In this document: piece by piece, positions 1 to 64,000 of the stretch
How positions within the stretch are numbered: the stretch's first letter is position 1
How the letters are laid out: each line of letters begins with the position of its first letter
NCBI GenBank assembly: GCA_965237865.1
Contig: OZ250164.1
Coordinates: 1,480,142 to 1,544,141 of the forward strand
Length of the DNA: 64,000 bases
Source of the DNA: Dehalococcoidia bacterium
Lineage (GTDB): Bacteria > Chloroflexota > Dehalococcoidia > UBA2979
Reading direction: 5' to 3'
Notes under the pieces: model-generated
Seen by the model: the letters and a program-made list of their open reading frames with translations, nothing else
Databases searched by the model: none
Told to the model about the DNA's origin: nothing
Translations under genes and position numbers: made by a program

Positions 1-391
1 GCTGGCCGCGAGCGGCTTCAGGGACACGACGCGCCTCGCCGGCACGGACGAGAACATGTCGCACGACATCGCGCTCACCAACCGCGAGCAGCTGGTCCAC
101 TGGCTGCAACGCCTCCGCGGCGCCATCCACGACCTCGAGGACATGGTCGCCGACCCGGAGCGGGACGAGGATCTGCTGCGCCACCTGGCACAGCTGAACC
201 TGGACCACCTCGCCTTCGAGGACGGCCAGATCGGGCGCGTCGAGATCGACCAGAAGGGCGCCGGCCTCCCGGAAAGCTCGATGACCGACCTGCTCCTCGG
301 CGGCGCGATCTCGGATCGCCTGCGCCAGATGTCCGAGCCCGACAGCGAGAAGCGCGAGCCGGACCGCGGGCGCTTCTTCGGCCGCCGCTAG
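1..391 (+). CDS. tyrA: Prephenate dehydrogenase (TyrA), C-terminal part; 5' end lies outside the window
   Basis: Frame-2 ORF is open from the window edge. The motif 'GFRDTTRLAGTDENM..DIALTNREQL' matches the TyrA C-terminal region. It sits directly upstream of aroA. Confidence 0.55.
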   Translation, partial: LAASGFRDTTRLAGTDENMSHDIALTNREQLVHWLQRLRGAIHDLEDMVADPERDEDLLRHLAQLNLDHLAFEDGQIGRVEIDQKGAGLPESSMTDLLLGGAISDRLRQMSEPDSEKREPDRGRFFGRR

Positions 392-398
392 CCGCGCA

Positions 399-1706
399 AT
401 GGACGCCCCGCACACGATGCGCGTCTCGCCGCCGGCGCGGCTGCGCGGCCGGATCGAGATCCCCGGCGACAAGTCGATCACCCACCGCGCGCTCATGCTC
501 AACGCCACCGCCGAGGGCGAGGCGCGTATCGACGGCTTCCTCGACGCCGCCGACACCCGCTCCACCCTCGAGTGCATGCGCGCGCTCGGCGCGGAGATCC
601 AACAGCCAGCGCCGGACGTGCTGATCGTCCGCGGGCGCGGCCGCGCGGGACTCCGCGAGGCGTCCGACGTGCTCGACTGCGGGAACTCGGGCACGACGAT
701 CCGGCTGCTCAGCGGCCTGCTCGCCGGGCTGCCGTTTCTCTCCGTGCTAACGGGCGACGGATCCCTGCGCGGCCGCCCGATGGGCCGCATCGTCCAGCCG
801 CTGCGCGCCCTCGGCGCCCGCGTCAGCGCTCGCGCGGACGGCACGCTGCCGCCGCTGGTGATCGAGGGCGGCGCGATCGCCGGCGGCCAGCGCATCGAGA
901 CGCCGGTCGCCTCGGCGCAGGTGAAGTCCGCCATCCTGCTTGCCGGGCTTGCCGCCGAGGGCGCCACGACCGTCGCCGAGCCCTCACGTTCGCGCGACCA
1001 CAGCGAGCGCATGCTGGCCGCCATGGGCGCCGATGTCGCCGTCGAGGGCGCCACGGTGACGCTGGCGCCGCCCGCCAGCGATCTGCAGGCGATCGATGTG
1101 CGCGTCCCGGGCGACATCTCCACGGCAGCCGTCTGGATCGTCGCCGCCTCACTGCACCCGGACGCCGACGTGCTACTCACGGGCGTCGGCCTCAACCCGA
1201 CGCGCGCCGGCCTCCTCGAGGTGCTGCGCGAGATGGGCGCCGACATCCAGGAGCTCGAGACGCGCTCGGTGGGCGGCGAGCCGGTCGCGGACCTGCGCGT
1301 CCGCTCCGCCTCGCTGCGCGGCGTGCGCATCGGGGGCGACGTCGTGCCGCGCGCGATCGACGAGCTGCCGCTGCTCGCGCTCGCGGGCGCCGTCGCCGAG
1401 GGCGAGACCGTGATCGCCGACGCCGCCGAGCTGCGCGTCAAGGAGTCGGACCGCGTCGCCACCACGGCGGCGGCGTTGCGCGCCCTCGGCGCCGAGGTCG
1501 AGGAGCGCGCGGACGGCCTCGCCGTCGGCGGGGGCGCGAGGCTGCGCGGCGGGCTCGTCGATGCGGCCGGCGACCACCGCCTCGCGATGCTCGGCGCGGT
1601 CGGCGCGCTGATCGCGGAGGGCGAGTCCGCGATCGACGGCGCGGACGCCGTGGGCGTCTCCTACCCCGCGTTCTGGTCGGACCTCGAGCGACTCGGCTCG
1701 GCGTAG
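399..1706 (+). CDS. aroA: 3-phosphoshikimate 1-carboxyvinyltransferase (EPSP synthase)
   Basis: 435 aa. N-terminus 'GDKSITHRALML' and motifs 'LDCGNSGTTIRLL' and 'RVKESDRV' are EPSP synthase hallmarks. Confidence 0.93.
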   Translation: MDAPHTMRVSPPARLRGRIEIPGDKSITHRALMLNATAEGEARIDGFLDAADTRSTLECMRALGAEIQQPAPDVLIVRGRGRAGLREASDVLDCGNSGTTIRLLSGLLAGLPFLSVLTGDGSLRGRPMGRIVQPLRALGARVSARADGTLPPLVIEGGAIAGGQRIETPVASAQVKSAILLAGLAAEGATTVAEPSRSRDHSERMLAAMGADVAVEGATVTLAPPASDLQAIDVRVPGDISTAAVWIVAASLHPDADVLLTGVGLNPTRAGLLEVLREMGADIQELETRSVGGEPVADLRVRSASLRGVRIGGDVVPRAIDELPLLALAGAVAEGETVIADAAELRVKESDRVATTAAALRALGAEVEERADGLAVGGGARLRGGLVDAAGDHRLAMLGAVGALIAEGESAIDGADAVGVSYPAFWSDLERLGSA

Positions 1707-1717
1707 GGCGGGGCGCG

Positions 1718-2311
1718 ATGTCGACCGCGCCGCCGTTGCTGGCCGTGATCTCCGGGCCGTCCGGCGTCGGCAAGGACGCCGTGATGAGCACGCTGCTCGC
1801 GGGCGACGAGTTCGCCCGCCCGGTCACGATGACCACGCGCCCGCCGCGCCCCGGCGAGGTCGACGGCGTCCACTACGTCTTCGCCAGCGGCGAGGCGTTC
1901 AGCACCGCCGTCCGCTCGGGCGAACTGGTCGAGCACGCCGCGGTCCACGGCCGCCTCTACGGCACGCCTCGCGCACAGTTGCGCGCCGCCCTCGCGAGCG
2001 GGCGCGACGTGCTGCTGCAGGTGGACGTGCAGGGTGCGATCGCGATCCGCGAGGCGATCCCGGAGGCGCGGCTGCTGTTTATCGCCCCCGAGAGCCTTGA
2101 GCAGATCGAGCAGCGGCTGCGTGAGCGCGAGGCGGATTCCGCCGAGCGCGCCCTCCGCATCGCCACCGCGCGCGCCGAGCTGGAGCAGCAGGACGCCTTC
2201 GACGCCGTGATCGTGAACACCGAGGGCGACCTCGATGGCACGGTCGCCCGTGTGCGCGCCTGGATCGCGCGCGAGCGCGCGCGTCCGGGGCGTCGCGCGG
2301 TGGAGGTGTGA
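1718..2311 (+). CDS. gmk: Guanylate kinase
   Basis: Internal ATG at 1718 within the longer ORF 572..2311. P-loop 'GPSGVGKD' and 'TTRPPRPGEVDGVHYVF' match the GMP-kinase signature. The N-terminal extension in the ORF track is Arg-rich GC noise. Confidence 0.8.
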   Translation: MSTAPPLLAVISGPSGVGKDAVMSTLLAGDEFARPVTMTTRPPRPGEVDGVHYVFASGEAFSTAVRSGELVEHAAVHGRLYGTPRAQLRAALASGRDVLLQVDVQGAIAIREAIPEARLLFIAPESLEQIEQRLREREADSAERALRIATARAELEQQDAFDAVIVNTEGDLDGTVARVRAWIARERARPGRRAVEV

Positions 2312-2409
2312 GCGGGGCCGCCCGGGCGCCGACATGGTAGCCTCCACCCTTGGCTCACAAGCCGCTCGTCACTGACCGATGCCTGGGTGCGCGGATGGCG
2401 TGAGCGAGC

Positions 2410-3531
2410 ATGAACGGAGGGAGCGCCAGCGTGCGGAAATGCGGACTGCTGGCGACGATGGGCGCTGTGCTGGCAGTCGCGCTCACGATCGGCGGGGATT
2501 TTGTCGAGAACGTAGTCGCGTCTCACTCCAACAGCGTCGACGTGCGCGTCACAGCCCGCGGAACCGCCGACGGGACTGGCCGGGTGGAGTTCGCTATCCA
2601 GCAACGGCTCCCGAATGGGGAGTGGAGCCCGCGCAAGACGGGCTCGGCTCGCTTCATGACTCCTGCGCTCATTGCGGAAGGCACGTGGAAGAACGCATCG
2701 CCGGTGCAGGTCGAAGTCCCGGCCGATCATGCCTTCGTCACGGACCCCACGCCCACGCCGGCACCCCCGCTCACCGAGACGCCCGCACCCGGATCCACGG
2801 ACTGCGCGCCGTGGGTCTACTGTTTCTCGTCGCGCTGGGACGCGATCACCGAGTGGCGCGAGTCGATGCGCTGGCAGGATCCCCTCCCGCAACCCGAGCC
2901 ACCGACGGACTGGGAACATGCGACGTGGCGGTTCGCCCCGGACGGCTACCGGGACCGCCCGTTCATCTTGCGCGACGACGAACGCATTTCCAGACTCCGA
3001 GCCCCGGAGTTGCGCGACATAGGGCGGATCTTCGCGCGCCACCAGGCGGTGCTTAAGGCGCGGGCGGAGTCGCTTGAGTGGATGAACTTTGACCCTCTCG
3101 ACGGGTTGTTGACGGGGGTAAGGAGCAGTTTCGCGCGAAGCGAAAGGGAAGCCCAGCGCGAGTGGAACGAGTCGCGCCAAACGCCACCGCATGTCCACGA
3201 GATCGTCGCGATCGCTTACTACCCCACCAGCGGACGAGCCAGAGTGTACGAAGTCTACCGCAACAGCTCGCTCGTAGCGCGCGACGGGACGACGGGGGAG
3301 GTCCTGGGCGGACTGATTCCTGAACGGATACAGCCGGAGGGCGACGTCGTTGTGGCCTTGACCTTCTGGGAGAGGGAGGGTGACGAGTGGCTCCTTGGCA
3401 CCCCATTCCGATCGCAGCCCTACAGCGGCACCTTGCCGTCGTCCACTGGTTGGCCATGGTCCGACGACGACCCTTACGGCCCGTACCTCCGGTTGTGGTG
3501 GGCAGCGTTGCAAGCTGAGTCCGGCGAGTAG
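2410..3531 (+). CDS. Hypothetical secreted/membrane-anchored protein (373 aa), lies in a lower-GC patch
   Basis: N-terminal hydrophobic segment 'LLATMGAVLAVALTIGG'. Pro/Thr linker. No recognisable family. Local GC is visibly below the ~70% background. Confidence 0.5.
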   Translation: MNGGSASVRKCGLLATMGAVLAVALTIGGDFVENVVASHSNSVDVRVTARGTADGTGRVEFAIQQRLPNGEWSPRKTGSARFMTPALIAEGTWKNASPVQVEVPADHAFVTDPTPTPAPPLTETPAPGSTDCAPWVYCFSSRWDAITEWRESMRWQDPLPQPEPPTDWEHATWRFAPDGYRDRPFILRDDERISRLRAPELRDIGRIFARHQAVLKARAESLEWMNFDPLDGLLTGVRSSFARSEREAQREWNESRQTPPHVHEIVAIAYYPTSGRARVYEVYRNSSLVARDGTTGEVLGGLIPERIQPEGDVVVALTFWEREGDEWLLGTPFRSQPYSGTLPSSTGWPWSDDDPYGPYLRLWWAALQAESGE

Positions 3532-3662
3532 CAACCGCACCAAGCCCACCGAGCAGATGGACCAGATGGCCACCCTGTTAGCGCTACATGACGTGCTTCC
3601 TGGCCACCCGATGGCACAGGCAAGCATGGCGGGAAGGGTTGCGCGCGCTCTAAGCTGCATCG

Positions 3663-4196
3663 ATGAGCGACCTCAATTGTGACTGGGCGGCCCTTGTTCT
3701 CGTCGGCGCCACTCTGGTGCTGGCACTGGCGACCTTCTGGCTCGCCTGGAAGACACGCGCTATGGCCAACGCGACGGCGCAACTCGTAGCGATAGAGGTC
3801 GACCGGCGTGCCGAGGAAGGGCTCGCGGCACTCAGTATCGTCTCCCGAGAGCCAGCGCCTGGCGCACCCAAGATCGGCGGGCTGACGCCAGTCCGGGTGA
3901 TCGTCCAGAACACGCGGAAGGGAGAGGCGAGCAACATCGTCGTGCGGTATCGCGACGGTGACCGAGGCGGCACGTTCTGGCGAGACCGCCTCGCGGGCCT
4001 CGGTACGTTCTCCCTTCTCGAGGATGAGTTCAGCGAAATCACGCCCGAAGATCTGCGCGCCTCGGCCGATCGCTTCATGGACGTGCGATGGACCGACCAG
4101 CGAGGTCCGCAGTCATCGCCAGTCTACGGCTGGGAGGACGGCCGCACTGGCGCCCCTGATGGCCTACTCGACCTCCCGTCCCCCGAATCACAATAG
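3663..4196 (+). CDS. Hypothetical small membrane protein (177 aa)
   Basis: N-terminal TM helix 'WAALVLVGATLVLALATFWLAW'. Lower-GC patch. No recognisable family. Confidence 0.45.
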   Translation: MSDLNCDWAALVLVGATLVLALATFWLAWKTRAMANATAQLVAIEVDRRAEEGLAALSIVSREPAPGAPKIGGLTPVRVIVQNTRKGEASNIVVRYRDGDRGGTFWRDRLAGLGTFSLLEDEFSEITPEDLRASADRFMDVRWTDQRGPQSSPVYGWEDGRTGAPDGLLDLPSPESQ

Positions 4197-4657
4197 GACC
4201 GCTGAGCATTGGATACCGGAACGCTTGCCGGGTGTTGAGCCGTGCTGAACGAAACCTGCGGCGAGGGAGTCTGCTGGACGCCGAACTGCCACCATGTGGA
4301 GTGACTTCGCGCCCTCCGCGTTGACACTCCGGCACCGCCAGCCGTAGCCTCGATAGCGGTCGCAGCGTGAAGAGAGCGACGAAGAACGGGAGTAGTACGC
4401 CGCCACGCGGGGCCCAGAGAGCCGGGGCAAGGTGGAAGCCCGGCGCCCGACAGCAGCGGCGGAATGGACCCGGGAGTCTCGGCCCGAACGCCCCTCGGGG
4501 CAAGTAGGCGTCGACGGTGTGGGCGCCGTTATCCAGGCCCAGGGCATCGCCGCCACGTCCCGCATCCGGGGCAGCCGGGCGGCCGTGCCTTGAATGAGCG
4601 CGAGCCGCGCGGGCCTCGAGGCCTGCCGGCGCGCGGAACTTGGGTGGCGCCGCGAGG

Positions 4658-4685
4658 ACCATCGCCCCAGGGCGGTGGTTCTTTT
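4658..4685 (+). terminator. Candidate intrinsic terminator or attenuator-like hairpin upstream of the trp leader
   Basis: Stem 'CCAUCGCC' / 'GGCGGUGG' with one G-U pair and a CCAG loop, followed by 'UUCUUUUG'. U-rich tracts are rare at this GC content. Confidence 0.35.
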
Positions 4686-4730
4686 GCGTCCGGAGCGCAC
4701 ACTGTTCGGGGAGAACGAGGAGGCTTGATC

Positions 4731-4850
4731 GTGCACAGCAGCCCTGCGCCGTACTGCCGCCAGTCCGCGCCGCGCCTCGGCGGCGTCTGGTGGTGGCCGC
4801 ACGCCGCACGGACGGAACGCTGCAGCGCACGGACAGGACCACGACGATGA
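4731..4850 (+). CDS. trpL: trp operon leader peptide (39 aa) with three consecutive Trp codons
   Basis: GTG start 9 nt downstream of the SD 'GAGGAGG'. Sequence reads '...RLGGVWWWPHAARTERCSARTGPRR*'. TGG TGG TGG lies at 4788-4796. Its stop TGA overlaps the trpE ATG as ATGA. Confidence 0.6.
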   Translation: MHSSPAPYCRQSAPRLGGVWWWPHAARTERCSARTGPRR

Positions 4851-6337
4851 CCCCACCCACCGCAACCCGCACGACACCGACCCGCGAGGAGCTGCGCCGC
4901 CTCGCCGCCGCCGGCGAGGGCAACCTCGCCGCGATCTACCGCGAGGTGCGCGCCGACCTCGAGACGCCCGTCTCCGCCTACCTCAAGGTCGCGCGCGGCG
5001 AGTACTCGTTCCTGCTCGAGTCCGTCGAGGGCGGCGAGCGCATGGGGCGCTACTCGTTCATCGGCACGGAGCCCTACCGCGTCAGCGCCCTGCATCACGA
5101 GGACGGCGATCCGCTGCTCGTGATCGAGGACGAGATCAGCCAGTTCCGCCCGGTGCCGGCGCCGGGCCTGCCGCGCTTCCACGGCGGCGCCGTCGGCTAC
5201 CTCGGCTACGAGGCGGTCGGGCACTTCGAGCGCGTGCCGCAGCCGGAGACGGACGCGCTGGGCGTGCCCGAGTCGTGGCTGATGTTCACGGATACGCTGC
5301 TCGTCTTCGACCACGTGCTGCACACCATCAAGGTGATCTCGCACGCGCGCCTCGACGGCGACATCGACGCCGCCTACGACGCCGCGGTCGCGAAGATCGA
5401 CCGCCTCACGGAGCGCCTCGCAGCCCCGCTCGCCGCGCTGCCCTACACCCCGCTCGACGGGCCGACGGGGCAGCCCATCGAGTCCAACTGGGCGCACGCG
5501 GACTACCTGGAGGCCGTCAAGACGACCAAGCGCTACATCACCGACGGCGACATCATCCAGGCGGTGATCGCGCAGCGCTTCTCGCGCAGGACCGGCGTAC
5601 ACGCGGTGGAGCTCTACCGCTCGCTGCGCGTGGTCAACCCCTCGCCCTACATGTACCTGCTGCAGTTCGGCGAGATCGCCATCGTTGGCGCCTCCCCCGA
5701 GCTGCTGGTGAAGGTCGAGGACGGCCGCGTCGACGTGCACCCGATCGCGGGCACGCGGCCACGCACCGGATCGCCCGCCGAGGACGAGCGGCTGGCCGAG
5801 GAGCTGCGCAACGATCCGAAGGAGATCGCGGAACACGTGATGCTGCTCGACCTCGGGCGCAACGACGTGGGGCGCGTCTCGAAGATCGGCTCGGTCGAGG
5901 TGACGCAGAGCTTCGACCTCGAGTTCTACTCGCACGTCATGCACCTCGTGAGCCACGTGCAGGGCGAGCTGCGCGAGGGGATGAGCGAGTACGACGCGCT
6001 GCGGTCGGCCTTCCCGGCGGGCACGGTCTCCGGCGCGCCGAAGATCCGCGCGATGGAGATCATCGCGGAGCTGGAGCCGGACCGGCGCGGCCCGTACGCG
6101 GGCGCGGTGGGGTTCTTCGACCTCTCGGGCAACGTCGAGACCTGCATCACGATCCGCACCGCGCTGCTGCGCGACGGCGTCGCCTACGTGCAGGCCGGCG
6201 GCGGCATCGTCTACGACTCCGACCCGCAGCGGGAGTTCGAGGAGACCCAGCACAAGGCGCGGGCGCTGATGGCCGCCATCGACGACGCCGAGGCGCGGGC
6301 CGGCGTCAGCACGCCGTCGGGAAGCCTGGGCTACTGA
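4847..6337 (+). CDS. trpE: Anthranilate synthase component I
   Basis: 496 aa from the internal ATG at 4847. Chorismate-binding domain motifs 'LLESVEGGE', 'GAVGYLGYE' and 'PAGTVSGAPKIRAMEII...GPYAGAVGF' are present. Confidence 0.93.
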   Translation: MTPPTATRTTPTREELRRLAAAGEGNLAAIYREVRADLETPVSAYLKVARGEYSFLLESVEGGERMGRYSFIGTEPYRVSALHHEDGDPLLVIEDEISQFRPVPAPGLPRFHGGAVGYLGYEAVGHFERVPQPETDALGVPESWLMFTDTLLVFDHVLHTIKVISHARLDGDIDAAYDAAVAKIDRLTERLAAPLAALPYTPLDGPTGQPIESNWAHADYLEAVKTTKRYITDGDIIQAVIAQRFSRRTGVHAVELYRSLRVVNPSPYMYLLQFGEIAIVGASPELLVKVEDGRVDVHPIAGTRPRTGSPAEDERLAEELRNDPKEIAEHVMLLDLGRNDVGRVSKIGSVEVTQSFDLEFYSHVMHLVSHVQGELREGMSEYDALRSAFPAGTVSGAPKIRAMEIIAELEPDRRGPYAGAVGFFDLSGNVETCITIRTALLRDGVAYVQAGGGIVYDSDPQREFEETQHKARALMAAIDDAEARAGVSTPSGSLGY

Positions 6338-7263
6338 TGGACGCCAAACCGCTCGTCGCCGCCGCCGCGCTGCGCCGCAGCGACGGACGCGTGCTGCTCG
6401 TGCAACACGCCCGGCAGGAGCGCAGCGGCGCCGGCAGCCGCTGGTCCCTGCCCTCGGAGCCCGTCGCCGACGACGAGACCGCGGAGCAGGCGCTGGCGCG
6501 GCTGCTGAACGACCGCCTGCACCTCACCCCGGACCGCGCCGAGTTCAACGACTCGATCGCGCTGCCGGACGCGATCGCCAACGTCTTCCTCTGCAGCTCG
6601 TGGCGAGGCGACCCGCAGTACGCGCCCGCCGACTTCCTCGATGCAGCGTGGGCGCCTCCCGGCGGGGCAGCCGGCATCAATGTCGTCGAGGGCGTGCGCG
6701 AATGGCTGCAGGGCCTGCCCGCGGACGGCGGCGCGCTCCCCAAGAGCGCAAGCCCCGACGAGCTGACCGCGGAGCTGATCACTGCGCGCGACGCGCTGCG
6801 CGCCGCCTACCTCGCCCTCGATGAGCCGTGGCGCGACGTCAGCCTCGACGGCGACTGGGCGCCGGTCGAGCTGCTCGCGCACTGCGCCACGGTCGAGGCC
6901 TACTACGCCTCCGAGGCGCGCGAGCTGCTGGAGACACCGGGCCACACCTGGCGCCCCTTCAACCCGGCGCAGGGCGCCGCCGAGCGCGCGGGCCGCGCGC
7001 GCCCGTCCAGCGATCGCGCCGAGCTCGAACGCCTCGATGTGCTGCGCACGGAGACGCTCGCCTGGGTCGAGACGCTCGGACGGGACGAGCTCGACGCCTA
7101 CGGCGACCACGCCGATCGCGGCGCGGTGCGTGTCGGCGATCGGATCGCGCGAATCGCGGCCCACGACAAGGCTCACACGCAGCAACTCGCGAAGATGCTC
7201 GCCGCCTCGCAGGCGGACCCCGCTGACGACGAGGAGGCCGACGATGCTTCTGCTGATCGATAA
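6338..7263 (+). CDS. NUDIX hydrolase N-terminal domain fused to a DinB/YfiT-like C-terminal domain (308 aa)
   Basis: Start ATG overlaps the trpE stop. N-terminal '...LVQHARQE..WSLPSEPV..ETAEQALARLL' is Nudix-like. C-terminal 'ELLAHCATVEAYY...IAAHDKAHTQQL' is DinB-like. The last six codons are encoded by the first copy of the 71-bp repeat. Confidence 0.6.
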
Positions 7264-7548
7264 CGTCCGCGCGCGGTCTGTGGCTTACATCCGTGGCCTG
7301 TCTGGAGCGTTCCCATGCTTCTCTTGATCGATAACGTCCGCAGGAGGTCTGTGGCTTACATCCGTGGCCTGTCTGGAGCGTTCCCATGCTTCTCTTGATC
7401 GATAACGTCCGCAGGAGGTCTGTGGCTTGCATCCGTGGCCTGTTTGGAGCGTACCCATGCTTCTCTTGATCGATAACGTCCGCGGGCGGTCTGTGGCCTA
7501 CATCCGTGGCCTGTTTGGAGCGTTCCCATGCTTCTACTGATCGATAAC
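7244..7548. repeat. Tandem direct repeat of a 71-bp unit x4, plus a fifth partial copy that is the trpG start
   Basis: The 'ATGCTTCT(C/G/A)(T/C)TGATCGATAAC' motif begins at 7244, 7315, 7386, 7457 and 7528, exactly 71 bp apart. Units are more than 90% identical. Each unit carries an internal 'AGGAGG' and starts a 27-codon ORF (MLLLIDNVRRRSVAYIRGLSGAFPCFS) whose TGA stop overlaps the next unit's ATG. Confidence 0.9.
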
Positions 7549-8121
7549 TACGATTCGTTCACCTACAACCTCTACCAGTACCTCTCCGAGCTGGGCGCGA
7601 CCGTCGAGGTCGTGCGCAACGACGAGGCCAGCGTCGAGGACTGCCTCGCGATGGGGCCGGAGCGGATCGTCGTCTCGCCGGGGCCGTGCACGCCGGCGGA
7701 GGCAGGCATCTCGATCGATCTGATCCGGGCGGCGGCCGGGCAGGTGCCGCTGCTCGGCGTCTGCCTCGGACACCAGAGCATCGGCGAGGCGTTCGGCGCG
7801 CGGGTCGGTCACGCGGGCGAGATCATGCACGGCAAGATCTCGACGGTGACGCACGACGGGCGAGGCGTCTTCGAGTCGCTGCCGCAGCCGTTCGAGGCGA
7901 TTCGCTATCATTCACTGGCGATCGAGCCGGACTCGCTGCCGGACGAGCTCGAGGTCTCGGCGCGCGCGGAGAGCGGGGTGATCATGGGTGTCCGCCACCG
8001 CACGCTGCCGATCGAGGGCGTCCAGTTCCACCCCGAGTCGATCATGACGGCCACGGGCCACGATCTGCTGCGCAACTTCCTCGCGATGGAGTCGCCGCGC
8101 ACAGCGGCGGCCCCGGCGTGA
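7528..8121 (+). CDS. trpG: Anthranilate synthase component II / glutamine amidotransferase
   Basis: 197 aa. Class-I GATase with 'GVCLGHQSIGEAFG' (catalytic Cys) and 'VQFHPES' (His). Confidence 0.93.
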   Translation: MLLLIDNYDSFTYNLYQYLSELGATVEVVRNDEASVEDCLAMGPERIVVSPGPCTPAEAGISIDLIRAAAGQVPLLGVCLGHQSIGEAFGARVGHAGEIMHGKISTVTHDGRGVFESLPQPFEAIRYHSLAIEPDSLPDELEVSARAESGVIMGVRHRTLPIEGVQFHPESIMTATGHDLLRNFLAMESPRTAAAPA

Positions 8122-8126
8122 GTCGG

Positions 8127-8179
8127 GAGGCGGCCTGAGTTGGGCACGTTCAACGTCACCATCGAAGTTGCGGCCGGAC
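8127..8179. repeat. Left copy of a ~53-bp direct repeat; contains the SD and TTG start of the retropepsin-like gene
   Basis: 'GAGGCGGCCTGAGTTGGGCACGTTCAACGTCACCATCGAAGTTGCGGCCGGAC'. A second copy lies at 8524-8581 with about 8 mismatches. Confidence 0.8.
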
Positions 8180-8535
8180 ACGAGGGACCATTCGAAACCC
8201 TCGACGCCGTCGTGGATACGGGCGCGACGTTCACCCGGGTGCCGTCCTCGATCTTGCAGCGCCTGGGTGTCGAACCCGCGCAGCGGCGCGAGTTCATCAC
8301 GCCCGACGGCAACCGCGTGGAACGCGGCGTGGGTTCAGTCGTGGTCCGGATCGACGAGGAAGCGTCCACTACGCTCGCCGTGTTTGGCGAGAGCGATGGC
8401 AACACGGTGCTCGGATCAGTGACGCTGGCGACGCTTGGCCTCGGGGTCGATCCGGCACGACAGCGGCTGGTTCAGGCACCCGCCTACCTCCCGAGCATCG
8501 TGCTGGCCCCCGACACGGAGCGAGAGGCGGTCTGA
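8140..8535 (+). CDS. Retropepsin-like (clan AA) aspartic protease, 131 aa, inserted between trpG and trpD
   Basis: TTG start preceded by 'GGGAGGCGG'. Catalytic motif 'VVDTGATFTRVP'. The size fits a single-lobe retropepsin or a DUF4124-type protease. Confidence 0.6.
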   Translation: MGTFNVTIEVAAGHEGPFETLDAVVDTGATFTRVPSSILQRLGVEPAQRREFITPDGNRVERGVGSVVVRIDEEASTTLAVFGESDGNTVLGSVTLATLGLGVDPARQRLVQAPAYLPSIVLAPDTEREAV

Positions 8536-8587
8536 GTTGGGCACGTTCAACATCGCCATCGAAGTAGCGGTCAGGCCAGACGCATGA
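8524..8587 (+). repeat. Right copy of the 53-bp direct repeat, encoding a 16-codon uORF coupled to trpD
   Basis: It re-creates the SD 'GAGAGGCGG' and a TTG start at 8540. The uORF reads 'MGTFNIAIEVAVRPDA*'. Its TGA stop at 8585-8587 overlaps the trpD ATG at 8584. Confidence 0.7.
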
Positions 8588-9603
8588 TCCGCGAAGCGAT
8601 CACGGCGATTGCGGGGGAGGGCCGCGACCTCAGCGAGGATGAGGCCGCCGCCGTGATGGGCGAGATCATGGAGGCGGAGGCGACGCCCGCGCAGTTCGGC
8701 GCCTTCGTCGTCGCGCTGCAGCACAAGGGCGAGACCGTCGACGAGGTCGTCGGGATGGCGCGCGTGATGCGAGAGCACTCGCTCAAGGCGCACGTCAGCG
8801 CGCGCCCGCTGCTCGACACCTGCGGCACCGGCGGCTCCGGGCTCAGCACGTTCAACGTCTCGACGGCGGCCGCGATCGTCGCCGCCTCCGCCGGGGCGAA
8901 GGTCGCCAAGCACGGCAACCGCGCGATGACCTCGCAGTCCGGCTCGGCCGACCTGCTCGAGGCGCTCGGGGCGGAGATCACACTTGCGCCGGAGCAGGTG
9001 GCGAGCTGCATCGAGCGCACCGGGCTGGGCTTCCTCTTCGCGCAGGCGTTCCACCCGGCGATGAAGTTCGCGGCGCCGTTGCGGCGCGAGATCGGCGTGC
9101 GCACGGTCTTCAACATCCTCGGCCCGCTCACCAACCCCGCCTCGGCCAACAGCCACGTGCTCGGCACGCCCAGCGTCGCCATCGCGGAGCTGCTCGCCGG
9201 GGCGCTGGCGCGCCTCGGCGTACGGCACGCCCTCGTGGTCTCGAGCGACGAGGGCCTCGACGAGATCTCGGTCTCGGCGCCGACGACGCTGTTCGAGGTC
9301 CGCGGCGCGGAGGTCACGCAACGCCGCGTCACGCCGAAGGACCTCGGCGTGATGGAGCGCACGCTCGACGAGGTGCGCGGCGGGAGCGCCGAGGAGAACG
9401 CAGCGGCGCTGCGCGCCGTGCTGCGCGGCGACGGCTCGGGGGCGCTGCGCGACTTCATCGCGATCAACGCCGGCGCGGGCCTCTACGTGTGCGGCCTCGC
9501 CGCCTCCATCCAGCAGGGCGCCGAACAGGCGCTGACGGCTATCGACGAGGGCGAGGCGGCCGCACGCCTCGGCGCCTTCGTCGAAGCCACACGGCGCAGT
9601 TGA
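8584..9603 (+). CDS. trpD: Anthranilate phosphoribosyltransferase
   Basis: 339 aa. Motifs 'DTCGTGGSG' and 'KHGNRAMTSQSGSADLLEALG'. Confidence 0.93.
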   Translation: MIREAITAIAGEGRDLSEDEAAAVMGEIMEAEATPAQFGAFVVALQHKGETVDEVVGMARVMREHSLKAHVSARPLLDTCGTGGSGLSTFNVSTAAAIVAASAGAKVAKHGNRAMTSQSGSADLLEALGAEITLAPEQVASCIERTGLGFLFAQAFHPAMKFAAPLRREIGVRTVFNILGPLTNPASANSHVLGTPSVAIAELLAGALARLGVRHALVVSSDEGLDEISVSAPTTLFEVRGAEVTQRRVTPKDLGVMERTLDEVRGGSAEENAAALRAVLRGDGSGALRDFIAINAGAGLYVCGLAASIQQGAEQALTAIDEGEAAARLGAFVEATRRS

Positions 9604-9607
9604 CGCG

Positions 9608-10507
9608 ATGACGGCGGACGCCTCGGCAGGCGCGGCAACGGATGCCGCTGGCCCGCGCGAGACGGGCACCGTGCTGGATCGCATCGTCGCCGACCGGCGA
9701 CTGCGGCTGGCCGAGGACCAGCGCGCGGCGCCTCCCGACGTGATCGAAGGCCTCGCCGCCTCGCGCCCGACGCCGATCGACTTCGCCGCTCGCCTCGTCG
9801 AGGGCCGAGCGGCCGCACCCGAAGGCGCGCGGCTGCGGTTGATCGCCGAGATCAAGCGCGCCTCGCCCTCCCGCGGCGTGATCGACGCCGGGCTCGACGC
9901 CGCCTCGCAGGCCCGCGCGTACGCCGCCGCGGGCGCCTCCGCCGTCTCCGTGCTGACCGAGCCGACGTTCTTCCAGGGCAGCATCGAGGACCTCGCGGCG
10001 GCCGCGGAGGCGTTCGGCAGCGACGCGGACCGGCCGGCGCTGCTGCGCAAGGACTTCGTGTTCGACGCCTACCAGGTCATCGAGGCGCGCGCGCACGGCG
10101 CGGACGCGCTGCTGCTGATCGCGATGATGCTGCCGCCCCGCACGCTCGCCTCGCTGCTCGCGCTCACGCACGCGCAGGGCATGGAGGCGCTGGTCGAGGT
10201 CCACGACGCCGAGGAGCTCGCGGCCGCCCTCGACGCCGGAGCGCGCGTGATCGGCGTCAACAACCGCGATCTGCGGACCTTCGACGAGGACCTCGCGACC
10301 TTCGAGCGGCTCGCGCCGCTCGCGCCGGACGGCGTCGCGCTCGTCGCCGAGTCGGCGATCCACACCGCCGGGGACGCGGCGCGGATGGCCGACGCCGGGG
10401 CGCACGCGCTGCTCGTCGGCGAGGCGCTCGTGCGCTCGGGCGACATCGCCTCGAAGGCGCGGGAATTGATGCTCGCGCCAGTGCGTCGCGGGGTGGCCGG
10501 CTCGTGA
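9608..10507 (+). CDS. trpC: Indole-3-glycerol phosphate synthase
   Basis: 299 aa. 'IAEIKRASPSRG' and 'LLRKDFVFDAYQVIEARAHGADALLLI' are IGPS signatures. Confidence 0.9.
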   Translation: MTADASAGAATDAAGPRETGTVLDRIVADRRLRLAEDQRAAPPDVIEGLAASRPTPIDFAARLVEGRAAAPEGARLRLIAEIKRASPSRGVIDAGLDAASQARAYAAAGASAVSVLTEPTFFQGSIEDLAAAAEAFGSDADRPALLRKDFVFDAYQVIEARAHGADALLLIAMMLPPRTLASLLALTHAQGMEALVEVHDAEELAAALDAGARVIGVNNRDLRTFDEDLATFERLAPLAPDGVALVAESAIHTAGDAARMADAGAHALLVGEALVRSGDIASKARELMLAPVRRGVAGS

Positions 10508-11250
10508 CGCTCGTCAAGATCTGCGGCAACCGCACGCCTGCCGACGTGCTCTCCGCGGCCGAGGCCGGCGCCGATTTCGTGGGGATATGCTTCGCGGAAT
10601 CGAGTCGCCAGGTTGGCGTCGCCGAGGCACAGGCGATGGTCCGCGCCCTCGGCGAGCCGCTTGCCGCGCACGAGATCGCGCTGCCGCCCCCCGCCTGGGG
10701 CCACGCGCGCGAGCACGAGCGCGAGTGGTTCCGCCACGGCGCGGAGGTGATCGAGGCCTACCTCGAGGCGAAGCGGCCGCTCACCGTCGGCCTCTTCGCC
10801 GACCAGCCGATCGAGGAGGTCAACGAGATCGCGCTGGAGACAGAGCTGGACCTGGTCCAGCTCTCCGGCGACGAGACCTGGGAGGACTGCCTGCTCGTCG
10901 CGCGGCAGGTGATCCAGGTCGTGCACGTCTCCCCGCTCGACTCGCCCTCGGACCCGCTCAGGTTCGTCGAGCCGGGCTTTGCGATCGCGCTGATGCTCGA
11001 CTCCGCGCACGGGCCGTACCGCGGCGGATCGGGGCGCGCGTTCGACTGGGAGGTGGCCCGTATCGTCTCCGCCGAGCTGCCGATGATGCTCGCCGGCGGC
11101 CTCACCCCGGAGAACGTCGGCGAGGCGATCGCCCGCGTCGCCCCGTGGGCCGTCGATGTCTCGAGCGGCACGGAGACTGACGGGCGCAAGGACCCCGCCC
11201 GCGTGCGCGACTTCATAGACGCAGTGCGCCGCCAGGACGCCGCTGCCTGA
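10504..11250 (+). CDS. trpF: Phosphoribosylanthranilate isomerase
   Basis: 248 aa. GTG start overlaps the trpC stop. 'VKICGNRTPADV' and 'MLAGGLTPENV' are PRAI motifs. It is about 35 aa longer than typical TrpF. Confidence 0.85.
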   Translation: MTLVKICGNRTPADVLSAAEAGADFVGICFAESSRQVGVAEAQAMVRALGEPLAAHEIALPPPAWGHAREHEREWFRHGAEVIEAYLEAKRPLTVGLFADQPIEEVNEIALETELDLVQLSGDETWEDCLLVARQVIQVVHVSPLDSPSDPLRFVEPGFAIALMLDSAHGPYRGGSGRAFDWEVARIVSAELPMMLAGGLTPENVGEAIARVAPWAVDVSSGTETDGRKDPARVRDFIDAVRRQDAAA

Positions 11251-11355
11251 CGCCAGGGTCCGTCGGGCGACGGCGCTCGGCGGACTGTGCCGAGTCCCTC
11301 CAGACGTTGCTGACAGCCTCTCGGCGGGTGGTAGCAGAGGAGCCGCCCCTCACCT

Positions 11356-11437
11356 CGGTATTGTCGTTGTGTCACAACGCTTCCCGACCGAGGGAGTCTG
11401 CCGCCCTGAGGATGGCGACACTGTGTCACAAGGTCGC
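11356..11437. promoter_or_regulatory. Two copies of an inverted-repeat operator-like motif TTGTG-T-CACAA, 64 bp apart, upstream of the STAS gene
   Basis: 'GTTGTGTCACAACG' at ~11359 and 'CACTGTGTCACAAGG' at ~11423. Each has a TGTG-N-CACA dyad. They lie in a 400-bp non-coding gap between trpF and the signalling module. Confidence 0.35.
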
Positions 11438-11657
11438 GGCTGTGCCTGGTGACCCGTCTGTCCGAGCGAGGCGATCCGCGAGTGCTACCGCGCGAGACGA
11501 ACACGAGGGGCGATCGGGCTCCCGGCGGCCTCAGGCGCTCCGAGGCCACACCAGTCAACCCGCACACATGCGCGGGCTGCAGTGGCTCACGTATACTCCG
11601 ACGGGGCTTGTACTGCCCCAGCCATCGATCACGAGGACGGGTTCAGGAGACGAACTT

Positions 11658-11996
11658 ATGGAAATCAACGCGGAGCGCGACGGCTCGACCGTCGTCGCCA
11701 AGCCGATGGGGCGCCTCGACGGCTCCAACGCGAGCGACTTCCAGGAAGCCCTTGAGGGGGCGATCGAGGAGAGCGATCGCGGCCTCGTCCTTGACTTCGA
11801 GGACATCTCCTACATCAGCAGCGCGGGACTCCGCGTCATCCTGCTCACGGCCCGGACCCTCCAGGGCAACGGCGGCTCAATGGCCCTCTGCTCCCTCGAC
11901 GCCCCGATCCGCGAGGTCTTCGCGATCAGTGGCTTCGACACCATCATCCCGATTCACGGTAACCGCGACGAGGCACTGGCTGCCGTCAGCGCGTAG
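11658..11996 (+). CDS. STAS-domain anti-sigma-factor antagonist (SpoIIAA/RsbV-like), 112 aa
   Basis: ATG lies 7 nt after 'AGGAGA'. 'DFEDISYISSAGLRVILL' carries the conserved phosphorylatable Ser. The longer ORF 11307..11996 in the track is rejected. Confidence 0.75.
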   Translation: MEINAERDGSTVVAKPMGRLDGSNASDFQEALEGAIEESDRGLVLDFEDISYISSAGLRVILLTARTLQGNGGSMALCSLDAPIREVFAISGFDTIIPIHGNRDEALAAVSA

Positions 11997-12050
11997 CCAG
12001 GGTCGCCCAGCCCGAACGAGAGACGCGCACCCCCTCCCCGAGACGACGCG

Positions 12051-13202
12051 ATGACCCACAAGATCCTGGTTGTTGACGACGAGCCTGACCTCGAACCCCT
12101 CATGCTCCAGCGCATGCGCCGCGACATCAGGCAGGGCGTCTACGAGTTCGTCTTCGCCCGGAACGGCGTGGAGGCGCTGCAGAAGCTCAACGAGGACGAC
12201 GGAATCGACATGGTCCTCTCCGACATCAACATGCCCGAGATGGACGGTCTCACCCTGCTGCAGCAGATTCCCTCGGTAAATCCGGACATCCGTGCCGTAA
12301 TCATCTCCGCCTACGGCGACATGCAGAACATCCGGACGGCCATGAACCGCGGCGCGTTCGACTTCGTGACCAAGCCGCTGGACTTCGACGACCTGCGGAT
12401 CACCGTCGACCGCACGCTCCAGCATGTCGAGGAGTGGCGCGAGGCGCTGCAGAGCCGCGACAGGCTGGTGACGCTACAGAACGAGCTGGATGTCGCCAGC
12501 AAGATGCAGCAGTCGATCCTCCCGACCGTCTTTCCCAGCGGCGAGAGCTACGAGACCTTCGGAACGATGCAGCCGGCCCGGAACGTGGGGGGTGACTTCT
12601 TCGACATCGTCCGCCTGCAGCACGATCAGATCGGCCTCGCCATCGCGGATGTGTCCGGCAAGGGCGTGCCCGCCGCCCTGTTCATGATGTCCAGCCGCAC
12701 CCTGCTCAAGGGCGCGGCGATCAGTTTCGAGGAACCCGGCCCCGTGCTGTCGGAGGTCAACAACCTGCTTCAGGAAGATGACACGGCGGGCATGTTCGTC
12801 ACCATGCTCTACGCCACCTACAGTCCCGCGACCGGGAACTTCACCTATGCCAGCGGCGGGCACGACGCCCCGCTCGTGATCCACGCCGACGGCAGCTCCA
12901 CGCTGCTGCCCCTGACCGGCGGTCTCGCCCTGGGCGTGGTGCCGGGTATCGAATACCGGCAGGAGAGCTACACGCTCGCCCCCGGCGACACCGTCGTCCT
13001 CTACACCGACGGCGTGACCGAGGCCACCAACATCGACGACGAACTGCTGGGAGTCGAAGGCATGCGCGAGTACTTCGGGCCCGAGCACCTGGCCGAAGAC
13101 GCGGAAACGACCGGTATCGAAATCATGAGGATGGTCAACGACTTCACCGGCGACGCACCCCAGCACGATGACGTCACCTGCCTGATCCTGCGACAGGAGT
13201 GA
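12051..13202 (+). CDS. Response-regulator receiver domain fused to a PP2C/SpoIIE-type Ser/Thr phosphatase (RsbU/RsbP-like)
   Basis: REC domain 'KILVVDDEPD..MVLSDINMPEMDG'. C-terminal PP2C motifs 'GGDFFDI', 'IADVSGKGVPAALFM', 'LYTDGVTEA' and 'DDVTCLIL'. Confidence 0.85.
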   Translation: MTHKILVVDDEPDLEPLMLQRMRRDIRQGVYEFVFARNGVEALQKLNEDDGIDMVLSDINMPEMDGLTLLQQIPSVNPDIRAVIISAYGDMQNIRTAMNRGAFDFVTKPLDFDDLRITVDRTLQHVEEWREALQSRDRLVTLQNELDVASKMQQSILPTVFPSGESYETFGTMQPARNVGGDFFDIVRLQHDQIGLAIADVSGKGVPAALFMMSSRTLLKGAAISFEEPGPVLSEVNNLLQEDDTAGMFVTMLYATYSPATGNFTYASGGHDAPLVIHADGSSTLLPLTGGLALGVVPGIEYRQESYTLAPGDTVVLYTDGVTEATNIDDELLGVEGMREYFGPEHLAEDAETTGIEIMRMVNDFTGDAPQHDDVTCLILRQE

Positions 13203-13206
13203 CGAG

Positions 13207-13626
13207 TTGAGCGCGGCACTCTCATTGACCGTTAAGACCGCCCACCACGAGCTGGAGCGGATTGTTGCCGCCATCGAGAACCTGGCGGAAGAGGACGACT
13301 GGCCGCCCGACCTGCTCTTCCGCGTGAATCTGGTGCTCGAGGAGCTGGGCCTGAACATCGTGGACTACGGGCACGATGACGAGACCCACGATTTCGAGAT
13401 CTCCCTGACATCCGAAGGAGACTCGGTGACGATCGAGATCGTCGACGGCGGACGGCCCTTCGATCCCCTGTCCGACGCTCCCGCTCCCGATCTGACGTCG
13501 GGGATCGCGGACAGGCGCATCGGGGGCCTCGGCGTCCACTTCGTGCGCACGCTGATGGACGACGTGCAGTACGAACGCTCCGCAGGCAAGAACCGGTTGA
13601 AGATGGTGACCCGCAAGGTCAGATGA
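13207..13626 (+). CDS. Anti-sigma regulatory factor-type Ser/Thr kinase (RsbW/SpoIIAB-like HATPase), 139 aa
   Basis: TTG start. 'RVNLVLEELGLNIVDYG' and 'IGGLGVHFVRTLMDDVQY' (G-box) are GHKL-kinase motifs. No sigma-factor gene is adjacent. Confidence 0.7.
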   Translation: MSAALSLTVKTAHHELERIVAAIENLAEEDDWPPDLLFRVNLVLEELGLNIVDYGHDDETHDFEISLTSEGDSVTIEIVDGGRPFDPLSDAPAPDLTSGIADRRIGGLGVHFVRTLMDDVQYERSAGKNRLKMVTRKVR

Positions 13627-14894
13627 GGCGGCAGCGCCCCGTGCGAGTTGTCGGGCTGACAGCGGTCTGTCTGGTGCTTGCGGCGTCTCTCCTCGCGGGC
13701 TGCGGCCTCGGCGGCGGCGGATCGGACGGCGTCGAACCCGTCGATGGCGCCCCGACGCCGACCGCGACCGTTGAGGCCGGGACACCCGGCGTATCCGAAG
13801 ACCGGATCCTGTTCGGCCAGTCCGCAGCCTTCAATGGGCCCGCGCAGGAACTCGGCAAGAACATGCGGATTGGCATCAACGCCGCGTTTGCCGAGACCAA
13901 CCTGGCCGGGGGCGTCCATGGCCGGCTGCTGGAGCTCTTCTCCCTCGACGACTCTTACGAGCCGGAAGCCGCGATCGCCAATACCCGGCGCCTGATCGAG
14001 GAGGAGGGTGTGTTCGCGCTGATCGGCGCGGTCGGCACTCCCACCTCCCGCTCCGCCACCCCCATCGCCGCGGACGCAGGTGTCCCCTACATCGCGCCGT
14101 TCACCGGCGCTGCGTTCCTGCGCGACCCGGAGTGGGACAACATCATCAACCTGCGCGCCTCCTACGCCCAGGAGACCGAGGAGATGGTGGCCCGGCTCAT
14201 AGGCGACCTGGGCATCGAGCGCATCGGCATCATGTACCAGGACGACTCCTACGGCCGCGCCGGCTACAGCGGCGCGCTCGCTGCGCTGCAGCGCCGGGGG
14301 CGCGAGCCCGTGGCCATCGGCCTGTATCCCCGCAATACGACCGCCGTCAAGACGGCACTCCTCGACCTGCGCGAGGGCGCCCCCGAAGCGGTCATCATGA
14401 TCGGCGCCTACGAGCCGATGGCAGCGCTGATCAAGTGGGGCCGAGCCACCGGGTTCAACCCGGTGTTCCTGAACGTCTCGTTCGTCGGCAGCAACGCGCT
14501 GGCCCAGGAACTGGGCACTGACGGCGCGGGCGTCGTCGTGACCCAGGTCGTTCCCTTCCCGGACGACGACTCACTCCCGCTGATCGCCGCCTACAAGCGC
14601 GCCCTGGCCGTCTACGCGCCAGACGCCGTCCCCGGTTTTGTCTCCCTCGAGGGCTACCTCGCCGGCCGGCTCGCCATCGCGGGGCTCGATAGCTGCGGCC
14701 CCGCGGTCGACCGTGCCTGTTTCGTGAACGCCCTCCTCGGGGCGGACGCCATCGACATCGATGGCTTCGAACTCAGCTTCGGCGAGAACGACAACCAGGG
14801 CTCGGACTCCGTGTTCATCACGGTGATCGGCTCAGACGGCCTCTATCATCCGATTGAGACGCTGCAGGACTTGGAGTCATGGTCGACAAACTGA
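13623..14894 (+). CDS. Periplasmic solute-binding lipoprotein, type-1 PBP (LivK/amino-acid-binding-like); orphan, no permease or ATPase genes adjacent
   Basis: Lipobox 'LLAGCG'. The venus-flytrap PBP fold is inferred from length and composition. The gene overlaps both the kinase upstream and the sensor kinase downstream. Confidence 0.7.
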   Translation: MRRQRPVRVVGLTAVCLVLAASLLAGCGLGGGGSDGVEPVDGAPTPTATVEAGTPGVSEDRILFGQSAAFNGPAQELGKNMRIGINAAFAETNLAGGVHGRLLELFSLDDSYEPEAAIANTRRLIEEEGVFALIGAVGTPTSRSATPIAADAGVPYIAPFTGAAFLRDPEWDNIINLRASYAQETEEMVARLIGDLGIERIGIMYQDDSYGRAGYSGALAALQRRGREPVAIGLYPRNTTAVKTALLDLREGAPEAVIMIGAYEPMAALIKWGRATGFNPVFLNVSFVGSNALAQELGTDGAGVVVTQVVPFPDDDSLPLIAAYKRALAVYAPDAVPGFVSLEGYLAGRLAIAGLDSCGPAVDRACFVNALLGADAIDIDGFELSFGENDNQGSDSVFITVIGSDGLYHPIETLQDLESWSTN

Positions 14895-17065
14895 AGCGCC
14901 TGCTCGAGAGCCGCTTCCGGATCTCCACCCAGTTGTACCTGGCCATGGGTGGCGCGGTCCTCCTCACGCTGGCCGCCAGTCTGGTCGCCTGGTTCTCCTT
15001 CAATCAGGTCGGGGAGGTCCAGAGCAACGTCAATGAAGGCAGCGTGCCTGAACTGGCCGCCGCGTTCGGCGTCGCCCAGTACAGCGGCATCCTGGTAGCA
15101 GCGGCTCCCAACCTTACCGTCGCCGCCACGCCGGAGGAGTTCGACCAGGTCGTCCTGAGCATCGATCAGGCGTACGCCTCGTTCGAGGAGCAGATGGCCG
15201 CGCTCGAGGAGGGCGACAGCGAGCGCGAGCGCGTGGTCCGCATCCGCGGCTACGCCGACACGCTCATCTCCAATATCGAAGCGCTTGAGAGCGAGACCTC
15301 CGGAGTGTTCGAGCTGATCGTCCGCCGGGAGGCGCTGCAACTGGAGCTCACGGAAGTGCGCGCCCAGCTGGACGATGCGCTTGCGCCTGCCATCGACGAT
15401 CAGCTGTTCTTCACACTGACCGGCTACCGGGATCTCTCGGCGCCCCCAGCCCCGCGCTCGGAGCACCTCTCCGAGGACCAGTTCGTGCGCTACCGGCGCC
15501 TCGCCGAGTTGCAGGCGGACGTGAACATCGCGACCGAACTCCTCGCGAACGCATTCACCCTTTCGGACGCATCCCTGATCGAGCCGCTCAGGGAACGCTT
15601 CGAATCCACGGTTAGCCGTATCGACCGGAATCTGGCGGCGCTGGCGGGGTCTCCCTTCCACGACGAAGCGGCGCCAACCTTCACCCGGCTGTTCGCGCTT
15701 GGCTCGGGCGAGACAAGCGTGTTCGATCTGTTCGCCAGCGAACTCAGAATCGTGGGACGCCAGGCGGAGTTGCTTGACCTCAATCGCGACCTCTCGGTCG
15801 AGGTGATCGCGGAGGTGGACGGCCTGGTGAGCGCCGCCCAGGCGAGCGCCGGGGACGCCACCGAGGCATCCACGCAGGCGATCTTCACGGGCCGGGTGCT
15901 GCTGCTCGCCATCAACGTGATCAGCATCACGGGCGCGCTGCTGATCACGTGGCTGTTCATCGGCCGGGTGCTGCTGCGGCGCATCGGGATGCTGTCGGAG
16001 TGGATGCGCGGCATGGCCCAGGGAGACCTGGAGACCCGCGCCGAAATTGGCGGGCGGGACGAGGTCGCGGAGATGGCCGCCGCCCTCGACGTGTTCCGGC
16101 GTCACGCCCTGGAAGTGCAGCGCCTGAACCTCGTCGAGGAGCTCGCGGAGGAACTCCAGGGCAAGAACGACGAACTCGAGTACGTGCTGGCCCAGCTGCA
16201 GCAGGCGCAGGACCAGATCGTCATGCGGGAGAAGCTGGCGGCGCTCGGTGAACTCACGGCAGGCATCGCCCACGAGATCCGCAACCCGCTGAACTTCGTG
16301 AAGAACTTCGCCGAGGCCTCGGGCGAACTGGTGGACGAACTGAAGGAGATCCTGGAAGAGGAAGGCGTCGAACTGACGGACGAGCAGCGCGATATGGTCG
16401 AGGAGATCACCGGCGACCTGACCAGCAACGTCGAACGCATCCGCTCACACGGCGAGCGCGCGAACCGCATCGTGCAGGACATGCTGAGTATGGGCCGGGG
16501 CTCGCAGGAGTGGCAGACCGTCGAAGTCAACGCGCTGGTGGAGCAGCATGCCATGCTGGCCTACCACAGCGCACGGGCGACGAACCCCGACTTCCAGCTG
16601 GACATCCAGCGCGACTTCGATCCCGAAGCGGGGGATCTCGAGGTCATCCCCCAGGATCTGGGACGCGTCTTCCTCAACATGGTGGGCAACGCCTGTCACG
16701 CGACGCACGAACGGCGCATGTCGGCAGCGGAGACCGGGCTCACGAGCAGGGAGTACATGCCGACGCTGACGCTGGGCACGCGCCGCGAGGGCGATCAGAT
16801 CGAGGTCCGCATCCGCGACAACGGCTCCGGCATCCCGCCGGACATCATCGAGAAGATCTTCAATCCCTTCTTCACGACCAAGCCGACAGATCAGGGCACG
16901 GGACTCGGGCTGGCGATCTCCAGCGACATCGTGCGTCGCCACGGCGGGCACATACGCGTCGAATCGGAGCCGGGCGAATTCACCGAAATGACCGTCGAGT
17001 TGCCGCTGGAGCGGCCGCCCGAGGCGAACCCGGCAGCGCTGGCGGCCCATCCCGGGTTCGAATAG
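14879..17065 (+). CDS. Sensor histidine kinase: two TM helices, ~300-aa periplasmic domain, HAMP, HisKA, HATPase_c
   Basis: TM1 'LYLAMGGAVLLTLAASLVAWF'. TM2 'LLLAINVISITGALLITWLFIG'. H-box 'GIAHEIRNPLNF'. N/G-boxes 'MVGNACHAT' and 'GTGLGLAIS'. Confidence 0.88.
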   Translation: MVDKLKRLLESRFRISTQLYLAMGGAVLLTLAASLVAWFSFNQVGEVQSNVNEGSVPELAAAFGVAQYSGILVAAAPNLTVAATPEEFDQVVLSIDQAYASFEEQMAALEEGDSERERVVRIRGYADTLISNIEALESETSGVFELIVRREALQLELTEVRAQLDDALAPAIDDQLFFTLTGYRDLSAPPAPRSEHLSEDQFVRYRRLAELQADVNIATELLANAFTLSDASLIEPLRERFESTVSRIDRNLAALAGSPFHDEAAPTFTRLFALGSGETSVFDLFASELRIVGRQAELLDLNRDLSVEVIAEVDGLVSAAQASAGDATEASTQAIFTGRVLLLAINVISITGALLITWLFIGRVLLRRIGMLSEWMRGMAQGDLETRAEIGGRDEVAEMAAALDVFRRHALEVQRLNLVEELAEELQGKNDELEYVLAQLQQAQDQIVMREKLAALGELTAGIAHEIRNPLNFVKNFAEASGELVDELKEILEEEGVELTDEQRDMVEEITGDLTSNVERIRSHGERANRIVQDMLSMGRGSQEWQTVEVNALVEQHAMLAYHSARATNPDFQLDIQRDFDPEAGDLEVIPQDLGRVFLNMVGNACHATHERRMSAAETGLTSREYMPTLTLGTRREGDQIEVRIRDNGSGIPPDIIEKIFNPFFTTKPTDQGTGLGLAISSDIVRRHGGHIRVESEPGEFTEMTVELPLERPPEANPAALAAHPGFE

Positions 17066-17301
17066 CCCTCGCCTGCTACAACCGGCGCGACGCGCGGCGG
17101 GGTTGTGGCACAGTGCCGCGCGCCACTTCCTGCGTGGTGCGTTCGCCGCGTGCGCGCAACGCCGCTCGCCGCAGCCGCTGAGACACGTCGGCGCTATCAT
17201 CGACAGACACCGCGCGCGAGGCGAAGAGGGTGCCACGTGGGAGCGCTCCAGACAGTGATCGAAGCGGCGGCCCTCGCCGGCCTGCGGTCGCAGGCAGCCG
17301 C

Positions 17302-18516
17302 ATGACCGCGACCGTGGGCCGCTCCGCCCTGCCCGACGAGCGCGGCTACTTCGGCGCCTTCGGCGGGCGCTACGTGCCTGAGACGCTGATGCCCGCGCTC
17401 GGCGAGCTGGAGGAGGCCTACGCCGCCGCCCGCGAGGACGAGTCCTTCCGCGAGGAGCTCGAGCGGCTACTGCGCGACTTCGTCGGCCGGCCCACGCCGA
17501 TCACGCGCGCGGATCGCCTCGCACGGCGGATCGCGGGCGATCGCGCGCCGCTCGTCTACCTCAAGCGCGAGGACCTGACCCACACCGGCGCGCACAAGAT
17601 CAACGCCGCGCTGGCGCAGGGCCTGCTCGCGCAGCGCATGGGCAAGCCGCGCATCGTCGCGGAGACCGGCGCCGGGCAGCACGGCGTGGCGACGGCCACC
17701 GCCTGCGCGCTGCTCGGCCTCGAATGCGTCGTCTACATGGGCGCCGAGGACGTGCGGCGTCAGGCGCTCAACGTCTTCCGCATGAAGCTCCTCGGCGCCG
17801 AGGTGCGTACCGTCGACTCCGGCTCGCGCACGCTCAAGGACGCGATCAACGAGGCGATCCGCGACTGGGTCACGAACGTGCGCAGCACGTACTACCTGCT
17901 CGGCTCGGTCGTGGGGCCGCACCCCTATCCGCTGCTCGTCCGCGACTTCCAGGCCGTGATCGGCCGGGAGGCGCGGGAGCAACTGCTGGAGGCCGAGGGG
18001 CGGCTGCCCTCGATCGCGCTCGCCTGCGTCGGCGGCGGCTCGAACGCGATCGGGCTGTTCCACGCCTTCGTCGAGGACCCCGTGCGCCTGATCGGCGTCG
18101 AGGCGGCGGGCGAGGGCCTTGATGGGCGGCACGCGGCGCCGCTCGCGGCCGGCACGCCCGGGGTACTGCACGGCTCGCGTTCGTACCTGCTGCAGGACGC
18201 GCACGGGCAGGTCACCGAGGCGCACTCGATCTCGGCCGGCCTCGACTACCCCGGCGTCGGACCGGAGCACTCCTGGCTGAAGGTCAGCGAGCGCGCCGAG
18301 TACGTCTCCGCCACGGACGAGGAGGCGCTCGCCGCCTTCCGGCTGCTCAGCGAGACGGAGGGCATCATCCCGGCGCTGGAGCCCGCGCACGCCCTCGCGT
18401 ACCTCGCGAAGCTGCTGCCCGAGCTCGGCGAGGACGAGCTGGTGCTCGTCAACCTCAGCGGACGCGGCGACAAGGACATGGGCACGGTCGCCGACGCGCT
18501 CGGCCTCACGCTCTAG
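17302..18516 (+). CDS. trpB: Tryptophan synthase beta chain
   Basis: Internal ATG. 'GGRYVPETL', '[10 protein letters not shown]' (PLP Lys) and 'GGGSNAIG' are TrpB motifs. Confidence 0.93.
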
Positions 18517-18566
18517 CCAGCGCGCGCCGCGGTGCGGCAGCGCAGGGCGCCTGTTACGCTCGCAAG

Positions 18567-19283
18567 GTGATCGCTGATCGTGCCGAACCGGGGATCGCGA
18601 CGCTCCCGCCGCTGTGGCGCGTGCGCGACATGGTCTCCGCCCTCGCTGTCGTCGTCCTCGCATTCGCCACGCTCGGGATCCTCTTCGCCACCACGGCGGA
18701 GCGAGGCACGGGAGTCAACGCCGCCGGCTTAGCCGCCATCGTCGGCTTCAACCTGCTCCTCGTGGCGACAGTGCTACTGCTCGCAGCGCGGCGCGGGATC
18801 ACGCTGGCCGAACTCGGCTTCGTGCGGCCGCGCGTCTGGGGCCCGATCGCCATCGCCTGGTTCGGGGCCTACGTGATCCTCGGCTGCTACGTCGCCGGCA
18901 TCGCGCTGCTCGACACGCTCGGACTGCCGGTCGAGGCGTTCGAGGGCGGCAATACGATCGACTTCGACCAGAGCCGCGTAGTCCTCGTGGTCGTGCTTGC
19001 GATCGCCACCGTGATCGGGGCGCCGTTCAGCGAGGAGCTGCTGTTCCGAGGACTGTTGCATCGCGGGCTGCGCGGCTACTGGCGTCCGCTTCCGGCGATG
19101 GCGCTGAGCGGGGCGCTGTTCGGCATCTTCCACGTGAACCTCGCCGTGCTGGTGCCGTTCGCCTTCATCGGCGTGCTGTGGGCGTGGGCCTACGAGGAGT
19201 CCGGCTCGCTCTGGACGACGATCACGGCACACGCCGGCGTCAACGGCGTCGCGTTCGCCGCTACACTGATCTTCCTCGATTGA
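18567..19283 (+). CDS. CPBP-family (CAAX/Abi) intramembrane metalloprotease inserted between trpB and trpA
   Basis: Multi-TM protein. 'EELLFRGLL' and 'FGIFHVN' are the CPBP motifs 1 and 2. The probable start is the ATG at 18630. Confidence 0.75.
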   Translation: MIADRAEPGIATLPPLWRVRDMVSALAVVVLAFATLGILFATTAERGTGVNAAGLAAIVGFNLLLVATVLLLAARRGITLAELGFVRPRVWGPIAIAWFGAYVILGCYVAGIALLDTLGLPVEAFEGGNTIDFDQSRVVLVVVLAIATVIGAPFSEELLFRGLLHRGLRGYWRPLPAMALSGALFGIFHVNLAVLVPFAFIGVLWAWAYEESGSLWTTITAHAGVNGVAFAATLIFLD

Positions 19284-19310
19284 GGTGACAGCCCTGGGTG
19301 AGCGCCGTCC

Positions 19311-20123
19311 ATGAGTGATCGCATCGCGCAGTTGTTCGAGCGCACGCGGGCCGAGGGCCGGCCGGCCCTGATCGCGTTCGTGCCCGGCTGCTGGCCCGAG
19401 CCGGACGCCACGCCCGGAATCGTGCGCGCGCTGCTCGAAGGCGGCGCCGACGCCGTCGAGCTGGGCGTGCCCTTCAGCGACCCGCTCGCCGACGGCGTCA
19501 CGAACCAGGCCGCCTACCAGCAGGCGCTCGACGCCGGCGTGACCCAGGACGACGTGCTCGCCAGTGTCCGCACGCTGCGCGAGGACGGCGTCTCCGCGCC
19601 GCTGCTGCTGATGGGATACTTCAACCCGATGCTCGCTCCGGGAACGGAGTCGTTCGCGCGGATGGCCGCGGAGGCCGGAGTCGACGGCCTGATCGTCGTC
19701 GACCTGCCCGTCGAGGAGGCGGAGGAGCTGGCGGAGCCCGCGAGGGCGAACGGCGTGCATCTCGTCTACCTGCTCGCGCCGACCTCGACCGCGGAGCGCA
19801 TCGCGGCCGTCGGGGAGCGCGGCAGCGGCTTCGTCTACTGTGTGAGCGTGACCGGCGTGACCGGAACGCGCGCGCAGCTCCCGGCGGAGCTTCCGTCGTT
19901 CATCGCGCGGGTGCGCGAGCGCGCCTCGCTCCCGCTCGCGGTAGGCTTCGGCATCTCGGCGCGCGAGCATGTCGAGGAGGTCGGCCGCATCGCCGACGCC
20001 GCGATCGTCGGCAGCGCGGTCGTGCAGACGATCCAGGAAGCGCCCATCGAGCGGCGTCATGAGGCGGTGCGCAGCCTGATGGAGCGGCTGAGCGGGCGCG
20101 CAGGGGAGGCGGCAGCGTCATGA
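19311..20123 (+). CDS. trpA: Tryptophan synthase alpha chain
   Basis: 270 aa. 'AFVPGCWPEPD', 'GADAVELGVPFSDPLADG' and 'GFGIS' match TrpA. Confidence 0.92.
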   Translation: MSDRIAQLFERTRAEGRPALIAFVPGCWPEPDATPGIVRALLEGGADAVELGVPFSDPLADGVTNQAAYQQALDAGVTQDDVLASVRTLREDGVSAPLLLMGYFNPMLAPGTESFARMAAEAGVDGLIVVDLPVEEAEELAEPARANGVHLVYLLAPTSTAERIAAVGERGSGFVYCVSVTGVTGTRAQLPAELPSFIARVRERASLPLAVGFGISAREHVEEVGRIADAAIVGSAVVQTIQEAPIERRHEAVRSLMERLSGRAGEAAAS

Positions 20124-20509
20124 TGGTTCGTGGCATCCGAGGCGCCACCTCCGTGCGCGCGAACACGCGCGAGGCGATCCTCGAGGCGAGCGCGGAGCTG
20201 CTGCAGGCCGTCGTCGAGGCGAACGGCGTCGAGCGCTCACACATCGCCTCGGTATTCTTCACGACGACGACGGACCTCAACGCCGAGTTCCCCGCAGTCG
20301 CCGCGCGCGCGGCGGGATGGAGCGACGTGCCGCTGCTCTGCGGCCACGAGATGGCCGTGCCCGGCGGGCTGCCTCGCTGCCTGCGGCTGCTGATGCACGT
20401 CAACACGGACCGCCCGCCCGAGGAGATCCAGCACGTCTACCTGCACGAAGCGACCGCGCTGCGCCCCGACATCGCCGGGGCGGCCGACCGGAAGGACGGC
20501 GGCCCGTGA
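20120..20509 (+). CDS. aroH: Monofunctional AroH-class chorismate mutase
   Basis: 129 aa. 'MVRGIRGATSV' is the AroH N-terminal signature. The gene overlaps trpA and the DAHP synthase gene. Confidence 0.8.
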   Translation: MMVRGIRGATSVRANTREAILEASAELLQAVVEANGVERSHIASVFFTTTTDLNAEFPAVAARAAGWSDVPLLCGHEMAVPGGLPRCLRLLMHVNTDRPPEEIQHVYLHEATALRPDIAGAADRKDGGP

Positions 20510-21546
20510 TCGTCGTGATGCGCATCGACAGCGGCGACGAACAGAGCGCCGGCGTGCTGCAACGCATCGAGTCCTTCGGGCTGCAGGGCGAGGTCATCCA
20601 CGGTGAGCAGCGCAAGGTGATCGCCGTGCTCGGGCAGGTCTTCCCGGACCTGCGCGACGAACTGGCGACGATGGACGGCGTGGACCAGGTGCTGCGCGTC
20701 TCGCGCCCCTACAAGCTCGCCAGCCGCGAGGTGCGCGAGAGCGACACCGTCGTCGATCTCGCATACGGGGTCAGCGTCGGGAGCGGTCGTCCGGTCGTGA
20801 TAGCGGGGCCATGTGCGATCGAGTCGGAGGAGCAGTTGCGCGAGACCGCGGCGCAGGTCAGGCAGGCCGGCGCGCACATCCTGCGCGGAGGCGCCTTCAA
20901 GCCGCGCACCTCGCCCTACTCCTTCCGCGGACTCGGCCTCGAGGCGCTCGAGATGCTGCACAGCGCGGGCCGCGAGTTCGGGATGCCGGTGATCACGGAG
21001 CTGCTCTCCGAGCGCGACGTGGACGTCGTCTCGCAGCACTCGGACGTGCTGCAGATCGGCGCGCGCAACATGCAGAACTACGTGCTGCTCTCCGAGGCCG
21101 GCAAGACCGGCAAACCAGTGATGCTGAAGCGCGGGCTCGCCGCCACCATCGAGGAGTGGCTGCTCTCCGCGGAGTACGTGCTCACCCAGGGCAACCGCAA
21201 CGTGATCCTCTGCGAGCGCGGCGTGCGCACCTTCGAGACCGCGACGCGCAACACGCTCGACCTCAACGCCGTTGCACTCGTGAAGCGGCTCAGCCACCTG
21301 CCCGTGATCGTCGACCCCTCGCACGGGACGGGGCACTGGTACCTGGTGCGGCCGATGGCGACCGCCGGCCTGGCCGTCGGCGCGGACGGGCTGATGATCG
21401 AGGTGCACCCGGACCCGGATCGGGCGCTCTCGGACGGGGCGCAGTCGCTCACCCCGGAGCACTTCGACGAGCTGATGCAGGAGGCCTCGGCGCTCGCTCG
21501 CGCGATCGGCCGCCCGCTCGCCGAGCGCCCGCTGGGCGCGGCCTGA
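20506..21546 (+). CDS. 3-deoxy-7-phosphoheptulonate (DAHP) synthase, type I-beta, with an N-terminal regulatory domain
   Basis: GTG start. ~70-aa N-terminal ferredoxin/ACT-like domain '[10 protein letters not shown]..'. KDO8PS/DAHPS core motifs '[10 protein letters not shown]', '[15 protein letters not shown]' and 'DPSHGTG'. Confidence 0.85.
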
Positions 21547-21560
21547 CGACGGCGCGCTCG

Positions 21561-22433
21561 ATGACCGCGCCGCACGCCGCCGATCAGCCTCCCGCGGACC
21601 AGGCCCCGGCAGCGCCCGCCGCGGACACACGCCCGCCTGGGACCGGCACGCAGGAGGACGACGCGTTCGCCCTCGATCTGCCGCGCTTCCAGGGCCCGCT
21701 CGCGCTGCTGCTGCACCTGATCGAGCGGCGCGAGCTGGACATCACCGAGGTTTCGCTCGTCTCCGTCGCCGAGCAGTACCTGGCGCACGTCCGTGCCGGC
21801 GACGGCATCGACCTCGGCGCGCTGGCCTCGTTCATCTCGATGGGCGCGCGGCTGCTGCTGCTGAAGTCGCGCGCGTTGCTGCCGTCCGACCCCGACGAAG
21901 GCGAGGACGAGGACGAGGACCGCGATCCGCAGTCGCTGCTCGACGCGTTGGTCGAGTACCGCCGCTACCGCCGTGCCGCCGAGCACCTGCGCGGCCTCGA
22001 GGACGAGCACCGCAGCGCCTACCGCCGCGAGGCCGCCCCGCCGGAAGTGCCCCCTGCGAGCGGGCTCGATGGCGTCACCACGGACCAGCTCTACGCGCTG
22101 TTCCGCGACGCGCTGGCACGGCTCCCCAAGGAGGAGCCGCCGCCCGAACTGGAGCGCGAGAGCGTGCTGCTGCGCGATCGAGTCTCGCTGCTCGCGGAGC
22201 GCCTCGAGCGCGAGCGCACGGTCTCCTTCCGCGACCTGATTGGCGCGGCGACCTCGCGACTGGTCGTGATCGTCGATTTCCTCGCGGTGCTGGACCTGAT
22301 CCGCCAAGGCTTCCTGGAGGCGCGCCAGGACGGCGCGTTCGGCGAGATCACCCTCGCGCGCATCGAGGGCGCCGCGCCGCATGCCTCGCCGCAGGCCTCA
22401 CTGCCCGCCGTGGGGGATCCTGGCGACGAATAG
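21561..22433 (+). CDS. scpA: Segregation and condensation protein A
   Basis: '[37 protein letters not shown]' is the ScpA N-terminal signature. No scpB follows. Confidence 0.8.
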
Positions 22434-22537
22434 CGAGGTTCGCGAGCGCACGCTGGTTTGAAGTAGCGATCCGGCCGGTGCTACGATCCATGCTCACGGT
22501 CGCGCCGCCGGCGGCCAAGAGGGGATAAGCCCACCAC

Positions 22538-23458
22538 GTGCTGCTCATTCGCGAAGAGCTGCGCCGCGCCGCCACGCCGGGTGCGCACGCCCTGACGCTC
22601 GGCGTCTTCGACGGGGTCCACCGCGGCCACCGCTTGCTCTTCGAGCGGCTGCGCGCCGAGGCCGCCGCCCGCCAGATCGGCGCCGGCATCGTCACCTTCC
22701 ACCCCCACCCGATCACCGTGCTCCGCCCCGAGATCGAGATCTCCTACCTCACCTCCCTCGAAACGCGCGTCGAACAGCTCCGCACGACCGGCGTCGATTT
22801 CGTGGCCGTCGTGCAGTTCACCTCGGAGCTGGCGCAGGTCTCCGCCGAGGACTTCGCGCGCATCCTCGTCGAGGAGACCGGGCTCAAGCTGGTCGTCGCG
22901 GGGCGCGACTTCGCCCTCGGACGCAACCGCGAGGGCACGCCCGAGCGCCTCGCCGCGCTGGGCCTCGACCTCGGCTTCGAGGTGCAACCGATCGAGCTGC
23001 TGCCGGAGGACGGCGCGCCGGTCTCCTCGACACGCGTGCGCGAGGCACTGGCGGCCGGCTCGATGGCGGAGGCGGCGGACCTGCTCGGCCGCCCCTTCGC
23101 GCTGCGCGGCCCGATCGTTCACGGCGAGGAGCGCGGCCGCACGATCGGCTTCCCGACGATCAACCTCGGCCTCAGCCCCGACCTCGCGCTTCCCGCCGAC
23201 GGCGTCTACGTCTCGCGCACCGAGGTCGGCGGCCGCCGCCTCGAGAGCTGCACGAACATCGGCATGCGTCCCACCTTCGACGGCCTGCGGCGCTCGGTGG
23301 AGACGCACCTGCTGGATTTCGAGGGCGACCTCTACGACCGCGTCGCCTCGGTGGAGTTGCTGCACCGCCTGCGCCCCGAGCAGAAGTTCGACGGTCCTGA
23401 GGCGCTGATCGCGCAGATCGGCCGGGACGTCGAGGAGACGCGAGCCTGGTTCGCATGA
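22538..23458 (+). CDS. ribF: Bifunctional riboflavin kinase / FMN adenylyltransferase
   Basis: 'LTLGVFDGVHRGH' (FAD synthetase) and C-terminal 'GRTIGFPTINL' (riboflavin kinase). Confidence 0.88.
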   Translation: MLLIREELRRAATPGAHALTLGVFDGVHRGHRLLFERLRAEAAARQIGAGIVTFHPHPITVLRPEIEISYLTSLETRVEQLRTTGVDFVAVVQFTSELAQVSAEDFARILVEETGLKLVVAGRDFALGRNREGTPERLAALGLDLGFEVQPIELLPEDGAPVSSTRVREALAAGSMAEAADLLGRPFALRGPIVHGEERGRTIGFPTINLGLSPDLALPADGVYVSRTEVGGRRLESCTNIGMRPTFDGLRRSVETHLLDFEGDLYDRVASVELLHRLRPEQKFDGPEALIAQIGRDVEETRAWFA

Positions 23459-24696
23459 GCGCCGCGATCGATCAGCAGCTCGCCGCGATCATGCGCGGCG
23501 CCGAGTTCGGCGACGAGGCGACGCGCCGCACGATGGAGCGGGAACTGCGCGAGCGACTCGCCGAGGGCCGCCCGCTGCGCGTCTACTGCGGCTACGACCC
23601 GACCGCCGTCGATCTGCACCTCGGTCACACGCTGACGATGCGCAAGCTGCGCACCTTCCAGGACCTCGGCCACGAGGTGACGTTCCTGATCGGCAACTTC
23701 ACCAGCCTCGTCAGCGACCCCTCGGACAAGAACAAGACCCGCCCGATGCTCTCGCCCGAGGAGATCGAGGCGAACAGCCGCACCTACGTGGACCAGGTGT
23801 TCCGCATCCTTGACCGGGAGCGCACAATCGTGCGCCGCAACGCCGACTGGCTCGGCAAGCTCAGCTTCGGCGACGTGCTGCGCCTCGCCTCGCACTTCAC
23901 GGTGGCGCAGTTCCTCGAGCGCGACAGCCTCGCCCGCCGCTTCGAGCGCCACGACCCGATCCAGGTCAGCGAGTTCCTCTACGCGCTGATGCAGGCCTAC
24001 GACGCGGTCGCGATGGAGACCGACGTGCAGGTCGGCGGCAGCGACCAGCTCTTCAACCTCATGGCCGGCCGCCAGCTCCAGCGCGAGTACGGCCAACGCC
24101 CGCAGATCGCGATCACGCTGCCGCTCCTCGCCGGCACCGACGGCCACGAGAAGATGTCGAAGTCGCTCGGCAATCACATCGGCATCGACGAGCCTCCGAA
24201 CGAGCTGTTCGGCAAGGTGATGTCGATCCCCGACGACTCAATGCTCAACTACTTCACGCTGCTCACGGACCTCTCGGGCGTGGAGATCGAGGCGCTCCTG
24301 GCGGGCTCGCCGATGGAGGCCAAGAAGCGCCTCGCCTTCGAGATCACCGCCGGGCTGCACGACGCCGCAGACGCCGAGGCCGCGCGCGACTACTTCGAGT
24401 CGACGTTCCAGCGCCGCCAGACGCCCGACGAGATGCAGGAGTACGCGCTCGCCTCCGAAGGCGCGCCCGAGCCCGCGGGACGCCTCGATCGCGTGCTGGT
24501 CGACTCCGGGCTGGCGAAGAGCGGGGCTGAGGTGCGGCGGCTCGTCGAGCAGGGCGCGGTGCGGGTCAACGGCGAGCCGGCAGACGCGTTCGACCGCGCG
24601 GTCCACCCCGGCGACGAGCTGCGCGTGGGGCGCCGGCGCTTCCTGCGGCTGGTCGCGAGCCCCGCCGGCGCACAGTCAGGAACACCCGATGCTTGA
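23455..24696 (+). CDS. tyrS: Tyrosyl-tRNA synthetase
   Basis: Class-I 'HLGH' motif in 'YCGYDPTAVDLHLGHTL'. 'KMSKS' is present. C-terminal S4-like domain. Confidence 0.92.
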   Translation: MSAAIDQQLAAIMRGAEFGDEATRRTMERELRERLAEGRPLRVYCGYDPTAVDLHLGHTLTMRKLRTFQDLGHEVTFLIGNFTSLVSDPSDKNKTRPMLSPEEIEANSRTYVDQVFRILDRERTIVRRNADWLGKLSFGDVLRLASHFTVAQFLERDSLARRFERHDPIQVSEFLYALMQAYDAVAMETDVQVGGSDQLFNLMAGRQLQREYGQRPQIAITLPLLAGTDGHEKMSKSLGNHIGIDEPPNELFGKVMSIPDDSMLNYFTLLTDLSGVEIEALLAGSPMEAKKRLAFEITAGLHDAADAEAARDYFESTFQRRQTPDEMQEYALASEGAPEPAGRLDRVLVDSGLAKSGAEVRRLVEQGAVRVNGEPADAFDRAVHPGDELRVGRRRFLRLVASPAGAQSGTPDA

Positions 24697-25147
24697 CGGA
24701 GGCTACGAACTCGACATCGAGGGCATCTGCGAGAGCATCGACGAAGCCGCGGTCGTCACGCTGTACTTCCCGATGCTGCGCTCGACCCTGCTGATGGACA
24801 CGCGCGCGGGCAAGTTCGTCCGCCCCTACATCGGCATCGTGCCGATGGCGCGCAGCTCCGCGGACCGCTTCGAGTCGCTCAAGCGGCTGCGTCCGCGGCT
24901 GCCACGCCCTGACTCGATCACGATGATCCCCTGGGCACGGCGCGTCGGAGCGCTCGAGGACGTCGGCGTCTGGGAGCGCCTGATCGCGCGCCTGGGCGAG
25001 GCCGGCAGCTCGGCGGAGTTGGCGCGCGCGGGGGACTGCCTCGCGCAGCTCTACGCCCTCGAGCAGCAGGAACTCGGCAACGCAATCCGCGGCCGCCAGT
25101 ACGAGACGATCTGGCGCAACCCGGAGCTCGGCCCCGCGACGGCCTGA
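24689..25147 (+). CDS. Hypothetical protein (152 aa)
   Basis: ORF overlaps the tyrS stop. No recognisable motifs. Confidence 0.35.
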   Translation: MLDGGYELDIEGICESIDEAAVVTLYFPMLRSTLLMDTRAGKFVRPYIGIVPMARSSADRFESLKRLRPRLPRPDSITMIPWARRVGALEDVGVWERLIARLGEAGSSAELARAGDCLAQLYALEQQELGNAIRGRQYETIWRNPELGPATA

Positions 25148-25169
25148 GGCGGCCCGCGGGCCCTCCGGC

Positions 25170-27221
25170 TCAGGCCTCGGCGGCGGCCCGGAGCTCCTTC
25201 AGCACCTGCTCCTGCACGTGCACCGGAACCTCGGAGTAGCGGTCCACGGCGACCGTGAAGGTGCCGCGGCCGTTGGTCATCGAGCGCAGGTCCGGGCCGT
25301 AGCGCTGGATCTCGGCGAGCGGGGCCTCGCCGTTGATCACGCTGTAGTCGCCCTCGGTGTCCACGCCGTGGACCTGGCCGCGACGGCCGTTGAGGTCGCT
25401 CATCACGTCGCCGACACGGTCGCCGGGAACGCGCACCACGAGCCGCACGATCGGCTCGAGCAGGATCGGCTGCGCGTCGAGGAAGCCCTGCTTCAGCGCC
25501 TGCGAGGCGGCCAGCTTGAACGCCATCTCCGAGGAGTCCACCGAGTGCGATGAGCCGTCGAGCAGCGTCACGCGCACATCGACGATCGGCGCGTGCGCGA
25601 GCGGGCCGTCCGGCAGCGCCTCCATCAGGCCCTTCTCGACCGCCGGGATGAACTGCCTGGGCACGTTGCCACCGACGACCTTCTGCTCGAAGGTGAAGCC
25701 CGCACCGCGCTCGGCCGGGTCGACCTCGATGACGACGTGCCCGTACTGGCCGTGCCCGCCGGTCTGCTTCTTGTGCTTGTACTCGGCCTTTGCCTTGGTC
25801 GTAACCGTCTCGCGGTACGGCACGATCGGGATCGTCACGTCGACCTCGACACCGTAGTTCTTCTCGAGGCGCGCGGCCGTGATGTTGGCCTGCGCGTCGC
25901 CGATCGTGGACATCACCGTCTCGCTCGTGTTCGCGTCGCGGGCGACGACGAGCGTCGGATCCTGCTCGACCAGCCGCTGGAGGGCGGAGGAGAGCTTGTC
26001 GACGTCAGCCTTCGTCTTCGGATGGAGTGCGGAACGGAACGTCGCCTCGGGGAAGGGGAGCGCCGGTACGCGCTCGCTCTGCGCCTCGCCGCCGAGCAGC
26101 GTGTCGCCGGTCATCGTCTCGGCGAGCTTGGCCGCGACGCCGATGTCGCCTGCACTCAGCTGGTTCGTCTCGATCTGCTCCTTGCCGCGCTGGATGAAGA
26201 GGTGGCCCAGGCGCTCTCTGCTGCGCCGCTCCGGGTTGTAGGGGTTGGCGTCCGGCGTGAGCACGCCGCTCAGCACCTTCATGAACGTCAGCCTGCCGAC
26301 GAAGGGGTCCGCCGCCGTCTTGAAGACGTGCACCACCAGCGGCCCCGAGGGGTCCGCCGTGCAGGCGCCGTCCGCCAGCTCGTGCTCCCGGCCGAGCGGC
26401 GAGGGCAGCAGCCGCGCGAGCTCGTTCAGCAGCGTCCGCACGCCGACGCCGCTGACGGCGCAGACCGGCAGCACGGGCACGACGTCCCCCGCCGCTACCG
26501 CCGCCGCCAGCACCGCCGCGACGCGCTCGGGCGGAAGCTCCTCGCCCTCGAGGTAGAGCTCGAGCAGCTCGTCGTCGGTTTCGGCGATCGACTCGATCAG
26601 CTGCTCGCGCGCGGCCTCGATCGCATCCGCGAGATCGGCGGGCGCCTCGCCGGGGGTCGCGTCGGCGCCCATGCGCGCGTCGCCGCTGGCGAGGTGCACG
26701 ATGCCCTCGAACGTGGCGGCGGTCCCGATCGGGATCGCCAGCGGGACCACCTTCACGCCGAAGCGATCGCGCAGCTCGTCGAGCACCTGCTCGAAGTTCG
26801 CGTGCTCGCGGTCCATCCGCGTGACGGCGATGAAGCGGGGCAGGCCGCGCGCCTCGGCCTGGCTCCACGCGAGCTCGGCGCCCGCCTCGATGCCGGCGGA
26901 GGCGTCGACGGCGATGAGCGCGGAGTCGGCGGCGGCGAGACCGCTCACGACCTCGCCGATGAAGTCGGCGTAGCCGGGCGTGTCGATGATGTTGAGGCGC
27001 TGCCCGGCCCACTCGACGGGCAGCATCGAGAGCGAGATGGAGTAGGTGCGGGCGTGCTCCTCGGGGTCGTAGTCGGAGACGGTGTTGCCGTCCTCGACGC
27101 GGCCGAGGCGGTTGGTGACGCCGGAGGCGAAGAGCATCGCCTCGCCCAGCATCGTCTTCCCCGCCCCGCTGTGCCCCAGCAGGACGACGTTGCGAAGCTG
27201 TTCGGACGTGTAGGCGTTCAT
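25170..27221 (-). CDS. Elongation factor G-family translational GTPase (EF-G paralog)
   Basis: Start 'MNAYTSEQLRNVVLLGHSGAGKTML' carries the G1 motif. 'DTPGYADF' is G3. Five-domain EF-G architecture. The rest of the ribosomal str operon is absent. Confidence 0.85.
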   Translation of the reverse strand: MNAYTSEQLRNVVLLGHSGAGKTMLGEAMLFASGVTNRLGRVEDGNTVSDYDPEEHARTYSISLSMLPVEWAGQRLNIIDTPGYADFIGEVVSGLAAADSALIAVDASAGIEAGAELAWSQAEARGLPRFIAVTRMDREHANFEQVLDELRDRFGVKVVPLAIPIGTAATFEGIVHLASGDARMGADATPGEAPADLADAIEAAREQLIESIAETDDELLELYLEGEELPPERVAAVLAAAVAAGDVVPVLPVCAVSGVGVRTLLNELARLLPSPLGREHELADGACTADPSGPLVVHVFKTAADPFVGRLTFMKVLSGVLTPDANPYNPERRSRERLGHLFIQRGKEQIETNQLSAGDIGVAAKLAETMTGDTLLGGEAQSERVPALPFPEATFRSALHPKTKADVDKLSSALQRLVEQDPTLVVARDANTSETVMSTIGDAQANITAARLEKNYGVEVDVTIPIVPYRETVTTKAKAEYKHKKQTGGHGQYGHVVIEVDPAERGAGFTFEQKVVGGNVPRQFIPAVEKGLMEALPDGPLAHAPIVDVRVTLLDGSSHSVDSSEMAFKLAASQALKQGFLDAQPILLEPIVRLVVRVPGDRVGDVMSDLNGRRGQVHGVDTEGDYSVINGEAPLAEIQRYGPDLRSMTNGRGTFTVAVDRYSEVPVHVQEQVLKELRAAAEA

Positions 27222-27370
27222 CGTGTCGGCACCCCCTGCGCGCACGTGGTGGCGGGATAGTACCGCGCGGGGGGTAGGCGAGACTAGCGGACAGGGTGCG
27301 GGGCGGCGTGCCGGACGCGGTAGTACGATATCCCGCCAGCCCACCAACTGGCCGTAGGGAATTCCTGCTG

Positions 27371-27631
27371 ATGCCTCTGACGCTACTCCAGAACGAGCTT
27401 CTGCTCACCCTGAACGCTTACCTTGCTAGTGAGATAGATCTGGACGCGGTTCGCGGCTGGGAAGTCTCGGTTACGGACAGCAGCGAGATCGGTCCTGCTG
27501 AGGCGGAGATGATCGAACGCCTCGCGCTGATCGCGGAAACCGTCGTGAGCGGGGCCGCAGATGAGGGTCTCTTCGCTACCGAGGCTCGCCGTCTCGCGGA
27601 ACGCCTGGAGGCAGAGCCCACCCGCGCGTGA
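27371..27631 (+). CDS. Hypothetical small protein (86 aa)
   Basis: Internal ATG of ORF 27296..27631. No motifs recognised. Confidence 0.3.
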   Translation: MPLTLLQNELLLTLNAYLASEIDLDAVRGWEVSVTDSSEIGPAEAEMIERLALIAETVVSGAADEGLFATEARRLAERLEAEPTRA

Positions 27632-27638
27632 CGGGCCG

Positions 27639-29207
27639 CTACCCCGCGGGCCGGAGGTCCAGCACCTCGAGCTGGAGGGTGCGGCGGAAGTTGTCCTTGC
27701 TGAACGTGTAGACGATGTCCGCCGCCTCGCCGTCGGGGACGGCGTGCTCGGCGAGGCCGAAGGCGATCGCGCGCCAGCTGACCCGGCCCTCCTTCAGCGT
27801 GAACTGCAGGTGCGACCGGTCGCTGCCCACGACGCGGCTACCGAGGATGCGCACCGCCCTCGCGAGGAAGCGCGGCGTCGGGTTGCCGATGCCGTGCGGG
27901 CCGAGCTGCTGGAGGCGGCGCAGCAGCTCGCCGTTGACGGCGGCGACCTGCAGTTCCGCCTCGATGTCGATCGTGGGCGTCAGATCCTCGGGCGTCAGAC
28001 GCTCGGCGGCGTCGGCGACGAGCCGTTCGCGCAGCTCGGGCAGCCGCGACGCCTCGATGCTGAAGCCGGCGGCGGCGCGATGGCCGCCGTAGCGCAGGAA
28101 GAGGTCGTCGTGGCGGCGCAGCAGCGCCGTGATGTCGAACGCGTCGATTGAGCGGCACGAGGCGCGCCCCTGCCCGTCCGCGATCTGGAGCGCGATCGCC
28201 GGGCGGTGATGCGCCTCGACCAGCCGTCCGGCAACAAGGCCGACGATGCCCGAGGAGAATTGCTCGCTCGCGACGATCAGTAGCGGCGAGGCCAGCTCCG
28301 CGGGGGTCAGCAGCTCTCCGGCCAGTTCGAGGGCGGCCGTCGTCTCCTCGCGGCGCTCGCGGTTGAGCCGGTCCAGCTCGGCGGCGAGGCGTTGCGCCTC
28401 GTCCTCATCCTCCGTGAGCAGCAGAGCGAGGGCGGTATTCGCGTGCGCCATCCGCCCCGCGGCGTTGATCCGCGGGCCGAGTTGCCAGCCGCAGAGATCC
28501 GGATCAGCCTCGGCGAGGTCGACCTTCGCCACGGCCGCCAGCGCGCGCAGGCCGGGACGCCGCGAGCGCGCCAGCGCGCGCAGCCCGATGCGCACGAGGT
28601 CGCGGTTCTCGCCCAGCATCGGCGCGAGGTCGCAGACCGTCCCGAGGGCGACCAGCGCGCGGTGCTCCTCGGGCGATCCGTCGTACCCCGCCTGCACGTA
28701 GAGGCTGTCGACGACCTTGTGGGCGACGCCGACGGCGGCGGGCTCCGAGCCGTACTGCGAGCCGCCGAGCTTCGGGTTCACGAGCGCGAGTGCGTCGGGG
28801 AGTTCGTCCGGCACGGTGTGGTGGTCGATCACGATCACGTCCATGCCCAGCTCGTTGGCCAGCTCCACCTCGCGCAGCGCCGAGGTGCCGCAGTCCGCCG
28901 TCACCAGCACACTCGCACCCTGCGCATGCAGCAGGCGAACCGCCTCCGGGTTGGGGCCGTAACCCTCGCTGAAGCGATCCGGGATGTACGGCAGCGGACG
29001 CGCACCGAGCTCACGCAGGCCCTCGCTGAGGATCGTCGTGGAGGTCAGCCCGTCCACATCGAAGTCGCCGAGGATCGCGACCGTCTCGGCGTCGGCACAG
29101 GCTCGTCCGAGCCGCTCGACGGCTACGTCGAGGTTCGGCATCAGCGCGGGGTCCGTCAGCGCGCGCGGCTCGCCGAGGTACTCGAGCGCCTCGGCGAGGC
29201 TGCGCAC
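27639..29207 (-). CDS. recJ: Single-stranded-DNA-specific exonuclease RecJ
   Basis: DHH motifs 'ILGDFDVDGLTS', 'DHHT' and the DHHA1 'GGHRAAAGF'. Confidence 0.88.
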   Translation of the reverse strand: MRSLAEALEYLGEPRALTDPALMPNLDVAVERLGRACADAETVAILGDFDVDGLTSTTILSEGLRELGARPLPYIPDRFSEGYGPNPEAVRLLHAQGASVLVTADCGTSALREVELANELGMDVIVIDHHTVPDELPDALALVNPKLGGSQYGSEPAAVGVAHKVVDSLYVQAGYDGSPEEHRALVALGTVCDLAPMLGENRDLVRIGLRALARSRRPGLRALAAVAKVDLAEADPDLCGWQLGPRINAAGRMAHANTALALLLTEDEDEAQRLAAELDRLNRERREETTAALELAGELLTPAELASPLLIVASEQFSSGIVGLVAGRLVEAHHRPAIALQIADGQGRASCRSIDAFDITALLRRHDDLFLRYGGHRAAAGFSIEASRLPELRERLVADAAERLTPEDLTPTIDIEAELQVAAVNGELLRRLQQLGPHGIGNPTPRFLARAVRILGSRVVGSDRSHLQFTLKEGRVSWRAIAFGLAEHAVPDGEAADIVYTFSKDNFRRTLQLEVLDLRPAG

Positions 29208-29349
29208 GCCGCGGTTCGCGAGCAGGGCGGAGATCAGCGGCGGCCACTCCGCGCCCTCGAAGGCGCTGATATCCGGGACGGCGCGAACGCTCCAGCGGCG
29301 TCCGCCGGAGCCCTCGATCAGCCGCGCATCCGTTGCCGGGGCGGTCTGG

Positions 29350-30648
29350 TTAGTCGTGGTACCTCCGGAAGAGCAGGGAGGAGTTGTGACCGCCGAAGCC
29401 CAGGGAGTTCATCATCGCGTACTCGATGTCCACGTCGCGCGCGCCCTCGGCGATGTAGTCGAGGTCGCAGTCGGGGTCGGGGATCTCGAGGTTGCGCGTC
29501 ATGTGCACGCGCTGGTCACGGAGCGAGAGCACGGTGACGGCCGACTCGATCCCGCCCGCGGCGCCGAGCGTGTGGCCGAGCATCGACTTCGTCGAGGAGA
29601 CGGGGATGCGCGGTGCGGACTCGCCGAAGACCGCCTTGATCGACATCGTCTCGAACTTGTCGTTGAGCGGCGTGCTGGTGCCGTGCGCGTTGATGTAGCC
29701 GACATCGCTCGCGGCGACGCCGCCCTTGCGCAACGCGATCTTCATCGCCCGTGCGGCGCCCTCGCCGTTCTCGGACGGCTGCGTGACGTGGAAGGCGTCG
29801 GCGGACTGCCCGTAGGAGACCGCCTCGGCGAGGATCGTGGCGCCCCGCGCCTTCGCGTACTCCAGCTCCTCGAGGATCAGCGTGCCCGCGCCTTCGGCCA
29901 GCACGAAGCCGTCGCGTTCGAGGTCGAAGGGCCGCGAGGCGTGCTCGGGGTCGTCGTTGCGCTGCGTGGAGAGCGCTCGCGAGGCGTGGAACGAGGCGAG
30001 GCCCATGCGCGTCACGCAGGCGTCGCTGCCGCCGGTGATCATCGCGCGCGCGTCCCCGCGGCGGATCACCTCGAGGGCGGTGCCGATCGCGTCGGCGCCG
30101 GAGGCGCAGGCGGAGACGGTGTTGTAGTTCGGCCCGCGCGCGCCGAAGCGGATCGAGACCTGGCCGGCGGCCATGTCTGCGATGAAGGCCGGCACGAGGA
30201 AGGGGGAGATGCGGTGCGGCCCCTTCTCGAACATCACCTTGAACTGATCCTCAAGCCAGGTGAGCCCGCCCATGCCGGAGCCGATCATCGCCCCGACCTC
30301 GTCGGCGATCGGCGCGATGTCGAGAGCGGACTGTTCGAGCGCATCCTGCGTCGCCGCGATCGAGAGTTGGACGAAGCGGTCCATGCGCCGCGCGGCCTTG
30401 CGATCGATGAAGTCCAGCGGGTCGAAGTCCGGCGCCTCGCCGGCGATGCGCGAGCCGAGATCCGAGGACTCGCAGAGCGTGACCGGCCCGATCCCGTTCT
30501 CGCCCGCGAGCAGCGCGTTCCACGTCTCCTCGCGGCCAATGCCGACCGCGGTGACAAGGCCGACGCCCGTGACGACGACGCGGCGCTGCCCTGCCAGGCC
30601 CTCGCCGCTGGCGGGGGTACTCAGCGCGTTCGGATCGAGGCCGCCCAT
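29350..30648 (-). CDS. fabF: Beta-ketoacyl-ACP synthase II (second of a tandem pair; kasB/fabF-like)
   Basis: Active-site 'SACASG', '[11 protein letters not shown]' and '[12 protein letters not shown]'. Confidence 0.88.
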
Positions 30649-31898
30649 TACACACCCTCCCAGCGCCCGAAGAGCAGGACCGAATTATGCCCCCCGAGTC
30701 CAACCGAAGTGCTCATTGCGTGCCGCACCTCCATCGGACGCGCCTCGTTCGGCACGTAGTCGAGGTCGCAATCCGGGTCGGGCGTACGATAGTTGATCGT
30801 GGGCGGTGCGATCTGTCGATCACACGCGAGCACCGCCACCGCCGCCTCCACCGCGCCGGCCGCGCCCATCATGTGCCCGAGCATCGACTTCGTCGAGGAG
30901 ACCGCGAGCCGGTCCGCATCCGTGCCGAAGACGGTGCGGATCGCGCGCGTTTCGACGCGGTCGTTGAGCGGCGTGCTGGTCCCGTGGGCGTTGAGGTAGT
31001 CCACCTCGCCCGGGGACACCTCGCTGCCGGCGAGCACCTGCTGCATCGCGCGCACGACCCCGCGGCCGTCATCGGCGGCGGCGGCCATGTCGAAGGCGTC
31101 GCTGGCCGTGGCCGCGCCCTCCCACTCGGCGTAGATGCGTGCGCCGCGCGCCAGCGCGTGGTCGAGCTCCTCGAGGACCAGCACGCTGGCGCCCTCGGAG
31201 ATCACGAAGCCGTTGCGATCGGCGTCGAAGGGCCGCGAGGCCTGCGTCGGGTCGTCGTGCACGGCGAGGGCGCGCATCGCCTGGAAGCCGGCGTAGTAGA
31301 TCGGCTTCAGCGGCGCCTCGAAGCCGCCCGCGATGATCACGTCGGCGGCGCCGCGGCGGATCATCTCCGCCGCCTCGCCGACGGCCGCGCCGCCCGTCGC
31401 GCAGGCGGCGGTGACGGCCATGTTCGGGCCGCCCGCGCCGAGCGCGATCGCGACGAGGCCGGACGCGGTGTCGGGCAGCGCGTTGGTGATCATGAAGGGG
31501 CTGACCCGGCGCGGCCCGCGTTCGTCGAGCAGATGCTGGTTCTCGATCAGCAGGTGCGCGCCGCCGATGCCCGTCCCGAGCACGATGCCGACGCTGCCCG
31601 GAGGCTGCCGCTCCAGATCGAGCTGCGCGTCCCGCACCGCCTGCTTCGAGGCGGCAATCGCCAGCACCGAGGAGCGGTCGATGCGCCTCGCGAGCTTCGA
31701 GGCGACGTGCTGGGCCGGGTCGAAGCCGCGCAGCTCGCCGGCGATCGGGCACTCGAACGCGGAGGTGTCGAAGGCGGTGATCGGGCCGATGCCGGAGCGG
31801 CCCTCGATCAGGCCCTCCCACGTCGATTCGGCGTCGAGACCCAGGGGCGTGAGCAGCCCGAGGCCCGTGACCGCAACCCGCCGCGGCGCCTGCGCCAT
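30648..31898 (-). CDS. Beta-ketoacyl-ACP synthase II (first of the tandem pair; kasA-like)
   Basis: Internal start 'MAQAPRRVAVTGLG'. 'AACATGG', '[12 protein letters not shown]' and 'KSMLGHMMGAAG'. The start overlaps the fabD stop as ATGA. Confidence 0.85.
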   Translation of the reverse strand: MAQAPRRVAVTGLGLLTPLGLDAESTWEGLIEGRSGIGPITAFDTSAFECPIAGELRGFDPAQHVASKLARRIDRSSVLAIAASKQAVRDAQLDLERQPPGSVGIVLGTGIGGAHLLIENQHLLDERGPRRVSPFMITNALPDTASGLVAIALGAGGPNMAVTAACATGGAAVGEAAEMIRRGAADVIIAGGFEAPLKPIYYAGFQAMRALAVHDDPTQASRPFDADRNGFVISEGASVLVLEELDHALARGARIYAEWEGAATASDAFDMAAAADDGRGVVRAMQQVLAGSEVSPGEVDYLNAHGTSTPLNDRVETRAIRTVFGTDADRLAVSSTKSMLGHMMGAAGAVEAAVAVLACDRQIAPPTINYRTPDPDCDLDYVPNEARPMEVRHAMSTSVGLGGHNSVLLFGRWEGV

Positions 31899-32908
31899 CA
31901 GCCCTGCGGCGCCTCGAGAGCGTCGAGCGGCAGCACCGAGATCGGGATCGGCTCCACCTCGGCGTCGTCGAGCGAGACCGCGACGACGCGGTTCGAGATG
32001 CGACGCACCATGCGCGAGAGCACATGCCCGGGCCCCACCTCGATGAAGGTGTGCACGCCCTGGTTGGTCATCTCGCGCACATTGCCTTCCCAGAAGACCG
32101 GCGCCCGCAACTGCTCGGAGAACTCCTCCCGCACCTCCGCCGCGGTGTGCAGCAGCCGCGAGGTGCGGTTCGAGACGATCGGGCGCACCGGGTCGCTGAT
32201 CGGTACGCCCTTGATGATCGCGGCGAACTCCTCGGCCTGCTCGTTGTGCAGCGGGGTGTGGCTGGAGACCTTGACCTTCAGCCGGATCACGCGCCCCTGC
32301 AGCTCGCGCGCGTGCTCCATCGCGCGTTCGAGGGCGGATACGTCGCCGCTGATCACGGTCTGCGTCTGGAGGTTGTGGTTGGCGACATCGACGCGGTCCG
32401 CGGCGGAGCGCGTCGCGCCCTCGCAGATCTCCCGCACGAGTTCGCCGTCGAGGCCGATGATCGAGGCCATCCCGACGGGGCGGCCCTCGTTGAAGCTGCT
32501 CATCAGGCGCGAGCGTTCCAGCACCACCAGCAGCGCGTCGCGGAAGGTCAGCGCCTCGCTGGCGACGGCCGCGCCGAACAGGCCCAGCGAGTGGCCGCCG
32601 AAGAGGCGCGGCTGGATCGAGCGCCGCACCTCGCCGAGCTTCTCGCACATGCCGCGGAAGATCGCGGTCGAGGTGGTCAGCACGGCCGGCTGCGTGAAAC
32701 GCGTCTCCGCCAGCTCGTCGGCGTCGCCCTCGAAGCAGACGCGCGCGACGTCGAGGCCCGTGATCTCGCTCGCCTCCTCGAAGGCGCGGCGCGCCTCCGC
32801 CGAGTGCTGGTGCACGAGGCGGCCCATGCCGGGCGACTGCGAGCCCTGGCCGGGGAAGACGATCGCAACCGGGTCGTTGCGCGACGAGCCCGTACCGGCG
32901 GCGCTCAT
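31898..32908 (-). CDS. fabD: Malonyl-CoA:ACP transacylase
   Basis: 'FPGQGSQSPGMG' and 'GHSLGLFGA' (active Ser). No acpP or fabG between fabD and the KAS genes. Confidence 0.88.
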   Translation of the reverse strand: MSAAGTGSSRNDPVAIVFPGQGSQSPGMGRLVHQHSAEARRAFEEASEITGLDVARVCFEGDADELAETRFTQPAVLTTSTAIFRGMCEKLGEVRRSIQPRLFGGHSLGLFGAAVASEALTFRDALLVVLERSRLMSSFNEGRPVGMASIIGLDGELVREICEGATRSAADRVDVANHNLQTQTVISGDVSALERAMEHARELQGRVIRLKVKVSSHTPLHNEQAEEFAAIIKGVPISDPVRPIVSNRTSRLLHTAAEVREEFSEQLRAPVFWEGNVREMTNQGVHTFIEVGPGHVLSRMVRRISNRVVAVSLDDAEVEPIPISVLPLDALEAPQG

Positions 32909-33113
32909 GACGCTCGCTCCGTCGGGACGATCGCACGCGCGCAAGGCCGGGAGGCCTCGTGCAACGGCCGTGAATTCAGGTGAGCAACCACCGCGCGACG
33001 CCCCCCCTGCGGCTCAGTTCCGCCACCGCGCCTACGCGTATCCTGGACATGGTAGAGGTTACCCGCCTCTGCCCGTCAAGCACAGCGCCCGCGTCGCCTC
33101 CCACAATCGCGGC

Positions 33114-34661
33114 CTATCCGTCGAGCGCCTTCCGCGTATCGGGCAGCGCGCGCAGCAGATCCTGCGCGGTCGCCGTCGACGGACCCATCGCCGACTCCAG
33201 CGCGCGCCCGGACTCGGTGTGCATGTAGACCGCCGTCGCCGCGGCGTCGAAGGGGTCCATCCCCTGCGCGATCAGCGAGACGATGAAGCCCGCCAGCACG
33301 TCGCCCGTCCCGGCCGTCGCGAGGACGGCGCTGGCGAACCCGGACAGCCGCGCGCGGCCGTCCGGGTGGGCGACGATCGTACCCGCGCCCTTCAGCACCA
33401 CCACGCTGCCCGTGCGCTGCGCGTACCCGGTCGCGTGGTGCAGCCGGTTCGCCTGCACCTCCTCCACGCTCACGCCGAGCAGCCGCGCCATCTCGCCCGG
33501 GTGCGGTGTCAGCACGCGCGGGAGATCCAGGCCCTCGTGCCAGTCCGGGATCTGCGCCAGTGCGTTCAGCGCGTCCGCGTCGATCACCGCCGCGCGCAGG
33601 CCCTCGACCGCGTCGAGGCCGTCGATCACAGCACCCACGTACTCGACCGTGTCCGGCGTGTCCGTGAGGCCGGGGCCGATCAGCAGGGCCTCGCAGCCCG
33701 CGAGCGCGCCCAGCAGTTCCTCGGCAGCCGCGGCGCCACCCGCCGGCAGCGGGTGGTGCGTGACCTCGGGCGTCAGCGCGGCGAACAGCGGCTGGATCGA
33801 CTCCGGCGCGGCCAGCACGATCAGCCCGGCCCCGGCGCGCAAGGCCGACTCCGAGGCGAGTCGCGCCGCGCCGGGATAGAACTTCGAGCCGGCCGCGACG
33901 ACTGCGGTTCCGAAGGTGCCCTTGTGCGCGTCGTCGGAACGGAACGGCATGTACTGCTGGAGATCGCGCATCCGGATCTCCTCGTAGGGGAGCGCGTCGC
34001 CCGCGCCCTCCGGCAGCCCAATCTCGACCTCCGCGATGTTCCCCGCGATCGCGCGGGCGGGCATCGCGAACAGCCCGACCTTGGCGAAGCCGAGCGCGAC
34101 CGTCGTATCCGCGCGCACCACTGCGGGGTCCGCCGTCCCCGTGTCCGGATCCACGCCCGAGGGCACGTCGATGGCGACGAGGTGCGGGCGCAGCGTACGG
34201 TCGGCGCGCGCCTCGGCGAGGCGGTCGAGTACGTCCTTGATCGGCCCGTCGATCGGGCGGTTGAGTCCCGTCCCGAGCAGCGCATCGACGATGCCCTGCG
34301 CGCCGCGCATCGCCTCCACCAACTGATCGCAGCCCGGATCGTCGGCCGCCGCCAGCGTCTCGACGCCGGCCTCGATGGCACGCTGGAGCAGCGGATCGTC
34401 GTCGGGGCGATCGCCCACGAGGTAGACAGCGGAGTCGGCGCCCCACTCCTTGAGGCTGATCGCCGTGAGCAGCCCGTCGCCGCCGTTCTTGCCGGGCCCC
34501 ACGAGGACGATCGCGGTGCGGCCCTCGACGGCGCCCATGTTGATCCAGGTCTCCTGCGCGACGGCGACGCCGACGCGCTCCATCAGCTCCGCCTCGCTCG
34601 TTCCCGCCTCGACGGCGGCCGCCTCAAGGGCGCGCATCTGCTCGACCGTAACCAGCTTCAT
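33114..34661 (-). CDS. nnr: Bifunctional NAD(P)H-hydrate epimerase / ADP-dependent dehydratase
   Basis: 515 aa. N-terminal YjeF-N 'LVGPGKNGGDG'. C-terminal carbohydrate-kinase domain 'GTGDVLAG'. Confidence 0.85.
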   Translation of the reverse strand: MKLVTVEQMRALEAAAVEAGTSEAELMERVGVAVAQETWINMGAVEGRTAIVLVGPGKNGGDGLLTAISLKEWGADSAVYLVGDRPDDDPLLQRAIEAGVETLAAADDPGCDQLVEAMRGAQGIVDALLGTGLNRPIDGPIKDVLDRLAEARADRTLRPHLVAIDVPSGVDPDTGTADPAVVRADTTVALGFAKVGLFAMPARAIAGNIAEVEIGLPEGAGDALPYEEIRMRDLQQYMPFRSDDAHKGTFGTAVVAAGSKFYPGAARLASESALRAGAGLIVLAAPESIQPLFAALTPEVTHHPLPAGGAAAAEELLGALAGCEALLIGPGLTDTPDTVEYVGAVIDGLDAVEGLRAAVIDADALNALAQIPDWHEGLDLPRVLTPHPGEMARLLGVSVEEVQANRLHHATGYAQRTGSVVVLKGAGTIVAHPDGRARLSGFASAVLATAGTGDVLAGFIVSLIAQGMDPFDAAATAVYMHTESGRALESAMGPSTATAQDLLRALPDTRKALDG

Positions 34662-34726
34662 GAGTGCTTCCCCTCGTTAGCGCTCGACGGCTCCTCGCCG
34701 CGAGCTTGTGAGTTACCGTACTGCGC

Positions 34727-35188
34727 TTACTGGAGCCGCCCCGAGGCCCGCAGCCGCTCGACGAGCCGCGCGCGCGCGGCCTCGGGCTCCTGCTCGCGGC
34801 GCTCCTGCGAGGAGACCACGACCGCGATCGCGAACTCGGCCAGGTGGCTCAGCGAGATATCCATCGCATCCAGCCCGATCGTTTCCGCGCGCGCCGCCGC
34901 GCCTCCGTAGAGATAGACCAGCGGCTTGCCGCGCCGATCCGGGAGCACCTCGATGTCGCGCCAGGCGACGGAGCGCGCTCCCGTGCCGAGCGCCTTCATC
35001 ACCGCCTCCTTCGCCGCGAAGCGGGCCGCCAGCTCCGGCACGCGGCCCCGGCAGAACGCGACCTCCTCGGGCGTGTAGACGCGCTCCAGGAAGCGGCGAG
35101 GGTGCCGCTGCAGCACGCGCGCCACGCGGTCGATCTCGATCATGTCGACGCCAACGGCGTGCGTATTCACGGCGCGCGATTCTAGCAC
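34727..35188 (-). CDS. acpS: Holo-[acyl-carrier-protein] synthase
   Basis: 'VGVDMIEIDRV' and 'FAAKEAVMKALG' are the 4'-phosphopantetheinyl transferase motifs. Confidence 0.8.
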   Translation of the reverse strand: MLESRAVNTHAVGVDMIEIDRVARVLQRHPRRFLERVYTPEEVAFCRGRVPELAARFAAKEAVMKALGTGARSVAWRDIEVLPDRRGKPLVYLYGGAAARAETIGLDAMDISLSHLAEFAIAVVVSSQERREQEPEAARARLVERLRASGRLQ

Positions 35189-35227
35189 GCATGGGCCGCT
35201 ATACTCTCCGCTCGTGAGGATTCAAGC

Positions 35228-36106
35228 TTGACCGCCCAGGTCATCGACGGCGCCGCGATCGCCGCGGAGATCCGCGCCGAGGTCGCCGATCGCGTGCGCG
35301 CGCACCTCGCCGGCGGCGGCCAGACACCGCAGTTGACCGCGGTCCTCGTGGGCGACGACCCCGCCTCCGCCACCTACGTCCGCAACAAGGCGCGCGCCTG
35401 CGAGGAGGTCGGCCTCGACGCGCAGACGCTGACGCCGCCCGCCGACATCTCGCAGGACGAGCTGCTGGAGATCGTGCGCGGGCTCAACGCCGATCCGGTG
35501 GTGTCGGGCATCCTCGTCCAGCTCCCGCTCCCGCCGCAGCTCGACGAGCGCACCATCACCGAGGCAGTCGATCCGATGAAGGACGTGGACGGGCTGCACC
35601 CGGTGAACCTCGGACGGCTCGTGCAGGGCCAGCCGCACCTTGTGCCGGCGACGCCCGCGGGCGTGCAGCAACTGCTGCTGCGCACCGGCGCGGATCCCGA
35701 GGGCAAGCGCGTCGTCGTCGTCGGCCGCTCCACGCTTGTCGGCAAGCCGCTGGCGCTGCTGCTCGGGCAGAAGGCGGAGGGCGCGAACGCCACCGTCACG
35801 CTGGCGCACACCGGCACCGGCGACCTCGGCGCCGTCACCCGCGAGGCCGAGATCCTCGTCGTCGCGGCGGGCCGGCCGAACACCGTCACGGCGGAGATGG
35901 TGCGCCCCGGCGCGGTCGTCATCGACGTCGGCACGAACCGCGTCGACGACGCGACGCGCAAGCGCGGCTGGCGCCTCGCCGGCGACGTGGACTTCGAGGG
36001 CGTCTCGCAGGTCGCCTCGGCGATCACGCCGGTCCCCGGCGGCGTCGGCCCGATGACGATCGCGATGCTGCTGGTGAACACGCTGCGCGCTGCGGGGGTG
36101 GCGTAG
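35228..36106 (+). CDS. folD: Bifunctional methylenetetrahydrofolate dehydrogenase / cyclohydrolase
   Basis: 'YVRNKARACEEVG' and 'GRSTLVGKPLALLL' are FolD signatures. Confidence 0.9.
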   Translation: MTAQVIDGAAIAAEIRAEVADRVRAHLAGGGQTPQLTAVLVGDDPASATYVRNKARACEEVGLDAQTLTPPADISQDELLEIVRGLNADPVVSGILVQLPLPPQLDERTITEAVDPMKDVDGLHPVNLGRLVQGQPHLVPATPAGVQQLLLRTGADPEGKRVVVVGRSTLVGKPLALLLGQKAEGANATVTLAHTGTGDLGAVTREAEILVVAAGRPNTVTAEMVRPGAVVIDVGTNRVDDATRKRGWRLAGDVDFEGVSQVASAITPVPGGVGPMTIAMLLVNTLRAAGVA

Positions 36107-36121
36107 GGCAGAGGCGCGACC

Positions 36122-36463
36122 TCAGGGCAGGCTGCTGAGCGCCTCCCGAGGGCTGAGCGCCGCGATCGGCGATTGCGCGTAGTCCGCGAGGTCCTCGTGA
36201 CGATGTGGAGGGCACCGCAGGCGCGGGCGGCTGCAACCTGCAGCGCGTCCTCGAAGTCCGCCATCGGCAGCCCGGCTGCGTAGCGGACCGATTCCGCGTC
36301 CGTCGGCGCGATCTCGATCCAGTCCGTCAGGCGGACAAGAAAGTCGCGGGCGTCCACGCCGTGCTGGTCCGCGACGTAGTACACGTTGGCTACCGTGTGC
36401 CAGGCGATGCAGACAGACTCGTCGGCGCCCTCGGCGAAGTCCATGAATGCCTTGGCCCGAATC
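36122..36463 (-). pseudogene. PIN-domain (VapC-like) toxin gene, C-terminal fragment, frameshifted and separated from its N-terminus by an IS element
   Basis: Minus-strand translation gives '..FMDFAEGADESVCIAWHTVANVYYVADQ..MADFEDALQVAAARACGALHIVTR' then a frameshift to 'DEDLADYA..*'. It matches the PIN C-terminal 'D-A..A.A......lvTrD.DF' pattern. Confidence 0.6.
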
Positions 36464-38106
36464 CACCGATCGAAGCTTGACGGGGCGGGAGGCCGGGCTG
36501 GCGGAGCGTTCGGCGGGTGTGCCGGCGCCCGCCGGGCGGTGCCGGGGGCGGGCCGGAGCGAGGAGCCCTCGCTCAGCGCCGCTCGGGGGCGCTGAGGGTG
36601 CGGGCGCGAGGGTGCGCGCGGCGTGCGCGGGCATGCTGGCGCGAGCCTCGGACCCGGGCCGGCGCTGTGAGCGGGCGTCAGGCCGGGAGCGGTAGCGCCC
36701 GTAGTCGCGCGAGCGCGGCTGCCCACTGGCCAGCCCAGGGCCAGCGCTTCGGGAGGTGCAGCGTCCAGCGCCGGGCCGAGTGGGTGAGCCGTCCGGCGAG
36801 AGCGAAGTAGCGCCGCCTGAGCGTCCTGGTCGTGACGATTCCCTCGCCGAGCCCGAGCCGCGCCGTCCAGCGGGCGAGGTTGTGCGCGATCACCTGCACC
36901 GCGAGCCACGCCGCGTTCGCAGCGAAGCGGCCCGAGGGGAGATGGTTGAGCCCGACGCCGTACTTGAGGTCGCGGATCGCGTTCTCGACCTCGGCGTGAC
37001 GGCGATGGCCGGCCTCCAGCTCCAGCAGCTCCCCGGCGCGGTCGGTGATGAAGGCGTGGTAGCTGTAGCTGGTGAAGAGCGCGAGCTGGGAGCCGGGCGT
37101 CGGCTTCACGCGCCGCACGATGAGCCGCACCGCGCTGGCGTCCTCCTTGTGCTGGAACGGCGTGTAGGTCGTCTCGACGACATCCGCGCCGCCCGGCAGC
37201 CAGTACGGGATCGGCGTCCAGTCCTCTTCCGGTATTGCCTCGATCAGCCGGCGTACGCTCGGCTGCTGGCGAATGGTGATTGAGAAGCGGACATCCTGCT
37301 TGCGGCAGACGGCGACGACGGCGTGGTTGTAGAAGCCGCTGTCGGCGCGCATCGTCAGCTGCCCGCTCGCTCCGGCAGCGCGGACCCGGCCCACCGTCTC
37401 ACGCAGGAAGTGGGCGGCGCCGCGGGCGGTGTTGGCGCGGCCCTCGCGCAGCCGGGCCATCAGCACGTCACCCGTCCCGGCCGCAACGGCGAGCAGCGGG
37501 TGATAGCCGCGCACGCCCGTGTAGCCGTGGTGCCGGGCACCCTCCTTCGCCAGGCCGTAGGTCTCGCAGATCGTCGAATCGAGGTCGATCGTGAACGGCG
37601 CCGCGCCCGGTCCCGCTCCGGCCGCCCAGCCGCGGGCGAGCAACTTGCGGCTGAGGCGGTCGAGCTGGCGGACGTGGCCCCAGCTGAAGCTGCGCAGGAA
37701 GGTCCCGAGGGTGGACGGCGCCTTGACCGTGCAACCGAGCACGCTGGCCGTCCCGCCGGCGCGCAACGCATCGGCGTCGTCGATGCAGTCGCCACCCGCG
37801 AGCGCCGAGACGACCAGGGTCAGCAGCTTGTCGCCGGCGTTCGCCCGCCCCGCTGCGTCACCGAGGTCGAGCTGGGCGTCCGCCAGTTCACGGAAGCCGA
37901 GCCGGCTGGCGAGCGTGGCGGGGAGCAGCAGGCCCGCGTGGTCCACGAGGCGGTCGTCGTCGAAGGCGATGTCTATCCGGTCGGGGTTGCTCCTTGGTAG
38001 CATCGAATGGGTGCTCCCTGTGGCTGTGACGTGATTCGTGAAAACCCATTGTCCCAGCTACAGCGGAGCACCCAACCGCAGCCGCTCGCGCGCTCTTCTT
38101 CGGTGG
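36464..38106 (-). mobile_element. IS1380-family insertion sequence (~1.64 kb)
   Basis: Terminal inverted repeats 'CCACCGAaGAAG' at 38095-38106 (minus strand) and 'CTTCGAtCGGTGG' ending at 36464. They enclose a 441-aa DDE transposase gene. The size is typical of IS1380. Confidence 0.7.
36678..38003 (-). CDS. IS1380-family DDE transposase
   Basis: 441 aa. '...HAEVENAIRDLKYGVGLNHLPSGRFAANAAWL' is characteristic of IS1380/ISEcp1-type transposases. Confidence 0.8.
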   Translation of the reverse strand: MLPRSNPDRIDIAFDDDRLVDHAGLLLPATLASRLGFRELADAQLDLGDAAGRANAGDKLLTLVVSALAGGDCIDDADALRAGGTASVLGCTVKAPSTLGTFLRSFSWGHVRQLDRLSRKLLARGWAAGAGPGAAPFTIDLDSTICETYGLAKEGARHHGYTGVRGYHPLLAVAAGTGDVLMARLREGRANTARGAAHFLRETVGRVRAAGASGQLTMRADSGFYNHAVVAVCRKQDVRFSITIRQQPSVRRLIEAIPEEDWTPIPYWLPGGADVVETTYTPFQHKEDASAVRLIVRRVKPTPGSQLALFTSYSYHAFITDRAGELLELEAGHRRHAEVENAIRDLKYGVGLNHLPSGRFAANAAWLAVQVIAHNLARWTARLGLGEGIVTTRTLRRRYFALAGRLTHSARRWTLHLPKRWPWAGQWAAALARLRALPLPA

Positions 38107-38107
38107 A

Positions 38108-38193
38108 TCAGGGCTTGGACACCTCAAAGAACGGATCCCGTTCGAGAGCCACGTCCAGCAGCACGTCCGTGTCGATGAGGATGGTCAGACGCC
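38108..38193 (-). pseudogene. N-terminal fragment of the PIN/VapC toxin gene (27 codons plus stop) immediately downstream of the antitoxin gene
   Basis: Minus-strand 'RLTILIDTDVLLDVALERDPFFEVSKP*' is the canonical PIN start motif (I-D-T-N/D-V-L). The fragment abuts the IS1380 right end. Confidence 0.6.
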
Positions 38194-38215
38194 GCCTATC
38201 CGCCAGCGGCTGCTG

Positions 38216-38941
38216 CTAGTCGGCATCACGCGCCTCCGACTCCTCGCTGTAGACGTCTCCCGTCTCGCGTAGGCCGTACTTCTCAGCCAGGTAGTCGTAG
38301 CGAGGATCCTCACCGGGCGCCGGCGGAGGGCGATTACCCTTCAGCGAGCCGCGCCAACGCTCCGCCCATGTCGTGCCGCCTTCGTTTGGCCTGGCGGGCT
38401 CCAACTCGTCGAGGCCGCGCTTGCGCGCTTTGTACTCCGCGAACGGGCCGGAGTTCGGGTCGGGTGGTGGCAGGCGGAGCTCGGACTTCTGCCAGGCGCG
38501 CCACCGCTCGTCGAGCGACGCCTCTCTGGCGGCTGCGTCCTCGTTCGGCTCAAGGGGCTGAGGGGCCCGCTTGCGCGCGCCTGCGCCGTCGTCCAGCCCC
38601 GGCGGGACACCCCAGTCGATCGGCTGGTCGTCGTCATCCCAACGGACGCCGTGCCGGCCGCCCGTTGCCTCGTCGAGGTAGCGGTAGCGTGGGTGGTTGC
38701 TGCGCGGAGGGGGCGGCTGTTCGCCGCTGCGCCACGCGCGCCACCGCGCCGCCCATACCTTCGCGAACTCGTCAGGCTCTTGATCGCCGATCCACCCGCG
38801 GTCGTCCTGCCCGTCCTCCGCCGCCAGCTCGCGCAGCGCCCCCTCCACCAGCGACGACACCGTGACGCCGCGGGCGCGAGCGTAGCGCTTCGCCGCCGGG
38901 ATCACCTCGGCGTCCACGTTGACCGTGAGCCGCTTCTTCAT
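38216..38941 (-). CDS. Ribbon-helix-helix (CopG/VapB-like) antitoxin with an unusual ~200-aa Trp/Arg/Pro-rich repetitive C-terminal extension
   Basis: Start 'MKKRLTVNVDAEVIPAAKRYARARGVTVSSLVEGALRE' is an RHH antitoxin. Then come internal repeats of the type 'RWRAW..PPPP..DPRY(R/D)YL'. The gene lies directly upstream of the PIN fragment. Confidence 0.65.
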   Translation of the reverse strand: MKKRLTVNVDAEVIPAAKRYARARGVTVSSLVEGALRELAAEDGQDDRGWIGDQEPDEFAKVWAARWRAWRSGEQPPPPRSNHPRYRYLDEATGGRHGVRWDDDDQPIDWGVPPGLDDGAGARKRAPQPLEPNEDAAAREASLDERWRAWQKSELRLPPPDPNSGPFAEYKARKRGLDELEPARPNEGGTTWAERWRGSLKGNRPPPAPGEDPRYDYLAEKYGLRETGDVYSEESEARDAD

Positions 38942-39063
38942 CGCCACGCCGCTCCCCGTGCGCACGTCCTGCACGGGCAGTATACCGGCGAGCGCCCGCG
39001 CCAAGGCGCACCATCCTGCGTGCCCCTTCGCGCTCTGCGCCCGCCCGTGCGAACATCAAGGCA

Positions 39064-40191
39064 TGGACGATCTGCGGCAGCGACTGGCCGAACTGCTCGA
39101 ACGCGTGCGCGATGTGCAGGTGCGGCTTTGACCTGCCCGCACGCGAGCGCGAGCTGATCAAGGCTCGCACGCAGGCCGCCGCCCCCGACCTCTGGAACGA
39201 CTCCGCACGAGCACAGGCGCTGATGAAGCGCGTCGCCCGCCTCGAACGGCAGGTCGAGACCTGGCAAACACTCGAACAGCGCTCCGCCGACCTCGCCGAT
39301 CTCGTTGAGCTCGCCGACGACACGGACGGCGAGGATCACCACGCGCTCGAACGCGACATCGAGGACGAACTCGGCGGCCTCGAGGCGCAGTTCACCGAGC
39401 TGGAGGTGGCGCTCACCCTCGGCGGCCCCTACGACGACCACAGCGCGGTGCTGGCTATCCACGCCGGGGCCGGCGGCACCGAGGCGCAGGACTGGGTGGA
39501 GATGCTGCTGCGCCTGTACCTGCGCTGGGCGGAGCGCCACGAGTACGGCACGCAGGTGGTCTCGATCTCCCCCGGCGACGAGGCGGGCATCAAGTCCGTC
39601 TCGATCCGCATCATCGGCGAGGACGCCTACGGGCTGCTGCGCTCGGAGCGCGGCGTGCACCGGCTCGTGCGGATCTCGCCCTTCGACGCCTCGAACTCAC
39701 GCCACACCAGCTTCGCCCTCGTCGAGGTGATGCCGGAGGCGCAGGACGAGGACATCGAGATCGAGATCCGGCCGGATGAGCTGCGCGTGGACACCTACCG
39801 CGCGAGCGGCCACGGCGGCCAGAACGTGCAGAAGAACGACACCGCCGTGCGCCTCACACACCTGCCGACTGGTATCGTGGTGACCTGTCAGAACGAGCGC
39901 TCCCAGCTCCGCAACCGCGAGTCCGCCATGCAGGTGCTTCGATCACGGCTGCTCGAGATCGAGCTGGAGAAGCGCGAGGCGGAACTCGCCCGGATCAAGG
40001 GCGATCACGTGCAACCGGGCTGGGGCAACCAGATCCGCTCCTACGTGCTCCACCCCTACCGCATGGCCAAGGACCTGCGCACCAACCTCGAGACGAGCGA
40101 CACGAACGCCGTCCTCGACGGCGAGATCGACGACTTCATCTACGCCTGGCTGCGCGAGCAGGTGGGCGTGAACGAGATGGCAGCGAAATGA
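39064..40191 (+). CDS. prfB: Peptide chain release factor 2, with the programmed +1 ribosomal frameshift
   Basis: Frame-0 ORF 'MDDLRQRLAELLERVRDVQVRL' ends at the in-frame UGA within 'GGUGCGG CUU UGA C' (39126-39131). The +1 frame continues into the RF2 body. 'SGHGGQNVQK' is the GGQ motif. Confidence 0.9.
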   Translation, partial: WTICGSDWPNCSNACAMCRCGFDLPARERELIKARTQAAAPDLWNDSARAQALMKRVARLERQVETWQTLEQRSADLADLVELADDTDGEDHHALERDIEDELGGLEAQFTELEVALTLGGPYDDHSAVLAIHAGAGGTEAQDWVEMLLRLYLRWAERHEYGTQVVSISPGDEAGIKSVSIRIIGEDAYGLLRSERGVHRLVRISPFDASNSRHTSFALVEVMPEAQDEDIEIEIRPDELRVDTYRASGHGGQNVQKNDTAVRLTHLPTGIVVTCQNERSQLRNRESAMQVLRSRLLEIELEKREAELARIKGDHVQPGWGNQIRSYVLHPYRMAKDLRTNLETSDTNAVLDGEIDDFIYAWLREQVGVNEMAAK

Positions 40192-41612
40192 GCCTGTTGT
40201 CGCGCACGTCGGCGGCGTTCGGACTCGCGCTAGCGTTCGCCCTCGCCCTCGCGCTCGCCTGGCCGGGCGCGACACGCGCCGAGGGCATCGAGGCGTCCAA
40301 CCTGCGCGTGCGCAGCGAGGATCCGACATCGATCACCTTCAGCGTGCGTGTCGCCGCGCCCGCCGGGCTCAAGGAGGCGGAGCTCGTCTACCGCGTCCTG
40401 AACCCGAAGGAAGGGGACGTCGGCGGGACCGTGGTCCGCGAGGACTTCGAAGCCGGGGAGGAGTTCGATGTCTCGCTCACCCTCGCGACGCGGACAGGGC
40501 GGCGCTACATCCCGGTCGGCTCGCAGTTCCGCTACCACTGGCTCTTCACCGGCGAGGACGATGAGAGCTTCGTCACCGAGGAGCAGAGCTACCTCTTCCT
40601 CGACGGGCGCTACCCGTGGGTCTTCATCGAGGGCGGCGACGTGACCGTCTACTACTACGGCACCAACCACGACCGCGCCGAACGCGTGCTGGAGGGCACC
40701 CGCTCCTCCCTCGAAGCCACCGAGCAGCTGCTGCAGGTGAAGGTTCCGTACCCGGTACGCGTGATGGTCTGGGCCTCCGAGGACGACGGCGACCTGGCGA
40801 TGCGCTCGCGAGGCTTGACCTTCGACCGGCTCGTGAATACCGGCGGCCAGCGGGTGGGGTCCGATCTGCTGTTCGTCTTCGCGGCGACGATCGACGTCGT
40901 GCGCCACGAGGCGGCGCACATCGTCACCGCCATCGCCGGCGACGGCCCCTTCACCCGGATTCCCTCGTGGCTCGACGAGGGCACCGCGGTCTACATGCAG
41001 AGCTCGCAGTTGGAGTACGACGACGCGATCGCCTTCGCGATCGCCGCGGATCGTACGCTGCGCCTGCGCAACCTGGAGTCCCCCAGCAACAACCCGAACC
41101 TGATCAACATCCAATACGGCCAGTCCTGGTCCGTGGTGGACTACCTGATCGAGGAGTTCGGCGAGCAGCAATTCGCCGACCTGTTCCGAATCATCCGCGA
41201 GGGCGCGACCACCGACCGCGGCCTCGAGCAGGTCTACGGCTTCGACCAGGACGGCCTCTACAACCGCTGGCGTGAGGCCAAGGGCCTCGACCCGATCAAC
41301 TACGCGCCGCGCATCGAGGCCACCTCCGCCCCCGTCTCCGAGGCGACGCGCGCGCCCCTCGCGATCCCGACCTCGATCGGCGCAAGCGGCGGCTCAGACG
41401 ACCGTGAAGAGGCGTCGCCGACCGCGACCAGCGAGGCGGCCTCCCCTGCCGCCGGAGCCGGCACGGACAGCGCCGAGCCCGCGGCTGCGGCGGAAGGCAC
41501 GGACGGCGGCGGCTCGAACACCGTCGTGGGCATCGCGGTCGGCCTCGTTGCCCTGCTGCTGGCAGGCGCGCTCGCCGGCGGCGCCATCTACGTCGCGCGC
41601 CGCCCCGGCTAG
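40188..41612 (+). CDS. Secreted, C-terminally membrane-anchored putative zinc metallopeptidase (HEXXH)
   Basis: Signal peptide 'MSLLSRTSAAFGLALAFALALALAWPGATRA'. 'VRHEAAHIV' is the HEXXH motif. Pro/Ala/Ser-rich linker. C-terminal TM helix 'VVGIAVGLVALLLAGALAGGAIYV'. Confidence 0.6.
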   Translation: MSLLSRTSAAFGLALAFALALALAWPGATRAEGIEASNLRVRSEDPTSITFSVRVAAPAGLKEAELVYRVLNPKEGDVGGTVVREDFEAGEEFDVSLTLATRTGRRYIPVGSQFRYHWLFTGEDDESFVTEEQSYLFLDGRYPWVFIEGGDVTVYYYGTNHDRAERVLEGTRSSLEATEQLLQVKVPYPVRVMVWASEDDGDLAMRSRGLTFDRLVNTGGQRVGSDLLFVFAATIDVVRHEAAHIVTAIAGDGPFTRIPSWLDEGTAVYMQSSQLEYDDAIAFAIAADRTLRLRNLESPSNNPNLINIQYGQSWSVVDYLIEEFGEQQFADLFRIIREGATTDRGLEQVYGFDQDGLYNRWREAKGLDPINYAPRIEATSAPVSEATRAPLAIPTSIGASGGSDDREEASPTATSEAASPAAGAGTDSAEPAAAAEGTDGGGSNTVVGIAVGLVALLLAGALAGGAIYVARRPG

Positions 41613-41627
41613 CGGCCGGGCGCGGGG

Positions 41628-42935
41628 ATGAACGAAGGCTTCCCGGACTTCGATCTCTACGAGGAACTTGAGGTCTCCGCGAACGCCTCGCCCGAGGTCA
41701 TTCAAGCCGCCTACCGACGGCTCGCCCGCAAGTATCACCCGGACAGCAGTTCCGAACCGGACGATGCGCGCATGCTGCGGCTCAACGCCGCTTTCGAGAT
41801 CCTGTCGAGGGCAGAGCATCGGCGCGCGTACGACATGTGGCGGGCCGGAATGCCGCGTGCGGATACGCGCGTGGCCGCACCTCGGGATCTGAACCGCGAT
41901 CGGCACGTAGGGCACCCGGAGCAGCGCAGCGACAAGCCAGCCCTGAGCGACCACCAAGCCGCTCACGATCGAGGATCGGACCGTGGACTCTGCTACTCGC
42001 TGTCCTCGCGGTCGGTATTGTCGGTCGAGCCGTCATCGGACAGCTACAGTCCGACGACAGTTCAACACCACCGACCACAACGCGCGCCACGGTGGTGCCT
42101 CGCACTGCAACGACGACACCCCTGCGCCGATCGACTCCCGCGCCGACCCTCAACCGCTCGAACGCCGTAACCGCAACACCAACCCGCGCACAAGGCGCGG
42201 CTCCGTCAATACCCACACCAAGGCCGACGCCTGCGGCGGCGAGGGTCGCCACACCCACACAAGCGCCAACGCCTGTAGCTACGAGGGCGAACACGTCCGC
42301 TCCGGTGCCTACGCCTGCGGCGTCGGGGGCTGACACCCCCACGCCTACGCCCACGCCTGCGGTGTCGATGACCGAGACGCTCACACCCACGCCGACGCCC
42401 ACGGCGGCGAGGGCCGAAACGCCCACTCCGACGCCAACGTCCGCAGCGGCGGAGCCGGCCGCGCCGACTCCCACGCGAACGGCTGCGGCTCCAGAAGCGT
42501 TCGGCGACGGCGTCTACCTCGTACCTTCCGAGGTCGCGCCGGGGACGTACACAGCGACCGATACTGGTCCCTTGTGCGACGTTTACCGAGACAACATCTA
42601 TCGCTTGGCGTCGGGACCGGGACGGGTCACCTTCGAAGTACAAGCGGAGTGGGCCACCATCAGCATCAGCGGCTGCGGGACCTTCGAATCACACACCCTC
42701 AGCCGCCTCGTCGCGTTCGGCGACGGCGTCTACCTGGTCCCCTCCGAGCTCGCACCGGGGACGTACACAGCGACCGATACTGGTCCCTTGTGCGACGTCT
42801 ACCGAGACAACATCTATCGCTTGGCGTCGGGACCGGGACGGGTCACCTTCGAAGTACAAGCGGAGTGGGCCACCATCAGCATCAGCGGCTGCGGGACCTT
42901 CGAATCACACACCCCCAGCCGTCTCATCGCGTTCG
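41628..42935 (+). pseudogene. J-domain membrane protein with PT-rich linker and tandem ~73-aa Cys-containing repeats; 5' portion, likely frameshifted and interrupted by IS21
   Basis: J domain 'DLYEELEVSANASPEVIQAAYRRLARKYHPD'. There is a frame change somewhere in 41870-41990. Then a TM helix 'WTLLLAVLAVGIVG', a Pro/Thr linker, and repeats 'FGDGVYLVPSE.APGTYTATDTGPLCDVYRDNIYRLASGPGRVTFEVQAEWATISISGCGTFESHT'. Confidence 0.55.
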
Positions 42936-43032
42936 TGTCGATCGCCAGGGTCTTCTTACCAGTCGTCGCCAGAGTCATTTGACCACCCTGGGCAGCCGGT
43001 ACGCGGCTTGATATCAGTGCCTGTCTGTGTCG

Positions 43033-43806
43033 TCAATCACCTCCTTGCGGCCGCTCGAGCAGGGCGCGGTGCGGCGAGAGTCGCTGGCGGTAGCTCTCGC
43101 CCTCGATCACGATCTGGTAGCTGGCGTTGGCGAGCCGGTCGAGGGCGCTGTTGCCGAGGATCGGGTCGTCGAAGAGGCCGAGCCACTCCTCGACGGCGCG
43201 GTTGGAGGTGATGACGAAGCTGGAGCTGCGGTGGCGGCCGATGACCAGCTCGTAGAGGTCGATCGACTGCTGTGCGCTGAGCCGGTGGAGCCCGAGGTCG
43301 TCGAGGATCAGCAGGTCGGGGGCGAGGAAGGCGCGGAACGTCTTCTCGGTGGAGTGGTCGGCCCGGGCCTGCGCCAGCTCGCGGAAGTACTGGTCGGCAG
43401 TCACGAAGCGGACGCTGTGCCCGGAGCGGACGGCGGCGTAGCCGAGCGCCTGGGCGAGGAAGCTCTTGCCGACGCCGACGGGGCCGACGAGCAGGACGTG
43501 CTCGCGGCGGTCGAGGAAGCGCAGCGAGCAGGCGGCGTCGAGCAGCCTGCGGTCGAGGCGGACCTGTGCCGACCAGTCGAAGTCCTCGAGCCTGCAGAGC
43601 TGCTCGAAGCCGGCCTGGCGGAGGCGCAGTTCCAGCCGCCCGTGGTCGCGGCGGCTCACCTCGCCGGCGAGGACGATCTGCAGGAAGTCGGCGTAGTCGA
43701 GCCCGTCGCGCCTCGCGAGAGCGATGCGCTCGGGCAGGGTGTCGAGCATCGGGCCCAGCTTGAGGCGCTTGAGCAGCGGTCGGAGTTCGGCGGTCGTGGC
43801 GGTCAT
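43033..43806 (-). CDS. istB: IS21 helper ATPase IstB
   Basis: Walker A 'GPVGVGKS' and Walker B 'LLILDDLG'. The start overlaps the istA stop. Confidence 0.88.
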   Translation of the reverse strand: MTATTAELRPLLKRLKLGPMLDTLPERIALARRDGLDYADFLQIVLAGEVSRRDHGRLELRLRQAGFEQLCRLEDFDWSAQVRLDRRLLDAACSLRFLDRREHVLLVGPVGVGKSFLAQALGYAAVRSGHSVRFVTADQYFRELAQARADHSTEKTFRAFLAPDLLILDDLGLHRLSAQQSIDLYELVIGRHRSSSFVITSNRAVEEWLGLFDDPILGNSALDRLANASYQIVIEGESYRQRLSPHRALLERPQGGD

Positions 43807-45383
43807 CGTGACGCTCCTGTCGTGGTCTGCGTGGCGGTCAGTGCGAAGACGGCGCCGGGGCGGGCGAAGCGGCCCGGCGGCGGGGGCCCGGGCGGCTGCT
43901 GCGGGGTGGTCTCCTGCTCGAGGGCCTCGACGAGGATGCGCTCGAGCCGGCGCACGTCGATCAGCTCGACCTCGAGCGCCCGCAGGCAGGCGGCATCGAG
44001 GCGGGCGGGGGAGTAGCGCTCCGCGAGCCGCAGCAGCTTGTGGCCCTGCCGGAGCTTCGCCCAGGGCAGGGGTCCCTCGAAGAGCCGCTCGGCGTAGCTG
44101 CCCACGGCCTCGCCCAGCTCGGCCGCGCGCCGCTGGATCTGCTCGGGCGCACGCCGCGTGTAGGGGCTGAGCTCTGCCGGGTAGTCGTTCGGGTCGGTGG
44201 CCCGGCCGCCGCGCTGCTGGCGCGGATGGACCTTGAGCAGCGCGCCGCGGTGGTAGATGCGCACCAGCTTCGCGCCGAGTTGCACCTCCACCTTCTGCCC
44301 CGGCGGGCAGAGCTCCGACGGCACCGAATAGAGTGCGTACTGGCAGGCGACGTGGTGGTCTGCGTGGACCGTCGCCGTACGCCAGTCGGGCAGCTCGTAC
44401 GGTTCCCCGTCCCACGGGGCGAGCAGCGGGCGCTCCTCCTCCTGGAAGACCTCGAGCGGGCGCCTGCGGGTCGTGCCGTGGATGCGCTGCCCCGCCACCT
44501 CCAGGCACCAGCGCCGGGCGACGGAGCGCATCTCGGCGAGGTCCCGGAACTGGGCACCCTTGAAGAAGCGCTCGCGCACGTACGGGACGCTGCGCTCGAC
44601 GCGCGGCTTGTCGCGGGGCCGGCGCACGCGTGCGGGGTCGCTGATGAAGCCGCGGTGGCGGGCGTACTCCAGGAAGCCCCGCGTGAAGCGCGGGTGCAGC
44701 GCGTCGGCCCCGGCCACGGCGGCCGGGAAGTTATCGATGACGAGGTAGCGGGGCACGCCCCCGAAACAGGCCCAGGCCGCCTCCAGGCCCTCGATCACCG
44801 CCCCCAGCTGCTGGCTGGTGGTGGGCCAGACGAAGCAGTGCCGCGAGTAGCGCCAGACCACGATCAGCGCCCACACCGTGCGCCGGCGGCCGCTCTCGGG
44901 ATCCGTGACCAGGCCGAGCCGGCCGAAGTCCATCTCGGCGACCTCGCCCGGCGGCCCGTCCTCCATGCGCACGGTCACAGGCTGCCGCTGGCGCCAGCCG
45001 CGGCGCCGGATGAAGCGCCGCAGCGAGCTGTACGAGACCTCGCAGCCGCGCTCGGCCAGCAGCTCCTGGACCCGCGTCACCTGCAGGCGCTCGGCCGTCA
45101 GCCAGCCCTCGATCTGCTCCGCCCACGGCGCCAGCAGCTGCTCGCTCGGCGCCTCCGCCTGCCGCGGCCCGGTCCGGCTCAGCGTCGCCAGGCGGGCGAG
45201 CTGCTCCTCACTCGGCTCGGGACCGCCGGGCTCAAGCCCGGCCGCCTCCGCCGCCTCGATGTAGCGCCGCACCGTCGGCCGCGACACTCCCGTGCCGCCA
45301 GCGATCCGGCGCTGGCTGAGTCCCGCCTGCCAGCGGCGGATGACTTCCCTGATCTCCACGCAATGCACCTCCCGGTAGGCCAT
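43803..45383 (-). CDS. istA: IS21 transposase IstA
   Basis: 526 aa. N-terminal HTH 'IAGGTGVSRPTVRRY'. DDE/integrase core '..YLVIDNFPAAV..'. Confidence 0.88.
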   Translation of the reverse strand: MAYREVHCVEIREVIRRWQAGLSQRRIAGGTGVSRPTVRRYIEAAEAAGLEPGGPEPSEEQLARLATLSRTGPRQAEAPSEQLLAPWAEQIEGWLTAERLQVTRVQELLAERGCEVSYSSLRRFIRRRGWRQRQPVTVRMEDGPPGEVAEMDFGRLGLVTDPESGRRRTVWALIVVWRYSRHCFVWPTTSQQLGAVIEGLEAAWACFGGVPRYLVIDNFPAAVAGADALHPRFTRGFLEYARHRGFISDPARVRRPRDKPRVERSVPYVRERFFKGAQFRDLAEMRSVARRWCLEVAGQRIHGTTRRRPLEVFQEEERPLLAPWDGEPYELPDWRTATVHADHHVACQYALYSVPSELCPPGQKVEVQLGAKLVRIYHRGALLKVHPRQQRGGRATDPNDYPAELSPYTRRAPEQIQRRAAELGEAVGSYAERLFEGPLPWAKLRQGHKLLRLAERYSPARLDAACLRALEVELIDVRRLERILVEALEQETTPQQPPGPPPPGRFARPGAVFALTATQTTTGASR

Positions 45384-45518
45384 CGCTGCTCCCTTCCCTG
45401 GGGATGCAGACGATGCTGGCCGTACCGGCGGCCCGGGTGGTCAATAGACCCTGGCGAAGTGGTCAAAAGACCCTGGCGATCTCGCCGTTTGGTGGTAAAT
45501 AGATCCTGGCGATTCACA

Positions 45519-45939
45519 GTTCGGCGATGGCGTCTACCTGGTCTCCTCCGAGCTCGCACCGGGGACGTACACCGCGACCGATACTGGTCCCTTGTGCGAC
45601 GTCTACCGAGACAACATCTATCGCTTGGCGTCGGGACCGGGACGGGTCACCTTCGAAGTACAAGCGGAGTGGGCCACCATCAGCATCAGCGGCTGCGGGA
45701 CCTTCGAATCACACACCCCCAGCCGTCTCATCGCGTTCGGCGATGGCGTCTACCTGGTCCCCTCCGAGCTCGCACCGGGGACGTACACCGCGACCGGTAC
45801 TGGTCCCTTGTGCGACGTCTACCGAGACAACATCTATCGCTTGGCGTCGGGACCGGGACGGGTCACCTTCGAGGTACAGGCCGAGTGGTCCAGCATCCGG
45901 GTCCGCGATTGCGGAACATTCGAACTCGGCGCTCGATAG
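45519..45939 (+). pseudogene. 3' portion of the tandem-repeat protein gene (repeats 3-4), downstream of the IS21 insertion
   Basis: It resumes exactly at 'GDGVYLV..' and is more than 95% nt-identical to 42496-42930. It ends '..CGTFELGAR*'. Confidence 0.6.
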
Positions 45940-45970
45940 TTGCGGTCTACGTCGCGCGCGGTCCCGGCTA

Positions 45971-47007
45971 GCTGTAGTTCCCACGTAGGTTGTTGCAGGT
46001 GAGGGGGTCCGCCTGCTGCTGTGTGTGTGAAACGAACGCACCAGTAGCAGGAGAGGAGCCGCTCGTGGCACATCCTAACGCGCGTCTGACTCCGGCCACC
46101 CGGCTGGAGCTGGTTCTGGAGGTCGAGGCCGGCTGGTCGCAGGCGGAGGTTGCGCGGCGCTTCCGGGTTTCTCGTGCGACGGTCGCCAAGTGGTGGCGCC
46201 GCTACCGGGAGGAGGGTGCGGCTGGTCTCCGCGACCGCAGCTCCGCTCCGCGTTCCAACCCGCGCCGCACCGCAGCCGCGCTCGAGCAGCGCATCTGCGC
46301 CGTGCGCCGCGGCCAGGGGTTCGGGCCGCACCGCATTGCCTGGGCGCTCGGGATCGCCCGCTCCACCGCCTACGCCGTGCTCAGGCGCTTCGGTCTCAAC
46401 CGCCTCGACCGCCTGCACCGCGTCACCCGCGCGGTGGTCCGCTACGAGCACTCCGCCCCCGGCGACCTGCTGCATATCGACGTGAAGAAGCTGGGCCGCA
46501 TCCCCGAGGGCGGCGGACACCGCGTGCGCGGGCGCTCCGCCGCGACCCCGCGCACGCGCGGCCTCGACTACCTGCACGTCGCCGTGGACGACCACAGCCG
46601 CTACGCCTACGTCGCCGCGCTGCCCGACGAGCGCGGCGCGAGCTGCGCCGCCTTCCTCGAGCAGGCGCTCGCCGCCTTCGGCCGCCGCGGCGTGCGCGTG
46701 CGCGGCGTGCTCACGGACAACGCGAAGGTCTACACCGTCTCCGGCGACTTCCGCCGCGCGGCCGCCGCCGCTGGCGTGGAACTGCGGCACACCCGGCCCT
46801 ACCGCCCGCAGACCAACGGCAAGGCCGAGCGCTTCACCCAGATCCTGCAGAACGAGTGGGCCTACGCCTGCCCCTACCGCTCCAACGCCGAGCGGCTGCA
46901 CCAGCTCCCGCGCTGGCTCTACCGCTACAATGCTCGCCGGCCACACGGCGGTATCGGCGGGGCTGTCCCCGCCTCACGCTTGTAAACAACGTTCGTGGGA
47001 AGAACAC
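45971..47007 (+). mobile_element. IS481-family insertion sequence (~1.04 kb) inserted at a CTAG site, with CTAG duplicated
   Basis: Imperfect inverted repeats 'TGTAGTTCCCACGTAGGTTGTT' and 'AACAACGTTCGTGGGAAGAACAC'. CTAG lies at 45967-45970 and at 47008-47011. Confidence 0.75.
46066..46985 (+). CDS. IS481-family transposase (rve integrase core)
   Basis: 'VAHPNARLTP..RLEL' N-terminal HTH. 'LLHIDVKKLG', 'RPYRPQTNGKAERF' and 'YNARRPHGGIGG' are typical IS481/IS3-type DDE motifs. Confidence 0.85.
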
Positions 47008-47835
47008 CTAGCGGCCGGGGATGATGAGGCCGCCCGGGGTCGTGGGCGGCTGGCGGGCGAGTCCCTGCGCCTCGCGGGCGGCGAACTCTTGCGCCTGGTC
47101 GACGTCCATGAAGGGCGAGACGAGGATGCGCTCGCGGATCACCGGCTCCGAGTCGTCGGCGGCGACGCGCTTCAGCTGCTCGATCAGGTCGTTCTCGTCC
47201 CAGGCGCCCGTGAAGCGGCGGCCGTTGACCAGGAGTACCGGGATCTCGGAGACCATCCGCGCCTGCGCCAGCCGCGGGAACTCGGAGATCTCGATCACTT
47301 CGAGGCGCACCCGCCGCGCCTCGACCGCGAAGGCCGCGACGACCCGCAGCGTGTAGGCCGAGTACGGGTCGTAGGGTGCGACGAGCAGCTCCAGCCGCAG
47401 CTCCTCCTCGAGCTCGTGCAGCGCCTCGCGCGTCTCCGGGTTGATCGGCGCGACGCCCGCGCCGACGTAGACGAGCGCGTCCATGAATGCGGTGAAGAGC
47501 AGCCCGGACCAGAGCCCCGTGAAGCGGATCTCACGGCCGTTGCGCCCGCGCAGCACCGTCACGGGCGGGCGCTCGATGCCGGCCTCGGCGGCGCGGTCGG
47601 CGTGCCTGTCGATGTCGTAGGGCGTGAGCGAGATCAGCGGGTGCAGCGACGCGAGCTGCCTCGTGGCGGTGGAGACGGGTTCACAGAACATGCAGGGGTC
47701 GCGGTCCGTGCGCACGAGCGCGGATTCGCGCTGCGTCCAGGTCTCGATCGCGACGGGTCCGGCGAGGCGCTCCGAGAGGTATTTCGCGATCGCGGGCCGT
47801 TGTTCGCGCGGGATTACCGGTTCGCTGCTCACCAC
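47008..47835 (-). CDS. Protein disulfide oxidoreductase (tandem thioredoxin/glutaredoxin-like folds, CXXC)
   Basis: 275 aa. 'DPCMFCEP' is the CXXC motif. The two-domain layout resembles the PDO of thermophiles. Confidence 0.6.
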   Translation of the reverse strand: MVSSEPVIPREQRPAIAKYLSERLAGPVAIETWTQRESALVRTDRDPCMFCEPVSTATRQLASLHPLISLTPYDIDRHADRAAEAGIERPPVTVLRGRNGREIRFTGLWSGLLFTAFMDALVYVGAGVAPINPETREALHELEEELRLELLVAPYDPYSAYTLRVVAAFAVEARRVRLEVIEISEFPRLAQARMVSEIPVLLVNGRRFTGAWDENDLIEQLKRVAADDSEPVIRERILVSPFMDVDQAQEFAAREAQGLARQPPTTPGGLIIPGR

Positions 47836-47836
47836 C

Positions 47837-48448
47837 TCAGTCGCCGCCTTCCGTTGTCTGTGCGCGCCGCAGCGCGCCGATTGCGATCACCAGTCGTTGC
47901 AGCGCGGTCAGCACCGTCGCGATCGCGAGGATCCACAGCGTCACGCGCAGCCAGCCCGTCATCAAGCCCACCGCCAGCAGCACCACGCGCGCGGGGCGGG
48001 TCGCAAGCCCCGCGGTGATATCGGAGCCGAGTTCCCCCGCCCGCGTGCGCACGTAGGAGACGAGGAACGAGCCCGTGAGCGCGACGAAAACCAGCGCGGC
48101 CTCCTCGCTGTTCCCGCGGTCGAGCTGGTAGAGGAGCACGCCGAAGAGCACGACCGCCTCGGAACAGCGGTCGAGCGTGGAGTCGAGCAGCGCGCCGACC
48201 GGACCGGCGCGGCCCGTGGCTCGCGCCAGCGCGCCGTCGAACAGGTCGAGGGCGCCCGCGATCAGCACCACGACGCCGCCGATCAGCAGTTCGCCGCTCG
48301 CGATCAGCGCGGCGCCGACCACGGCGCCGAGGAAGCCTGCGACGGTGATCACGTTCGGCGTGACGTGCAGCACGATCAGCATCCGCACGATCGGATCGAG
48401 GATCAGCGCCGGGACGCGCAAGGGCAGCAGGCGCGGGAGCATCGTCAT
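47837..48448 (-). CDS. CDP-alcohol phosphatidyltransferase; candidate phosphatidylinositol-phosphate synthase
   Basis: 'DLFDGALARATGR..G..LDSTLDR' is the CDP-OH phosphatidyltransferase motif. Multi-TM. Clustered with ino1 and a PimA-like GT. Confidence 0.75.
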   Translation of the reverse strand: MTMLPRLLPLRVPALILDPIVRMLIVLHVTPNVITVAGFLGAVVGAALIASGELLIGGVVVLIAGALDLFDGALARATGRAGPVGALLDSTLDRCSEAVVLFGVLLYQLDRGNSEEAALVFVALTGSFLVSYVRTRAGELGSDITAGLATRPARVVLLAVGLMTGWLRVTLWILAIATVLTALQRLVIAIGALRRAQTTEGGD

Positions 48449-48493
48449 CGCCGCGTGCTCCTTGCCGCGCTCACCGCTACCGCGGATCCGCGC

Positions 48494-49669
48494 CTAGTCG
48501 AGACGCCGCGCGGCAGCCTGCACGGCGCGGCTGTGTGTAGCGCGATCGTAGCGCAGTCGCTCGTAGTAGGAGAGCACCCGCCTCGTCACGCGCGGCCAGG
48601 AGTAGACCTCGACGCGCTGACGGCCCGCCTTCGCCAGCTCCTCGCGCAGCCCGCGGCTGCGCACCAGCCGTGTCAGCGCGTCCGCGAGCGCCATCGGATC
48701 GCGTGGCCGCACGAGCAGCCCCTCGACCTCGTCCGTAACCACGGAGGCGTAGCCGTCGATGTTCGAGGCGACAATCGGCACGCCCGAGGAGAGCGCCTCA
48801 AGCAGCACGTAGCCCTGCGACTCGTGGCCTGTCGCCGGCGAGCAGAAGATGTCGGCGCTGCGGTAGTAGCGGGGCAAATCCTCGTCGGACACGTCGTCGA
48901 CGAAGCGGATGCCGCGGCGGCCCTCGTGCTCCATCGAGGCGCGGTAGCGGCGCTTGCCGCGCGAGTCCGGCCCGACGACCACGAGGCGCGTCCCCGGGTC
49001 GCGCGCGTTGACGATGCCGAAGGCGCGCAGCAGGTGCGCGAGCCCCTTCCGCTTCTCGGCGCGGCCGACGTAGAGGATGTTGATCCGCCCGTCGTCGAGG
49101 CCCTGGATCGGCTCAAGCGTGGGATCGGCGAAGCGCTCGACCTCGATGCCGTTGGGGATGATGTTGTAGAAGCCGGGGAAGTAACGCCCCACATAGTGCC
49201 CGGCGGGTGGCGAGACGGTGATCTTGCCGTCGAGTTCCCGGAACCAGCGCTTGAGCAGCCCCCGCCCGTAGGAGTAGAGGCGGTTGCCGCCGTCCTTGGT
49301 CGCGTGGAAGGTGCCGACGTTGACGACGTCCGGGTTCGCCGCGCGCGAGTTGCGCAGCACCTGGATCGGCAGCGTCGGCATCAGCGGCTCGTGCACGTGC
49401 ACGACGTCCAGGGCCTCCTGCTCGAGCACGTGGCGCACCTGCCGCCCCAGCCGCGGCGAGAGCGCGATGCGCGCCATTGAGCCCGAGGCAGGCACGGGGG
49501 TCGGGCGGCCGAGCACGCGCACGCGCGGGTCGTCCACAGGGGCGCTGGCCGGGGCGAGGATGATCGCCTCGTGGCCGTAGTCCTCGAAGCGCGCCGAGAG
49601 CTGCTCGATGTGCTTGTTGACGCCTCCGGGCGTGAGCCAGTCGTAGGGGGAGACGAGCGCAATCTTCAT
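48494..49669 (-). CDS. GT4-family glycosyltransferase (PimA-like mannosyltransferase)
   Basis: 391 aa. GT-B fold with the C-terminal 'E..SQGYVLLEAL..G.P.VASN.' EX7E-type motif. Confidence 0.78.
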   Translation of the reverse strand: MKIALVSPYDWLTPGGVNKHIEQLSARFEDYGHEAIILAPASAPVDDPRVRVLGRPTPVPASGSMARIALSPRLGRQVRHVLEQEALDVVHVHEPLMPTLPIQVLRNSRAANPDVVNVGTFHATKDGGNRLYSYGRGLLKRWFRELDGKITVSPPAGHYVGRYFPGFYNIIPNGIEVERFADPTLEPIQGLDDGRINILYVGRAEKRKGLAHLLRAFGIVNARDPGTRLVVVGPDSRGKRRYRASMEHEGRRGIRFVDDVSDEDLPRYYRSADIFCSPATGHESQGYVLLEALSSGVPIVASNIDGYASVVTDEVEGLLVRPRDPMALADALTRLVRSRGLREELAKAGRQRVEVYSWPRVTRRVLSYYERLRYDRATHSRAVQAAARRLD

Positions 49670-50445
49670 CGTGTCGCCTCCCCACGCAGCCGCCGCCAGC
49701 GCTCCGCGGCGACCTTGCGCGGCGTCACCGCCAGCCCACGCACCTGCTGCGCCGCCAGCTGTCGCACGCCGAGCGCGCGCAGCCCCGGCACGCCATGCGT
49801 GACCCCGGAGCAGTGCCGTTCTTCGATCGCGCGTCGCAGCTCCGCGGCCGTCCTGCCCTCGAACTGCGTCGTCGCGCTGCCGACGTGTTCGAGGAAGTGT
49901 GCGTCGCTGCCGCCGGTCTCGGCGAGGCCGTAGCGCTCGGCGTTGAGCCGCCGCGCCTTCGCGCCCGTCACGCGCCCGGCGAGCGTCGGGTTCGCGACCT
50001 CGATGCCGTCCGGGTGCGCCGCCGGGTCGTCGATCGCCAGCACCCGTTCGAGCGCGCGCTGCCCGATCGAGCGCGTGAGCCAGGAGAACGGATGCGGGGC
50101 CACCGCCAGCCCGCCGGCGCGGTGCACGGCCGCCACGGACTCCTCGAGCGGGCGCAGCGTCGGCAGCGGCTCGTCGATCCAGAGCGCGAGCAGGTGGCCG
50201 GAGCGGGTGGTGAGCTCGATGCCGGGCACGAACTCGAAGCGGTAGCGCCCCTGCGCGTGCAGCTCTCGCGCGATCAGCGCGCCCTTCACGTCGTCGTGGT
50301 CGGTCACCGCGAGCACGTCGAGATCCGTGTGCTGCTCGACGTGGTCGAGCAGTGCGTGCGCATCCGCCATGCCATCGCCGTGTGCCGTGTGTATCTGGAG
50401 ATCGGCCTGGCCGAAGCGGATGACCGAGGAAGCGTCATCGGTCAT
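49666..50445 (-). CDS. PHP-domain (polymerase/histidinol-phosphatase family) metal-dependent phosphoesterase
   Basis: 'DLQIHTAHGDG' and 'VLAVTDHDD' are PHP motifs. Embedded in the PI-lipid cluster. Confidence 0.7.
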   Translation of the reverse strand: MTDDASSVIRFGQADLQIHTAHGDGMADAHALLDHVEQHTDLDVLAVTDHDDVKGALIARELHAQGRYRFEFVPGIELTTRSGHLLALWIDEPLPTLRPLEESVAAVHRAGGLAVAPHPFSWLTRSIGQRALERVLAIDDPAAHPDGIEVANPTLAGRVTGAKARRLNAERYGLAETGGSDAHFLEHVGSATTQFEGRTAAELRRAIEERHCSGVTHGVPGLRALGVRQLAAQQVRGLAVTPRKVAAERWRRLRGEATR

Positions 50446-50474
50446 GGCGGCATTCTACGCACATCGAGCGGCGG

Positions 50475-51368
50475 CTACGAGGCGGACCCGGCCGGCGGGG
50501 CCGTGTCATCCCAGACGGGGTGCAGCGCGAACCACTGGTCCGGGGACTCGCGAATGCCGCGCTCCAGCGCGCGCAGCAGCAGCTCCATGCCCGCGGCCGC
50601 GTCCGCCTCGCGGTCCCCGCTGCGGGGCAGCGCGAGCGGGGGATCGAGGCTGATGTGCACGCCGCCCCGCTCTGTGCGCCGCACGAAGCCGACGACGAGA
50701 TCGGCGTTGGCCCGCAGCGCCAGCTCGACGGGGCCTCGCGGCATGCGCGCCGGCTCGCCGAAGAACTGCTGCAGCTGTCCGCTGCCGAGCACGTCGCGAT
50801 CGCCGAGCACGGCCAGCATCCCCCCGCCGCGCAGTTGCTCGAGCGCCGCGCGCACGCCGCGGCGGTCCGCGGGCACGAAGTGCACGCCGGGCGCCGCCCG
50901 CACATCGTGCACGAGGCGATGCAGCGCGGGCGGCGAAAGCGGCTCCGTCAGCACGAGTACGTCGAGGCCCAGCGCGCCGACGGTGCGGATCATGTGCTCC
51001 GGGCTACCGAGATGCGCGGAGACGAAGACCACCCCGCAGCCGCGATCGTGCGCGTCGAAGAAGTGCTCGAAGCCATCGACGGCCTCGAGGCGGTCGATCG
51101 CCCGCTCCGGCGGGCGGTGGGCCGCCCAGGCGAGGTCGGCCCAGTAGCGGGCAGCGCTGCGCAGGCAGCCGCGGGCGGCGCGGGTGCGCTCGCGGGCCGT
51201 CGCCTCCGGCCCGCAGGCGCGCCGCATGTGCGCGCCGGTCACGGCCCGTAGCCGCGGCGAGGCGTACCACGCCAGCACCGCGCCGAGGTCGGCGATGAGG
51301 TAGAGCAGGCGCTGCGGGAGCCGCCCGCAGAGGCGCACCCAGCACCACAGCAGGATGAAGCCAGGCAC
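50475..51368 (-). CDS. Lysophospholipid/lipid-A-type acyltransferase (HtrB/LpxL/PatA family)
   Basis: 297 aa. N-terminal membrane anchor. LPLAT fold 'VVFVSAHLGSPE' carries the H-box equivalent. Confidence 0.65.
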   Translation of the reverse strand: MPGFILLWCWVRLCGRLPQRLLYLIADLGAVLAWYASPRLRAVTGAHMRRACGPEATARERTRAARGCLRSAARYWADLAWAAHRPPERAIDRLEAVDGFEHFFDAHDRGCGVVFVSAHLGSPEHMIRTVGALGLDVLVLTEPLSPPALHRLVHDVRAAPGVHFVPADRRGVRAALEQLRGGGMLAVLGDRDVLGSGQLQQFFGEPARMPRGPVELALRANADLVVGFVRRTERGGVHISLDPPLALPRSGDREADAAAGMELLLRALERGIRESPDQWFALHPVWDDTAPPAGSAS

Positions 51369-51371
51369 GGG

Positions 51372-52250
51372 CTAGCTCGCCGCCTCGGCCACCGCGTCCT
51401 CGAGCCAGAGCGGGCGGAAGATGTACCACTGCTCCGGCCGGGCGCGCACCATCTCCTCGAAGGCGTCGAACATCGCCTGCGTCAACGCGCGCACGTCGTG
51501 CTCGCGGTCACCCGTGGGCGCGCACTCGATGCGCCGGAACTCGCCCTCGAACTGGTCGCTCCAGGGGCCCAGTCGCGGCACGGTCGCGGCGACCACGTTG
51601 GCTCCCGTGCGCAGCGCCAGCCGTGCGGCACCGTCCGGGACCGAGATCGTCGCACCGAAGAACTCGACCCCGACTCCGCCTCGGGGCTGCGGCACGTCGG
51701 CGAGCACGGCGACGATCTCGTTGTCGCGCAGGGCGCGCACCAGCCGCATGGTGAGGCGCCCGGCGGGCAGGATGCGCAGTCCGATGCGCCGCCGCGAGGA
51801 GAAGACGAGCTCGTCCAGCCGCGGGTCGGCGAACGTATCGGCGATGACGGAGATCGGGTAGCCGTGCTCCGTCATCGCGGCCGCGCCGAGATCCCAGTTG
51901 CCGAAGTGGATGGTCACGAGGAGCACGCCGTTGCCGGCGCGCGCCTCGTCGAGTTGCGCCCACTCGTCGAAGATGATGCGCCGCCGCACTTCCGGGCCGG
52001 AGACGGCGGTGAGGCGCAGGAAGTCGACGATGTAGAGGCCGTAGAAGGCGAAGGAGCGGCGGGCCAGCCGCCGCGCACGCGCCTCGTCGCCCGCGGTGAC
52101 GCGGCGCATGTTGGCGATGCAGCGCCGGCGACCGCCGCGCCAGAGGTAGAAGACGCAGATCCCGCCCAGCCGTGCGACCGCGTACGAGGCCCGCAGCGGG
52201 ATCGCACGCACGAGCAGGGCCGCGATCCGGAACCCCCAGTAGATGGCCAT
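51372..52250 (-). CDS. Second HtrB/PatA-family acyltransferase
   Basis: 292 aa. A paralog of the preceding gene, with 'LLVTIHFGNWD' as H-box. Confidence 0.65.
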   Translation of the reverse strand: MAIYWGFRIAALLVRAIPLRASYAVARLGGICVFYLWRGGRRRCIANMRRVTAGDEARARRLARRSFAFYGLYIVDFLRLTAVSGPEVRRRIIFDEWAQLDEARAGNGVLLVTIHFGNWDLGAAAMTEHGYPISVIADTFADPRLDELVFSSRRRIGLRILPAGRLTMRLVRALRDNEIVAVLADVPQPRGGVGVEFFGATISVPDGAARLALRTGANVVAATVPRLGPWSDQFEGEFRRIECAPTGDREHDVRALTQAMFDAFEEMVRARPEQWYIFRPLWLEDAVAEAAS

Positions 52251-52311
52251 CGGCGCGCAGTCTACGCCGCAGACCGCGCGACGGCGCGCCTGCGCGTCCC
52301 GCGGCTCCGCG

Positions 52312-53406
52312 CTATCCGGCGGTGGCCGTCTCCGCCTCCTCGGCGATGAACTCCTCGAGGCGCTCGCGCGCGACGTGGTCCACCCACTGCTCCGGCGGCG
52401 ACTTCATGAAGTAGGCCGAGGGGGCGAGCAGCGGGCCGCCGATGCCGCGGTCGAGCGCGATCTTCGCGCAGCGGATGGCGTCGATCACGACGCCCGCGGA
52501 GTTGGGGCTGTCCCAGACCTCCAGCTTGCACTCCAGGTTGAGCGGCACGTTACCGAACGTGGTGCCCTCCATGCGGATGTGGCACCACTTGCGGTCCTCC
52601 AGCCAGGGCACGTGATCCGAGGGCCCCACGTGGATGTCCGTGCCCGGCAGCTCGTAGTCGATCTGCGAGGTCACGGCGTTGGTCTTCGAGATCTTCTTGG
52701 ACTCGAGCCGCTCGCGCTCGAGCATGTTGAGGAAGTCCGTGTTGCCGCCGAAGTTGAGCTGGTAGGTGCGGTCCACGCGCACCCCGCGGTCCAGGAAGAG
52801 CCTCGCCAGCAGGCGGTGCAGGATCGTCGCGCCGACCTGCGACTTGATGTCGTCGCCGATCACGGGCAGGCCCGCGTCGATGAAGCGCTGCTGGAAGTGG
52901 CCTTCCTTGGCGATGAAGACGGGGATGCAGTTGATGAAGGCGCAGCCCGCCGCCAGCACCTGCTCCACGTACCACTTCGTCGCCTCCTCGGAGCCGACGG
53001 GCAGGTAGTTGACGACGACGTCGGTGTTGGTCGCGCGCAGGATGCCGGCGATGTCGGCGGTTGTGCCCGGCGCCTTCGTGATCACCTCGGAGAGGTACTT
53101 GCCGAGGCCGTCGTGCGTCATGCCGCGGTCCACGGTGACGCCCGTGGCCGGCACGTCGGCGAAGCGGAAAGTGTTGTTTGGCGGCGCGTAGATCGCCTCG
53201 GAGATGTCGCTGCCCACCTTGTTCGCGTCGATGTCGAAGGCGGCGCTGAAGCGGATGTCGCGGATGTGGTAGTCGCCGAGCTGCGGGTGCATCAGCCCCG
53301 GGATCGTCTCGTCCGCGCTCGCGTCGCGGTAGAACTCGACGCCCTGGACGAGTGAGGAGGCGCAGTTCCCCACGCCGATGATCGCTACGTTGATCGGATC
53401 GCCCAT
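52312..53406 (-). CDS. ino1: myo-Inositol-1-phosphate synthase
   Basis: 364 aa. '[18 protein letters not shown]' is the NAD-binding motif. Bacterial/archaeal short MIPS type. Confidence 0.85.
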
Positions 53407-53622
53407 CGAGCAACCTCCGTTCGCGCCACTCCGCGCGGGAGCGCGGCGCGGTCTTCCGAACTACGATAGGCGCGCCGTTTACATTACTCCAATACGAATC
53501 GATGATGAGACACAGAAGCCGTGCTTATCTATGCTGCCCCCATGACACTTCCCCCCGAGGTCGCCGGCGACGACGCACCAGAACCCATCGGGGCCATCGA
53601 GGCGGCGCCGCTCAACGTGCAC

Positions 53623-54474
53623 ATGCAGCAGCTCGCGTATCTCCGGGCCGTGGAGCGGCATGGCTCACTGACGGAGGCGGCGCGCCGCCTCGGCGTCACC
53701 CAGCCCGCGCTCTCGCAGGCGATCGCGCAGCTTGAGCGGCGGCTCGGCGCGCCGCTGCTGGAGCGCGACGGGCGGCGGCGGCGGCTGACCGAGGCGGGCC
53801 TCGAGGTCGCCCGCTTCGCCTCGGAGGTGCTGGGCCGCGCCGCGGAGCTGCGGGAGTGGCTGGACGAGCTGGAGGCGGGCGCCGCCGGCGTGTTGCGCGT
53901 CGGGATGATCGACGCGGCGAGCCTCTACGTGCTCCCGGAGACCGTGCGCGCCTTCCGCGACGCCAGCCCCGGCGTGCAGATGCGGCTGATCGTCGACCGC
54001 AGCGCGGTCCTGCTCGATCGGCTGGCGCGCTTCGAGCTGGACGTCGCCTTCGTCGTCGGGCCGCCGCCCGAGGGCTACCGCTCGAGCGAGGTGCTGCGCG
54101 AGCCGCTCTACATCTACGCGCCGGCGGGCTCCGAGGAAGCCCCGGAGCTGGGCGAGTGGGCGCTCTACCCGCAGGGACGCCGCACGCGCCTGCTGATTGA
54201 CGAAGGCCTGGCGCTGCGCGGGCTGAGGCCGCGCGTGACGTTGGAGAGCGAGAACCCGGCCGTGCTGCGCCAGATGGTCGCGCTCGGCCTCTGCTGGAGC
54301 GTGCTGCCCGCCGAGATCGCCGAGGCGGGGACGCCCTCGCTGCGGCCGCAGCGGCGCGAGCTCGTCGCCGAGCGCACGCTGCTCGCGGTCCGCCGCGCCC
54401 ACGCGCCGGACGACGCCCGCGTCGCCCGCTTCCTGCGCCTCGTCACCGAGCGTGCAGCCGCTCCGACGGGGTAG
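53623..54474 (+). CDS. LysR-family transcriptional regulator
   Basis: HTH 'MQQLAYLRAVERHGSLTEAARRLGVTQPALSQ', then an LTTR substrate-binding domain. Divergent from ino1. Confidence 0.85.
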   Translation: MQQLAYLRAVERHGSLTEAARRLGVTQPALSQAIAQLERRLGAPLLERDGRRRRLTEAGLEVARFASEVLGRAAELREWLDELEAGAAGVLRVGMIDAASLYVLPETVRAFRDASPGVQMRLIVDRSAVLLDRLARFELDVAFVVGPPPEGYRSSEVLREPLYIYAPAGSEEAPELGEWALYPQGRRTRLLIDEGLALRGLRPRVTLESENPAVLRQMVALGLCWSVLPAEIAEAGTPSLRPQRRELVAERTLLAVRRAHAPDDARVARFLRLVTERAAAPTG

Positions 54475-54491
54475 GCCCGCGAGCGCCCCCG

Positions 54492-56090
54492 TCAGTCGAG
54501 GCGCAGCGCCACGATCGCCGGCTCCTCGCTGAGGCCGACGGGTACGACGATCGTCTCCCCGGCGACCGCCGGGGAGCCGTTGATCCCGCCCTCCAGCTGC
54601 AGCGACCAGAGCTCCCGCCCTGTCGCGCGATCGAGCGCGATCACCCGGCCGTAGATCATCGAGACGAACAGCAGGTCGTTGACGACGGTCACGCCCCCGA
54701 ACGAGTCTCCGCGAACCTCGACGTCCCACAGCACCTCGCCACTCGCCGCGTCGAGGGCGACGACCTGCGAGGGCAGCTCGCCCAGCGCGGTCGTGTAGCC
54801 GAAGGATGTCTCCTCGGGCGACTCGTAGTAGGTCGCGGCGTTGACCACCACGGCGTAGACGATGCCCTCCGCCGTCGCGATCGGCGTGATCACGCCGCCC
54901 ACCGCGCCGGGCAGCACCCACAGCTCGCCCTCGAACTCAGTCAGTTCGTCGTTCTTGTGGATGCCGACCGGGGTGCTCCAGAGCCGCGTGCCGTCGGACG
55001 GATCGAATGCGGCGACGAGCCCGTGCTTGCCGGTGTTGATCACCACGGGCCGCGGGCCGCCCGGCCCCTCGATCGTCGCGATCGCCGTCACGATGCTGTC
55101 GCGGTCGAACAGGTCGTGCGGTATCTGCTGGTAGCCCCAGCGCAGCGCGCCGCTCTCCAGGTCCAGCGCGAGCACGGAGTCCGTCCAGCGGTTGTCGCCC
55201 GGGCGGCTGCTGGCGTTGGGGAAGCCCTTCGCGCCGGGGAAGGGGTACGGGCTGGACGTGCCCCAGAACGTAAGCCCCGCATCCACATCGACCGCCGGCG
55301 GATACCAGGCGCCGCCGCCGCTGTTCAGCTCCGGGTGCCCCCACAGGTCCGGCGACTCGATCGTGTCGAACGACCAGGCGACCTCGCCGGTCGTGGGATC
55401 GAGGGCGTAGAGGAAGCCGCGGCTGCCGGGGATCGAGAGTGACGATGTCGCCGCCAGCACCAACTCGCCTGCGACGAGCGGCTGGATGTTGACGGCGCCG
55501 CGGCCTTCCTCGGTGAGCTTCGTCTCCCAGAGGCGCTCGCCGCAGGCGGCGTCGTAGGCCGTGATCGAGACGCCGCCGGTGGACGCGAAGACTCGCCCCC
55601 AGCCGACGGCCACGCCGTTCGGCCCGAATACCGGCTCGTCGTTGACGACGTGCCAGCGCCGCTCCCCCGTCTCCAGGTCGATCGCGTGGACATCGCTGTC
55701 GAGGTCGGAGACGTAGACGCTCCCGCCGATGACCAGCGGGTTGGTCGCGGCCGATCCGTTGGGGCTGCCGCTCTGGTCCAGCCGGTACTCCCAGGCGACG
55801 CCGAGCCGCTGGACGGTCGCCGAGTTGATCCTGCTGTCGAACGTCGCCCGCGTGCCCGCGAGATCGCGGTTCGCGTGCGGCCAGGCCCGCGCCGCCGAGG
55901 CGAGTTCGGGCGCGGGGCCGGCAACCGCCGCCGGCTCGCAATCCTCGCCGCCCTCGCCGTCCTCGCCATCCCCGGAGCAGGCGGCCAGCAGCAGCGCCGT
56001 CGCCGCGAACAGCAGGAGCGCGCGCACGAGCCGAGGTGCGGGAGTCCTGTGCGGCCGTCGACGGTTGGAGGGCTCAGTCTGCGAAGACAC
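54492..56090 (-). CDS. PQQ-like beta-propeller repeat lipoprotein (BamB-like fold)
   Basis: Lipobox 'LLLAACSG'. Repeated 'G..Y(A/V)(L/V)D..TG...W' blades. Confidence 0.7.
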   Translation of the reverse strand: MSSQTEPSNRRRPHRTPAPRLVRALLLFAATALLLAACSGDGEDGEGGEDCEPAAVAGPAPELASAARAWPHANRDLAGTRATFDSRINSATVQRLGVAWEYRLDQSGSPNGSAATNPLVIGGSVYVSDLDSDVHAIDLETGERRWHVVNDEPVFGPNGVAVGWGRVFASTGGVSITAYDAACGERLWETKLTEEGRGAVNIQPLVAGELVLAATSSLSIPGSRGFLYALDPTTGEVAWSFDTIESPDLWGHPELNSGGGAWYPPAVDVDAGLTFWGTSSPYPFPGAKGFPNASSRPGDNRWTDSVLALDLESGALRWGYQQIPHDLFDRDSIVTAIATIEGPGGPRPVVINTGKHGLVAAFDPSDGTRLWSTPVGIHKNDELTEFEGELWVLPGAVGGVITPIATAEGIVYAVVVNAATYYESPEETSFGYTTALGELPSQVVALDAASGEVLWDVEVRGDSFGGVTVVNDLLFVSMIYGRVIALDRATGRELWSLQLEGGINGSPAVAGETIVVPVGLSEEPAIVALRLD

Positions 56091-57009
56091 GGTAGGGGTG
56101 CCAGACGCCGGGGATCGGCCCGCACTCCAGCAGCGCCACGAGCCTGCCGTGCGCGCCGTAGCCGCGCGCCTTCACGCCGACGCGCGCCGGGGGCTGCCCG
56201 TCGATGGGCCGCGGACGTACGTCGCGGCCCTGCCGCACCAGCGCGATCGAGCGCTTGCCGAGGATTACCGCCGGCCAGTCGCGCAGCACCGCGTCAGGGG
56301 CGTGCACCAGCTCCTCGCCCAGTCCCGCCTCGAGCTGCAGCACCGCGTCGTCGAGGGTCACCGCGTCATCGAGGCGGAACGGACCGACCGCGGTGCGGCT
56401 GAGGCTGCCGAGGCGCCCGCCCACGCCGAGCGCCTCGCCGAGCTCGTGCGCCAGCGAGCGCATGTAGAAGCCCTTGCTGCACTCGACCTCGATCTCCAGC
56501 TCGGGCGGCTCGCACGCGGTCAGCGTCAACTGGTAGACCGTCACCGGCCGCGGCTCGAGCTTGGGCTGCTCGCCGCGCCGGGCCGCGCGCCAGGCGCGCT
56601 CGCCGTCGAGCTTCACGGCGCTGAAGGCCGGCGGCGTCTGCATCAGCTTGCCGCGGAAGGCCTCCAGAGCGTCTTCGACATCGGCGCACGTCACGCCGGA
56701 GGCGTCGCAGCTTGCCTGCACCTCGCCCGCGGCGTCGTAGGTGTCCGTCGTGACGCCGAGCGTGACGGTCGCGCGGTAGCGCTTGCGCGCGTCCACCAGC
56801 GAGTCGATCAGCCGCGTCGAGGGCCCGAGGGCGACCGGCAGCACGCCGGTCGCCGGGCGGTCGAGCGTGCCCGCGTGGCCGACGCGGCGGATGCGCGCGG
56901 CGCGCCGCAGCACCCGCACCACGTCGAACGAGGTCATCTCCGGCGGCTTGTCGATGTTGAGGAAGCCGCTCAGCGCCGGGGCGTCCGGCCGCGCGGCGGG
57001 GGCGCTCAC
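56074..57009 (-). CDS. truB: tRNA pseudouridine(55) synthase
   Basis: 'GHAGTLD' carries the catalytic Asp. A PUA domain follows. Confidence 0.9.
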   Translation of the reverse strand: MSAPAARPDAPALSGFLNIDKPPEMTSFDVVRVLRRAARIRRVGHAGTLDRPATGVLPVALGPSTRLIDSLVDARKRYRATVTLGVTTDTYDAAGEVQASCDASGVTCADVEDALEAFRGKLMQTPPAFSAVKLDGERAWRAARRGEQPKLEPRPVTVYQLTLTACEPPELEIEVECSKGFYMRSLAHELGEALGVGGRLGSLSRTAVGPFRLDDAVTLDDAVLQLEAGLGEELVHAPDAVLRDWPAVILGKRSIALVRQGRDVRPRPIDGQPPARVGVKARGYGAHGRLVALLECGPIPGVWHPYRVFAD

Positions 57010-57368
57010 AACTCGCGTCCCTCGGAGCGCGCGAGATCGCGCATCAGCGCGGTCATGCGGTCCGCCTCGGCGATCGATCCGTCGAGCACGAAGCGCAGCC
57101 GGGGCACGCGCTTGATGCGGAGCCGCTTCATCAGCTCGCGGTGCAGGAACGAGGCGCTGCGCTCGAGCGCGGCGAGCACCTCGGCGCCGTCGTCCTCGGC
57201 GTCCATGACGCTCACGTGGACACGCGCCGTCGAGAGGTCGGGCGCGACATCGACGCGCAGGATCGAGAGGAAGGCGTCCGCCAGCACGGGGTGCTTGACG
57301 CGGCGCTGCAGCAGCTCGGCCAGCTCCGACTGCAGGAGGTCGTTGACCTTCTCCATGCGACGGCTCAT
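57006..57368 (-). CDS. rbfA: Ribosome-binding factor A
   Basis: 120 aa, KH-like. Positioned between infB and truB. Confidence 0.85.
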   Translation of the reverse strand: MSRRMEKVNDLLQSELAELLQRRVKHPVLADAFLSILRVDVAPDLSTARVHVSVMDAEDDGAEVLAALERSASFLHRELMKRLRIKRVPRLRFVLDGSIAEADRMTALMRDLARSEGREL

Positions 57369-57446
57369 CGCGTTGCGGCTTTCACAGACGAATCCGATCG
57401 CGGGGAGTGGTGGGGCACGCGCCCCGGCGCTGTCGTGCGAGCGACG

Positions 57447-59252
57447 CTAGCGCACCTGCTCCATGTGGTAGGTGACGATCTCGTCGCCTTCCTCGAAGGC
57501 CTCGAAGCCGTCCACGGTGATACCGCACTCGAGGCCGGCGGCGACCTGGCGCGCATCCTCCTGGAAGCGCTTGAGCGTATCGACGCGCGCCTCGCGAAGC
57601 ACCTCGCCGCCGCGCATCACTCGCGCGAGCGCGCCGCGCGTGACGGCGCCGTCGCGCACGAGGCAGCCGGCGATCGAGTTGCGGCGTCCGCGGCGGAAGA
57701 CCTGGCGCACCTCGGCGACGGCGTCGCGGCGCTCCTCGTAGATCGGTTGGAGCATCCCGCGCACGGCCTGTTCGACGTCCTCGATCACCTCGTAGATCAC
57801 GCGGTACTCGCGGATCTCGACGTGCTCCGCCTCGGCGAGGCGCTGGGCGCCGGTCTCGGGGCGGGTGTTGAAGGCGATGATCACGCCCTGGGAGGCGACC
57901 GCGAGGTTGACGTCGGACTCGTTGACCGTCCCCGCGGCGGCGTGGATGACCTTGACGTTGATCTCGTCCACGGCGAGGCCCTCGATGGCGCGCACGAGCG
58001 GCTCGATCGAGCCCTGCACGTCCGTCTTGAGCACGATGTTGAAGTCCTGCACGGCCCCGCGGTGGATCTCCCCGAACAACGTGTCGAGGGTCACGCCGGT
58101 GCGGACACTGCCCTCGCGGTCGGCCGCGCGGCGCAGCTCCTCGCTCTCGGCGCGGGCGCTGCGCTCGTCCTTGACGGTCACGAAGCGCTCGCCCGCTCGC
58201 GGCACCTCGCTCAGCCCGAGCACGGTCACCGGCGTCGAGGGGCCCGCCTCCTTGAGGCGCTCCCCGCTGGAGTCCGTCATCGCCTTGATGCGGCCGTAGG
58301 CCAGCCCGGCGCGGATCACGTCGCCGGGGCGCAGCGTGCCGGTCTGCACGAGGATCGTCGCCGCGATGCCGCGGCGCGGGTCGGTCGCCGCCTCGAGCAC
58401 GACGCCGATGGCGCCGCGATCGGGGTTGGCTTTCAACTCCTCCAGATCGGCGACGAGCAGCACGTTCTCGAGCAGGTCGTCGATGCCGTCGCCGACGAGC
58501 GCGGAGATCGGCACGACCACGGTGTCTCCGCCGAACTCCTCGGGGACGAGCTCGGCGCCCATCAGCTCCTGCTTCACGCGGTCGGGGTTGGCGTTCGGCA
58601 GGTCCGTCTTGTTGACCGCGACCACGATCGGCACGCCGGCGGCGCGGGCGTGGTCGATCGCCTCGCGCGTCTGCGGCATCACGCCGTCGTCGGCGGCGAC
58701 GACGATGATCGCGATGTCCGTGACCTGCGCGCCACGGGCGCGCATCTCCGTGAACGCCGCGTGGCCTGGAGTGTCGATGAAGGTGACCATGCGGCCGTCC
58801 GGTGCGGAGGCCTGGTAGGCGCCGATGTGCTGGGTGATGCCGCCCGCCTCGCCCTCGGCGACCCGGGCGCGCCGGATCGAGTCGAGCAGCGTCGTCTTGC
58901 CGTGGTCGACGTGGCCCAGCACGGTGACCACCGGCGCACGCGGCTGTGCGTCCTCGCCCTCCTCGATGATGCGGCGCGACTGCGGAGCGGACTCGACCTC
59001 GCCGGTGGCGGCGGCCTCCTCGCCGCCCTCCTCCTCGGGCGAGTAGCCGAGGTCGGCGGCGACAACGGCGGCCGTATCGAAGTCGACGACCTGGTTGATG
59101 GTCGCCATCACGCCGTTCTTCATCAGTTCCTTGATGACGTCAACGGGCGTGATGCCGAGCAGACCGGCGAGGTCGCTGATGACGACGGCAGGAGGAATCG
59201 TGACGCGCGGCGCCTCGGCAGTTGAAACGGTCTGGTCCGGAGCCTGGGTCAT
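57447..59252 (-). CDS. infB: Translation initiation factor IF-2 (short form, 601 aa)
   Basis: G-domain '[17 protein letters not shown]', 'DTPGHAAF' and 'NKTD'. Confidence 0.93.
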
Positions 59253-59635
59253 CGCTCGTGTTCCCCATTTCGTGCGGTCCCGGCGGTCGCGGCAATGGCG
59301 CTCCGGCTGGCCTCGCGCTGCTGCGCGTATGCACGCAGTGTAGCGCGGTCCGCGGCGCTCACCGCGGTCCGGAGCGCCCGATCCAGCCGTCCCTCCTCGA
59401 TTGCCTGCTGCCAGCAGGCGGGCGATTCGCAGAGGTAGCCGCCGCGTCCCGGCGCGCGCCCGCGCTCGTCCACGCTGACCGAGCCGTCCGCGCCGCGCAC
59501 CAGCCGGGTCAGCGATCGCTGATCGCCCTGCTCGCGGCAGCTCAGGCAGCTACGCTGCGGAGGCGTCCGTTGCCGGGCCGGGACCACTGCGTTGCATCCG
59601 TCCCATTCGCTGATCGCGTTCGCGCGCTGTGTCAC
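59249..59635 (-). CDS. ylxR: YlxR/DUF448-family RNA-binding protein
   Basis: 'RSCLSCRE' and 'GRGGYLC' Cys motifs. Located between nusA and infB. Confidence 0.75.
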   Translation of the reverse strand: MTQRANAISEWDGCNAVVPARQRTPPQRSCLSCREQGDQRSLTRLVRGADGSVSVDERGRAPGRGGYLCESPACWQQAIEEGRLDRALRTAVSAADRATLRAYAQQREASRSAIAATAGTARNGEHER

Positions 59636-61296
59636 GCCTGGTCGTCGTACTCCCCGTACTCGTCGTCTTCCTCGTACTCGCCATCATCGTCGGAGTCGTA
59701 CGGCACGTCGCCGTGCAACTCGCTGAGCCCTTCCTCGATATCTTCGTCGTCGATCTCGAAGCGGCGGCGTCCACCGCGCGGCTGGCGATCGCGCGCCGGC
59801 TCGGCCGCCCCGCGACGGCGCCGCCGTGCAGGGCCGCGACCGGGCCGCGCGGGCCGGTCCGCTTCGTCGTCGATGTCCCGCAGTTCGCCGATCTCCTCGG
59901 CGAAGCGCAGCCCGCCCGGCTCGGAGCGAGGCGCAGCCGGCCGCGCCGGCGCGGCCTCGGCAGGCGCGGCCTCATCGACGGCGAGCTCGGCCGCAGCCGC
60001 GGCCTCCCCGACGGCCTCGGTGGACTCGGCGAACTCAGCGAGCACCTCCTGCTCCGGCGTGAGCGGTGCGGGCTCGGGCGCCTCGATCGGCTCGTGCTCG
60101 CCGGGCAGCCCGGGCCGCGCGTAGCCCGCCTGCGAGGGCGCGACCACGTCCGGCAGCGTCGGCAGCGTCGGCAGCGCGGGCGCGGGCGCCAGCGGCATCG
60201 CGTCCATGTTGGGTTCGGGCGGCGGGTACAGATCCTCGCCGTTGCGGATCAGCACGCTCTCCGGGCTGATCTCGATGCGGCGGCCCGTCAGCCGCGCGGC
60301 CAGGCGGGCGTTCTGCCCCTCCTTGCCGATCGCGAGGCTGAATTGCTTGTCCGGCACCGCGAGGAATGCCGTGTTCGTCTCGCGGTCGAGGCGCACCGAT
60401 ACGACCTCGGCGGGACTCAGCGCGTTCGCGACGAAGCCCGCCTCGTTCGGATCCCAGCGGACCACGTCGATGCGCTCCCCACCGAGCTCGTTGACGACGT
60501 TCTGGATGCGCGCTCCGCGCACGCCGACGACCGCGCCGATCGGGTCGATGCCGTCCTGGCGCGAGATCACGGCGATCTTGCTGCGGTAGCCCGGCTCGCG
60601 CGCCATCATCACGATCTCGACGGTGCCCTTCGCGATCTCCGGCGACTCGAGCTCGAGCAGCCGTCGCAGCAGCTCCGGATGCGAGCGCGAGGCGACCACC
60701 TGCGGCCCCTTCGCCGCCCGGTAGACCTCCTTGACGTAGACCCGCAGCCGCTGCCCCACCCGGTAGTGCTCGGGGCGCACCTGCTCGGCGGAGGGCAACA
60801 CGGCCTCGGTCCGGCCGAGGTCGAGGATCACGTTGCGGCGGCCGGCCTCGACACGCAGCACGGTGCCGGAGACGAGTTCGCCCTGCTTCGTCGTGAACTC
60901 GCCGAAGACCGCCTCGCGCTCGGCCTCGCGCAGCCGCTGCAGCACCACCTGCTTCGCGGTCTGCGCGGCGATGCGGCCGGCGTCGAGCGAGGTCTCGAGG
61001 GTCTCGCGGATGCGATCGCCGGCGGCCGAGCCGGGATGGCCCATCTCCGCCGCGCGCTCAGGCGAGACCTGGATCTCGTCGTCCTCGATCTCCTCGTCGG
61101 GCATCACGTCCCAGACGCGCCAAGCGTCGATGTCGCCCGTCTCGACATCGATTTTGACCTCGATCTCGGCGTACTGGAGTTCGTCCTTCTTGTACGCGGA
61201 GGCCATCGCCGCCTCGACGGCCTGGAAGACCGTATCGCTGTCGAGGTTCTTCTCCGCGGAGAGCTGCGCGATCGCCGTGACGAATTCGTTCTTCAT
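59632..61296 (-). CDS. nusA: Transcription termination/antitermination factor NusA, with acidic C-terminal tail
   Basis: N-terminal domain, S1 and two KH domains, then a Gly/Arg/acidic tail 'YDSDDDGEYEEDDEYGEYDDQA'. Confidence 0.92.
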   Translation of the reverse strand: MKNEFVTAIAQLSAEKNLDSDTVFQAVEAAMASAYKKDELQYAEIEVKIDVETGDIDAWRVWDVMPDEEIEDDEIQVSPERAAEMGHPGSAAGDRIRETLETSLDAGRIAAQTAKQVVLQRLREAEREAVFGEFTTKQGELVSGTVLRVEAGRRNVILDLGRTEAVLPSAEQVRPEHYRVGQRLRVYVKEVYRAAKGPQVVASRSHPELLRRLLELESPEIAKGTVEIVMMAREPGYRSKIAVISRQDGIDPIGAVVGVRGARIQNVVNELGGERIDVVRWDPNEAGFVANALSPAEVVSVRLDRETNTAFLAVPDKQFSLAIGKEGQNARLAARLTGRRIEISPESVLIRNGEDLYPPPEPNMDAMPLAPAPALPTLPTLPDVVAPSQAGYARPGLPGEHEPIEAPEPAPLTPEQEVLAEFAESTEAVGEAAAAAELAVDEAAPAEAAPARPAAPRSEPGGLRFAEEIGELRDIDDEADRPARPGRGPARRRRRGAAEPARDRQPRGGRRRFEIDDEDIEEGLSELHGDVPYDSDDDGEYEEDDEYGEYDDQA

Positions 61297-61336
61297 GTGC
61301 TGCCGCCGCCCCGGGGATTCCCCGGCTGGAGCCGCC

Positions 61337-61365
61337 CTTGCTACAAAAAAACGTGGGCCGGGCCC
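61337..61365 (-). terminator. Rho-independent terminator downstream of proS (read on the minus strand)
   Basis: Minus strand reads 'GAGACGUGGGCC-CGG-CCCACGU' followed by 'UUUUUUUG'. It lies between proS and nusA. Confidence 0.7.
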
Positions 61366-61438
61366 ACGTCTCGCAAGGAGGCGCTGGTGTCCTGCTCAGT
61401 GTAGCACGCACCCCGGTCCTCGCGGGGTGCGGAACTCG

Positions 61439-63196
61439 TCAGTCGGCCGCGATGTCGGGGTCCAGCGCCTCGATGGCTGCCGCGCGCAGCGCGCGCACAT
61501 GGGCCACCACCTCGTCGCGCGGGACGTGTTCGGTCTCGCCCGTCGCGCGCGTGCGCAGCTCGACAGTCCCGCGCTCGTGGTTGCGCGCGGAGACCGTGAG
61601 CCGCCAGGGCAGGCCGATCAGGTCGGCGTCGTTGAACTTCACGCCGGGCGACTCGTCGCGGTCGTCGAACAGCACCTCGAGGCCTGCCGCGGCCAGCTCG
61701 GCGTAGAGCGCCTCCGCCTCCTCGGCGACCTGCGGGTCGCGGTCCAGCCGCAGCGCCACGAGGTGCACGTCGTAAGGCGCGACGGAGGCCGGCCAGCTGA
61801 TGCCGTCCTCGTCGTGGTTCGCCTCGACGGCCGCGGCGACGATGCGATCGACGCCAATGCCGTAGCAGCCCATCGTCGGCACCACAGCTGTGCCGTCGGG
61901 CCCGAGCACGTCGACGCTGAACGCCTCGGAGTAGATCTGCCCGAGGCGGAAGACGTGCCCCATCTCGATGCCGCGGTGCAGCCCGATCACGCCCGCGCCG
62001 CAGGCCTCGCAGGCGTGGCCGGCCTCGGCGAGGGCGATGTCGGCGACCTCGCTCGCCTGCCAGTCGCGGCCGTGGTTCACGTTGCGCAGGTGCACGTCCG
62101 GCTTGTTCGCGCCCGCCACCAGGTTGGGCGAGTCCGGGATCGAGGTGTCCACGATCACCAGCATCCGGTCGCCGAGCCCGACCGGCGAGGCGGAGCCGGC
62201 GACGAGGCCGAACTGCTCGACCTCGGCGTCGCTCATCGCCCGCAGCGAGCGCCCACCGAGGGCGTTGGCGAGCTTGACCTCGTTGATCTGCAGGTCACCG
62301 CGCACGACGGCGAAGATGGGCTCCTCCGGATCGCTGCCGCCCCCGGCCATATAGAACACGGCCTTTGCAGTCCCGGCCGTCGGGATATCGAGCAGCGCGG
62401 CCAGCCCCTCGATGGTGGTCGTTCCCGGCGTCGCGACCTCCTCAAGGGGGAGCGGGGCCGCGGGCGCGGCGGGCGGGCGCAGGAAGGCGGCCTTCTCCGT
62501 GTTGGCGGCGTAGCCGCAGTCCGAACAGAGCGCGACGGTGTCCTCTCCCGCCTCGCTGAGGAAGATGAACTCCTGCGAGCCCTTGCCGCCGATCGCGCCC
62601 GAGTCCGCCTCGACGGGGACGGTGGGCACGCCGCAGCGCGCGAAGATGCGCCGGTAGGCCTGGAACATCGCCTCGTAGGAGTCGCTGAGGCCGTCCTCGT
62701 CGAGGTCGAAGGAGTAGGCGTCCTTCATCGTGAACTCGCGCACGCGCACCAGGCCGCCGCGCGGCCGTCCCTCGTCGCGGAACTTGGTCTGGATCTGGTA
62801 GAGCGTGACGGGCAGGTCGCGGTAGGAGCTGGAGTGATCGCCGAAGAGGCGGGTGATCACCTCCTCGTGCGTCGGTCCGAGCACGAGTTCGCGCCCGCGC
62901 TGGTCGCTGAGGTGGAAGAGCACGGGCCCGAAGGCCTCCTCGCGCCCGCTCTGTCGCCAGATCTCGACCGGCTGGATCGCGGGCAGCAGCACCTCCTGCC
63001 CGCCCGCCGCGTCCATCTCCTCGCGCACGACGGCCTCGGCCTTGAGGCGGGCGCGACGGCCGAGCGGCAGGTAGCTATAGGCGCCGGCCATGAGCTGGTC
63101 GATGCAGCCCGCGCGCAGCAGCAGCCGATGGCTCGCCGTCTCCGCATCGGCGGGCGCCTCGCGCAGCGTGCGTCCGAACAGCCGTGACATTCGCAT
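61439..63196 (-). CDS. proS: Prolyl-tRNA synthetase
   Basis: Start 'MRMSRLFGRTLREAPADAE'. Class II motifs and an INS editing domain are present (bacterial type). Confidence 0.92.
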   Translation of the reverse strand: MRMSRLFGRTLREAPADAETASHRLLLRAGCIDQLMAGAYSYLPLGRRARLKAEAVVREEMDAAGGQEVLLPAIQPVEIWRQSGREEAFGPVLFHLSDQRGRELVLGPTHEEVITRLFGDHSSSYRDLPVTLYQIQTKFRDEGRPRGGLVRVREFTMKDAYSFDLDEDGLSDSYEAMFQAYRRIFARCGVPTVPVEADSGAIGGKGSQEFIFLSEAGEDTVALCSDCGYAANTEKAAFLRPPAAPAAPLPLEEVATPGTTTIEGLAALLDIPTAGTAKAVFYMAGGGSDPEEPIFAVVRGDLQINEVKLANALGGRSLRAMSDAEVEQFGLVAGSASPVGLGDRMLVIVDTSIPDSPNLVAGANKPDVHLRNVNHGRDWQASEVADIALAEAGHACEACGAGVIGLHRGIEMGHVFRLGQIYSEAFSVDVLGPDGTAVVPTMGCYGIGVDRIVAAAVEANHDEDGISWPASVAPYDVHLVALRLDRDPQVAEEAEALYAELAAAGLEVLFDDRDESPGVKFNDADLIGLPWRLTVSARNHERGTVELRTRATGETEHVPRDEVVAHVRALRAAAIEALDPDIAAD

Positions 63197-63496
63197 GGCG
63201 TCGAGGGTACGCAGGCGGGGCGGCGCGGGCAAAGGCGGGGGCGCGTTCGTCGCATCAAGCTCGGACGGCAATCCCTTGGGCTCCGGGCTAAAGGACGTAG
63301 CGGCGCGAACGCCGTGACACATCCAGGTGTCAGTACGACCAACCTCGCGTATGCTCACGGACGCTACCGGACCGTGGGTATACTGGACGTGATGCCAGAG
63401 CACAGTGATGGATTCGGAATGCGCCGAGGGGATCGCGGACTACAGGTAGAGGGTGGTCTCCGAGGCGAGCGAATCCGGCTCAGGGAGGGGTCGGCC

Positions 63497-63910
63497 ATGG
63501 AGCGCAAGGACTGGCTGCTACTTCTACTGGAGGAAGAACTCGATCCAATCAGGATCCAAAAGGGCATGTTCTTATTTGCAAAGGAGTCTGGAGCACCGGA
63601 AGAGCAACTGTATGACTTCCAGCCGTACAACTGGGGCCCGTGCAGCTTCACAATCTACGACGATCTCGATAGCATGTATGCAGAAGGACTAATTGAGCGC
63701 AGGCCTGTTGCGGGAAAGTCTTGGTCCCGGTACCAAGTTACTGGTTCCGGAAAGTCACTTGTCGCAAAGGTCAAAGGACGAAGATCACCAGAGTCACAGT
63801 ACCTTGGCAAGATCAAGGACTCGATAAAGGAGGCTTCTTTCAACGATCTCCTGAGGGGCGTCTACAAGAAGTACCCTGAGTACGCTACGAAGAGCCAATT
63901 CCAAGAATAG
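63497..63910 (+). CDS. Panacea-domain (DUF4065, SocA-like antitoxin-associated) protein in a low-GC patch at the window edge
   Basis: ATG lies 8 nt after 'GGGAGGGG'. 'IRIQKGMFLFAKESG' and 'YDFQPYNWGPCSFTIYDDLDSM' fit the Panacea 'KL.YL.Q..Y.F..W..GPV.P.VY' pattern. GC is ~50% against a 70% background. Confidence 0.5.
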   Translation: MERKDWLLLLLEEELDPIRIQKGMFLFAKESGAPEEQLYDFQPYNWGPCSFTIYDDLDSMYAEGLIERRPVAGKSWSRYQVTGSGKSLVAKVKGRRSPESQYLGKIKDSIKEASFNDLLRGVYKKYPEYATKSQFQE

Positions 63911-64000
63911 ATCAGGGGCTGCGTGGCATCGTCAAAGTACCGTAATCGTCGCCCTCCGCTACGCCGACGGTGTCCTCATCTGTTCTGATGCACAGTCGAC

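Follow-up and report, generated by a model that had tools for sequence, protein, structure and literature searches.

Translational coupling is said to have been shown first for the trpE–trpD pair of E. coli. In E. coli reporter studies it is most efficient at spacings of −4 to +3 and drops steeply with overlaps longer than 4 nt (review PMC12548453). Short open reading frames (ORFs) can deliver ribosomes to a downstream gene in this way, and mycobacterial interspersed repetitive units (MIRUs) are a natural example (PMC12548453, PMC3184786). MIRUs (Supply et al. 1997, described in PMC12548453, PMC3184786) are units of 40–100 bp that lie in tandem between operon cistrons, as at senX3-regX3, where one strain carries three 77-bp units and another carries two 77-bp units and one of 53 bp (PMC12548453, PMC3184786). 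They belong to a dispersed family of about 40–50 copies per genome that is thought to be mobile, and their proposed role is to hand ribosomes onward by coupling with little harm to the downstream gene (PMC12548453, PMC3184786); filled sites are flanked by tetranucleotide direct repeats (PMC3184786). Imperfect inverted repeats, at the ends of the unit or inside it, are a further mark of the family.

The locus analyzed here lies in the trp operon of a Dehalococcoidia lineage, within the window (the whole 64-kb stretch of DNA studied), where the gene order is trpE / NUDIX-DinB / trpG / trpD and a tandem array of 71-bp units stands between NUDIX-DinB and trpG. The unit length, the tandem position between two operon genes and the variable copy number are those of MIRUs, and so is the presence of small ORFs that are co-oriented with the flanking genes and overlap them. 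MIRUs, however, couple at −4 nt, whereas the overlaps here are 13 nt (unit–unit and unit–trpG) and 20 nt (NUDIX-DinB–unit 1); the element is single-locus, its unit includes the opening 21 nt of the gene that follows, inverted repeats are absent, and the host is a Dehalococcoidia lineage. MIRUs are the closest analogue, and the array may be called MIRU-like in its working, with small co-oriented ORFs bridging two cistrons, while standing outside the MIRU family. Bicistronic designs and translationally coupled genes are similar in that a short ORF ends within or beside the start of the following gene, and the operon itself has classic coupling overlaps of this kind (TGATG at trpE/NUDIX-DinB and ATGA between a small ORF and trpD); the overlap with trpG, in contrast, is well beyond the efficient range, and the ORF is repeated four times. 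Ordinary bacterial minisatellites (VNTRs), attributed to slipped-strand mispairing, share with this locus the head-to-tail arrangement, the exact period, copy-number differences between strains, and expansion and contraction from one progenitor. Here, unlike in those arrays, the progenitor is not anonymous intergenic DNA but a conserved, functional-looking module (uORF, Shine-Dalgarno motif and duplicated start), and each extra unit brings a complete initiation site and a small ORF. We conclude that the array is probably a locus-specific minisatellite that arose by in-place amplification of an intercistronic module conserved in the trp operon of this Dehalococcoidia lineage.

Organization of the array and its reading frames

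Tandem Repeats Finder places an array of period 71 at 7244–7548 (4.3 copies, 93% matches, 0% indels, score 512), by a wide margin the strongest short-period array of the 64-kb window, and so confirms the 71-bp tandem repeat reported in a first-pass annotation of this DNA. Alignment of the five registers divides the unit into a 21-bp segment, A, with the sequence of the trpG start (ATGCTTCTNNTGATCGATAAC), and a 50-bp segment, B, which reads GTCCGC....GGTCTGTGGCYTRCATCCGTGGCCTGTYTGGAGCGTWCCC and contains a GGAG 7 nt 5′ of the next ATG. The 21-mer occurs five times in the window at an exact spacing of 71 nt and nowhere else in it, and a 26-mer from the remainder of the unit occurs four times (shuffled sequences are expected to hold 0 of either). 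On the plus strand, unit 1 (7244–7314; A at 7244–7264, B at 7265–7314) is followed by unit 2 (7315–7385), with GGAG at 7304–7307 5′ of its ATG, by unit 3 (7386–7456), by unit 4 (7457–7527), and by a terminal partial unit consisting of A only (7528–7548). This fifth copy of the 21-mer is the genuine trpG start and comprises the first seven trpG codons (MLLLIDN); the trpG Shine-Dalgarno motif, GGAG at 7517–7520, lies inside unit 4. A further Shine-Dalgarno-like motif, GAGGAGG (7231–7237, plus strand), stands 6 nt 5′ of the first ATG of the array (7244), and its counterpart directly serves trpG at the junctions of two relatives with zero units (L002 and L005). Substitutions between units are few, as had been noted: pairs of units differ at 3–8 of 71 positions, and the 9 variable positions overall form a nested pattern. 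An internal AGGAGG, earlier ascribed to each unit, is carried by units 2 and 3 only, the corresponding motif being GCGCGG in unit 1 and GGGCGG in unit 4. A CRISPR-like array was rejected, since the entire unit repeats and unique spacers are absent, and the minus-strand ORFs over the array (47–57 aa), which start at the CATG palindrome of each unit, were set aside as by-products of the repeat.

The upstream neighbor is a NUDIX + DinB_2 fusion gene (ORF at 6337–7263, plus strand; Pfam PF00293 and PF12867), orthologues of which occupy the same position in all related loci. Its ATG overlaps the stop of trpE, which runs to 6337, and its own stop, TAA at 7261–7263, falls within the first A, so that unit 1 encodes its last codons (DASADR-TAA), as had been described. 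Downstream lies trpG (7528–8121, plus strand), encoding the 197-aa glutamine amidotransferase subunit of anthranilate synthase (Pfam GATase, E=1.2e-60), with an identical protein on other contigs; trpD is at 8584–9603.

Four 27-codon uORFs, one per unit as had been proposed, begin at 7244, 7315, 7386 and 7457 and extend to 7327, 7398, 7469 and 7540, respectively; their consensus is MLLLIDNVR.RSVA.IRGL.GA.PCF.*, and they occupy successive frames because 71 = 2 mod 3. The termination codons had been thought to overlap the next ATG, which is incorrect: each TGA occupies positions 11–13 of the next unit, and it is this that sets the 13-nt overlap of successive ORFs. Because overlaps longer than 4 nt cut coupling strongly, a chain of four −13 junctions would form a poor and lossy relay. 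GGAG is found 7 nt 5′ of every internal ATG, that of trpG included, and the predicted opening energies of these sites are similar (11.5–13.5 kcal/mol). At loci with one unit, the uORF ATG follows the NUDIX-DinB TGA by 1–2 nt (TGA-N1-2-ATG), a spacing inside the −4 to +3 range (PMC12548453), and the uORF ends 13 nt inside trpG.

Copy-number alleles and the origin of the array

Related loci were gathered by an exact-protein TrpG look-up, by a 24-mer of B, and through contigs with NUDIX-DinB homologues, the proteins of which all come from Chloroflexi MAGs; the related contigs share the order trpE / NUDIX-DinB / trpG. The TrpG look-up returned two metagenome contigs, one with a single unit (L001) and one with zero units, in which the NUDIX-DinB stop overlaps the trpG start (L002); no record matched the NUDIX-DinB protein or the 131-aa protein of the window exactly. 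Among 185,579 species-representative genomes, the 24-mer has one exact match, in OZ252046.1 (a 3.58-Mb Dehalococcoidia MAG), at the same junction and again with one unit. Across the collected loci, zero units are found in L002, L005 (84% NUDIX-DinB protein identity), L010 (64%) and L013–16 (44%). Single units are found in L001 and L003, in L004, L006 and L017–L021 (81–89%), and, among distant relatives, in L007–9 (72%) and in L012 (58%), which has a 75-nt period and a GTG start for trpG. The window is the sole four-unit locus among the lineages sampled. Orthologous junctions thus carry 0, 1 or 4 units, also where TrpG is identical or nearly identical (L002 with 0, L001 and L003 with 1, the window with 4), and the earlier suggestion of a copy-number-variable locus holds. 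A head-to-tail array that varies in copy number from one related genome to another is what is meant by a VNTR or minisatellite, and this locus is one.

In a neighbor-joining tree, the window pairs with L001 (98% nucleotide identity) and L002 with L003 (97%), each pair with 100% bootstrap, and the four together form one clade, also with 100% bootstrap; the states 4|1 and 1|0 are thereby placed as sister states. Unit 4 of the window is identical to the single unit in both L001 and L003. The B segment of L007 matches crown-group B at 33 of 50 positions ungapped, a score reached by 0 of 5000 shuffles; homology of the L012 segment is weaker (p=0.0004 against window unit 4, and from 0.0004 to 0.23 depending on the partner). 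By these sequences the one-unit A-B-A module is old, conserved down to 72% NUDIX-DinB identity and probably present also in L012 at 58%. Because the L001 and L003 unit equals window unit 4 and A-B-A recurs in distant relatives, the array grew from a one-unit uORF module, and the A-B-A form is its immediate ancestor. A bare overlap of NUDIX-DinB stop and trpG start had been put forward in the first-pass annotation as the ancestral state, together with a comparison of junctions in relatives; that comparison speaks against it, as most relatives, including the nearest (L001), carry A-B-A, and the bare overlaps in L002 and L005 are derived deletions. The module was deleted at least twice (L002 and L005), probably a third time (L010), and amplified once among the lineages sampled, which amounts to at least three to four independent state changes among 13 lineages. 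The bare overlap may still have been the very deep ancestral state, given L013, which at 44% is the most distant relative sampled. The L001 contig is a low-coverage (5x) long-read sequence with an extra T at 860–895 (GACTGAAGAC) that truncates NUDIX-DinB 8 codons early; this T is probably an indel error, and single-base indel states of L001 are not to be relied on.

In the module, the first A duplicates the trpG start (21 bp) on its upstream side, B (50 bp) separates the two copies and provides the GGAG of trpG, and the second A is the real trpG start. In the mechanism we favor, slipped mispairing at replication or unequal exchange would act on the two copies of A, which lie 50 bp apart; pairing out of register in one sense would delete A+B and leave a zero-unit allele, and in the other sense would produce a second 71-bp unit. 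The repeats, now longer, would then expand more easily, to four in the present case. The small ORFs most likely do no more than retain ribosomes on the transcript from NUDIX-DinB to trpG, through coupling together with independent initiation at each GGAG-ATG, provided that the uORFs are translated. Most trpG initiation would be expected to be direct, or coupled to the last uORF only. Since the trpG initiation region, including at least 71 nt upstream, is the same in one- and four-unit alleles, copy number should change trpG output little, and its effect on expression is probably small and near-neutral.

Constraint on the module and alternative explanations

Across nine distinct units, the upstream A has undergone at least eight changes (counted as minimal changes), and 8/8 are synonymous for MLLLIDN; by enumeration, a single-base change made at random in these codons would be silent in ~22% of cases. 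The changes include TTA and ATA codons in L007. Such codons are expected to be rare in a genome of ~70% G+C. Over the rest of the uORF (codons 8–23, within B) changes are spread over the codon positions without bias (13/10/11), and what is conserved in B is nucleotide motifs, namely an initial GTCCGC and a block, TTTGGAGCGTTCCC, that precedes the ATG. Taken together, the synonymous-only A and the unbiased B imply that the start region of the uORF is constrained as if translated and the remaining peptide is not. The pattern in A suggests more constraint on the uORF than a spacer or relay role would predict; candidate causes for the seven codons are the efficiency of early elongation, sequence exchange now and then with the genuine trpG start (the A copies of L003 are identical to each other), or a role of the peptide. 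A second regularity concerns the NUDIX-DinB stop. Within the crown group its TGA is kept in all one-unit loci, and in all three loci that have left the one-unit state (the window, L002 and L005) the T of this TGA is lost and the frame runs into A. This is three independent co-occurrences of stop loss with departure from one unit, a correlation that a purely neutral slippage model does not predict. On one reading, NUDIX-DinB ribosomes running through the uORF start would deprive the module of its function and leave it free to shrink or grow.

Both regularities can also be read as signs of an adaptive regulatory device, in which the uORF module is a functional translated leader of trpG and copy number a contingency switch for the level of TrpG against those of TrpE and NUDIX-DinB. 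Such a switch would work either by termination-reinitiation with losses that mount from unit to unit or by a decoy effect of the repeated trpG-start sequence or peptide. Conservation of the module across deep divergence and the repeated changes of state fit such a device, and as coupling falls with overlaps longer than 4 nt in reporter studies, unit number could in principle scale output. Against this, codons 8–23 lack codon-position bias, trpG has its own GGAG with 71 nt of upstream sequence identical in one- and four-unit alleles, and the predicted opening energy of the trpG initiation region follows no trend with unit number, the values for 0-, 1- and 4-unit alleles overlapping completely. 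In addition, the uORFs contain no Trp codons, and zero-unit alleles are evidently viable in four lineages. We therefore regard the regulatory device as unlikely. A more specific form of it seems distinctly improbable, namely that A-B-A is a translated leader that needs the TrpG N-terminus (MLLLIDN) as a ramp or a decoy, with stop loss and the 0/1/4-unit series acting as a heritable switch of TrpG dosage; the ramp could act at initiation or early elongation, and the decoy as nascent peptide or RNA. If it were true, the switch would reset TrpG dosage in a T-box-controlled trp operon of uncultured Dehalococcoidia.

Assemblers tend to collapse near-identical tandem repeats, not to expand them. An assembly artefact, in which a single unit or its strain variants were wrongly concatenated into four, is suggested by the probable origin of the source as a metagenome assembly and by the single unit of most relatives. 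It is nevertheless very unlikely in view of the exact 71-nt register without indels, the nested pattern of the 9 variable positions, and the AGGAGG and GCGCGG unit variants, which are absent from every one-unit relative. The trpG genes of the window and L001 have diverged by 5.1% at silent third positions, and this figure, with the 3–8 differences per 71-bp unit, points to an array that is old and stable, not a fresh event or an artefact. Its age is therefore close to that of the divergence from the nearest relative in the sample. Judged on the assembled sequence, it is confirmed as real, and it is a fairly ordinary variable-number repeat of moderate age.

It is highly improbable, too, that a small mobile element of MIRU or MITE type entered at the start of trpG, duplicating 21 bp of target, and was then amplified. 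A-B-A does resemble an insert between direct repeats, and the features shared with MIRUs (intercistronic position, co-oriented ORFs overlapping the flanks, variable tandem copy number) lend the idea some appeal. B, however, is confined to one locus in the 3.58-Mb genome of the relative and is missing elsewhere in the window, where blastn-short gave no convincing second copy (best other match 17 nt, E=0.035); by these searches and the exact 24-mer in representative genomes it is not a dispersed family, a result that strongly diverged copies could escape. Neither terminal nor internal inverted repeats were found within the unit, the flanking repeat is 21 bp instead of the tetranucleotide of filled MIRU sites, and the module is vertically conserved at one junction. 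The JGI metagenomes likewise gave no match for the repeat, by DNA pattern or by protein. The link to the trpG junction made in the first-pass annotation thus stands, and a common dispersed intergenic repeat is not borne out in the window, the representative genomes or the JGI metagenomes. Derivation of B by decay from trpG or from the 3′ end of NUDIX-DinB was also rejected, as local alignments of B to trpG nt 22–91 and to that 3′ end in 8 lineages scored no better than shuffles (p=0.33–0.96) and likenesses seen by eye are chance.

Finally, small ORFs immediately 5′ of a trp gene bring to mind leader peptides that sense tryptophan, or an attenuator of transcription within the operon, an explanation of negligible probability because no uORF in the window or relatives has a Trp codon, and one opposed also by the lack of a terminator-like site and of RNA structure in the array and by the T-box-like leader with a UGG specifier that already precedes trpE. 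An RNA element was rejected more generally: an Rfam scan of 4000–12000 matched nothing in the array, its only match being the T-box upstream of trpE, the array folds less stably than shuffled sequence (z=+2.3), and inverted repeats are lacking. No promoter-like sites were found in 4000–9000, where the sole terminator-like site (4661–4679) lies far upstream, so that an internal promoter or terminator in or beside the array was rejected as well. Bypass of the 50-nt B between identical AAC codons, in the manner of T4 gene 60, was considered for the matching gap length and rejected, given that the would-be take-off site is not followed by a stop codon, that a hairpin is lacking, and that trpG starts from an ATG and a Shine-Dalgarno motif of its own.

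Significance, operon context and further repeats

As a minisatellite grown from a conserved module, the locus offers a natural series (0, 1 and 4 units) in which short direct repeats around a uORF erase or amplify a translation-initiation module while the essential operon stays intact, and a MIRU-like outcome is reached in this uncultured lineage of Chloroflexota with no dispersed mobile element involved. It is usable as a strain marker for these organisms and is a warning for gene callers, which within 300 nt meet the termination codon of NUDIX-DinB, the start of trpG and as many as four small ORFs that are spurious. The points most worth pursuing are the synonymous-only start region and the stop-loss correlation; should the former be a matter of function, this junction would offer a simple system for studying the influence of early codons and of ORF overlap on the efficiency of coupling.

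Two non-trp genes sit inside the trp operon of this Dehalococcoidia lineage, and the junctions around them are all overlaps or very short. The NUDIX + DinB_2 fusion between trpE and trpG is kept down to 44% identity, and an ORF of ~130 aa resembling retroviral-type aspartyl proteases (8140–8535), between trpG and trpD, is confined to the crown group. Upstream of trpE, a T-box-like leader (4373–4534, plus strand) scores 43 bits (E=3e-8) against an Rfam gathering score of 93; its 3′ antiterminator part is unaligned, and the specifier position reads GAA-UGG-A, that is, a Trp codon. The terminator-like hairpin at 4661–4679, which has a T-run, lies 3′ of this leader.

The operon holds a second duplicated gene start, an 84-nt direct repeat (8111–8194 and 8508–8591; 75% identity, 397 nt apart) that copies the end of trpG, a Shine-Dalgarno motif and the first ~18 codons of the protease-like ORF to a site directly 3′ of that ORF. 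The result is a 16-codon ORF at 8537–8587 (MGTFNIAIEVAVRPDA*), the TGA of which overlaps the trpD ATG (8584) as ATGA. The same duplicated start is present in L001 and L002. In the gene tables of L004, L005, L006 and L017 the protease-like ORF overlaps trpD by 4 nt; L013 has just a 48-codon ORF that starts like the protease-like gene, L010 has start-like sequence after trpG, and L007 and L012 have no protease-like start sequence.

Elsewhere in the window, two tandem pairs of a 216-nt repeat are separated by 2.8 kb (42497–42928 and 45517–45948; 81–96% identity), adjoined by an array of 42-nt period at 42211–42451 (5.7 copies, 69% matches). Long plus-strand ORFs span this region (41837–42982 and 44040–45971), and the 216-nt repeats are probably repeated domains in paralogous proteins. 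Just 5′ of the second pair, at 45437–45512, three copies of the 21-nt motif GTGGTCAAWAGACCCTGGCGA at spacings of 22 and 33 nt could be a cluster of binding sites.

Follow-up and report, generated by a model that had tools for sequence, protein, structure and literature searches.

A retropepsin-like gene between trpG and trpD of a Dehalococcoidia bacterium and the probable remnant of its tandem duplicate at the trpD start codon

Introduction

Why does a small gene for a retropepsin-like aspartic protease stand between trpG and trpD in the tryptophan operon of a Dehalococcoidia bacterium, and how did it come to be flanked by two direct repeats of its own 5' end, the second of which encodes a short ORF that runs into the trpD start codon? 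We address these questions in a 64-kb stretch of DNA (hereafter the window), for which a sequence-only reading had earlier proposed either a cassette-like insertion or a duplication-driven origin of the repeats.

Organization of the trp operon

The window carries the tryptophan biosynthesis genes on one strand (Table 1), with trpB being followed on its 3' side by a Rce1-like gene, trpA and a chorismate mutase gene (Pfam). The Nudix-DinB fusion gene that separates trpE from trpG is found both in the clade to which the window belongs and in its outgroups. Upstream of trpE there is a match to the T-box family RF00230 (43.3 bits, which is under the gathering score of 93; E 7e-7 to 3e-8), wherein the specifier is aligned as GAA-UGG-A and no match covers the antiterminator part; this Trp T-box probably regulates the entire operon, the protease gene included. 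At the 5' end of trpG lies a tandem array whose 71-bp unit combines the first 7 codons of trpG with a 50-nt segment carrying a Shine-Dalgarno (SD) sequence. The array varies from 0 to 4 copies in relatives, and its 50-nt part has no other occurrence in the 1.1 Mb of DNA fetched. We considered this 50-nt segment as a former protease tail and dropped the idea, the similarity being too weak.

Table 1. Features of the trp region (positions in the window)
Feature	Position	Strand	Description or basis
T-box leader (Stem I)	4373..4534	+	UGG (Trp) specifier, upstream of trpE; Rfam RF00230
trpE	4847..6337	+	anthranilate synthase component I; tblastn map; Pfam Chorismate_bind in orthologues
Nudix-DinB fusion gene	6337..7263	+	between trpE and trpG; PF00293 + PF12867
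71-bp tandem array	7244..7548	+	4.3 copies; TRF and repeat search
trpG	7528..8121	+	anthranilate synthase component II; PF00117 E 1e-60; TIGR00566
Repeat copy 1	8111..8194	+	last trpG codons, 18-nt spacer, TTG start, first ~18 protease codons
Retropepsin-like gene, upstream copy (P1)	8140..8535	+	TTG start, 131 aa, between trpG and trpD; Pfam, NCBIfam
Repeat copy 2	8508..8591	+	last P1 codons, SD, P1 stop, one base, TTG start, stump
Stump ORF before trpD	8537..8587	+	16 codons (MGTFNIAIEVAVRPDA*); TTG 8537, TGA 8585-8587
trpD	8584..9603	+	anthranilate phosphoribosyltransferase; TIGR01245 E 6e-121
trpC	9608..10507	+	tblastn map; Pfam IGPS/PRAI in orthologues
trpF	10504..11250	+	tblastn map; Pfam IGPS/PRAI in orthologues
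Second stump ORF, before trpB	17237..17305	+	22 codons, same gene family; alignment to full gene in L088, L095
trpB	17302..18516	+	Pfam

The retropepsin-like protein

The product of the gene at the trpG|trpD junction, P1, bears the signature VVDTGATF at residues 24-31 (catalytic DTGA, residues 26-29), and its earlier description as a 131-aa retropepsin-like protein is borne out by the ORF, the profile matches and the predicted fold. The profile search that the earlier reading had suggested returned retropepsin-type families, namely PF13650 (24.7 bits; cutoff 24.3), PF13975 (26.1 bits; cutoff 28.2) and TIGR03698 (clan_AA_DTGF; 45.1 bits, E 1e-11, model positions 2-106 of 107). P1 is related to the last of these and lies outside its curated set, the cutoff of which is 57.35 bits. 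The AlphaFold model (pLDDT 90.3, pTM 0.80; residues 121-131 disordered) was compared with the PDB by Foldseek, where all matches at E <= 1e-3 are aspartic-protease folds. Its matches (probability 1.00, TM 0.5-0.6) include APRc (5c9f), the FIV, SFV, EIAV and XMRV proteases and the C-terminal domain of Rv0977, with Ddi1 listed just above E 1e-3; a PDB search by sequence found no relative. The fold is thus predicted to be retropepsin-like, and the hydrophobic-hydrophobic-Gly motif (L91 G92) and other fold-defining positions are invariant across 51 homologues.

The catalytic motif is less stable than the fold positions. Eight of the 10 closest database homologues (59-95% identical) are of the P1 type, and six of these eight have no D-T/S-G, displaying DTD, DSD, DAD or GTR instead. 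A group of 128-aa homologues likewise features AGSRQ, AGSGQ or AGNGQ in its place, and the motif is retained in the 126-aa type. In L003 it reads GTR, and in L097, a relative in which TrpG is identical to that of the window, it reads DTD. Given this loss in most close relatives, the term "protease" may overstate the role of P1. Nonetheless, since DTGA is retained in the genome of the window, P1 probably acts as a small aspartic protease that is cytoplasmic and dimeric and is expressed together with the Trp enzymes under the Trp T-box.

The repeated erosion of the motif (DTD, DSD, DAD, GTR, AGSRQ) invites the view that the P1 product is irrelevant and that the ORF stays open only as a conduit for ribosomes to trpD, the gene being a decaying passenger. 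Consistent with this, P1 has a dN 5-10 times as high as its neighbours, at a dN/dS of 0.3-0.5 (0.78 in the closest pair, on only 9 substitutions), its GC3 is 0.80 versus 0.90-0.97 in the neighbours, and copies have been lost or collapsed in many lineages. However, the difference between P1 and its closest relative is only 2.3%, against 23-25% for the truly unconstrained stump ORFs described below. Its dN/dS is below 1 in every pair, the one at 0.78 included. Together with the invariant fold-defining positions and the confident model, these values suggest that the protein sequence is still under selection, and we consider the passenger view rather doubtful.

APRc of Rickettsia, one of the top structural matches, is a membrane-anchored enzyme. 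P1 resembles it and the retroviral proteases in the DTGA and hydrophobic-hydrophobic-Gly motifs, in the ~120-residue all-beta predicted fold and in the top structural matches. Known bacterial retropepsin-like proteases include APRc (PMC4140852, PDB 5C9F), Pseudomonas RimB (PMC11957791), which acts on ribosome modification, and the secreted RloA-C (PMC12239564). Unlike APRc, RimB and the Rlo enzymes, P1 is encoded by a stand-alone gene in a tryptophan operon and has a catalytic motif that varies in its closest relatives. A literature search on TIGR03698, PF13650 or a retropepsin-tryptophan-operon link found nothing relevant, and scans of JGI metagenomes and IMG/VR with the protease alignment recovered no relatives.

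The direct repeat and the stump ORF

A repeat search aligned the two repeat copies over 84 nt (63/84 identical, 75%), with a core (8124-8176 versus 8521-8573) of 46/53 identical positions at a spacing of 397 nt. The ~53-bp repeat of the sequence-only reading, with SD, TTG and ~13 codons, was therefore correctly seen in its core but is not bounded as it had proposed, since the similarity begins ~29 nt before the start codon and takes in the final codons of trpG in copy 1 and those of the protease gene in copy 2. Copy 1 has its SD, GGGAGG (8125-8130), in the 18-nt spacer, and copy 2 has GAGAGG (8522-8527) ahead of the P1 stop TGA (8533-8535), giving the arrangement TGA(8533-8535)-G-TTG(8537) for P1 stop and stump start. 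It is the duplicated trpG-end/SD region that supplies the last ~10 codons of P1 (APDTEREAV*), and this tail (gagcgagaggcggtcTGAg) is a copy of the spacer between trpG and the protease gene (gaggcgagaggcggccTGAg). At the other end, the stump stop overlaps the trpD ATG (8584) as ATGA (8584-8587), in agreement with the claim that the second copy encodes a 16-aa ORF coupled to trpD. Copy 2 is most likely the start of a second duplication unit.

Within the window these sequences are not a widespread repeat, a possibility raised earlier: the 32-nt core pattern with <=3 mismatches occurs at two sites only in 64 kb, where shuffles give an expectation of 0. A profile of the gene head built from relatives only matches the window at just three places, 8116-8198, 8517-8582 (E 4e-13) and 17214-17272 (E 0.01), the third of these being upstream of trpB. 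The stump before trpD aligns with the gene head as one block (58/76) and then passes directly into CATGA. We tried its last codons, VRPDA*, as the tail of a second gene copy (P2) and dropped this, because a gap-tolerant alignment favours codons 11-16 of the gene head. Beyond "GCATGA" the window-type stump holds no sequence diagnostic of a P2 3' end, so its origin from a full copy is argued from relatives, namely L007 and those with an L003-type stump.

Junction states in relatives

The gene is present at the trpG|trpD junction in 21 of the 21 distinct assemblies with TrpD >=91% identical to that of the window (20 by direct inspection and L097, whose contig ends inside trpD) and in 4 of 6 at 81-84% identity. 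By contrast, the junction is empty in the 10 outgroups in the tree (TrpD <=72%), where trpG and trpD overlap or lie close together; where sequenced, the outgroups show either an ATGA/GTGA overlap or a gap of <60 nt between the two genes, which confirms that these genes are otherwise adjacent or overlapping. The occupied clade is monophyletic and has the gene at the junction in every sampled member except L016 and L018, whose sites read TAG-GGCGAGAGGACACGTC-ATG. As these two are nested inside the occupied clade, their empty sites represent secondary loss. The gene is, judging from this distribution, a long-standing resident of the trp operon of one Dehalococcoidia clade and no recent arrival.

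The state of the occupied junction varies. In L007/L012 there are a full P1 (131 aa) and a full P2 (126 aa), whose starts are 397 nt apart, the very spacing of the repeat in the window; L007/L012 and the window also have the junction GAGCGAGAGGCGGTCTGAG-ATGGGC in common, and P2 ends with a stop that overlaps the trpD ATG. In L003, L008 and L009 we found a 19-codon stump that aligns with the last 66 nt of the L010 copy (50/66), its last 45 nt corresponding to the last 15 codons. The stump of L005 keeps ATGGGCACG and the last ~8 codons; its "DTGA" (MGTALRTDTGA*) was entertained as an active-site fragment and set aside as a coincidence, since it aligns to the P2 tail IRMDNGS*. L004 has an in-frame fusion of P1 with the last 5 codons of P2. 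Stump sequence and length thus differ among relatives (11, 16 or 19 codons). Nine relatives (L004, L010, L011, L013, L014, L015, L017, L019, L022) have a single gene and no flanking repeat. In the gene tree, all trp-site copies fall in one clade; members of both host subclades occur in the P1 lineage and in the P2 lineage alike. Some relatives have two copies, others a hybrid single copy, a stump or an empty site. States are mixed among very close relatives and head segments are mosaic between copies, and recombination therefore blurs the count and order of events.

In other Chloroflexota, the trpG|trpD junction holds ParDE toxin-antitoxin pairs.

These states bear on the proposal that the gene arrived as a mobile unit and that the repeats are a duplication made on insertion. 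Direct repeats do bracket the gene, and in an unrelated lineage (L048) a distant member of the family sits independently at trpD, flanked by a duplicated trpD head, which indicates that some insertion process duplicating local sequence exists in the phylum. Nevertheless, the repeats in the window comprise the gene's own 5' end and about 30 nt upstream rather than target sequence, and a full two-copy intermediate is seen in L007. The nine relatives with the gene between trpG and trpD and no flanking repeat are of the kind that the sequence-only reading had itself named as evidence against a cassette, and the empty sites of L016 and L018, nested in the occupied clade, have no repeat copy at all where it had suggested looking for one. 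The element is not dispersed, there being three heads only in 64 kb. No integrase or transposase was called within about 4 kb at seven relatives' loci with gene calls, and PADLOC, PHROGs and IMG/VR gave no defence-system, phage or viral match. A cassette insertion bounded by the repeats is hence very unlikely.

The alternative offered by that reading, a duplication-driven origin, is supported by the two full copies 397 nt apart in L007/L012 and the differently truncated second copies elsewhere, from which we infer that a tandem duplicate most likely left the downstream repeat as its stump. A more frugal version holds that duplication here never went beyond the ~85-nt start region, for instance as a new initiation region for trpD, with no full P2; it accords with the single-block alignment of the stump (58/76, then CATGA) and with the lack of clear P2 3' sequence therein. 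Yet a full P2 exists in L007 and its last 15 codons in the L003/L009 stump, the P1 tail that marks the duplication junction is common to L007 and L003/L009 of the same tight clade, and the 397-nt spacing equals one full unit. Several extra independent events would be needed to explain L007 and L003/L009, and we hold this version to be unlikely.

We therefore favour, as the probable history, a tandem duplication followed by decay of P2 to an in-frame stump that relays ribosomes to trpD. Under this model the retropepsin-like gene would have settled exactly between the old trpD SD and the trpD start codon. A tandem duplication of ~397 nt, the unit running from the last trpG codons to about codon 121 of the gene, would then have produced P1 and P2, whereby translation of P1 now continues across the duplicated SD region as far as a TGA that precedes the P2 start by one base, and the P2 stop overlaps the start of trpD as ATGA. 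In the lineage of the window, an in-frame deletion of about 330 nt of P2 would have left the 16-codon ORF with its SD, TTG and overlapping stop. With this duplication and deletion, the "53-bp direct repeats" become the beginnings of units 1 and 2 and not an insertion scar.

A probable parallel decay upstream of trpB

The third match of the head profile belongs to a second stump, whose stop overlaps the trpB ATG (17302) as ATGA (17302-17305). At the same spot L088 and L095 have a full 126-aa gene, to which the stump aligns at both its head (52/65) and its tail (44/58), and L096 has the same 22-codon ORF. The decay upstream of trpB would thus have been the same as at trpD.

A putative ribosome relay

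Computed SD pairing energies are strong for P1 (-10.9 kcal/mol) and for the stumps before trpD (-8.7) and trpB (-8.9). The corresponding values are -3.8 kcal/mol for trpD and ~-3.0 for trpB, the latter computed one base off the true start; neither gene has an SD of its own. At random positions the mean is -3.7 kcal/mol and the 5th percentile -8.6, so trpD and trpB, whose anti-SD pairing equals the random background, are predicted to be poorly able to initiate alone. RNA structure masking the trpD start was dropped from consideration, the folding around it being not unusual (z = -1.25, not significant). Based on the stop/start geometry and these energies, we posit a relay of ribosomes from trpG via the protease gene and the stump to trpD: the strong SDs of P1 and the stump would recruit the ribosomes, which would terminate at ATGA and then start again on the SD-less trpD.

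The evolutionary behaviour of the stumps is compatible with such a role. Five illegitimate deletions, namely four truncations at the trpD site and one upstream of trpB, are all in frame, as is the independent L048 fusion; for six of six, with frames random, the chance is about 0.001. Between the window and L096, mismatches amount to 0.6-5.9% in genes (2.3% in P1), 14-27% in true spacers and 23-25% in the stumps (23% in that before trpD), so that stump sequence drifts ~10 times as fast as that of genes. This drift is without indels: there are 0 in 113 nt of stump versus 8 events in 497 nt of true spacers, a difference only weakly significant alone (P about 0.16 at the spacer indel rate). The stump would accordingly be a ribosome-delivery ORF, in which selection keeps the start, frame and stop and not the peptide, and the deletions were held in frame with their start and stop signals apparently because the essential downstream gene depends on them.

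A short ORF directly 5' of a trp gene that is kept as an ORF in relatives could also be a regulatory leader peptide or a functional micropeptide, acting, for example, in Trp-dependent attenuation of trpD. However, both stumps are free of Trp codons, the peptide is 23% divergent where genes differ by about 2%, and stump length and sequence vary (11, 16 and 19 codons). There is neither a terminator-like site nor significant RNA structure (z -1.25), and regulation is probably already supplied by the Trp T-box at the operon start. Trp-codon attenuation was dropped on the absence of W codons and of a terminator, and a leader or micropeptide function as a whole is extremely unlikely.

Discussion

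Tandem duplicates undergo birth-and-death evolution by unequal crossing-over, gene conversion and deletion. The two-copy, hybrid, stump and empty states and the mosaic heads described here are of this type; unlike in the usual birth-and-death process, the deletions stay in frame and keep the start and stop signals. Oppenheim and Yanofsky reportedly described in 1980 that trpE-trpD and trpB-trpA of E. coli are coupled by termination-reinitiation at an overlapping stop/start. The loci studied here share with such coupled pairs, which have been surveyed for overlapping ATGA and TGATG codons (PMC6728339, PMC10666635), the -4 overlap (ATGA) onto trpD and trpB, the TGA-N-TTG of P1 and stump, and an SD-less downstream gene. 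They differ from the E. coli trp pairs in that the upstream partner of trpD and of trpB is no functional gene but a remnant, 16 or 22 codons long, left by a deleted one, and that the coupling is deduced from sequence.

In a review (PMC12548453, which cites Shell et al. 2015 and Supply et al. 1997), some short upstream ORFs are proposed to serve solely to "deliver" the ribosome to the gene coupled to them, and mycobacterial MIRUs are said to insert at start codons with an ORF coupled at -4. The stump is like the ribosome-delivery ORFs of that text in being small, with its own SD, an unconstrained peptide and an end at -4 on the start of an essential gene. Similarly, the full-length retropepsin-like genes are like the MIRUs described there in standing exactly at start codons (trpD, trpB) with expression minimally disturbed. 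Unlike MIRUs, there are three heads only in 64 kb, which derive from a gene family and are not dispersed or mobile, and the unit is the remnant of a protein-coding gene. The 71-bp array at trpG is MIRU-like in form but confined to one junction in 1.1 Mb. In the literature searched we found no ribosome-delivery ORF traced to a gene remnant, the above review proposing the idea for short upstream ORFs. The trp stumps would therefore offer a natural, replicated case in which a decaying gene leaves a minimal ORF apparently kept just to pass ribosomes to its essential neighbour, the replication consisting of five in-frame deletions at two sites in the clade and one in-frame fusion in an unrelated lineage. 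For annotation, the case advises caution, in that such repeats would be duplication remnants and not scars of mobile elements, and such short ORFs are likely to be left uncalled.

More speculatively, and with low confidence, the retropepsin-like genes might be "start-codon lodgers", or else the protein might have a role tied to Trp starvation. If the former were true, a protein-coding family would be lodging at the very start codons of biosynthetic genes that are essential (trpD and trpB in the clade; trpD independently in L048), making the translation of the host gene dependent via the -4 overlap, such that loss could proceed only by in-frame decay leaving a relay ORF. Such behaviour would amount to a protein-coding counterpart of MIRU insertion and to addiction in a passive form, and the ParDE pairs at the same junction in other Chloroflexota fit a niche for selfish genes. 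The starvation-linked role is suggested by the position of the gene under a Trp T-box and by its presence in both trp operons. Accessory genes appear to have landed repeatedly at the trpG|trpD junction in Chloroflexota, and the clade-wide, previously unremarked link of small retropepsin-like genes with both tryptophan operons may provide a lead for the function of the family.

The tryptophan operon and its retropepsin-like gene

The region is a tryptophan operon, in which a retropepsin-like ORF (P1, the upstream of two gene copies in some relatives) and a short ORF lie between trpG and trpD. Below, L-numbers denote loci or genomes of relatives, P-numbers denote protein homologues, P2 is the second tandem copy, and stumps are short ORFs that we read as left from deleted gene copies.

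Features of the window (window positions)
Feature	Position	Strand	Remark
T-box leader	4373-4534	+	UGG at specifier position
Terminator-like hairpin and T-run	4661-4679
trpE	4847-6337	+
Nudix-DinB fusion gene	6337-7263	+	between trpE and trpG
71-bp tandem array	7244-7548	+	4.3 units
trpG	7528-8121	+
Retropepsin-like ORF (P1)	8140-8535	+	131 aa
Repeat	8111-8194, 8508-8591		63/84 identical
Repeat core	8124-8176, 8521-8573		46/53 identical, 397 nt apart
trpD stump	8537-8587	+	16 codons
trpD	8584-9603	+	then trpC, trpF
trpB stump	17237-17305		22 codons; homologous place to the trpB-site gene of L007 and L004
Rce1-like (CPBP) membrane protease gene	18567-19283		between trpB and trpA
Tandem-repeat cluster	42211-42985		periods 42, 36, 216, 24 nt; 216-nt unit twice, 95% identity

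The T-box match upstream of trpE comprises Stem I with GAA-UGG-A at the specifier position (Trp); its 43 bits fall short of the Rfam gathering score, and the model's antiterminator half has no match. Besides the retropepsin-like gene, the window's trp operons contain two further non-trp genes, the Rce1-like gene and the Nudix-DinB fusion, which also occurs in the clade and its outgroups, down to ~37% identity. Each 71-bp unit consists of trpG's first 7 codons and 50 nt with a Shine-Dalgarno (SD) site, and carries a 27-codon ORF that stops 10 nt past the next unit's ATG. Copy number varies among close relatives, with no extra unit in L003, L004, L013 and L097, one in L001, L002, L005, L007, L009, L010, L014 and L019, three in L011 and four in the window; the 50-nt part has no other occurrence in 1.1 Mb of fetched DNA.

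The 131-aa protein, which contains VVDTGATF, scores slightly above the cutoff for PF13650 and matches PF13975 and TIGR03698 below theirs. Its AlphaFold model (51 homologues in the alignment) is confident (pLDDT 90.3), with the C-terminal ~10 residues disordered, and every one of the top PDB structure matches is a retropepsin-type protease (Rickettsia APRc, the FIV, SFV and XMRV proteases, and Ddi1); a PDB sequence search returned no relative. The protein is a new retropepsin-like clan member in an unusual context.

Probable tandem duplication followed by in-frame deletion

A repeat search of the window bears out the sequence-only reading, which had described a protease-like ORF whose 5′ end recurs after the gene as a coupled short ORF at trpD, and extends the similarity to ~29 nt upstream of the start codon, into the end of trpG (copy 1) and of the protease gene (copy 2). 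In the second copy the SD GAGAGG lies at 8522-8527 and the stop of the protease, TGA, at 8533-8535; after a single base, a TTG opens an ORF of 16 codons whose terminal TGA overlaps the trpD ATG. Allowing up to 3 mismatches, a 32-nt core pattern occurs at these two places only in the window and nowhere in shuffled sequence. Searching the 64 kb with a nucleotide profile derived from the gene heads of relatives only gave just three matches, at the heads of the protease gene and of the two stumps; therefore the repeat is not a dispersed element.

The best protein-database homologues (59-95% identical) come from Chloroflexi/Dehalococcoidia metagenome-assembled genomes, and all of them occupy the trpG-trpD gap. 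A TrpD scan of species-representative genomes yielded 80 loci, mapped with tblastn and placed on a concatenated TrpE/G/D/C tree, and this synteny comparison recovered two-copy, single, stump, fused and empty junctions. The site is occupied in 21 of 21 distinct assemblies with TrpD at least 91% identical to the window's (in L097 trpD is cut by the contig end). At 81-84% there are three loci with a single copy, one with two (L020) and two empty (L016, L018); in outgroups in the tree (at most 72%) trpG and trpD overlap (ATGA/GTGA) or lie <60 nt apart. On this tree, 19 of the loci at 81% or more form one clade. Since L016 and L018 are nested in it, adjoining the occupied L022, their empty state is best read as secondary loss; in both, GGCGAGAGG, which elsewhere is the SD before the protease, directly precedes trpD.

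Junction states between trpG and trpD
Loci	State	Remark
L007/L012	two full tandem genes, P1 (131 aa) and P2 (126 aa)	starts 397 nt apart
L010, L011, L013, L014, L017, L019	one gene, 126 aa	stop overlaps trpD; no repeat after
L015, L022	one gene, 128 aa	stop overlaps trpD; no repeat after
Window, L001/L096, L002, L097	P1 and 16-codon stump
L003/L008, L009	P1 and 19-codon stump
L005/L006	P1 and 11-codon stump	ATGGGCACG and last ~8 codons of a P2-type gene
L004	P1 fused in frame to P2's last 5 codons

At the P1-P2 junction of L007/L012 the sequence reads ...GAGCGAGAGGCGGTCTGAG-ATGGGC; the stop of P2 in turn overlaps the ATG of trpD. The 19-codon stump matches the last 66 nt of the L010 copy at 50/66 positions, its last 45 nt being the last 15 codons. 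The C-terminal ~10 residues of P1 (APDTEREAV, then stop) are coded by a copy of the trpG end and spacer (gagcgagaggcggtcTGAg vs gaggcgagaggcggccTGAg), a junction consistent with that expected of tandem duplication of a unit from the last trpG codons to ~codon 121. Given this tail and the relatives' junction states, the window's repeat copy 2 is most probably the start of a second duplication unit that would then have suffered a ~330-nt in-frame deletion. A cassette-like insertion, the other mechanism first proposed, is contradicted by nine relatives with the gene and no flanking repeats, and the duplication-driven, coupling-preserving half of that proposal is supported. Separately, L020 (5147-6004) displays a more recent tandem duplication whose unit is 477 nt long; a single base distinguishes the 30-nt stretches that precede its two copies, and copy 1 (152 aa) runs into an apparent trpD-head fragment (..VIRENEAAAVTGEI..) and then stops.

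L007 and L004 also carry a third paralogue (P0040, P0044) directly upstream of trpB, its stop overlapping the trpB ATG. In L088 and L095 the gene at this site is full-length (126 aa). The window's trpB stump matches the head of this gene over the SD region and first 12 codons (52/65) and its tail over the last 10 codons (44/58), and its TGA overlaps the trpB ATG at 17302. L096 has the same 22-codon ORF before trpB.

A predicted ribosome relay

Five illegitimate deletions (the window, L003 and L005 types, the L004 fusion and the trpB stump) are all in frame, and in each the upstream start stays in frame with the stop overlapping the downstream ATG. An independent event in L048 fuses the N-terminal half of a distant family member in frame to TrpD; six of six in frame has a chance of ~0.001 under random frames. 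Computed anti-SD pairing is strong at the protease, with -10.9 kcal/mol, and at both stumps (-8.7 for the one before trpD, -8.9 for the one before trpB). For trpD and trpB themselves, at -3.8 and -3.0, it is at background: the mean over random positions is -3.7 and their 5th percentile -8.6. Set against its closest relative, the window shows differences of 0.6-5.9% in genes (2.3% in P1) and of 23-25% in the stumps, within the 14-27% of true spacers; yet the stumps show no indels in 113 nt, against 8 events in 497 nt of spacers, and their start codons vary among valid starts only (TTG to GTG). Given this spacer-rate divergence, the lack of indels and the valid starts, the stump peptide appears unconstrained, with the start, frame and end of the ORF kept.

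From the in-frame deletions, SD strengths and divergence pattern we infer a relay in which ribosomes would pass from trpG through P1 and the stump to trpD, loading at the stump SD and reinitiating at ATGA. Searches for an internal promoter- or terminator-like site and for unusual RNA structure found none. The coupling geometry is classical, and the logic of the relay matches that of ribosome-delivering uORFs and of MIRUs that, once inserted at a start codon, form a -4 overlap, as reviewed in PMC12548453.

Across window positions 6390-18200, true intergenic spacers differ from L096 by 14-27% and coding sequences by ~2-3%, with synonymous divergence of only ~0.07 and GC3 of 0.90-0.97. This contrast suggests either that synonymous sites are very strongly constrained or subject to biased conversion, or that the spacers are hypervariable.

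Evolution of the family and of the junction

In the gene tree all trp-site copies (P1, P2 and trpB-site) form one clade, to the exclusion of the non-trp homologues P0097 and P0104 and the L048 copy. The P1/P2 duplication is probably old, because each lineage includes genomes of both host subclades. Mosaic head segments, and several single copies that resemble P1/P2 recombinants formed in register, indicate unequal crossing-over and gene conversion. In more distant pairs the gene's dS is 2-4 times that of flanking genes, an excess that is absent against L001, L002 and L009 and suggests allele or paralogue replacement; its GC3 is 0.80 vs 0.90-0.97 in neighbours. Two homologues are decayed family members: P0032 (140 aa) switches mid-gene to an alternative reading frame, as in a frameshifted copy, and P0120 (111 aa) lacks the active-site segment.

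The non-synonymous rate is 5-10 times that of neighbours, with dN/dS of 0.3-0.5 in 10 of 11 pairs (0.78 in the closest pair, on 9 substitutions). The catalytic motif is intact in the window's P1 and retained in the 126-aa type, and degenerate in most P1-type relatives (DTD, DSD, DAD, GTR, AGSRQ). The dN/dS pattern and this motif loss argue that P1 is still under constraint as a protein and that catalysis would evidently be dispensable across much of its lineage.

Accessory genes have landed repeatedly at the trpG-trpD junction. Among more distant Chloroflexota, the gap of L032 (5485-6004) holds a ribbon-helix-helix antitoxin and ParE toxin pair, confirmed with Pfam in this locus only, the toxin stop overlapping the trpD start; full antitoxin-toxin pairs are also found in L034, L037, L051 and L064, and similar antitoxin-like ORFs in L033, L043, L045, L057, L058 and L084. 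Elsewhere the gap is filled by a B3/4-domain gene in L046 and L056, by a Schlafen AlbA_2 gene in L062, and by ~200-aa ORFs without a Pfam match in L044, L053 and L078. In L048 (5690-6000) the distant family member (DSG motif) is independently inserted at ~codon 11 of trpD, and before it lies an 18-codon ORF, a duplicate of the trpD head (MAIREAIAAIVNRGAYTR, then stop). The first 75 residues of this protease continue in frame into TrpD, which then lacks its own start codon.

A search for phage, defence-system and mobile-element links of the gene found none, and the hints to its function are limited to two, namely that it is co-expressed under the Trp T-box and that each of the trp operons has it. 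A tandem-duplicate remnant as a putative relay ORF, at two trp genes and through several independent in-frame decays among relatives, appears undescribed in the literature searched, and this combination of remnant and relay extends known principles.

Follow-up and report, generated by a model that had tools for sequence, protein, structure and literature searches.

A predicted sensory partner-switching cassette between trpF and trpB of a Dehalococcoidia lineage is probably a transferable module rather than a dedicated tryptophan regulator

Signalling from a histidine kinase through a receiver-PP2C phosphatase (REC-PP2C) to a STAS protein has been described experimentally for RsbK/RsbY and RsfS/RsfR (PMC10950880). 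In the Mycobacterium smegmatis RsfS/RsfR system, which works with RsfB and RsbW2, a non-hybrid membrane kinase phosphorylates the REC-PP2C protein, a single-domain STAS protein is then dephosphorylated, and a small RsbW-like kinase re-phosphorylates it; the four genes are clustered, no sigma factor is linked to the locus and RsbW2 is kinase-only (PMC10950880). In Bacillus cereus RsbK/RsbY, which works with RsbV, RsbW and SigB, a two-component kinase likewise controls a STAS-directed REC-PP2C. On the input side, the mechanism of the TMAO sensor TorT/TorS is established, and the genes for kinase-stimulating binding proteins typically lie beside signalling genes (PMC8050422). A first-pass annotation of the locus described here knew of no described equivalent; the scheme from histidine kinase to REC-PP2C to STAS/RsbW is, however, already described by these systems.

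The locus lies in a 64-kb stretch of Dehalococcoidia DNA with about 55 genes, analysed as a whole and called the window below, within an aromatic amino-acid supercluster (aroA, trpEGDCFBA, aroH, DAHP synthase and tyrS). Between trpF (10504-11250) and trpB (17230-18516), the coordinates confirm five co-directional genes, all on the plus strand, and Pfam profile searches bear out the domains assigned to them in the first-pass annotation. They encode a single-domain STAS protein (11658-11996, 112 aa; STAS 2e-18), a REC-PP2C protein in which a receiver is fused to a SpoIIE-type PP2C serine phosphatase (12051-13202, 383 aa; Response_reg 2e-24, SpoIIE/PP2C 6e-50), an RsbW/SpoIIAB-like serine kinase (13207-13626, 139 aa; HATPase_c_2 2e-25), a LivK-type solute-binding lipoprotein (13623-14894, 423 aa; Peripla_BP_6 4e-55) and a sensor histidine kinase with HAMP, HisKA and HATPase_c domains (14879-17065, 728 aa). 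The genes had been called overlapping, which holds for the RsbW-like kinase and binding protein genes (4 bp) and for the binding protein and histidine kinase genes (16 bp), whereas the other two junctions are gaps of 54 and 4 bp.

The STAS gene had been placed from near 11300; its actual start is at 11658, where the ATG and ribosome-binding site are conserved in relatives, and a 229-aa open reading frame that begins at 11307 extends it spuriously. About 410 bp 3' of trpF are thus non-coding (11251-11657, plus strand). Within the clade only the last ~70 bp of this spacer are conserved (about 11585-11657, including a GGAG ribosome-binding site), and this segment is thus probably the promoter and 5' leader of the cassette. 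In the spacer before trpB (17066-17229, plus strand), the last ~65 bp are conserved among clade members, and no site resembling a terminator was detected. The surrounding trp operon had been thought to be otherwise contiguous, which it is not: a NUDIX-DinB gene sits between trpE and trpG, a gene for a clan-AA aspartic-protease-like protein separates trpG from trpD, and a CAAX protease gene separates trpB from trpA.

The three switch proteins all carry the residues that partner switching requires. The STAS protein is of the anti-sigma-antagonist type (TIGR00377, 78 bits, above the cut-off), and its phosphorylatable serine, Ser54 in the motif Y-I-S-S-A-G, is invariant in 70 of 70 orthologs. In the REC-PP2C protein, the receiver residues D9, D10, D58, S86 and K108 and the six PP2C aspartates D182, D185, D200, D320, D373 and D374 are invariant in all 82 orthologs. 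Among solved structures it is closest to 3eq2, a chain whose deposited title is 'probable two-component response regulator', and the match spans both the REC and PP2C parts. It contains the only receiver domain among the ~55 genes of the window, as the first-pass annotation had stated. The RsbW-like kinase is a distant relative of RsbW and SpoIIAB and scores far below both cut-offs; residues E46, N50, D80, G106, G107 and G109 of its N, G1 and G2 boxes are invariant in 81 of 81 orthologs. With H465, N604, D647 and G651 of the histidine kinase, unchanged in 74 of 74 orthologs, all of the catalytic and phospho-acceptor residues of the cassette proteins are invariant (70-82 orthologs per protein).

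The histidine kinase is built from a first transmembrane segment, a sensor of about residues 45-340, a second transmembrane segment, HAMP, HisKA (His465) and HATPase_c, so that an outer domain of ~300 aa is flanked by two hydrophobic segments; Pfam searches of the kinase matched no receiver, HPt or CHASE3 domain. Several comparisons point to a sensor with the double four-helix-bundle fold of TorS. The TorS-type sensor family PF21689 was matched in 22 of 26 kinase orthologs (best 3.8e-12), the sensor profile matches TorS PDB chains over its full length (E 3e-4), and the TIGR02956 alignment covers residues 15-719, with 155 bits against a cut-off of 676. In an AlphaFold2 model (pLDDT 80), the six best Foldseek matches in the PDB are without exception sensor domains of TorS, some of them in complex with TorT, with target-normalised TM-scores of 0.59-0.79. 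The kinase core belongs to the AtoS/ZraS class and the receiver to the NtrC/GlrR/ZraR class, which are matching types.

The binding protein carries a LAGC lipobox, visible in its translation, and its best solved relative is 4kv7 (8e-78). It had been noted to lack transporter partners, and indeed no ABC permease or ATPase gene, LivHMGF included, was found among the ~55 genes of the window, nor do such genes recur in related loci. Its gene lies directly upstream of the kinase gene in 74 of 81 loci. Because the kinase has a predicted TorS-fold sensor and TorS senses via TorT, the protein is better read as a TorT-like co-sensor of the adjacent kinase, by analogy its most likely role, than as an orphan. 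An Azospirillum plasmid carries the same input pair, a binding protein and a kinase with a homologous sensor, coupled there to a response regulator of the sigma-54 type. The Pfam family of the binding protein, Peripla_BP_6, differs from that of TorT, which speaks against the analogy, and a 2021 review names no Peripla_BP_6 protein as a kinase partner. The protein had also been called periplasmic. Since Dehalococcoidia are commonly considered to have no outer membrane and the protein carries a lipobox, 'membrane-anchored, extracytoplasmic' is probably the more accurate term.

We found 447 confirmed relatives of the cassette in a set of species-representative genomes. Of 81 related loci, which come from at least six phyla, 74 preserve the order REC-PP2C, RsbW-like kinase, binding protein and histidine kinase, and the STAS gene stands directly upstream of these four in 64 loci. 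In 11 of the 81 no STAS gene lies within 10 kb, so the switch components are not always linked. Between phyla, the REC-PP2C proteins are 69-76% identical, the binding proteins 67-78% and the kinases 58-66%, and the GC content of the cassette follows that of the host genome. By name alone, carriers appear to be marine, many of the records and bins having sponge- or coral-like names.

Trp genes flank the cassette in only 9 of the 81 loci, all from one Dehalococcoidia clade, and are absent within 10 kb of the other 72, whose REC-PP2C and binding proteins are 62-76% and 47-76% identical, respectively, to those of the window. At the trp site the cassette is co-directional with the trp genes in the nine related genomes fetched and in the window. 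The site is empty in the sister lineages L086 and L087, in which TrpF is 77-79% identical, with a 4-bp overlap of trpF and trpB. The left junction differs among clade members: the distance between trpF and the STAS gene is 0.4-3.0 kb, and an antisense gene can lie there, as in L001, where one stands between trpF and the cassette. GC at third codon positions is lower in the cassette genes (0.85-0.90) than in the trp genes (0.91-0.95). Taken together, these comparisons make it probable that the five genes are a self-contained, horizontally transferable signalling cassette that entered the trpF/trpB junction in a single Dehalococcoidia lineage and does not serve as a dedicated tryptophan regulator.

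The wiring proposed in the first-pass annotation, from binding protein to kinase to REC-PP2C to STAS/RsbW, is still the most economical reading, given the invariant active-site residues, the matching kinase and receiver classes and the TorS-fold sensor; all of its phosphotransfer and binding steps are deduced from homology and gene order. In this circuit, the membrane-anchored LivK-type protein would capture a small molecule from outside the cell, which is probably an amino acid or else some other small organic acid or amide, and the protein would dock on the TorS-type sensor as TorT does on TorS, a step suggested by the fold, by the strict pairing of the two genes and by the lack of transporter genes. 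The kinase would then autophosphorylate at His465 and pass the phosphoryl group to Asp58 of the REC-PP2C receiver, altering phosphatase activity; the cassette offers no other receiver, kinase and receiver are of matching classes, and there are precedents in RsbK/RsbY and RsfS/RsfR. The PP2C domain and the RsbW-like kinase, judging by their invariant catalytic residues, would together determine how far the STAS protein is phosphorylated at Ser54. The output, the least certain step, would be a partner switch onto a target encoded outside the cassette, for which the action of RsfB on an unlinked partner in M. smegmatis is a precedent. Since the cassette stays intact in at least six phyla without a sigma factor of its own, this target is most likely one common to all hosts, reached by the unphosphorylated STAS protein or the freed kinase, and a lineage-specific sigma factor of the SigB/SigF type is less likely.

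The same comparisons bear on the original idea that the location signals control of tryptophan. In that reading, the cassette would sense an extracellular aromatic or other amino acid and control tryptophan or aromatic biosynthesis post-transcriptionally, for example by the RsbW-like kinase or the STAS protein acting on Trp enzymes. The setting inside an aromatic amino-acid supercluster and a binding protein family that includes amino-acid binders fit this idea, as does the persistence of the cassette at the trp site, co-directional throughout one clade and with no terminator-like site found before trpB, so that read-through is possible and may couple trpB expression to the cassette promoter. 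However, the conserved co-location across lineages that would mark a dedicated trp regulator is not seen; elsewhere the cassette occupies unrelated sites, and its position thus says little about tryptophan. The sister lineages with overlapping trpF and trpB weaken the idea further, as do the antisense gene that parts trpF from the cassette in L001 and the tolerance of the trp cluster for several other, unrelated inserts, including minus-strand genes between trpB and trpA. Comparative genomics thus points to an unrelated insertion, the very outcome named beforehand as weighing against tryptophan control, which we regard as very improbable.

Two further alternatives concern the output of the switch. 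A canonical anti-sigma circuit, in which the RsbW-like protein sequesters a SigB/SigF-type sigma factor encoded elsewhere until the dephosphorylated STAS protein frees it, would suit the TIGR00377 score of the STAS protein, the best named matches of the RsbW-like kinase (RsbW and SpoIIAB) and the described relatives RsbK/RsbY and RsfS/RsfR, which end in SigB and SigF. We nonetheless consider it unlikely, because the RsbW-like kinase falls so far short of the RsbW and SpoIIAB cut-offs, the linked RsbW2 of M. smegmatis does not bind the sigma factor, and a cassette moving among six phyla without its sigma factor would presumably lose its target. No sigma factor is encoded among the genes of the window, in agreement with the first-pass annotation, and none was found within 10 kb in 77 of the 81 loci by a search with three query sequences, which detected its rpoD positive control and may miss ECF sigma factors; in the other four, all of one family, the adjacent gene is the housekeeping rpoD. 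The other candidate output is linked to nitrogen metabolism or the uptake of ammonium, which would be compatible with a transferable cassette: the STAS/kinase pair would target, or share its regulation with, the ammonium transporter Amt and circularly permuted ATP-grasp/Alpha-E/transglutaminase genes. In 22 of 81 loci, from five phyla and in at least five arrangements, an Amt and/or CP_ATPgrasp gene is present within 7 kb. The amt gene is 33 bp downstream of the kinase gene in the Opitutales loci L081 and L084, where it is effectively a sixth operon gene, 310 bp downstream in L028 and 100 bp upstream of the STAS gene in L078, the flanks of these four being otherwise unrelated; on a rough estimate, a random locus would lie this near to amt with a chance of ~1%. 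No GlnK (P-II) gene was present among the ten flanking ORFs scanned around amt of L081, L028 and L078. Against this, the link is absent from the window, its clade and about 73% of loci, co-transfer of neighbours could yield the same pattern with no functional tie, and STAS/RsbW control of Amt has no precedent, so that we rate a nitrogen-linked output, like the anti-sigma circuit, as doubtful. More speculative still is a mobile, sigma-independent sensory switch of at least six phyla whose STAS/RsbW pair acts directly on a conserved non-sigma target, for example by gating a GlnK-less ammonium transporter; if true, a free-standing STAS partner switch that controls a transporter on input from an extracellular sensor of the TorS/LivK type would amount to a new principle of regulation.

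These results caution against reading function from the gene order of one genome. Because the cassette works in very different hosts, its target, once found, could show that partner switching has a general output independent of sigma factors, and the recurrent amt neighbourhood provides a concrete, testable hypothesis.

Compared with the described systems, the cassette shares parts with each. Like RsbU/RsbV/RsbW-type modules, it has a STAS protein with its serine, a HATPase_c_2 kinase and a PP2C phosphatase with metal-binding aspartates, and unlike them it encodes no cognate sigma factor in the cluster. As in the RsbK/RsbY and RsfS/RsfR systems, the kinase gene is clustered with the REC-PP2C and STAS/RsbW genes, and the predicted order of events is that of M. 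smegmatis. There, however, the sensor is CHASE3, a binding-protein partner is absent, the genes form two divergent operons and the known output is RsbW1/SigF. Unlike the cassette kinase, RsbK is a hybrid that contains CHASE3 and GAF domains and works with a methyltransferase, and the B. cereus cluster contains sigB and lacks a binding protein. In Pseudomonas aeruginosa HsbR/HsbA and 3eq2 (NCBIfam RR_RssB_Pseudo), a receiver-PP2C protein also acts on a STAS partner under a phosphorelay, whereas HsbR has a kinase domain in the same polypeptide, is fed by HptB and has FlgM and RpoS as outputs; the cassette protein scores 108 bits against NF045505, with a cut-off of 700. With TorT/TorS (3O1H, 3O1I; PMC8050422), the cassette shares the double four-helix-bundle extracytoplasmic sensor and a class-I binding-protein gene that adjoins the kinase gene with no transporter genes. 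TorS differs in being a hybrid that includes a receiver and an HPt domain and passes its signal to the OmpR-type TorR, whereas the cassette kinase, below the TIGR02956 cut-off, pairs with a REC-PP2C protein; TorT belongs to another binding-protein family. The binding protein has the Peripla_BP_6 fold of LivJ/LivK without their linked LivHMGF genes and reaches 52 bits against PRK15404 (cut-off 477). The joining of a TorS-type kinase and LivK-type protein to REC-PP2C/RsbW/STAS was not found in the literature searched. What is new here is the TorS-like/LivK-like input, together with the lack of a linked sigma factor, the distribution over several phyla and the recurrent link to amt.

The window has a G+C content of ~70%, and the relatives of its proteins carry the labels Dehalococcoidia or Chloroflexi MAGs. 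A plus-strand series starts with aroA and gmk and continues through trpE (4640-6337), a NUDIX-DinB gene (about 6340-7263), trpG (7528-8121), a clan-AA aspartic-protease-like gene (TIGR03698; 8140-8535), trpD (8584-9603), trpC (9608-10507) and trpF (10504-11250). About 410 bp of non-coding DNA then precede the five-gene cassette, which comprises STAS (11658-11996), REC-PP2C (12051-13202), an RsbW-like kinase (13207-13626), a Peripla_BP_6 lipoprotein (13623-14894) and a HAMP-HisKA-HATPase kinase (14879-17065). A spacer of about 165 bp leads to trpB (17230-18516), a CAAX protease gene (18567-19283) and trpA (19311-20123), followed on the same strand by aroH, DAHP synthase, scpA, ribF and tyrS, in that order. 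Gene calls and domain matches showed that the five genes described in the first-pass annotation are real and have the domains it assigned, and among the about 55 genes of the window we likewise found none for a sigma factor, another receiver domain or part of an ABC transporter. Overall, its observation was partly confirmed. The STAS gene is present, but its true start is not the earlier one but 11658, a conserved ATG with a ribosome-binding site that gives a protein of 112 aa. The cassette genes, described as overlapping, do so at two of the four internal junctions but not at the other two, and the trp cluster has three further interruptions besides the cassette and is therefore not "otherwise contiguous".

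The NUDIX-DinB fusion is a stable, unexplained member of the trp cluster: it lies between trpE and trpG, its start abutting the trpE stop, and is shared by the window and every relative examined, the fetched loci L001 (2590-3495) and L085-L087 among them, even at a TrpF identity of 77%. The clan-AA gene behaves like a small gene spreading within the cluster, with three copies in the related locus L022 (including 4088-4865 and 15180-15560), one of which lies in the interval from the kinase gene to trpB, and none in L085 and L087. The CAAX/Rce1-like intramembrane protease gene immediately precedes trpA in the window and in each relative examined, and in L085-L087 it is separated from trpB by three minus-strand genes (DUF2064, radical SAM and GT2). 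The gmk-trpE interval (1957-4600) has a lower G+C (about 0.65-0.66), no Pfam match and a minus-strand ORF of 567 aa (1957-3660), and relatives have a transposase pair or other genes there instead. Further along, a region otherwise made up of housekeeping genes contains three transposase/integrase genes within 10 kb of one another (36678-38003, DDE_Tnp_1_4; 43803-45383, rve plus Mu-transposase C-terminal domain; 45990-46985, IS481-like), and a cluster at 47837-53406 resembles one for phosphatidylinositol-mannoside synthesis, with a CDP-alcohol phosphatidyltransferase, a GT4 glycosyltransferase, two Lip_A_acyltrans-family acyltransferases and inositol-1-phosphate synthase.

The cassette had been proposed to control tryptophan or aromatic amino-acid synthesis post-transcriptionally. 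We compared its neighbourhood across related genomes, using a scan of one genome per species that gave 447 confirmed REC-PP2C relatives, from which the best 80 loci were fetched. In 74 of 81 non-redundant loci the genes follow one another as REC-PP2C, RsbW, binding protein, kinase, and contig ends truncate four more; STAS lies immediately upstream in 64 loci, at another place in the locus in six, and is missing within 10 kb in 11. The cassette is not always embedded in trp: trp flanks were found in only 9/81 loci, all from the clade of the window itself, where the Trp proteins share 81-99% identity, and in other Dehalococcoidia it sits beside SulP and squalene-synthase genes or CP_ATPgrasp and Amt genes. 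The trpF/trpB junctions of three relatives are empty sites; in L086 and L087 (TrpF 77-79% identical) the two genes overlap by 4 bp with no cassette between them, and in L085 (84%) only a 92-aa ORF separates them. In these relatives NUDIX-DinB follows trpE, and both the CAAX gene and the three minus-strand genes separate trpB from trpA; such extra genes indicate that the cluster is loosely organised and insertion-tolerant. Clade members differ in the length of the trpF-STAS spacer (0.4 to 3.0 kb), which in L001 is occupied by an antisense cation-efflux gene, and its conservation is limited to about 70 bp before the STAS start codon; GC3 is 0.85-0.90 in the cassette versus 0.91-0.95 in the trp genes. 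Thus the restriction of trp flanks to one clade, the empty sites, the variable spacer and the lower GC3 mark the cassette as an insertion, and where it lies is no evidence that it controls tryptophan synthesis. No terminator-like site was found between the kinase gene and trpB, and trpB may therefore be partly transcribed from the cassette promoter, a passive coupling.

A scan of the whole window against Rfam at gathering thresholds gave zero matches, so no riboswitch, T-box or leader RNA was detected at the cassette junctions, and promoter and terminator consensus scans over 4-22 kb gave sites not above the shuffled-sequence count. We found no convincing long direct or inverted repeats as terminal repeats or mobile-element ends around the cassette. 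There are three copies of the 9-bp palindrome TGTGNCACA in the 64 kb (11368-11376, 11422-11430 and 17104-17112) against 0.27 expected, a count reached in 0/100 shuffles, and all copies lie inside the two spacers bordering the cassette; because only one copy is left in the closest relative, L005, and none in other clade members, we leave it uninterpreted. A plasmid search for a vehicle returned only distant relatives (25-46% identity), and the two matches inspected, an Azospirillum sensor domain and a Runella REC-PP2C, were without the five-gene cassette. Partial copies (STAS, REC-PP2C and RsbW, lacking the binding protein and kinase) are present at 9400-14400 in L052 and L073, with a large CARDB-domain protein encoded after them and integrase and transposase genes nearby; L052 shares its contig with a complete copy, L053. 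Furthermore, one trp-embedded locus, L022, has a mosaic cassette (9500-15100) whose identity to the window is 88% for STAS and 82% for the binding protein, and 72, 58 and 68% for REC-PP2C, RsbW and the kinase, a pattern suggestive of recombination with another lineage of the cassette.

The genomes with the cassette bear the labels Dehalococcoidia/Chloroflexota, Acidimicrobiia, Gamma- and Alphaproteobacteria, Trueperaceae, Terriglobia and Opitutales. Many of them are chromosome-level assemblies, and OZ252046.1, OZ244720.1 and OZ253485.1 are examples of complete chromosomes with a copy. The closest matches between phyla share 69-76% identity in REC-PP2C, 67-78% in the binding protein and 58-66% in the kinase, and cassette G+C follows that of each host, which together point to horizontal transfer as a whole unit and then long residence. 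For several carriers, record and bin names alone suggest a sponge or coral holobiont origin; a literature search gave nothing directly usable on this or on amt/CP_ATPgrasp links.

All the residues that the proposed phosphorelay would require are invariant across the aligned orthologs from the 81 loci: STAS Ser54 (70/70), receiver D9, D10, D58, S86 and K108 and PP2C D182, D185, D200, D320, D373 and D374 (both 82/82), RsbW-like kinase E46, N50, D80, G106, G107 and G109 (81/81), and histidine kinase H465, N604, D647 and G651 (74/74). The AtoS/ZraS-class kinase core and the NtrC/GlrR/ZraR-class receiver are an expected pairing. None of the five proteins reached a curated NCBIfam equivalog cut-off, and only the STAS protein passed a superfamily cut-off. 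The REC-PP2C protein has no exact match on record; its best NCBIfam match, the Pseudomonas RssB family, is far under its cut-off, and its nearest solved relative, 3eq2, was deposited as a "probable two-component response regulator".

Four tests mark the extracytoplasmic domain of the histidine kinase, some 300 aa long, as TorS-like. Pfam TorS_sensor_domain matches 22/26 orthologs (best 3.8e-12; window copy 1.2e-4), the sensor-domain profile matches the entire TorS sensor chains 3o1h and 3i9y (E 3e-4), and NCBIfam TIGR02956 (TorS) aligns to kinase residues 15-719, far under cut-off. An alignment-based AlphaFold2 model (36 homologs; mean pLDDT 80, >90 over most of the sensor domain) was used, as the single-sequence model was unusable (pLDDT 50), and TorS sensor domains, TorS-TorT complexes included, fill the first six places among its Foldseek matches in the PDB (target-normalised TM-scores 0.59-0.79). 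TorS detects its ligand via the binding protein TorT, and genes for kinase-stimulating binding proteins are typically beside signalling genes, not transporter genes (PMC8050422). Here the gene for the binding protein overlaps that for the kinase and directly precedes it in 74/81 loci, and no Liv-type permease or ATPase genes recur near the cassette in the 81 loci. The "orphan" binding protein would thus act as a co-sensor of the histidine kinase. The pair looks like a portable input unit, because on the Azospirillum plasmid a distant sensor-domain homolog is preceded by a binding-protein gene and followed by a sigma-54-type response regulator. The nearest solved relative of the binding protein is 4kv7, and the ligands known for its family extend from branched-chain amino acids to GABA and aromatic acids.

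What the switch acts on is less directly indicated. A SigB/SigF-type sigma factor is the weaker alternative, since a search with three query sequences, which recovered rpoD as positive control but may miss ECF sigma factors, found no sigma factor within 10 kb in 77/81 loci. The other four (L062, L074, L077 and L082, at about 7900-9990) have the housekeeping rpoD immediately upstream of the REC-PP2C gene and belong to one gammaproteobacterial family, labelled Azotimanducaceae or Pseudomonadales; STAS there is downstream on the opposite strand. The cassette is intact in six phyla without a sigma factor of its own, and we therefore favour an unlinked, conserved target, probably something common to all hosts, onto which a STAS-mediated or kinase-mediated switch would operate.

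The best current lead to that target is a link to nitrogen or ammonium. The commonest non-cassette neighbours are DUF502 (21 loci), the circularly permuted ATP-grasp gene CP_ATPgrasp (16), the ammonium transporter (15), Alpha-E (10) and transglutaminase (10), and Amt and/or CP_ATPgrasp are near the cassette in 22/81 loci from five phyla, in at least five arrangements. In two Opitutales loci (L081 14926-16323) amt alone follows the kinase gene by 33 bp. The distance from the kinase gene to amt is 310 bp in L028, whereas in a Terriglobia locus amt ends up on the other side, 100 bp before STAS, and the remaining flanks of these loci are unrelated. None of these neighbour genes occurs in the window. 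In several phyla amt lies inside a CP_ATPgrasp/Alpha-E/transglutaminase operon beside the cassette (L004 15286-20078, L019, L023, L027, L030, L069, L036, L050 and L058). Scans of the ORFs around amt in L081, L028 and L078 revealed no glnK, nor was one called in L004. A SulP transporter gene divergent next to STAS (L002 group) was rejected as an output clue, being confined to one lineage.

With the tryptophan claim gone, what remains is a widespread, well-conserved cassette and a testable ammonium-transporter lead. The circuit logic proposed earlier holds, but it is not without a described equivalent: histidine kinase to REC-PP2C to STAS/RsbW is already established for B. cereus RsbK/RsbY and for M. 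smegmatis RsfS/RsfR with RsfB and RsbW2, where the RsfS/RsfR locus is without a sigma factor and RsbW2 phosphorylates the STAS protein without binding SigF (PMC10950880). In contrast to the CHASE3 sensors of those systems, the cassette sensor is TorS-type and has an obligatory LivK-type binding-protein partner, from a family not among the kinase partners listed in a 2021 review. Also unlike them, the cassette forms a single co-directional operon and is spread widely across phyla.
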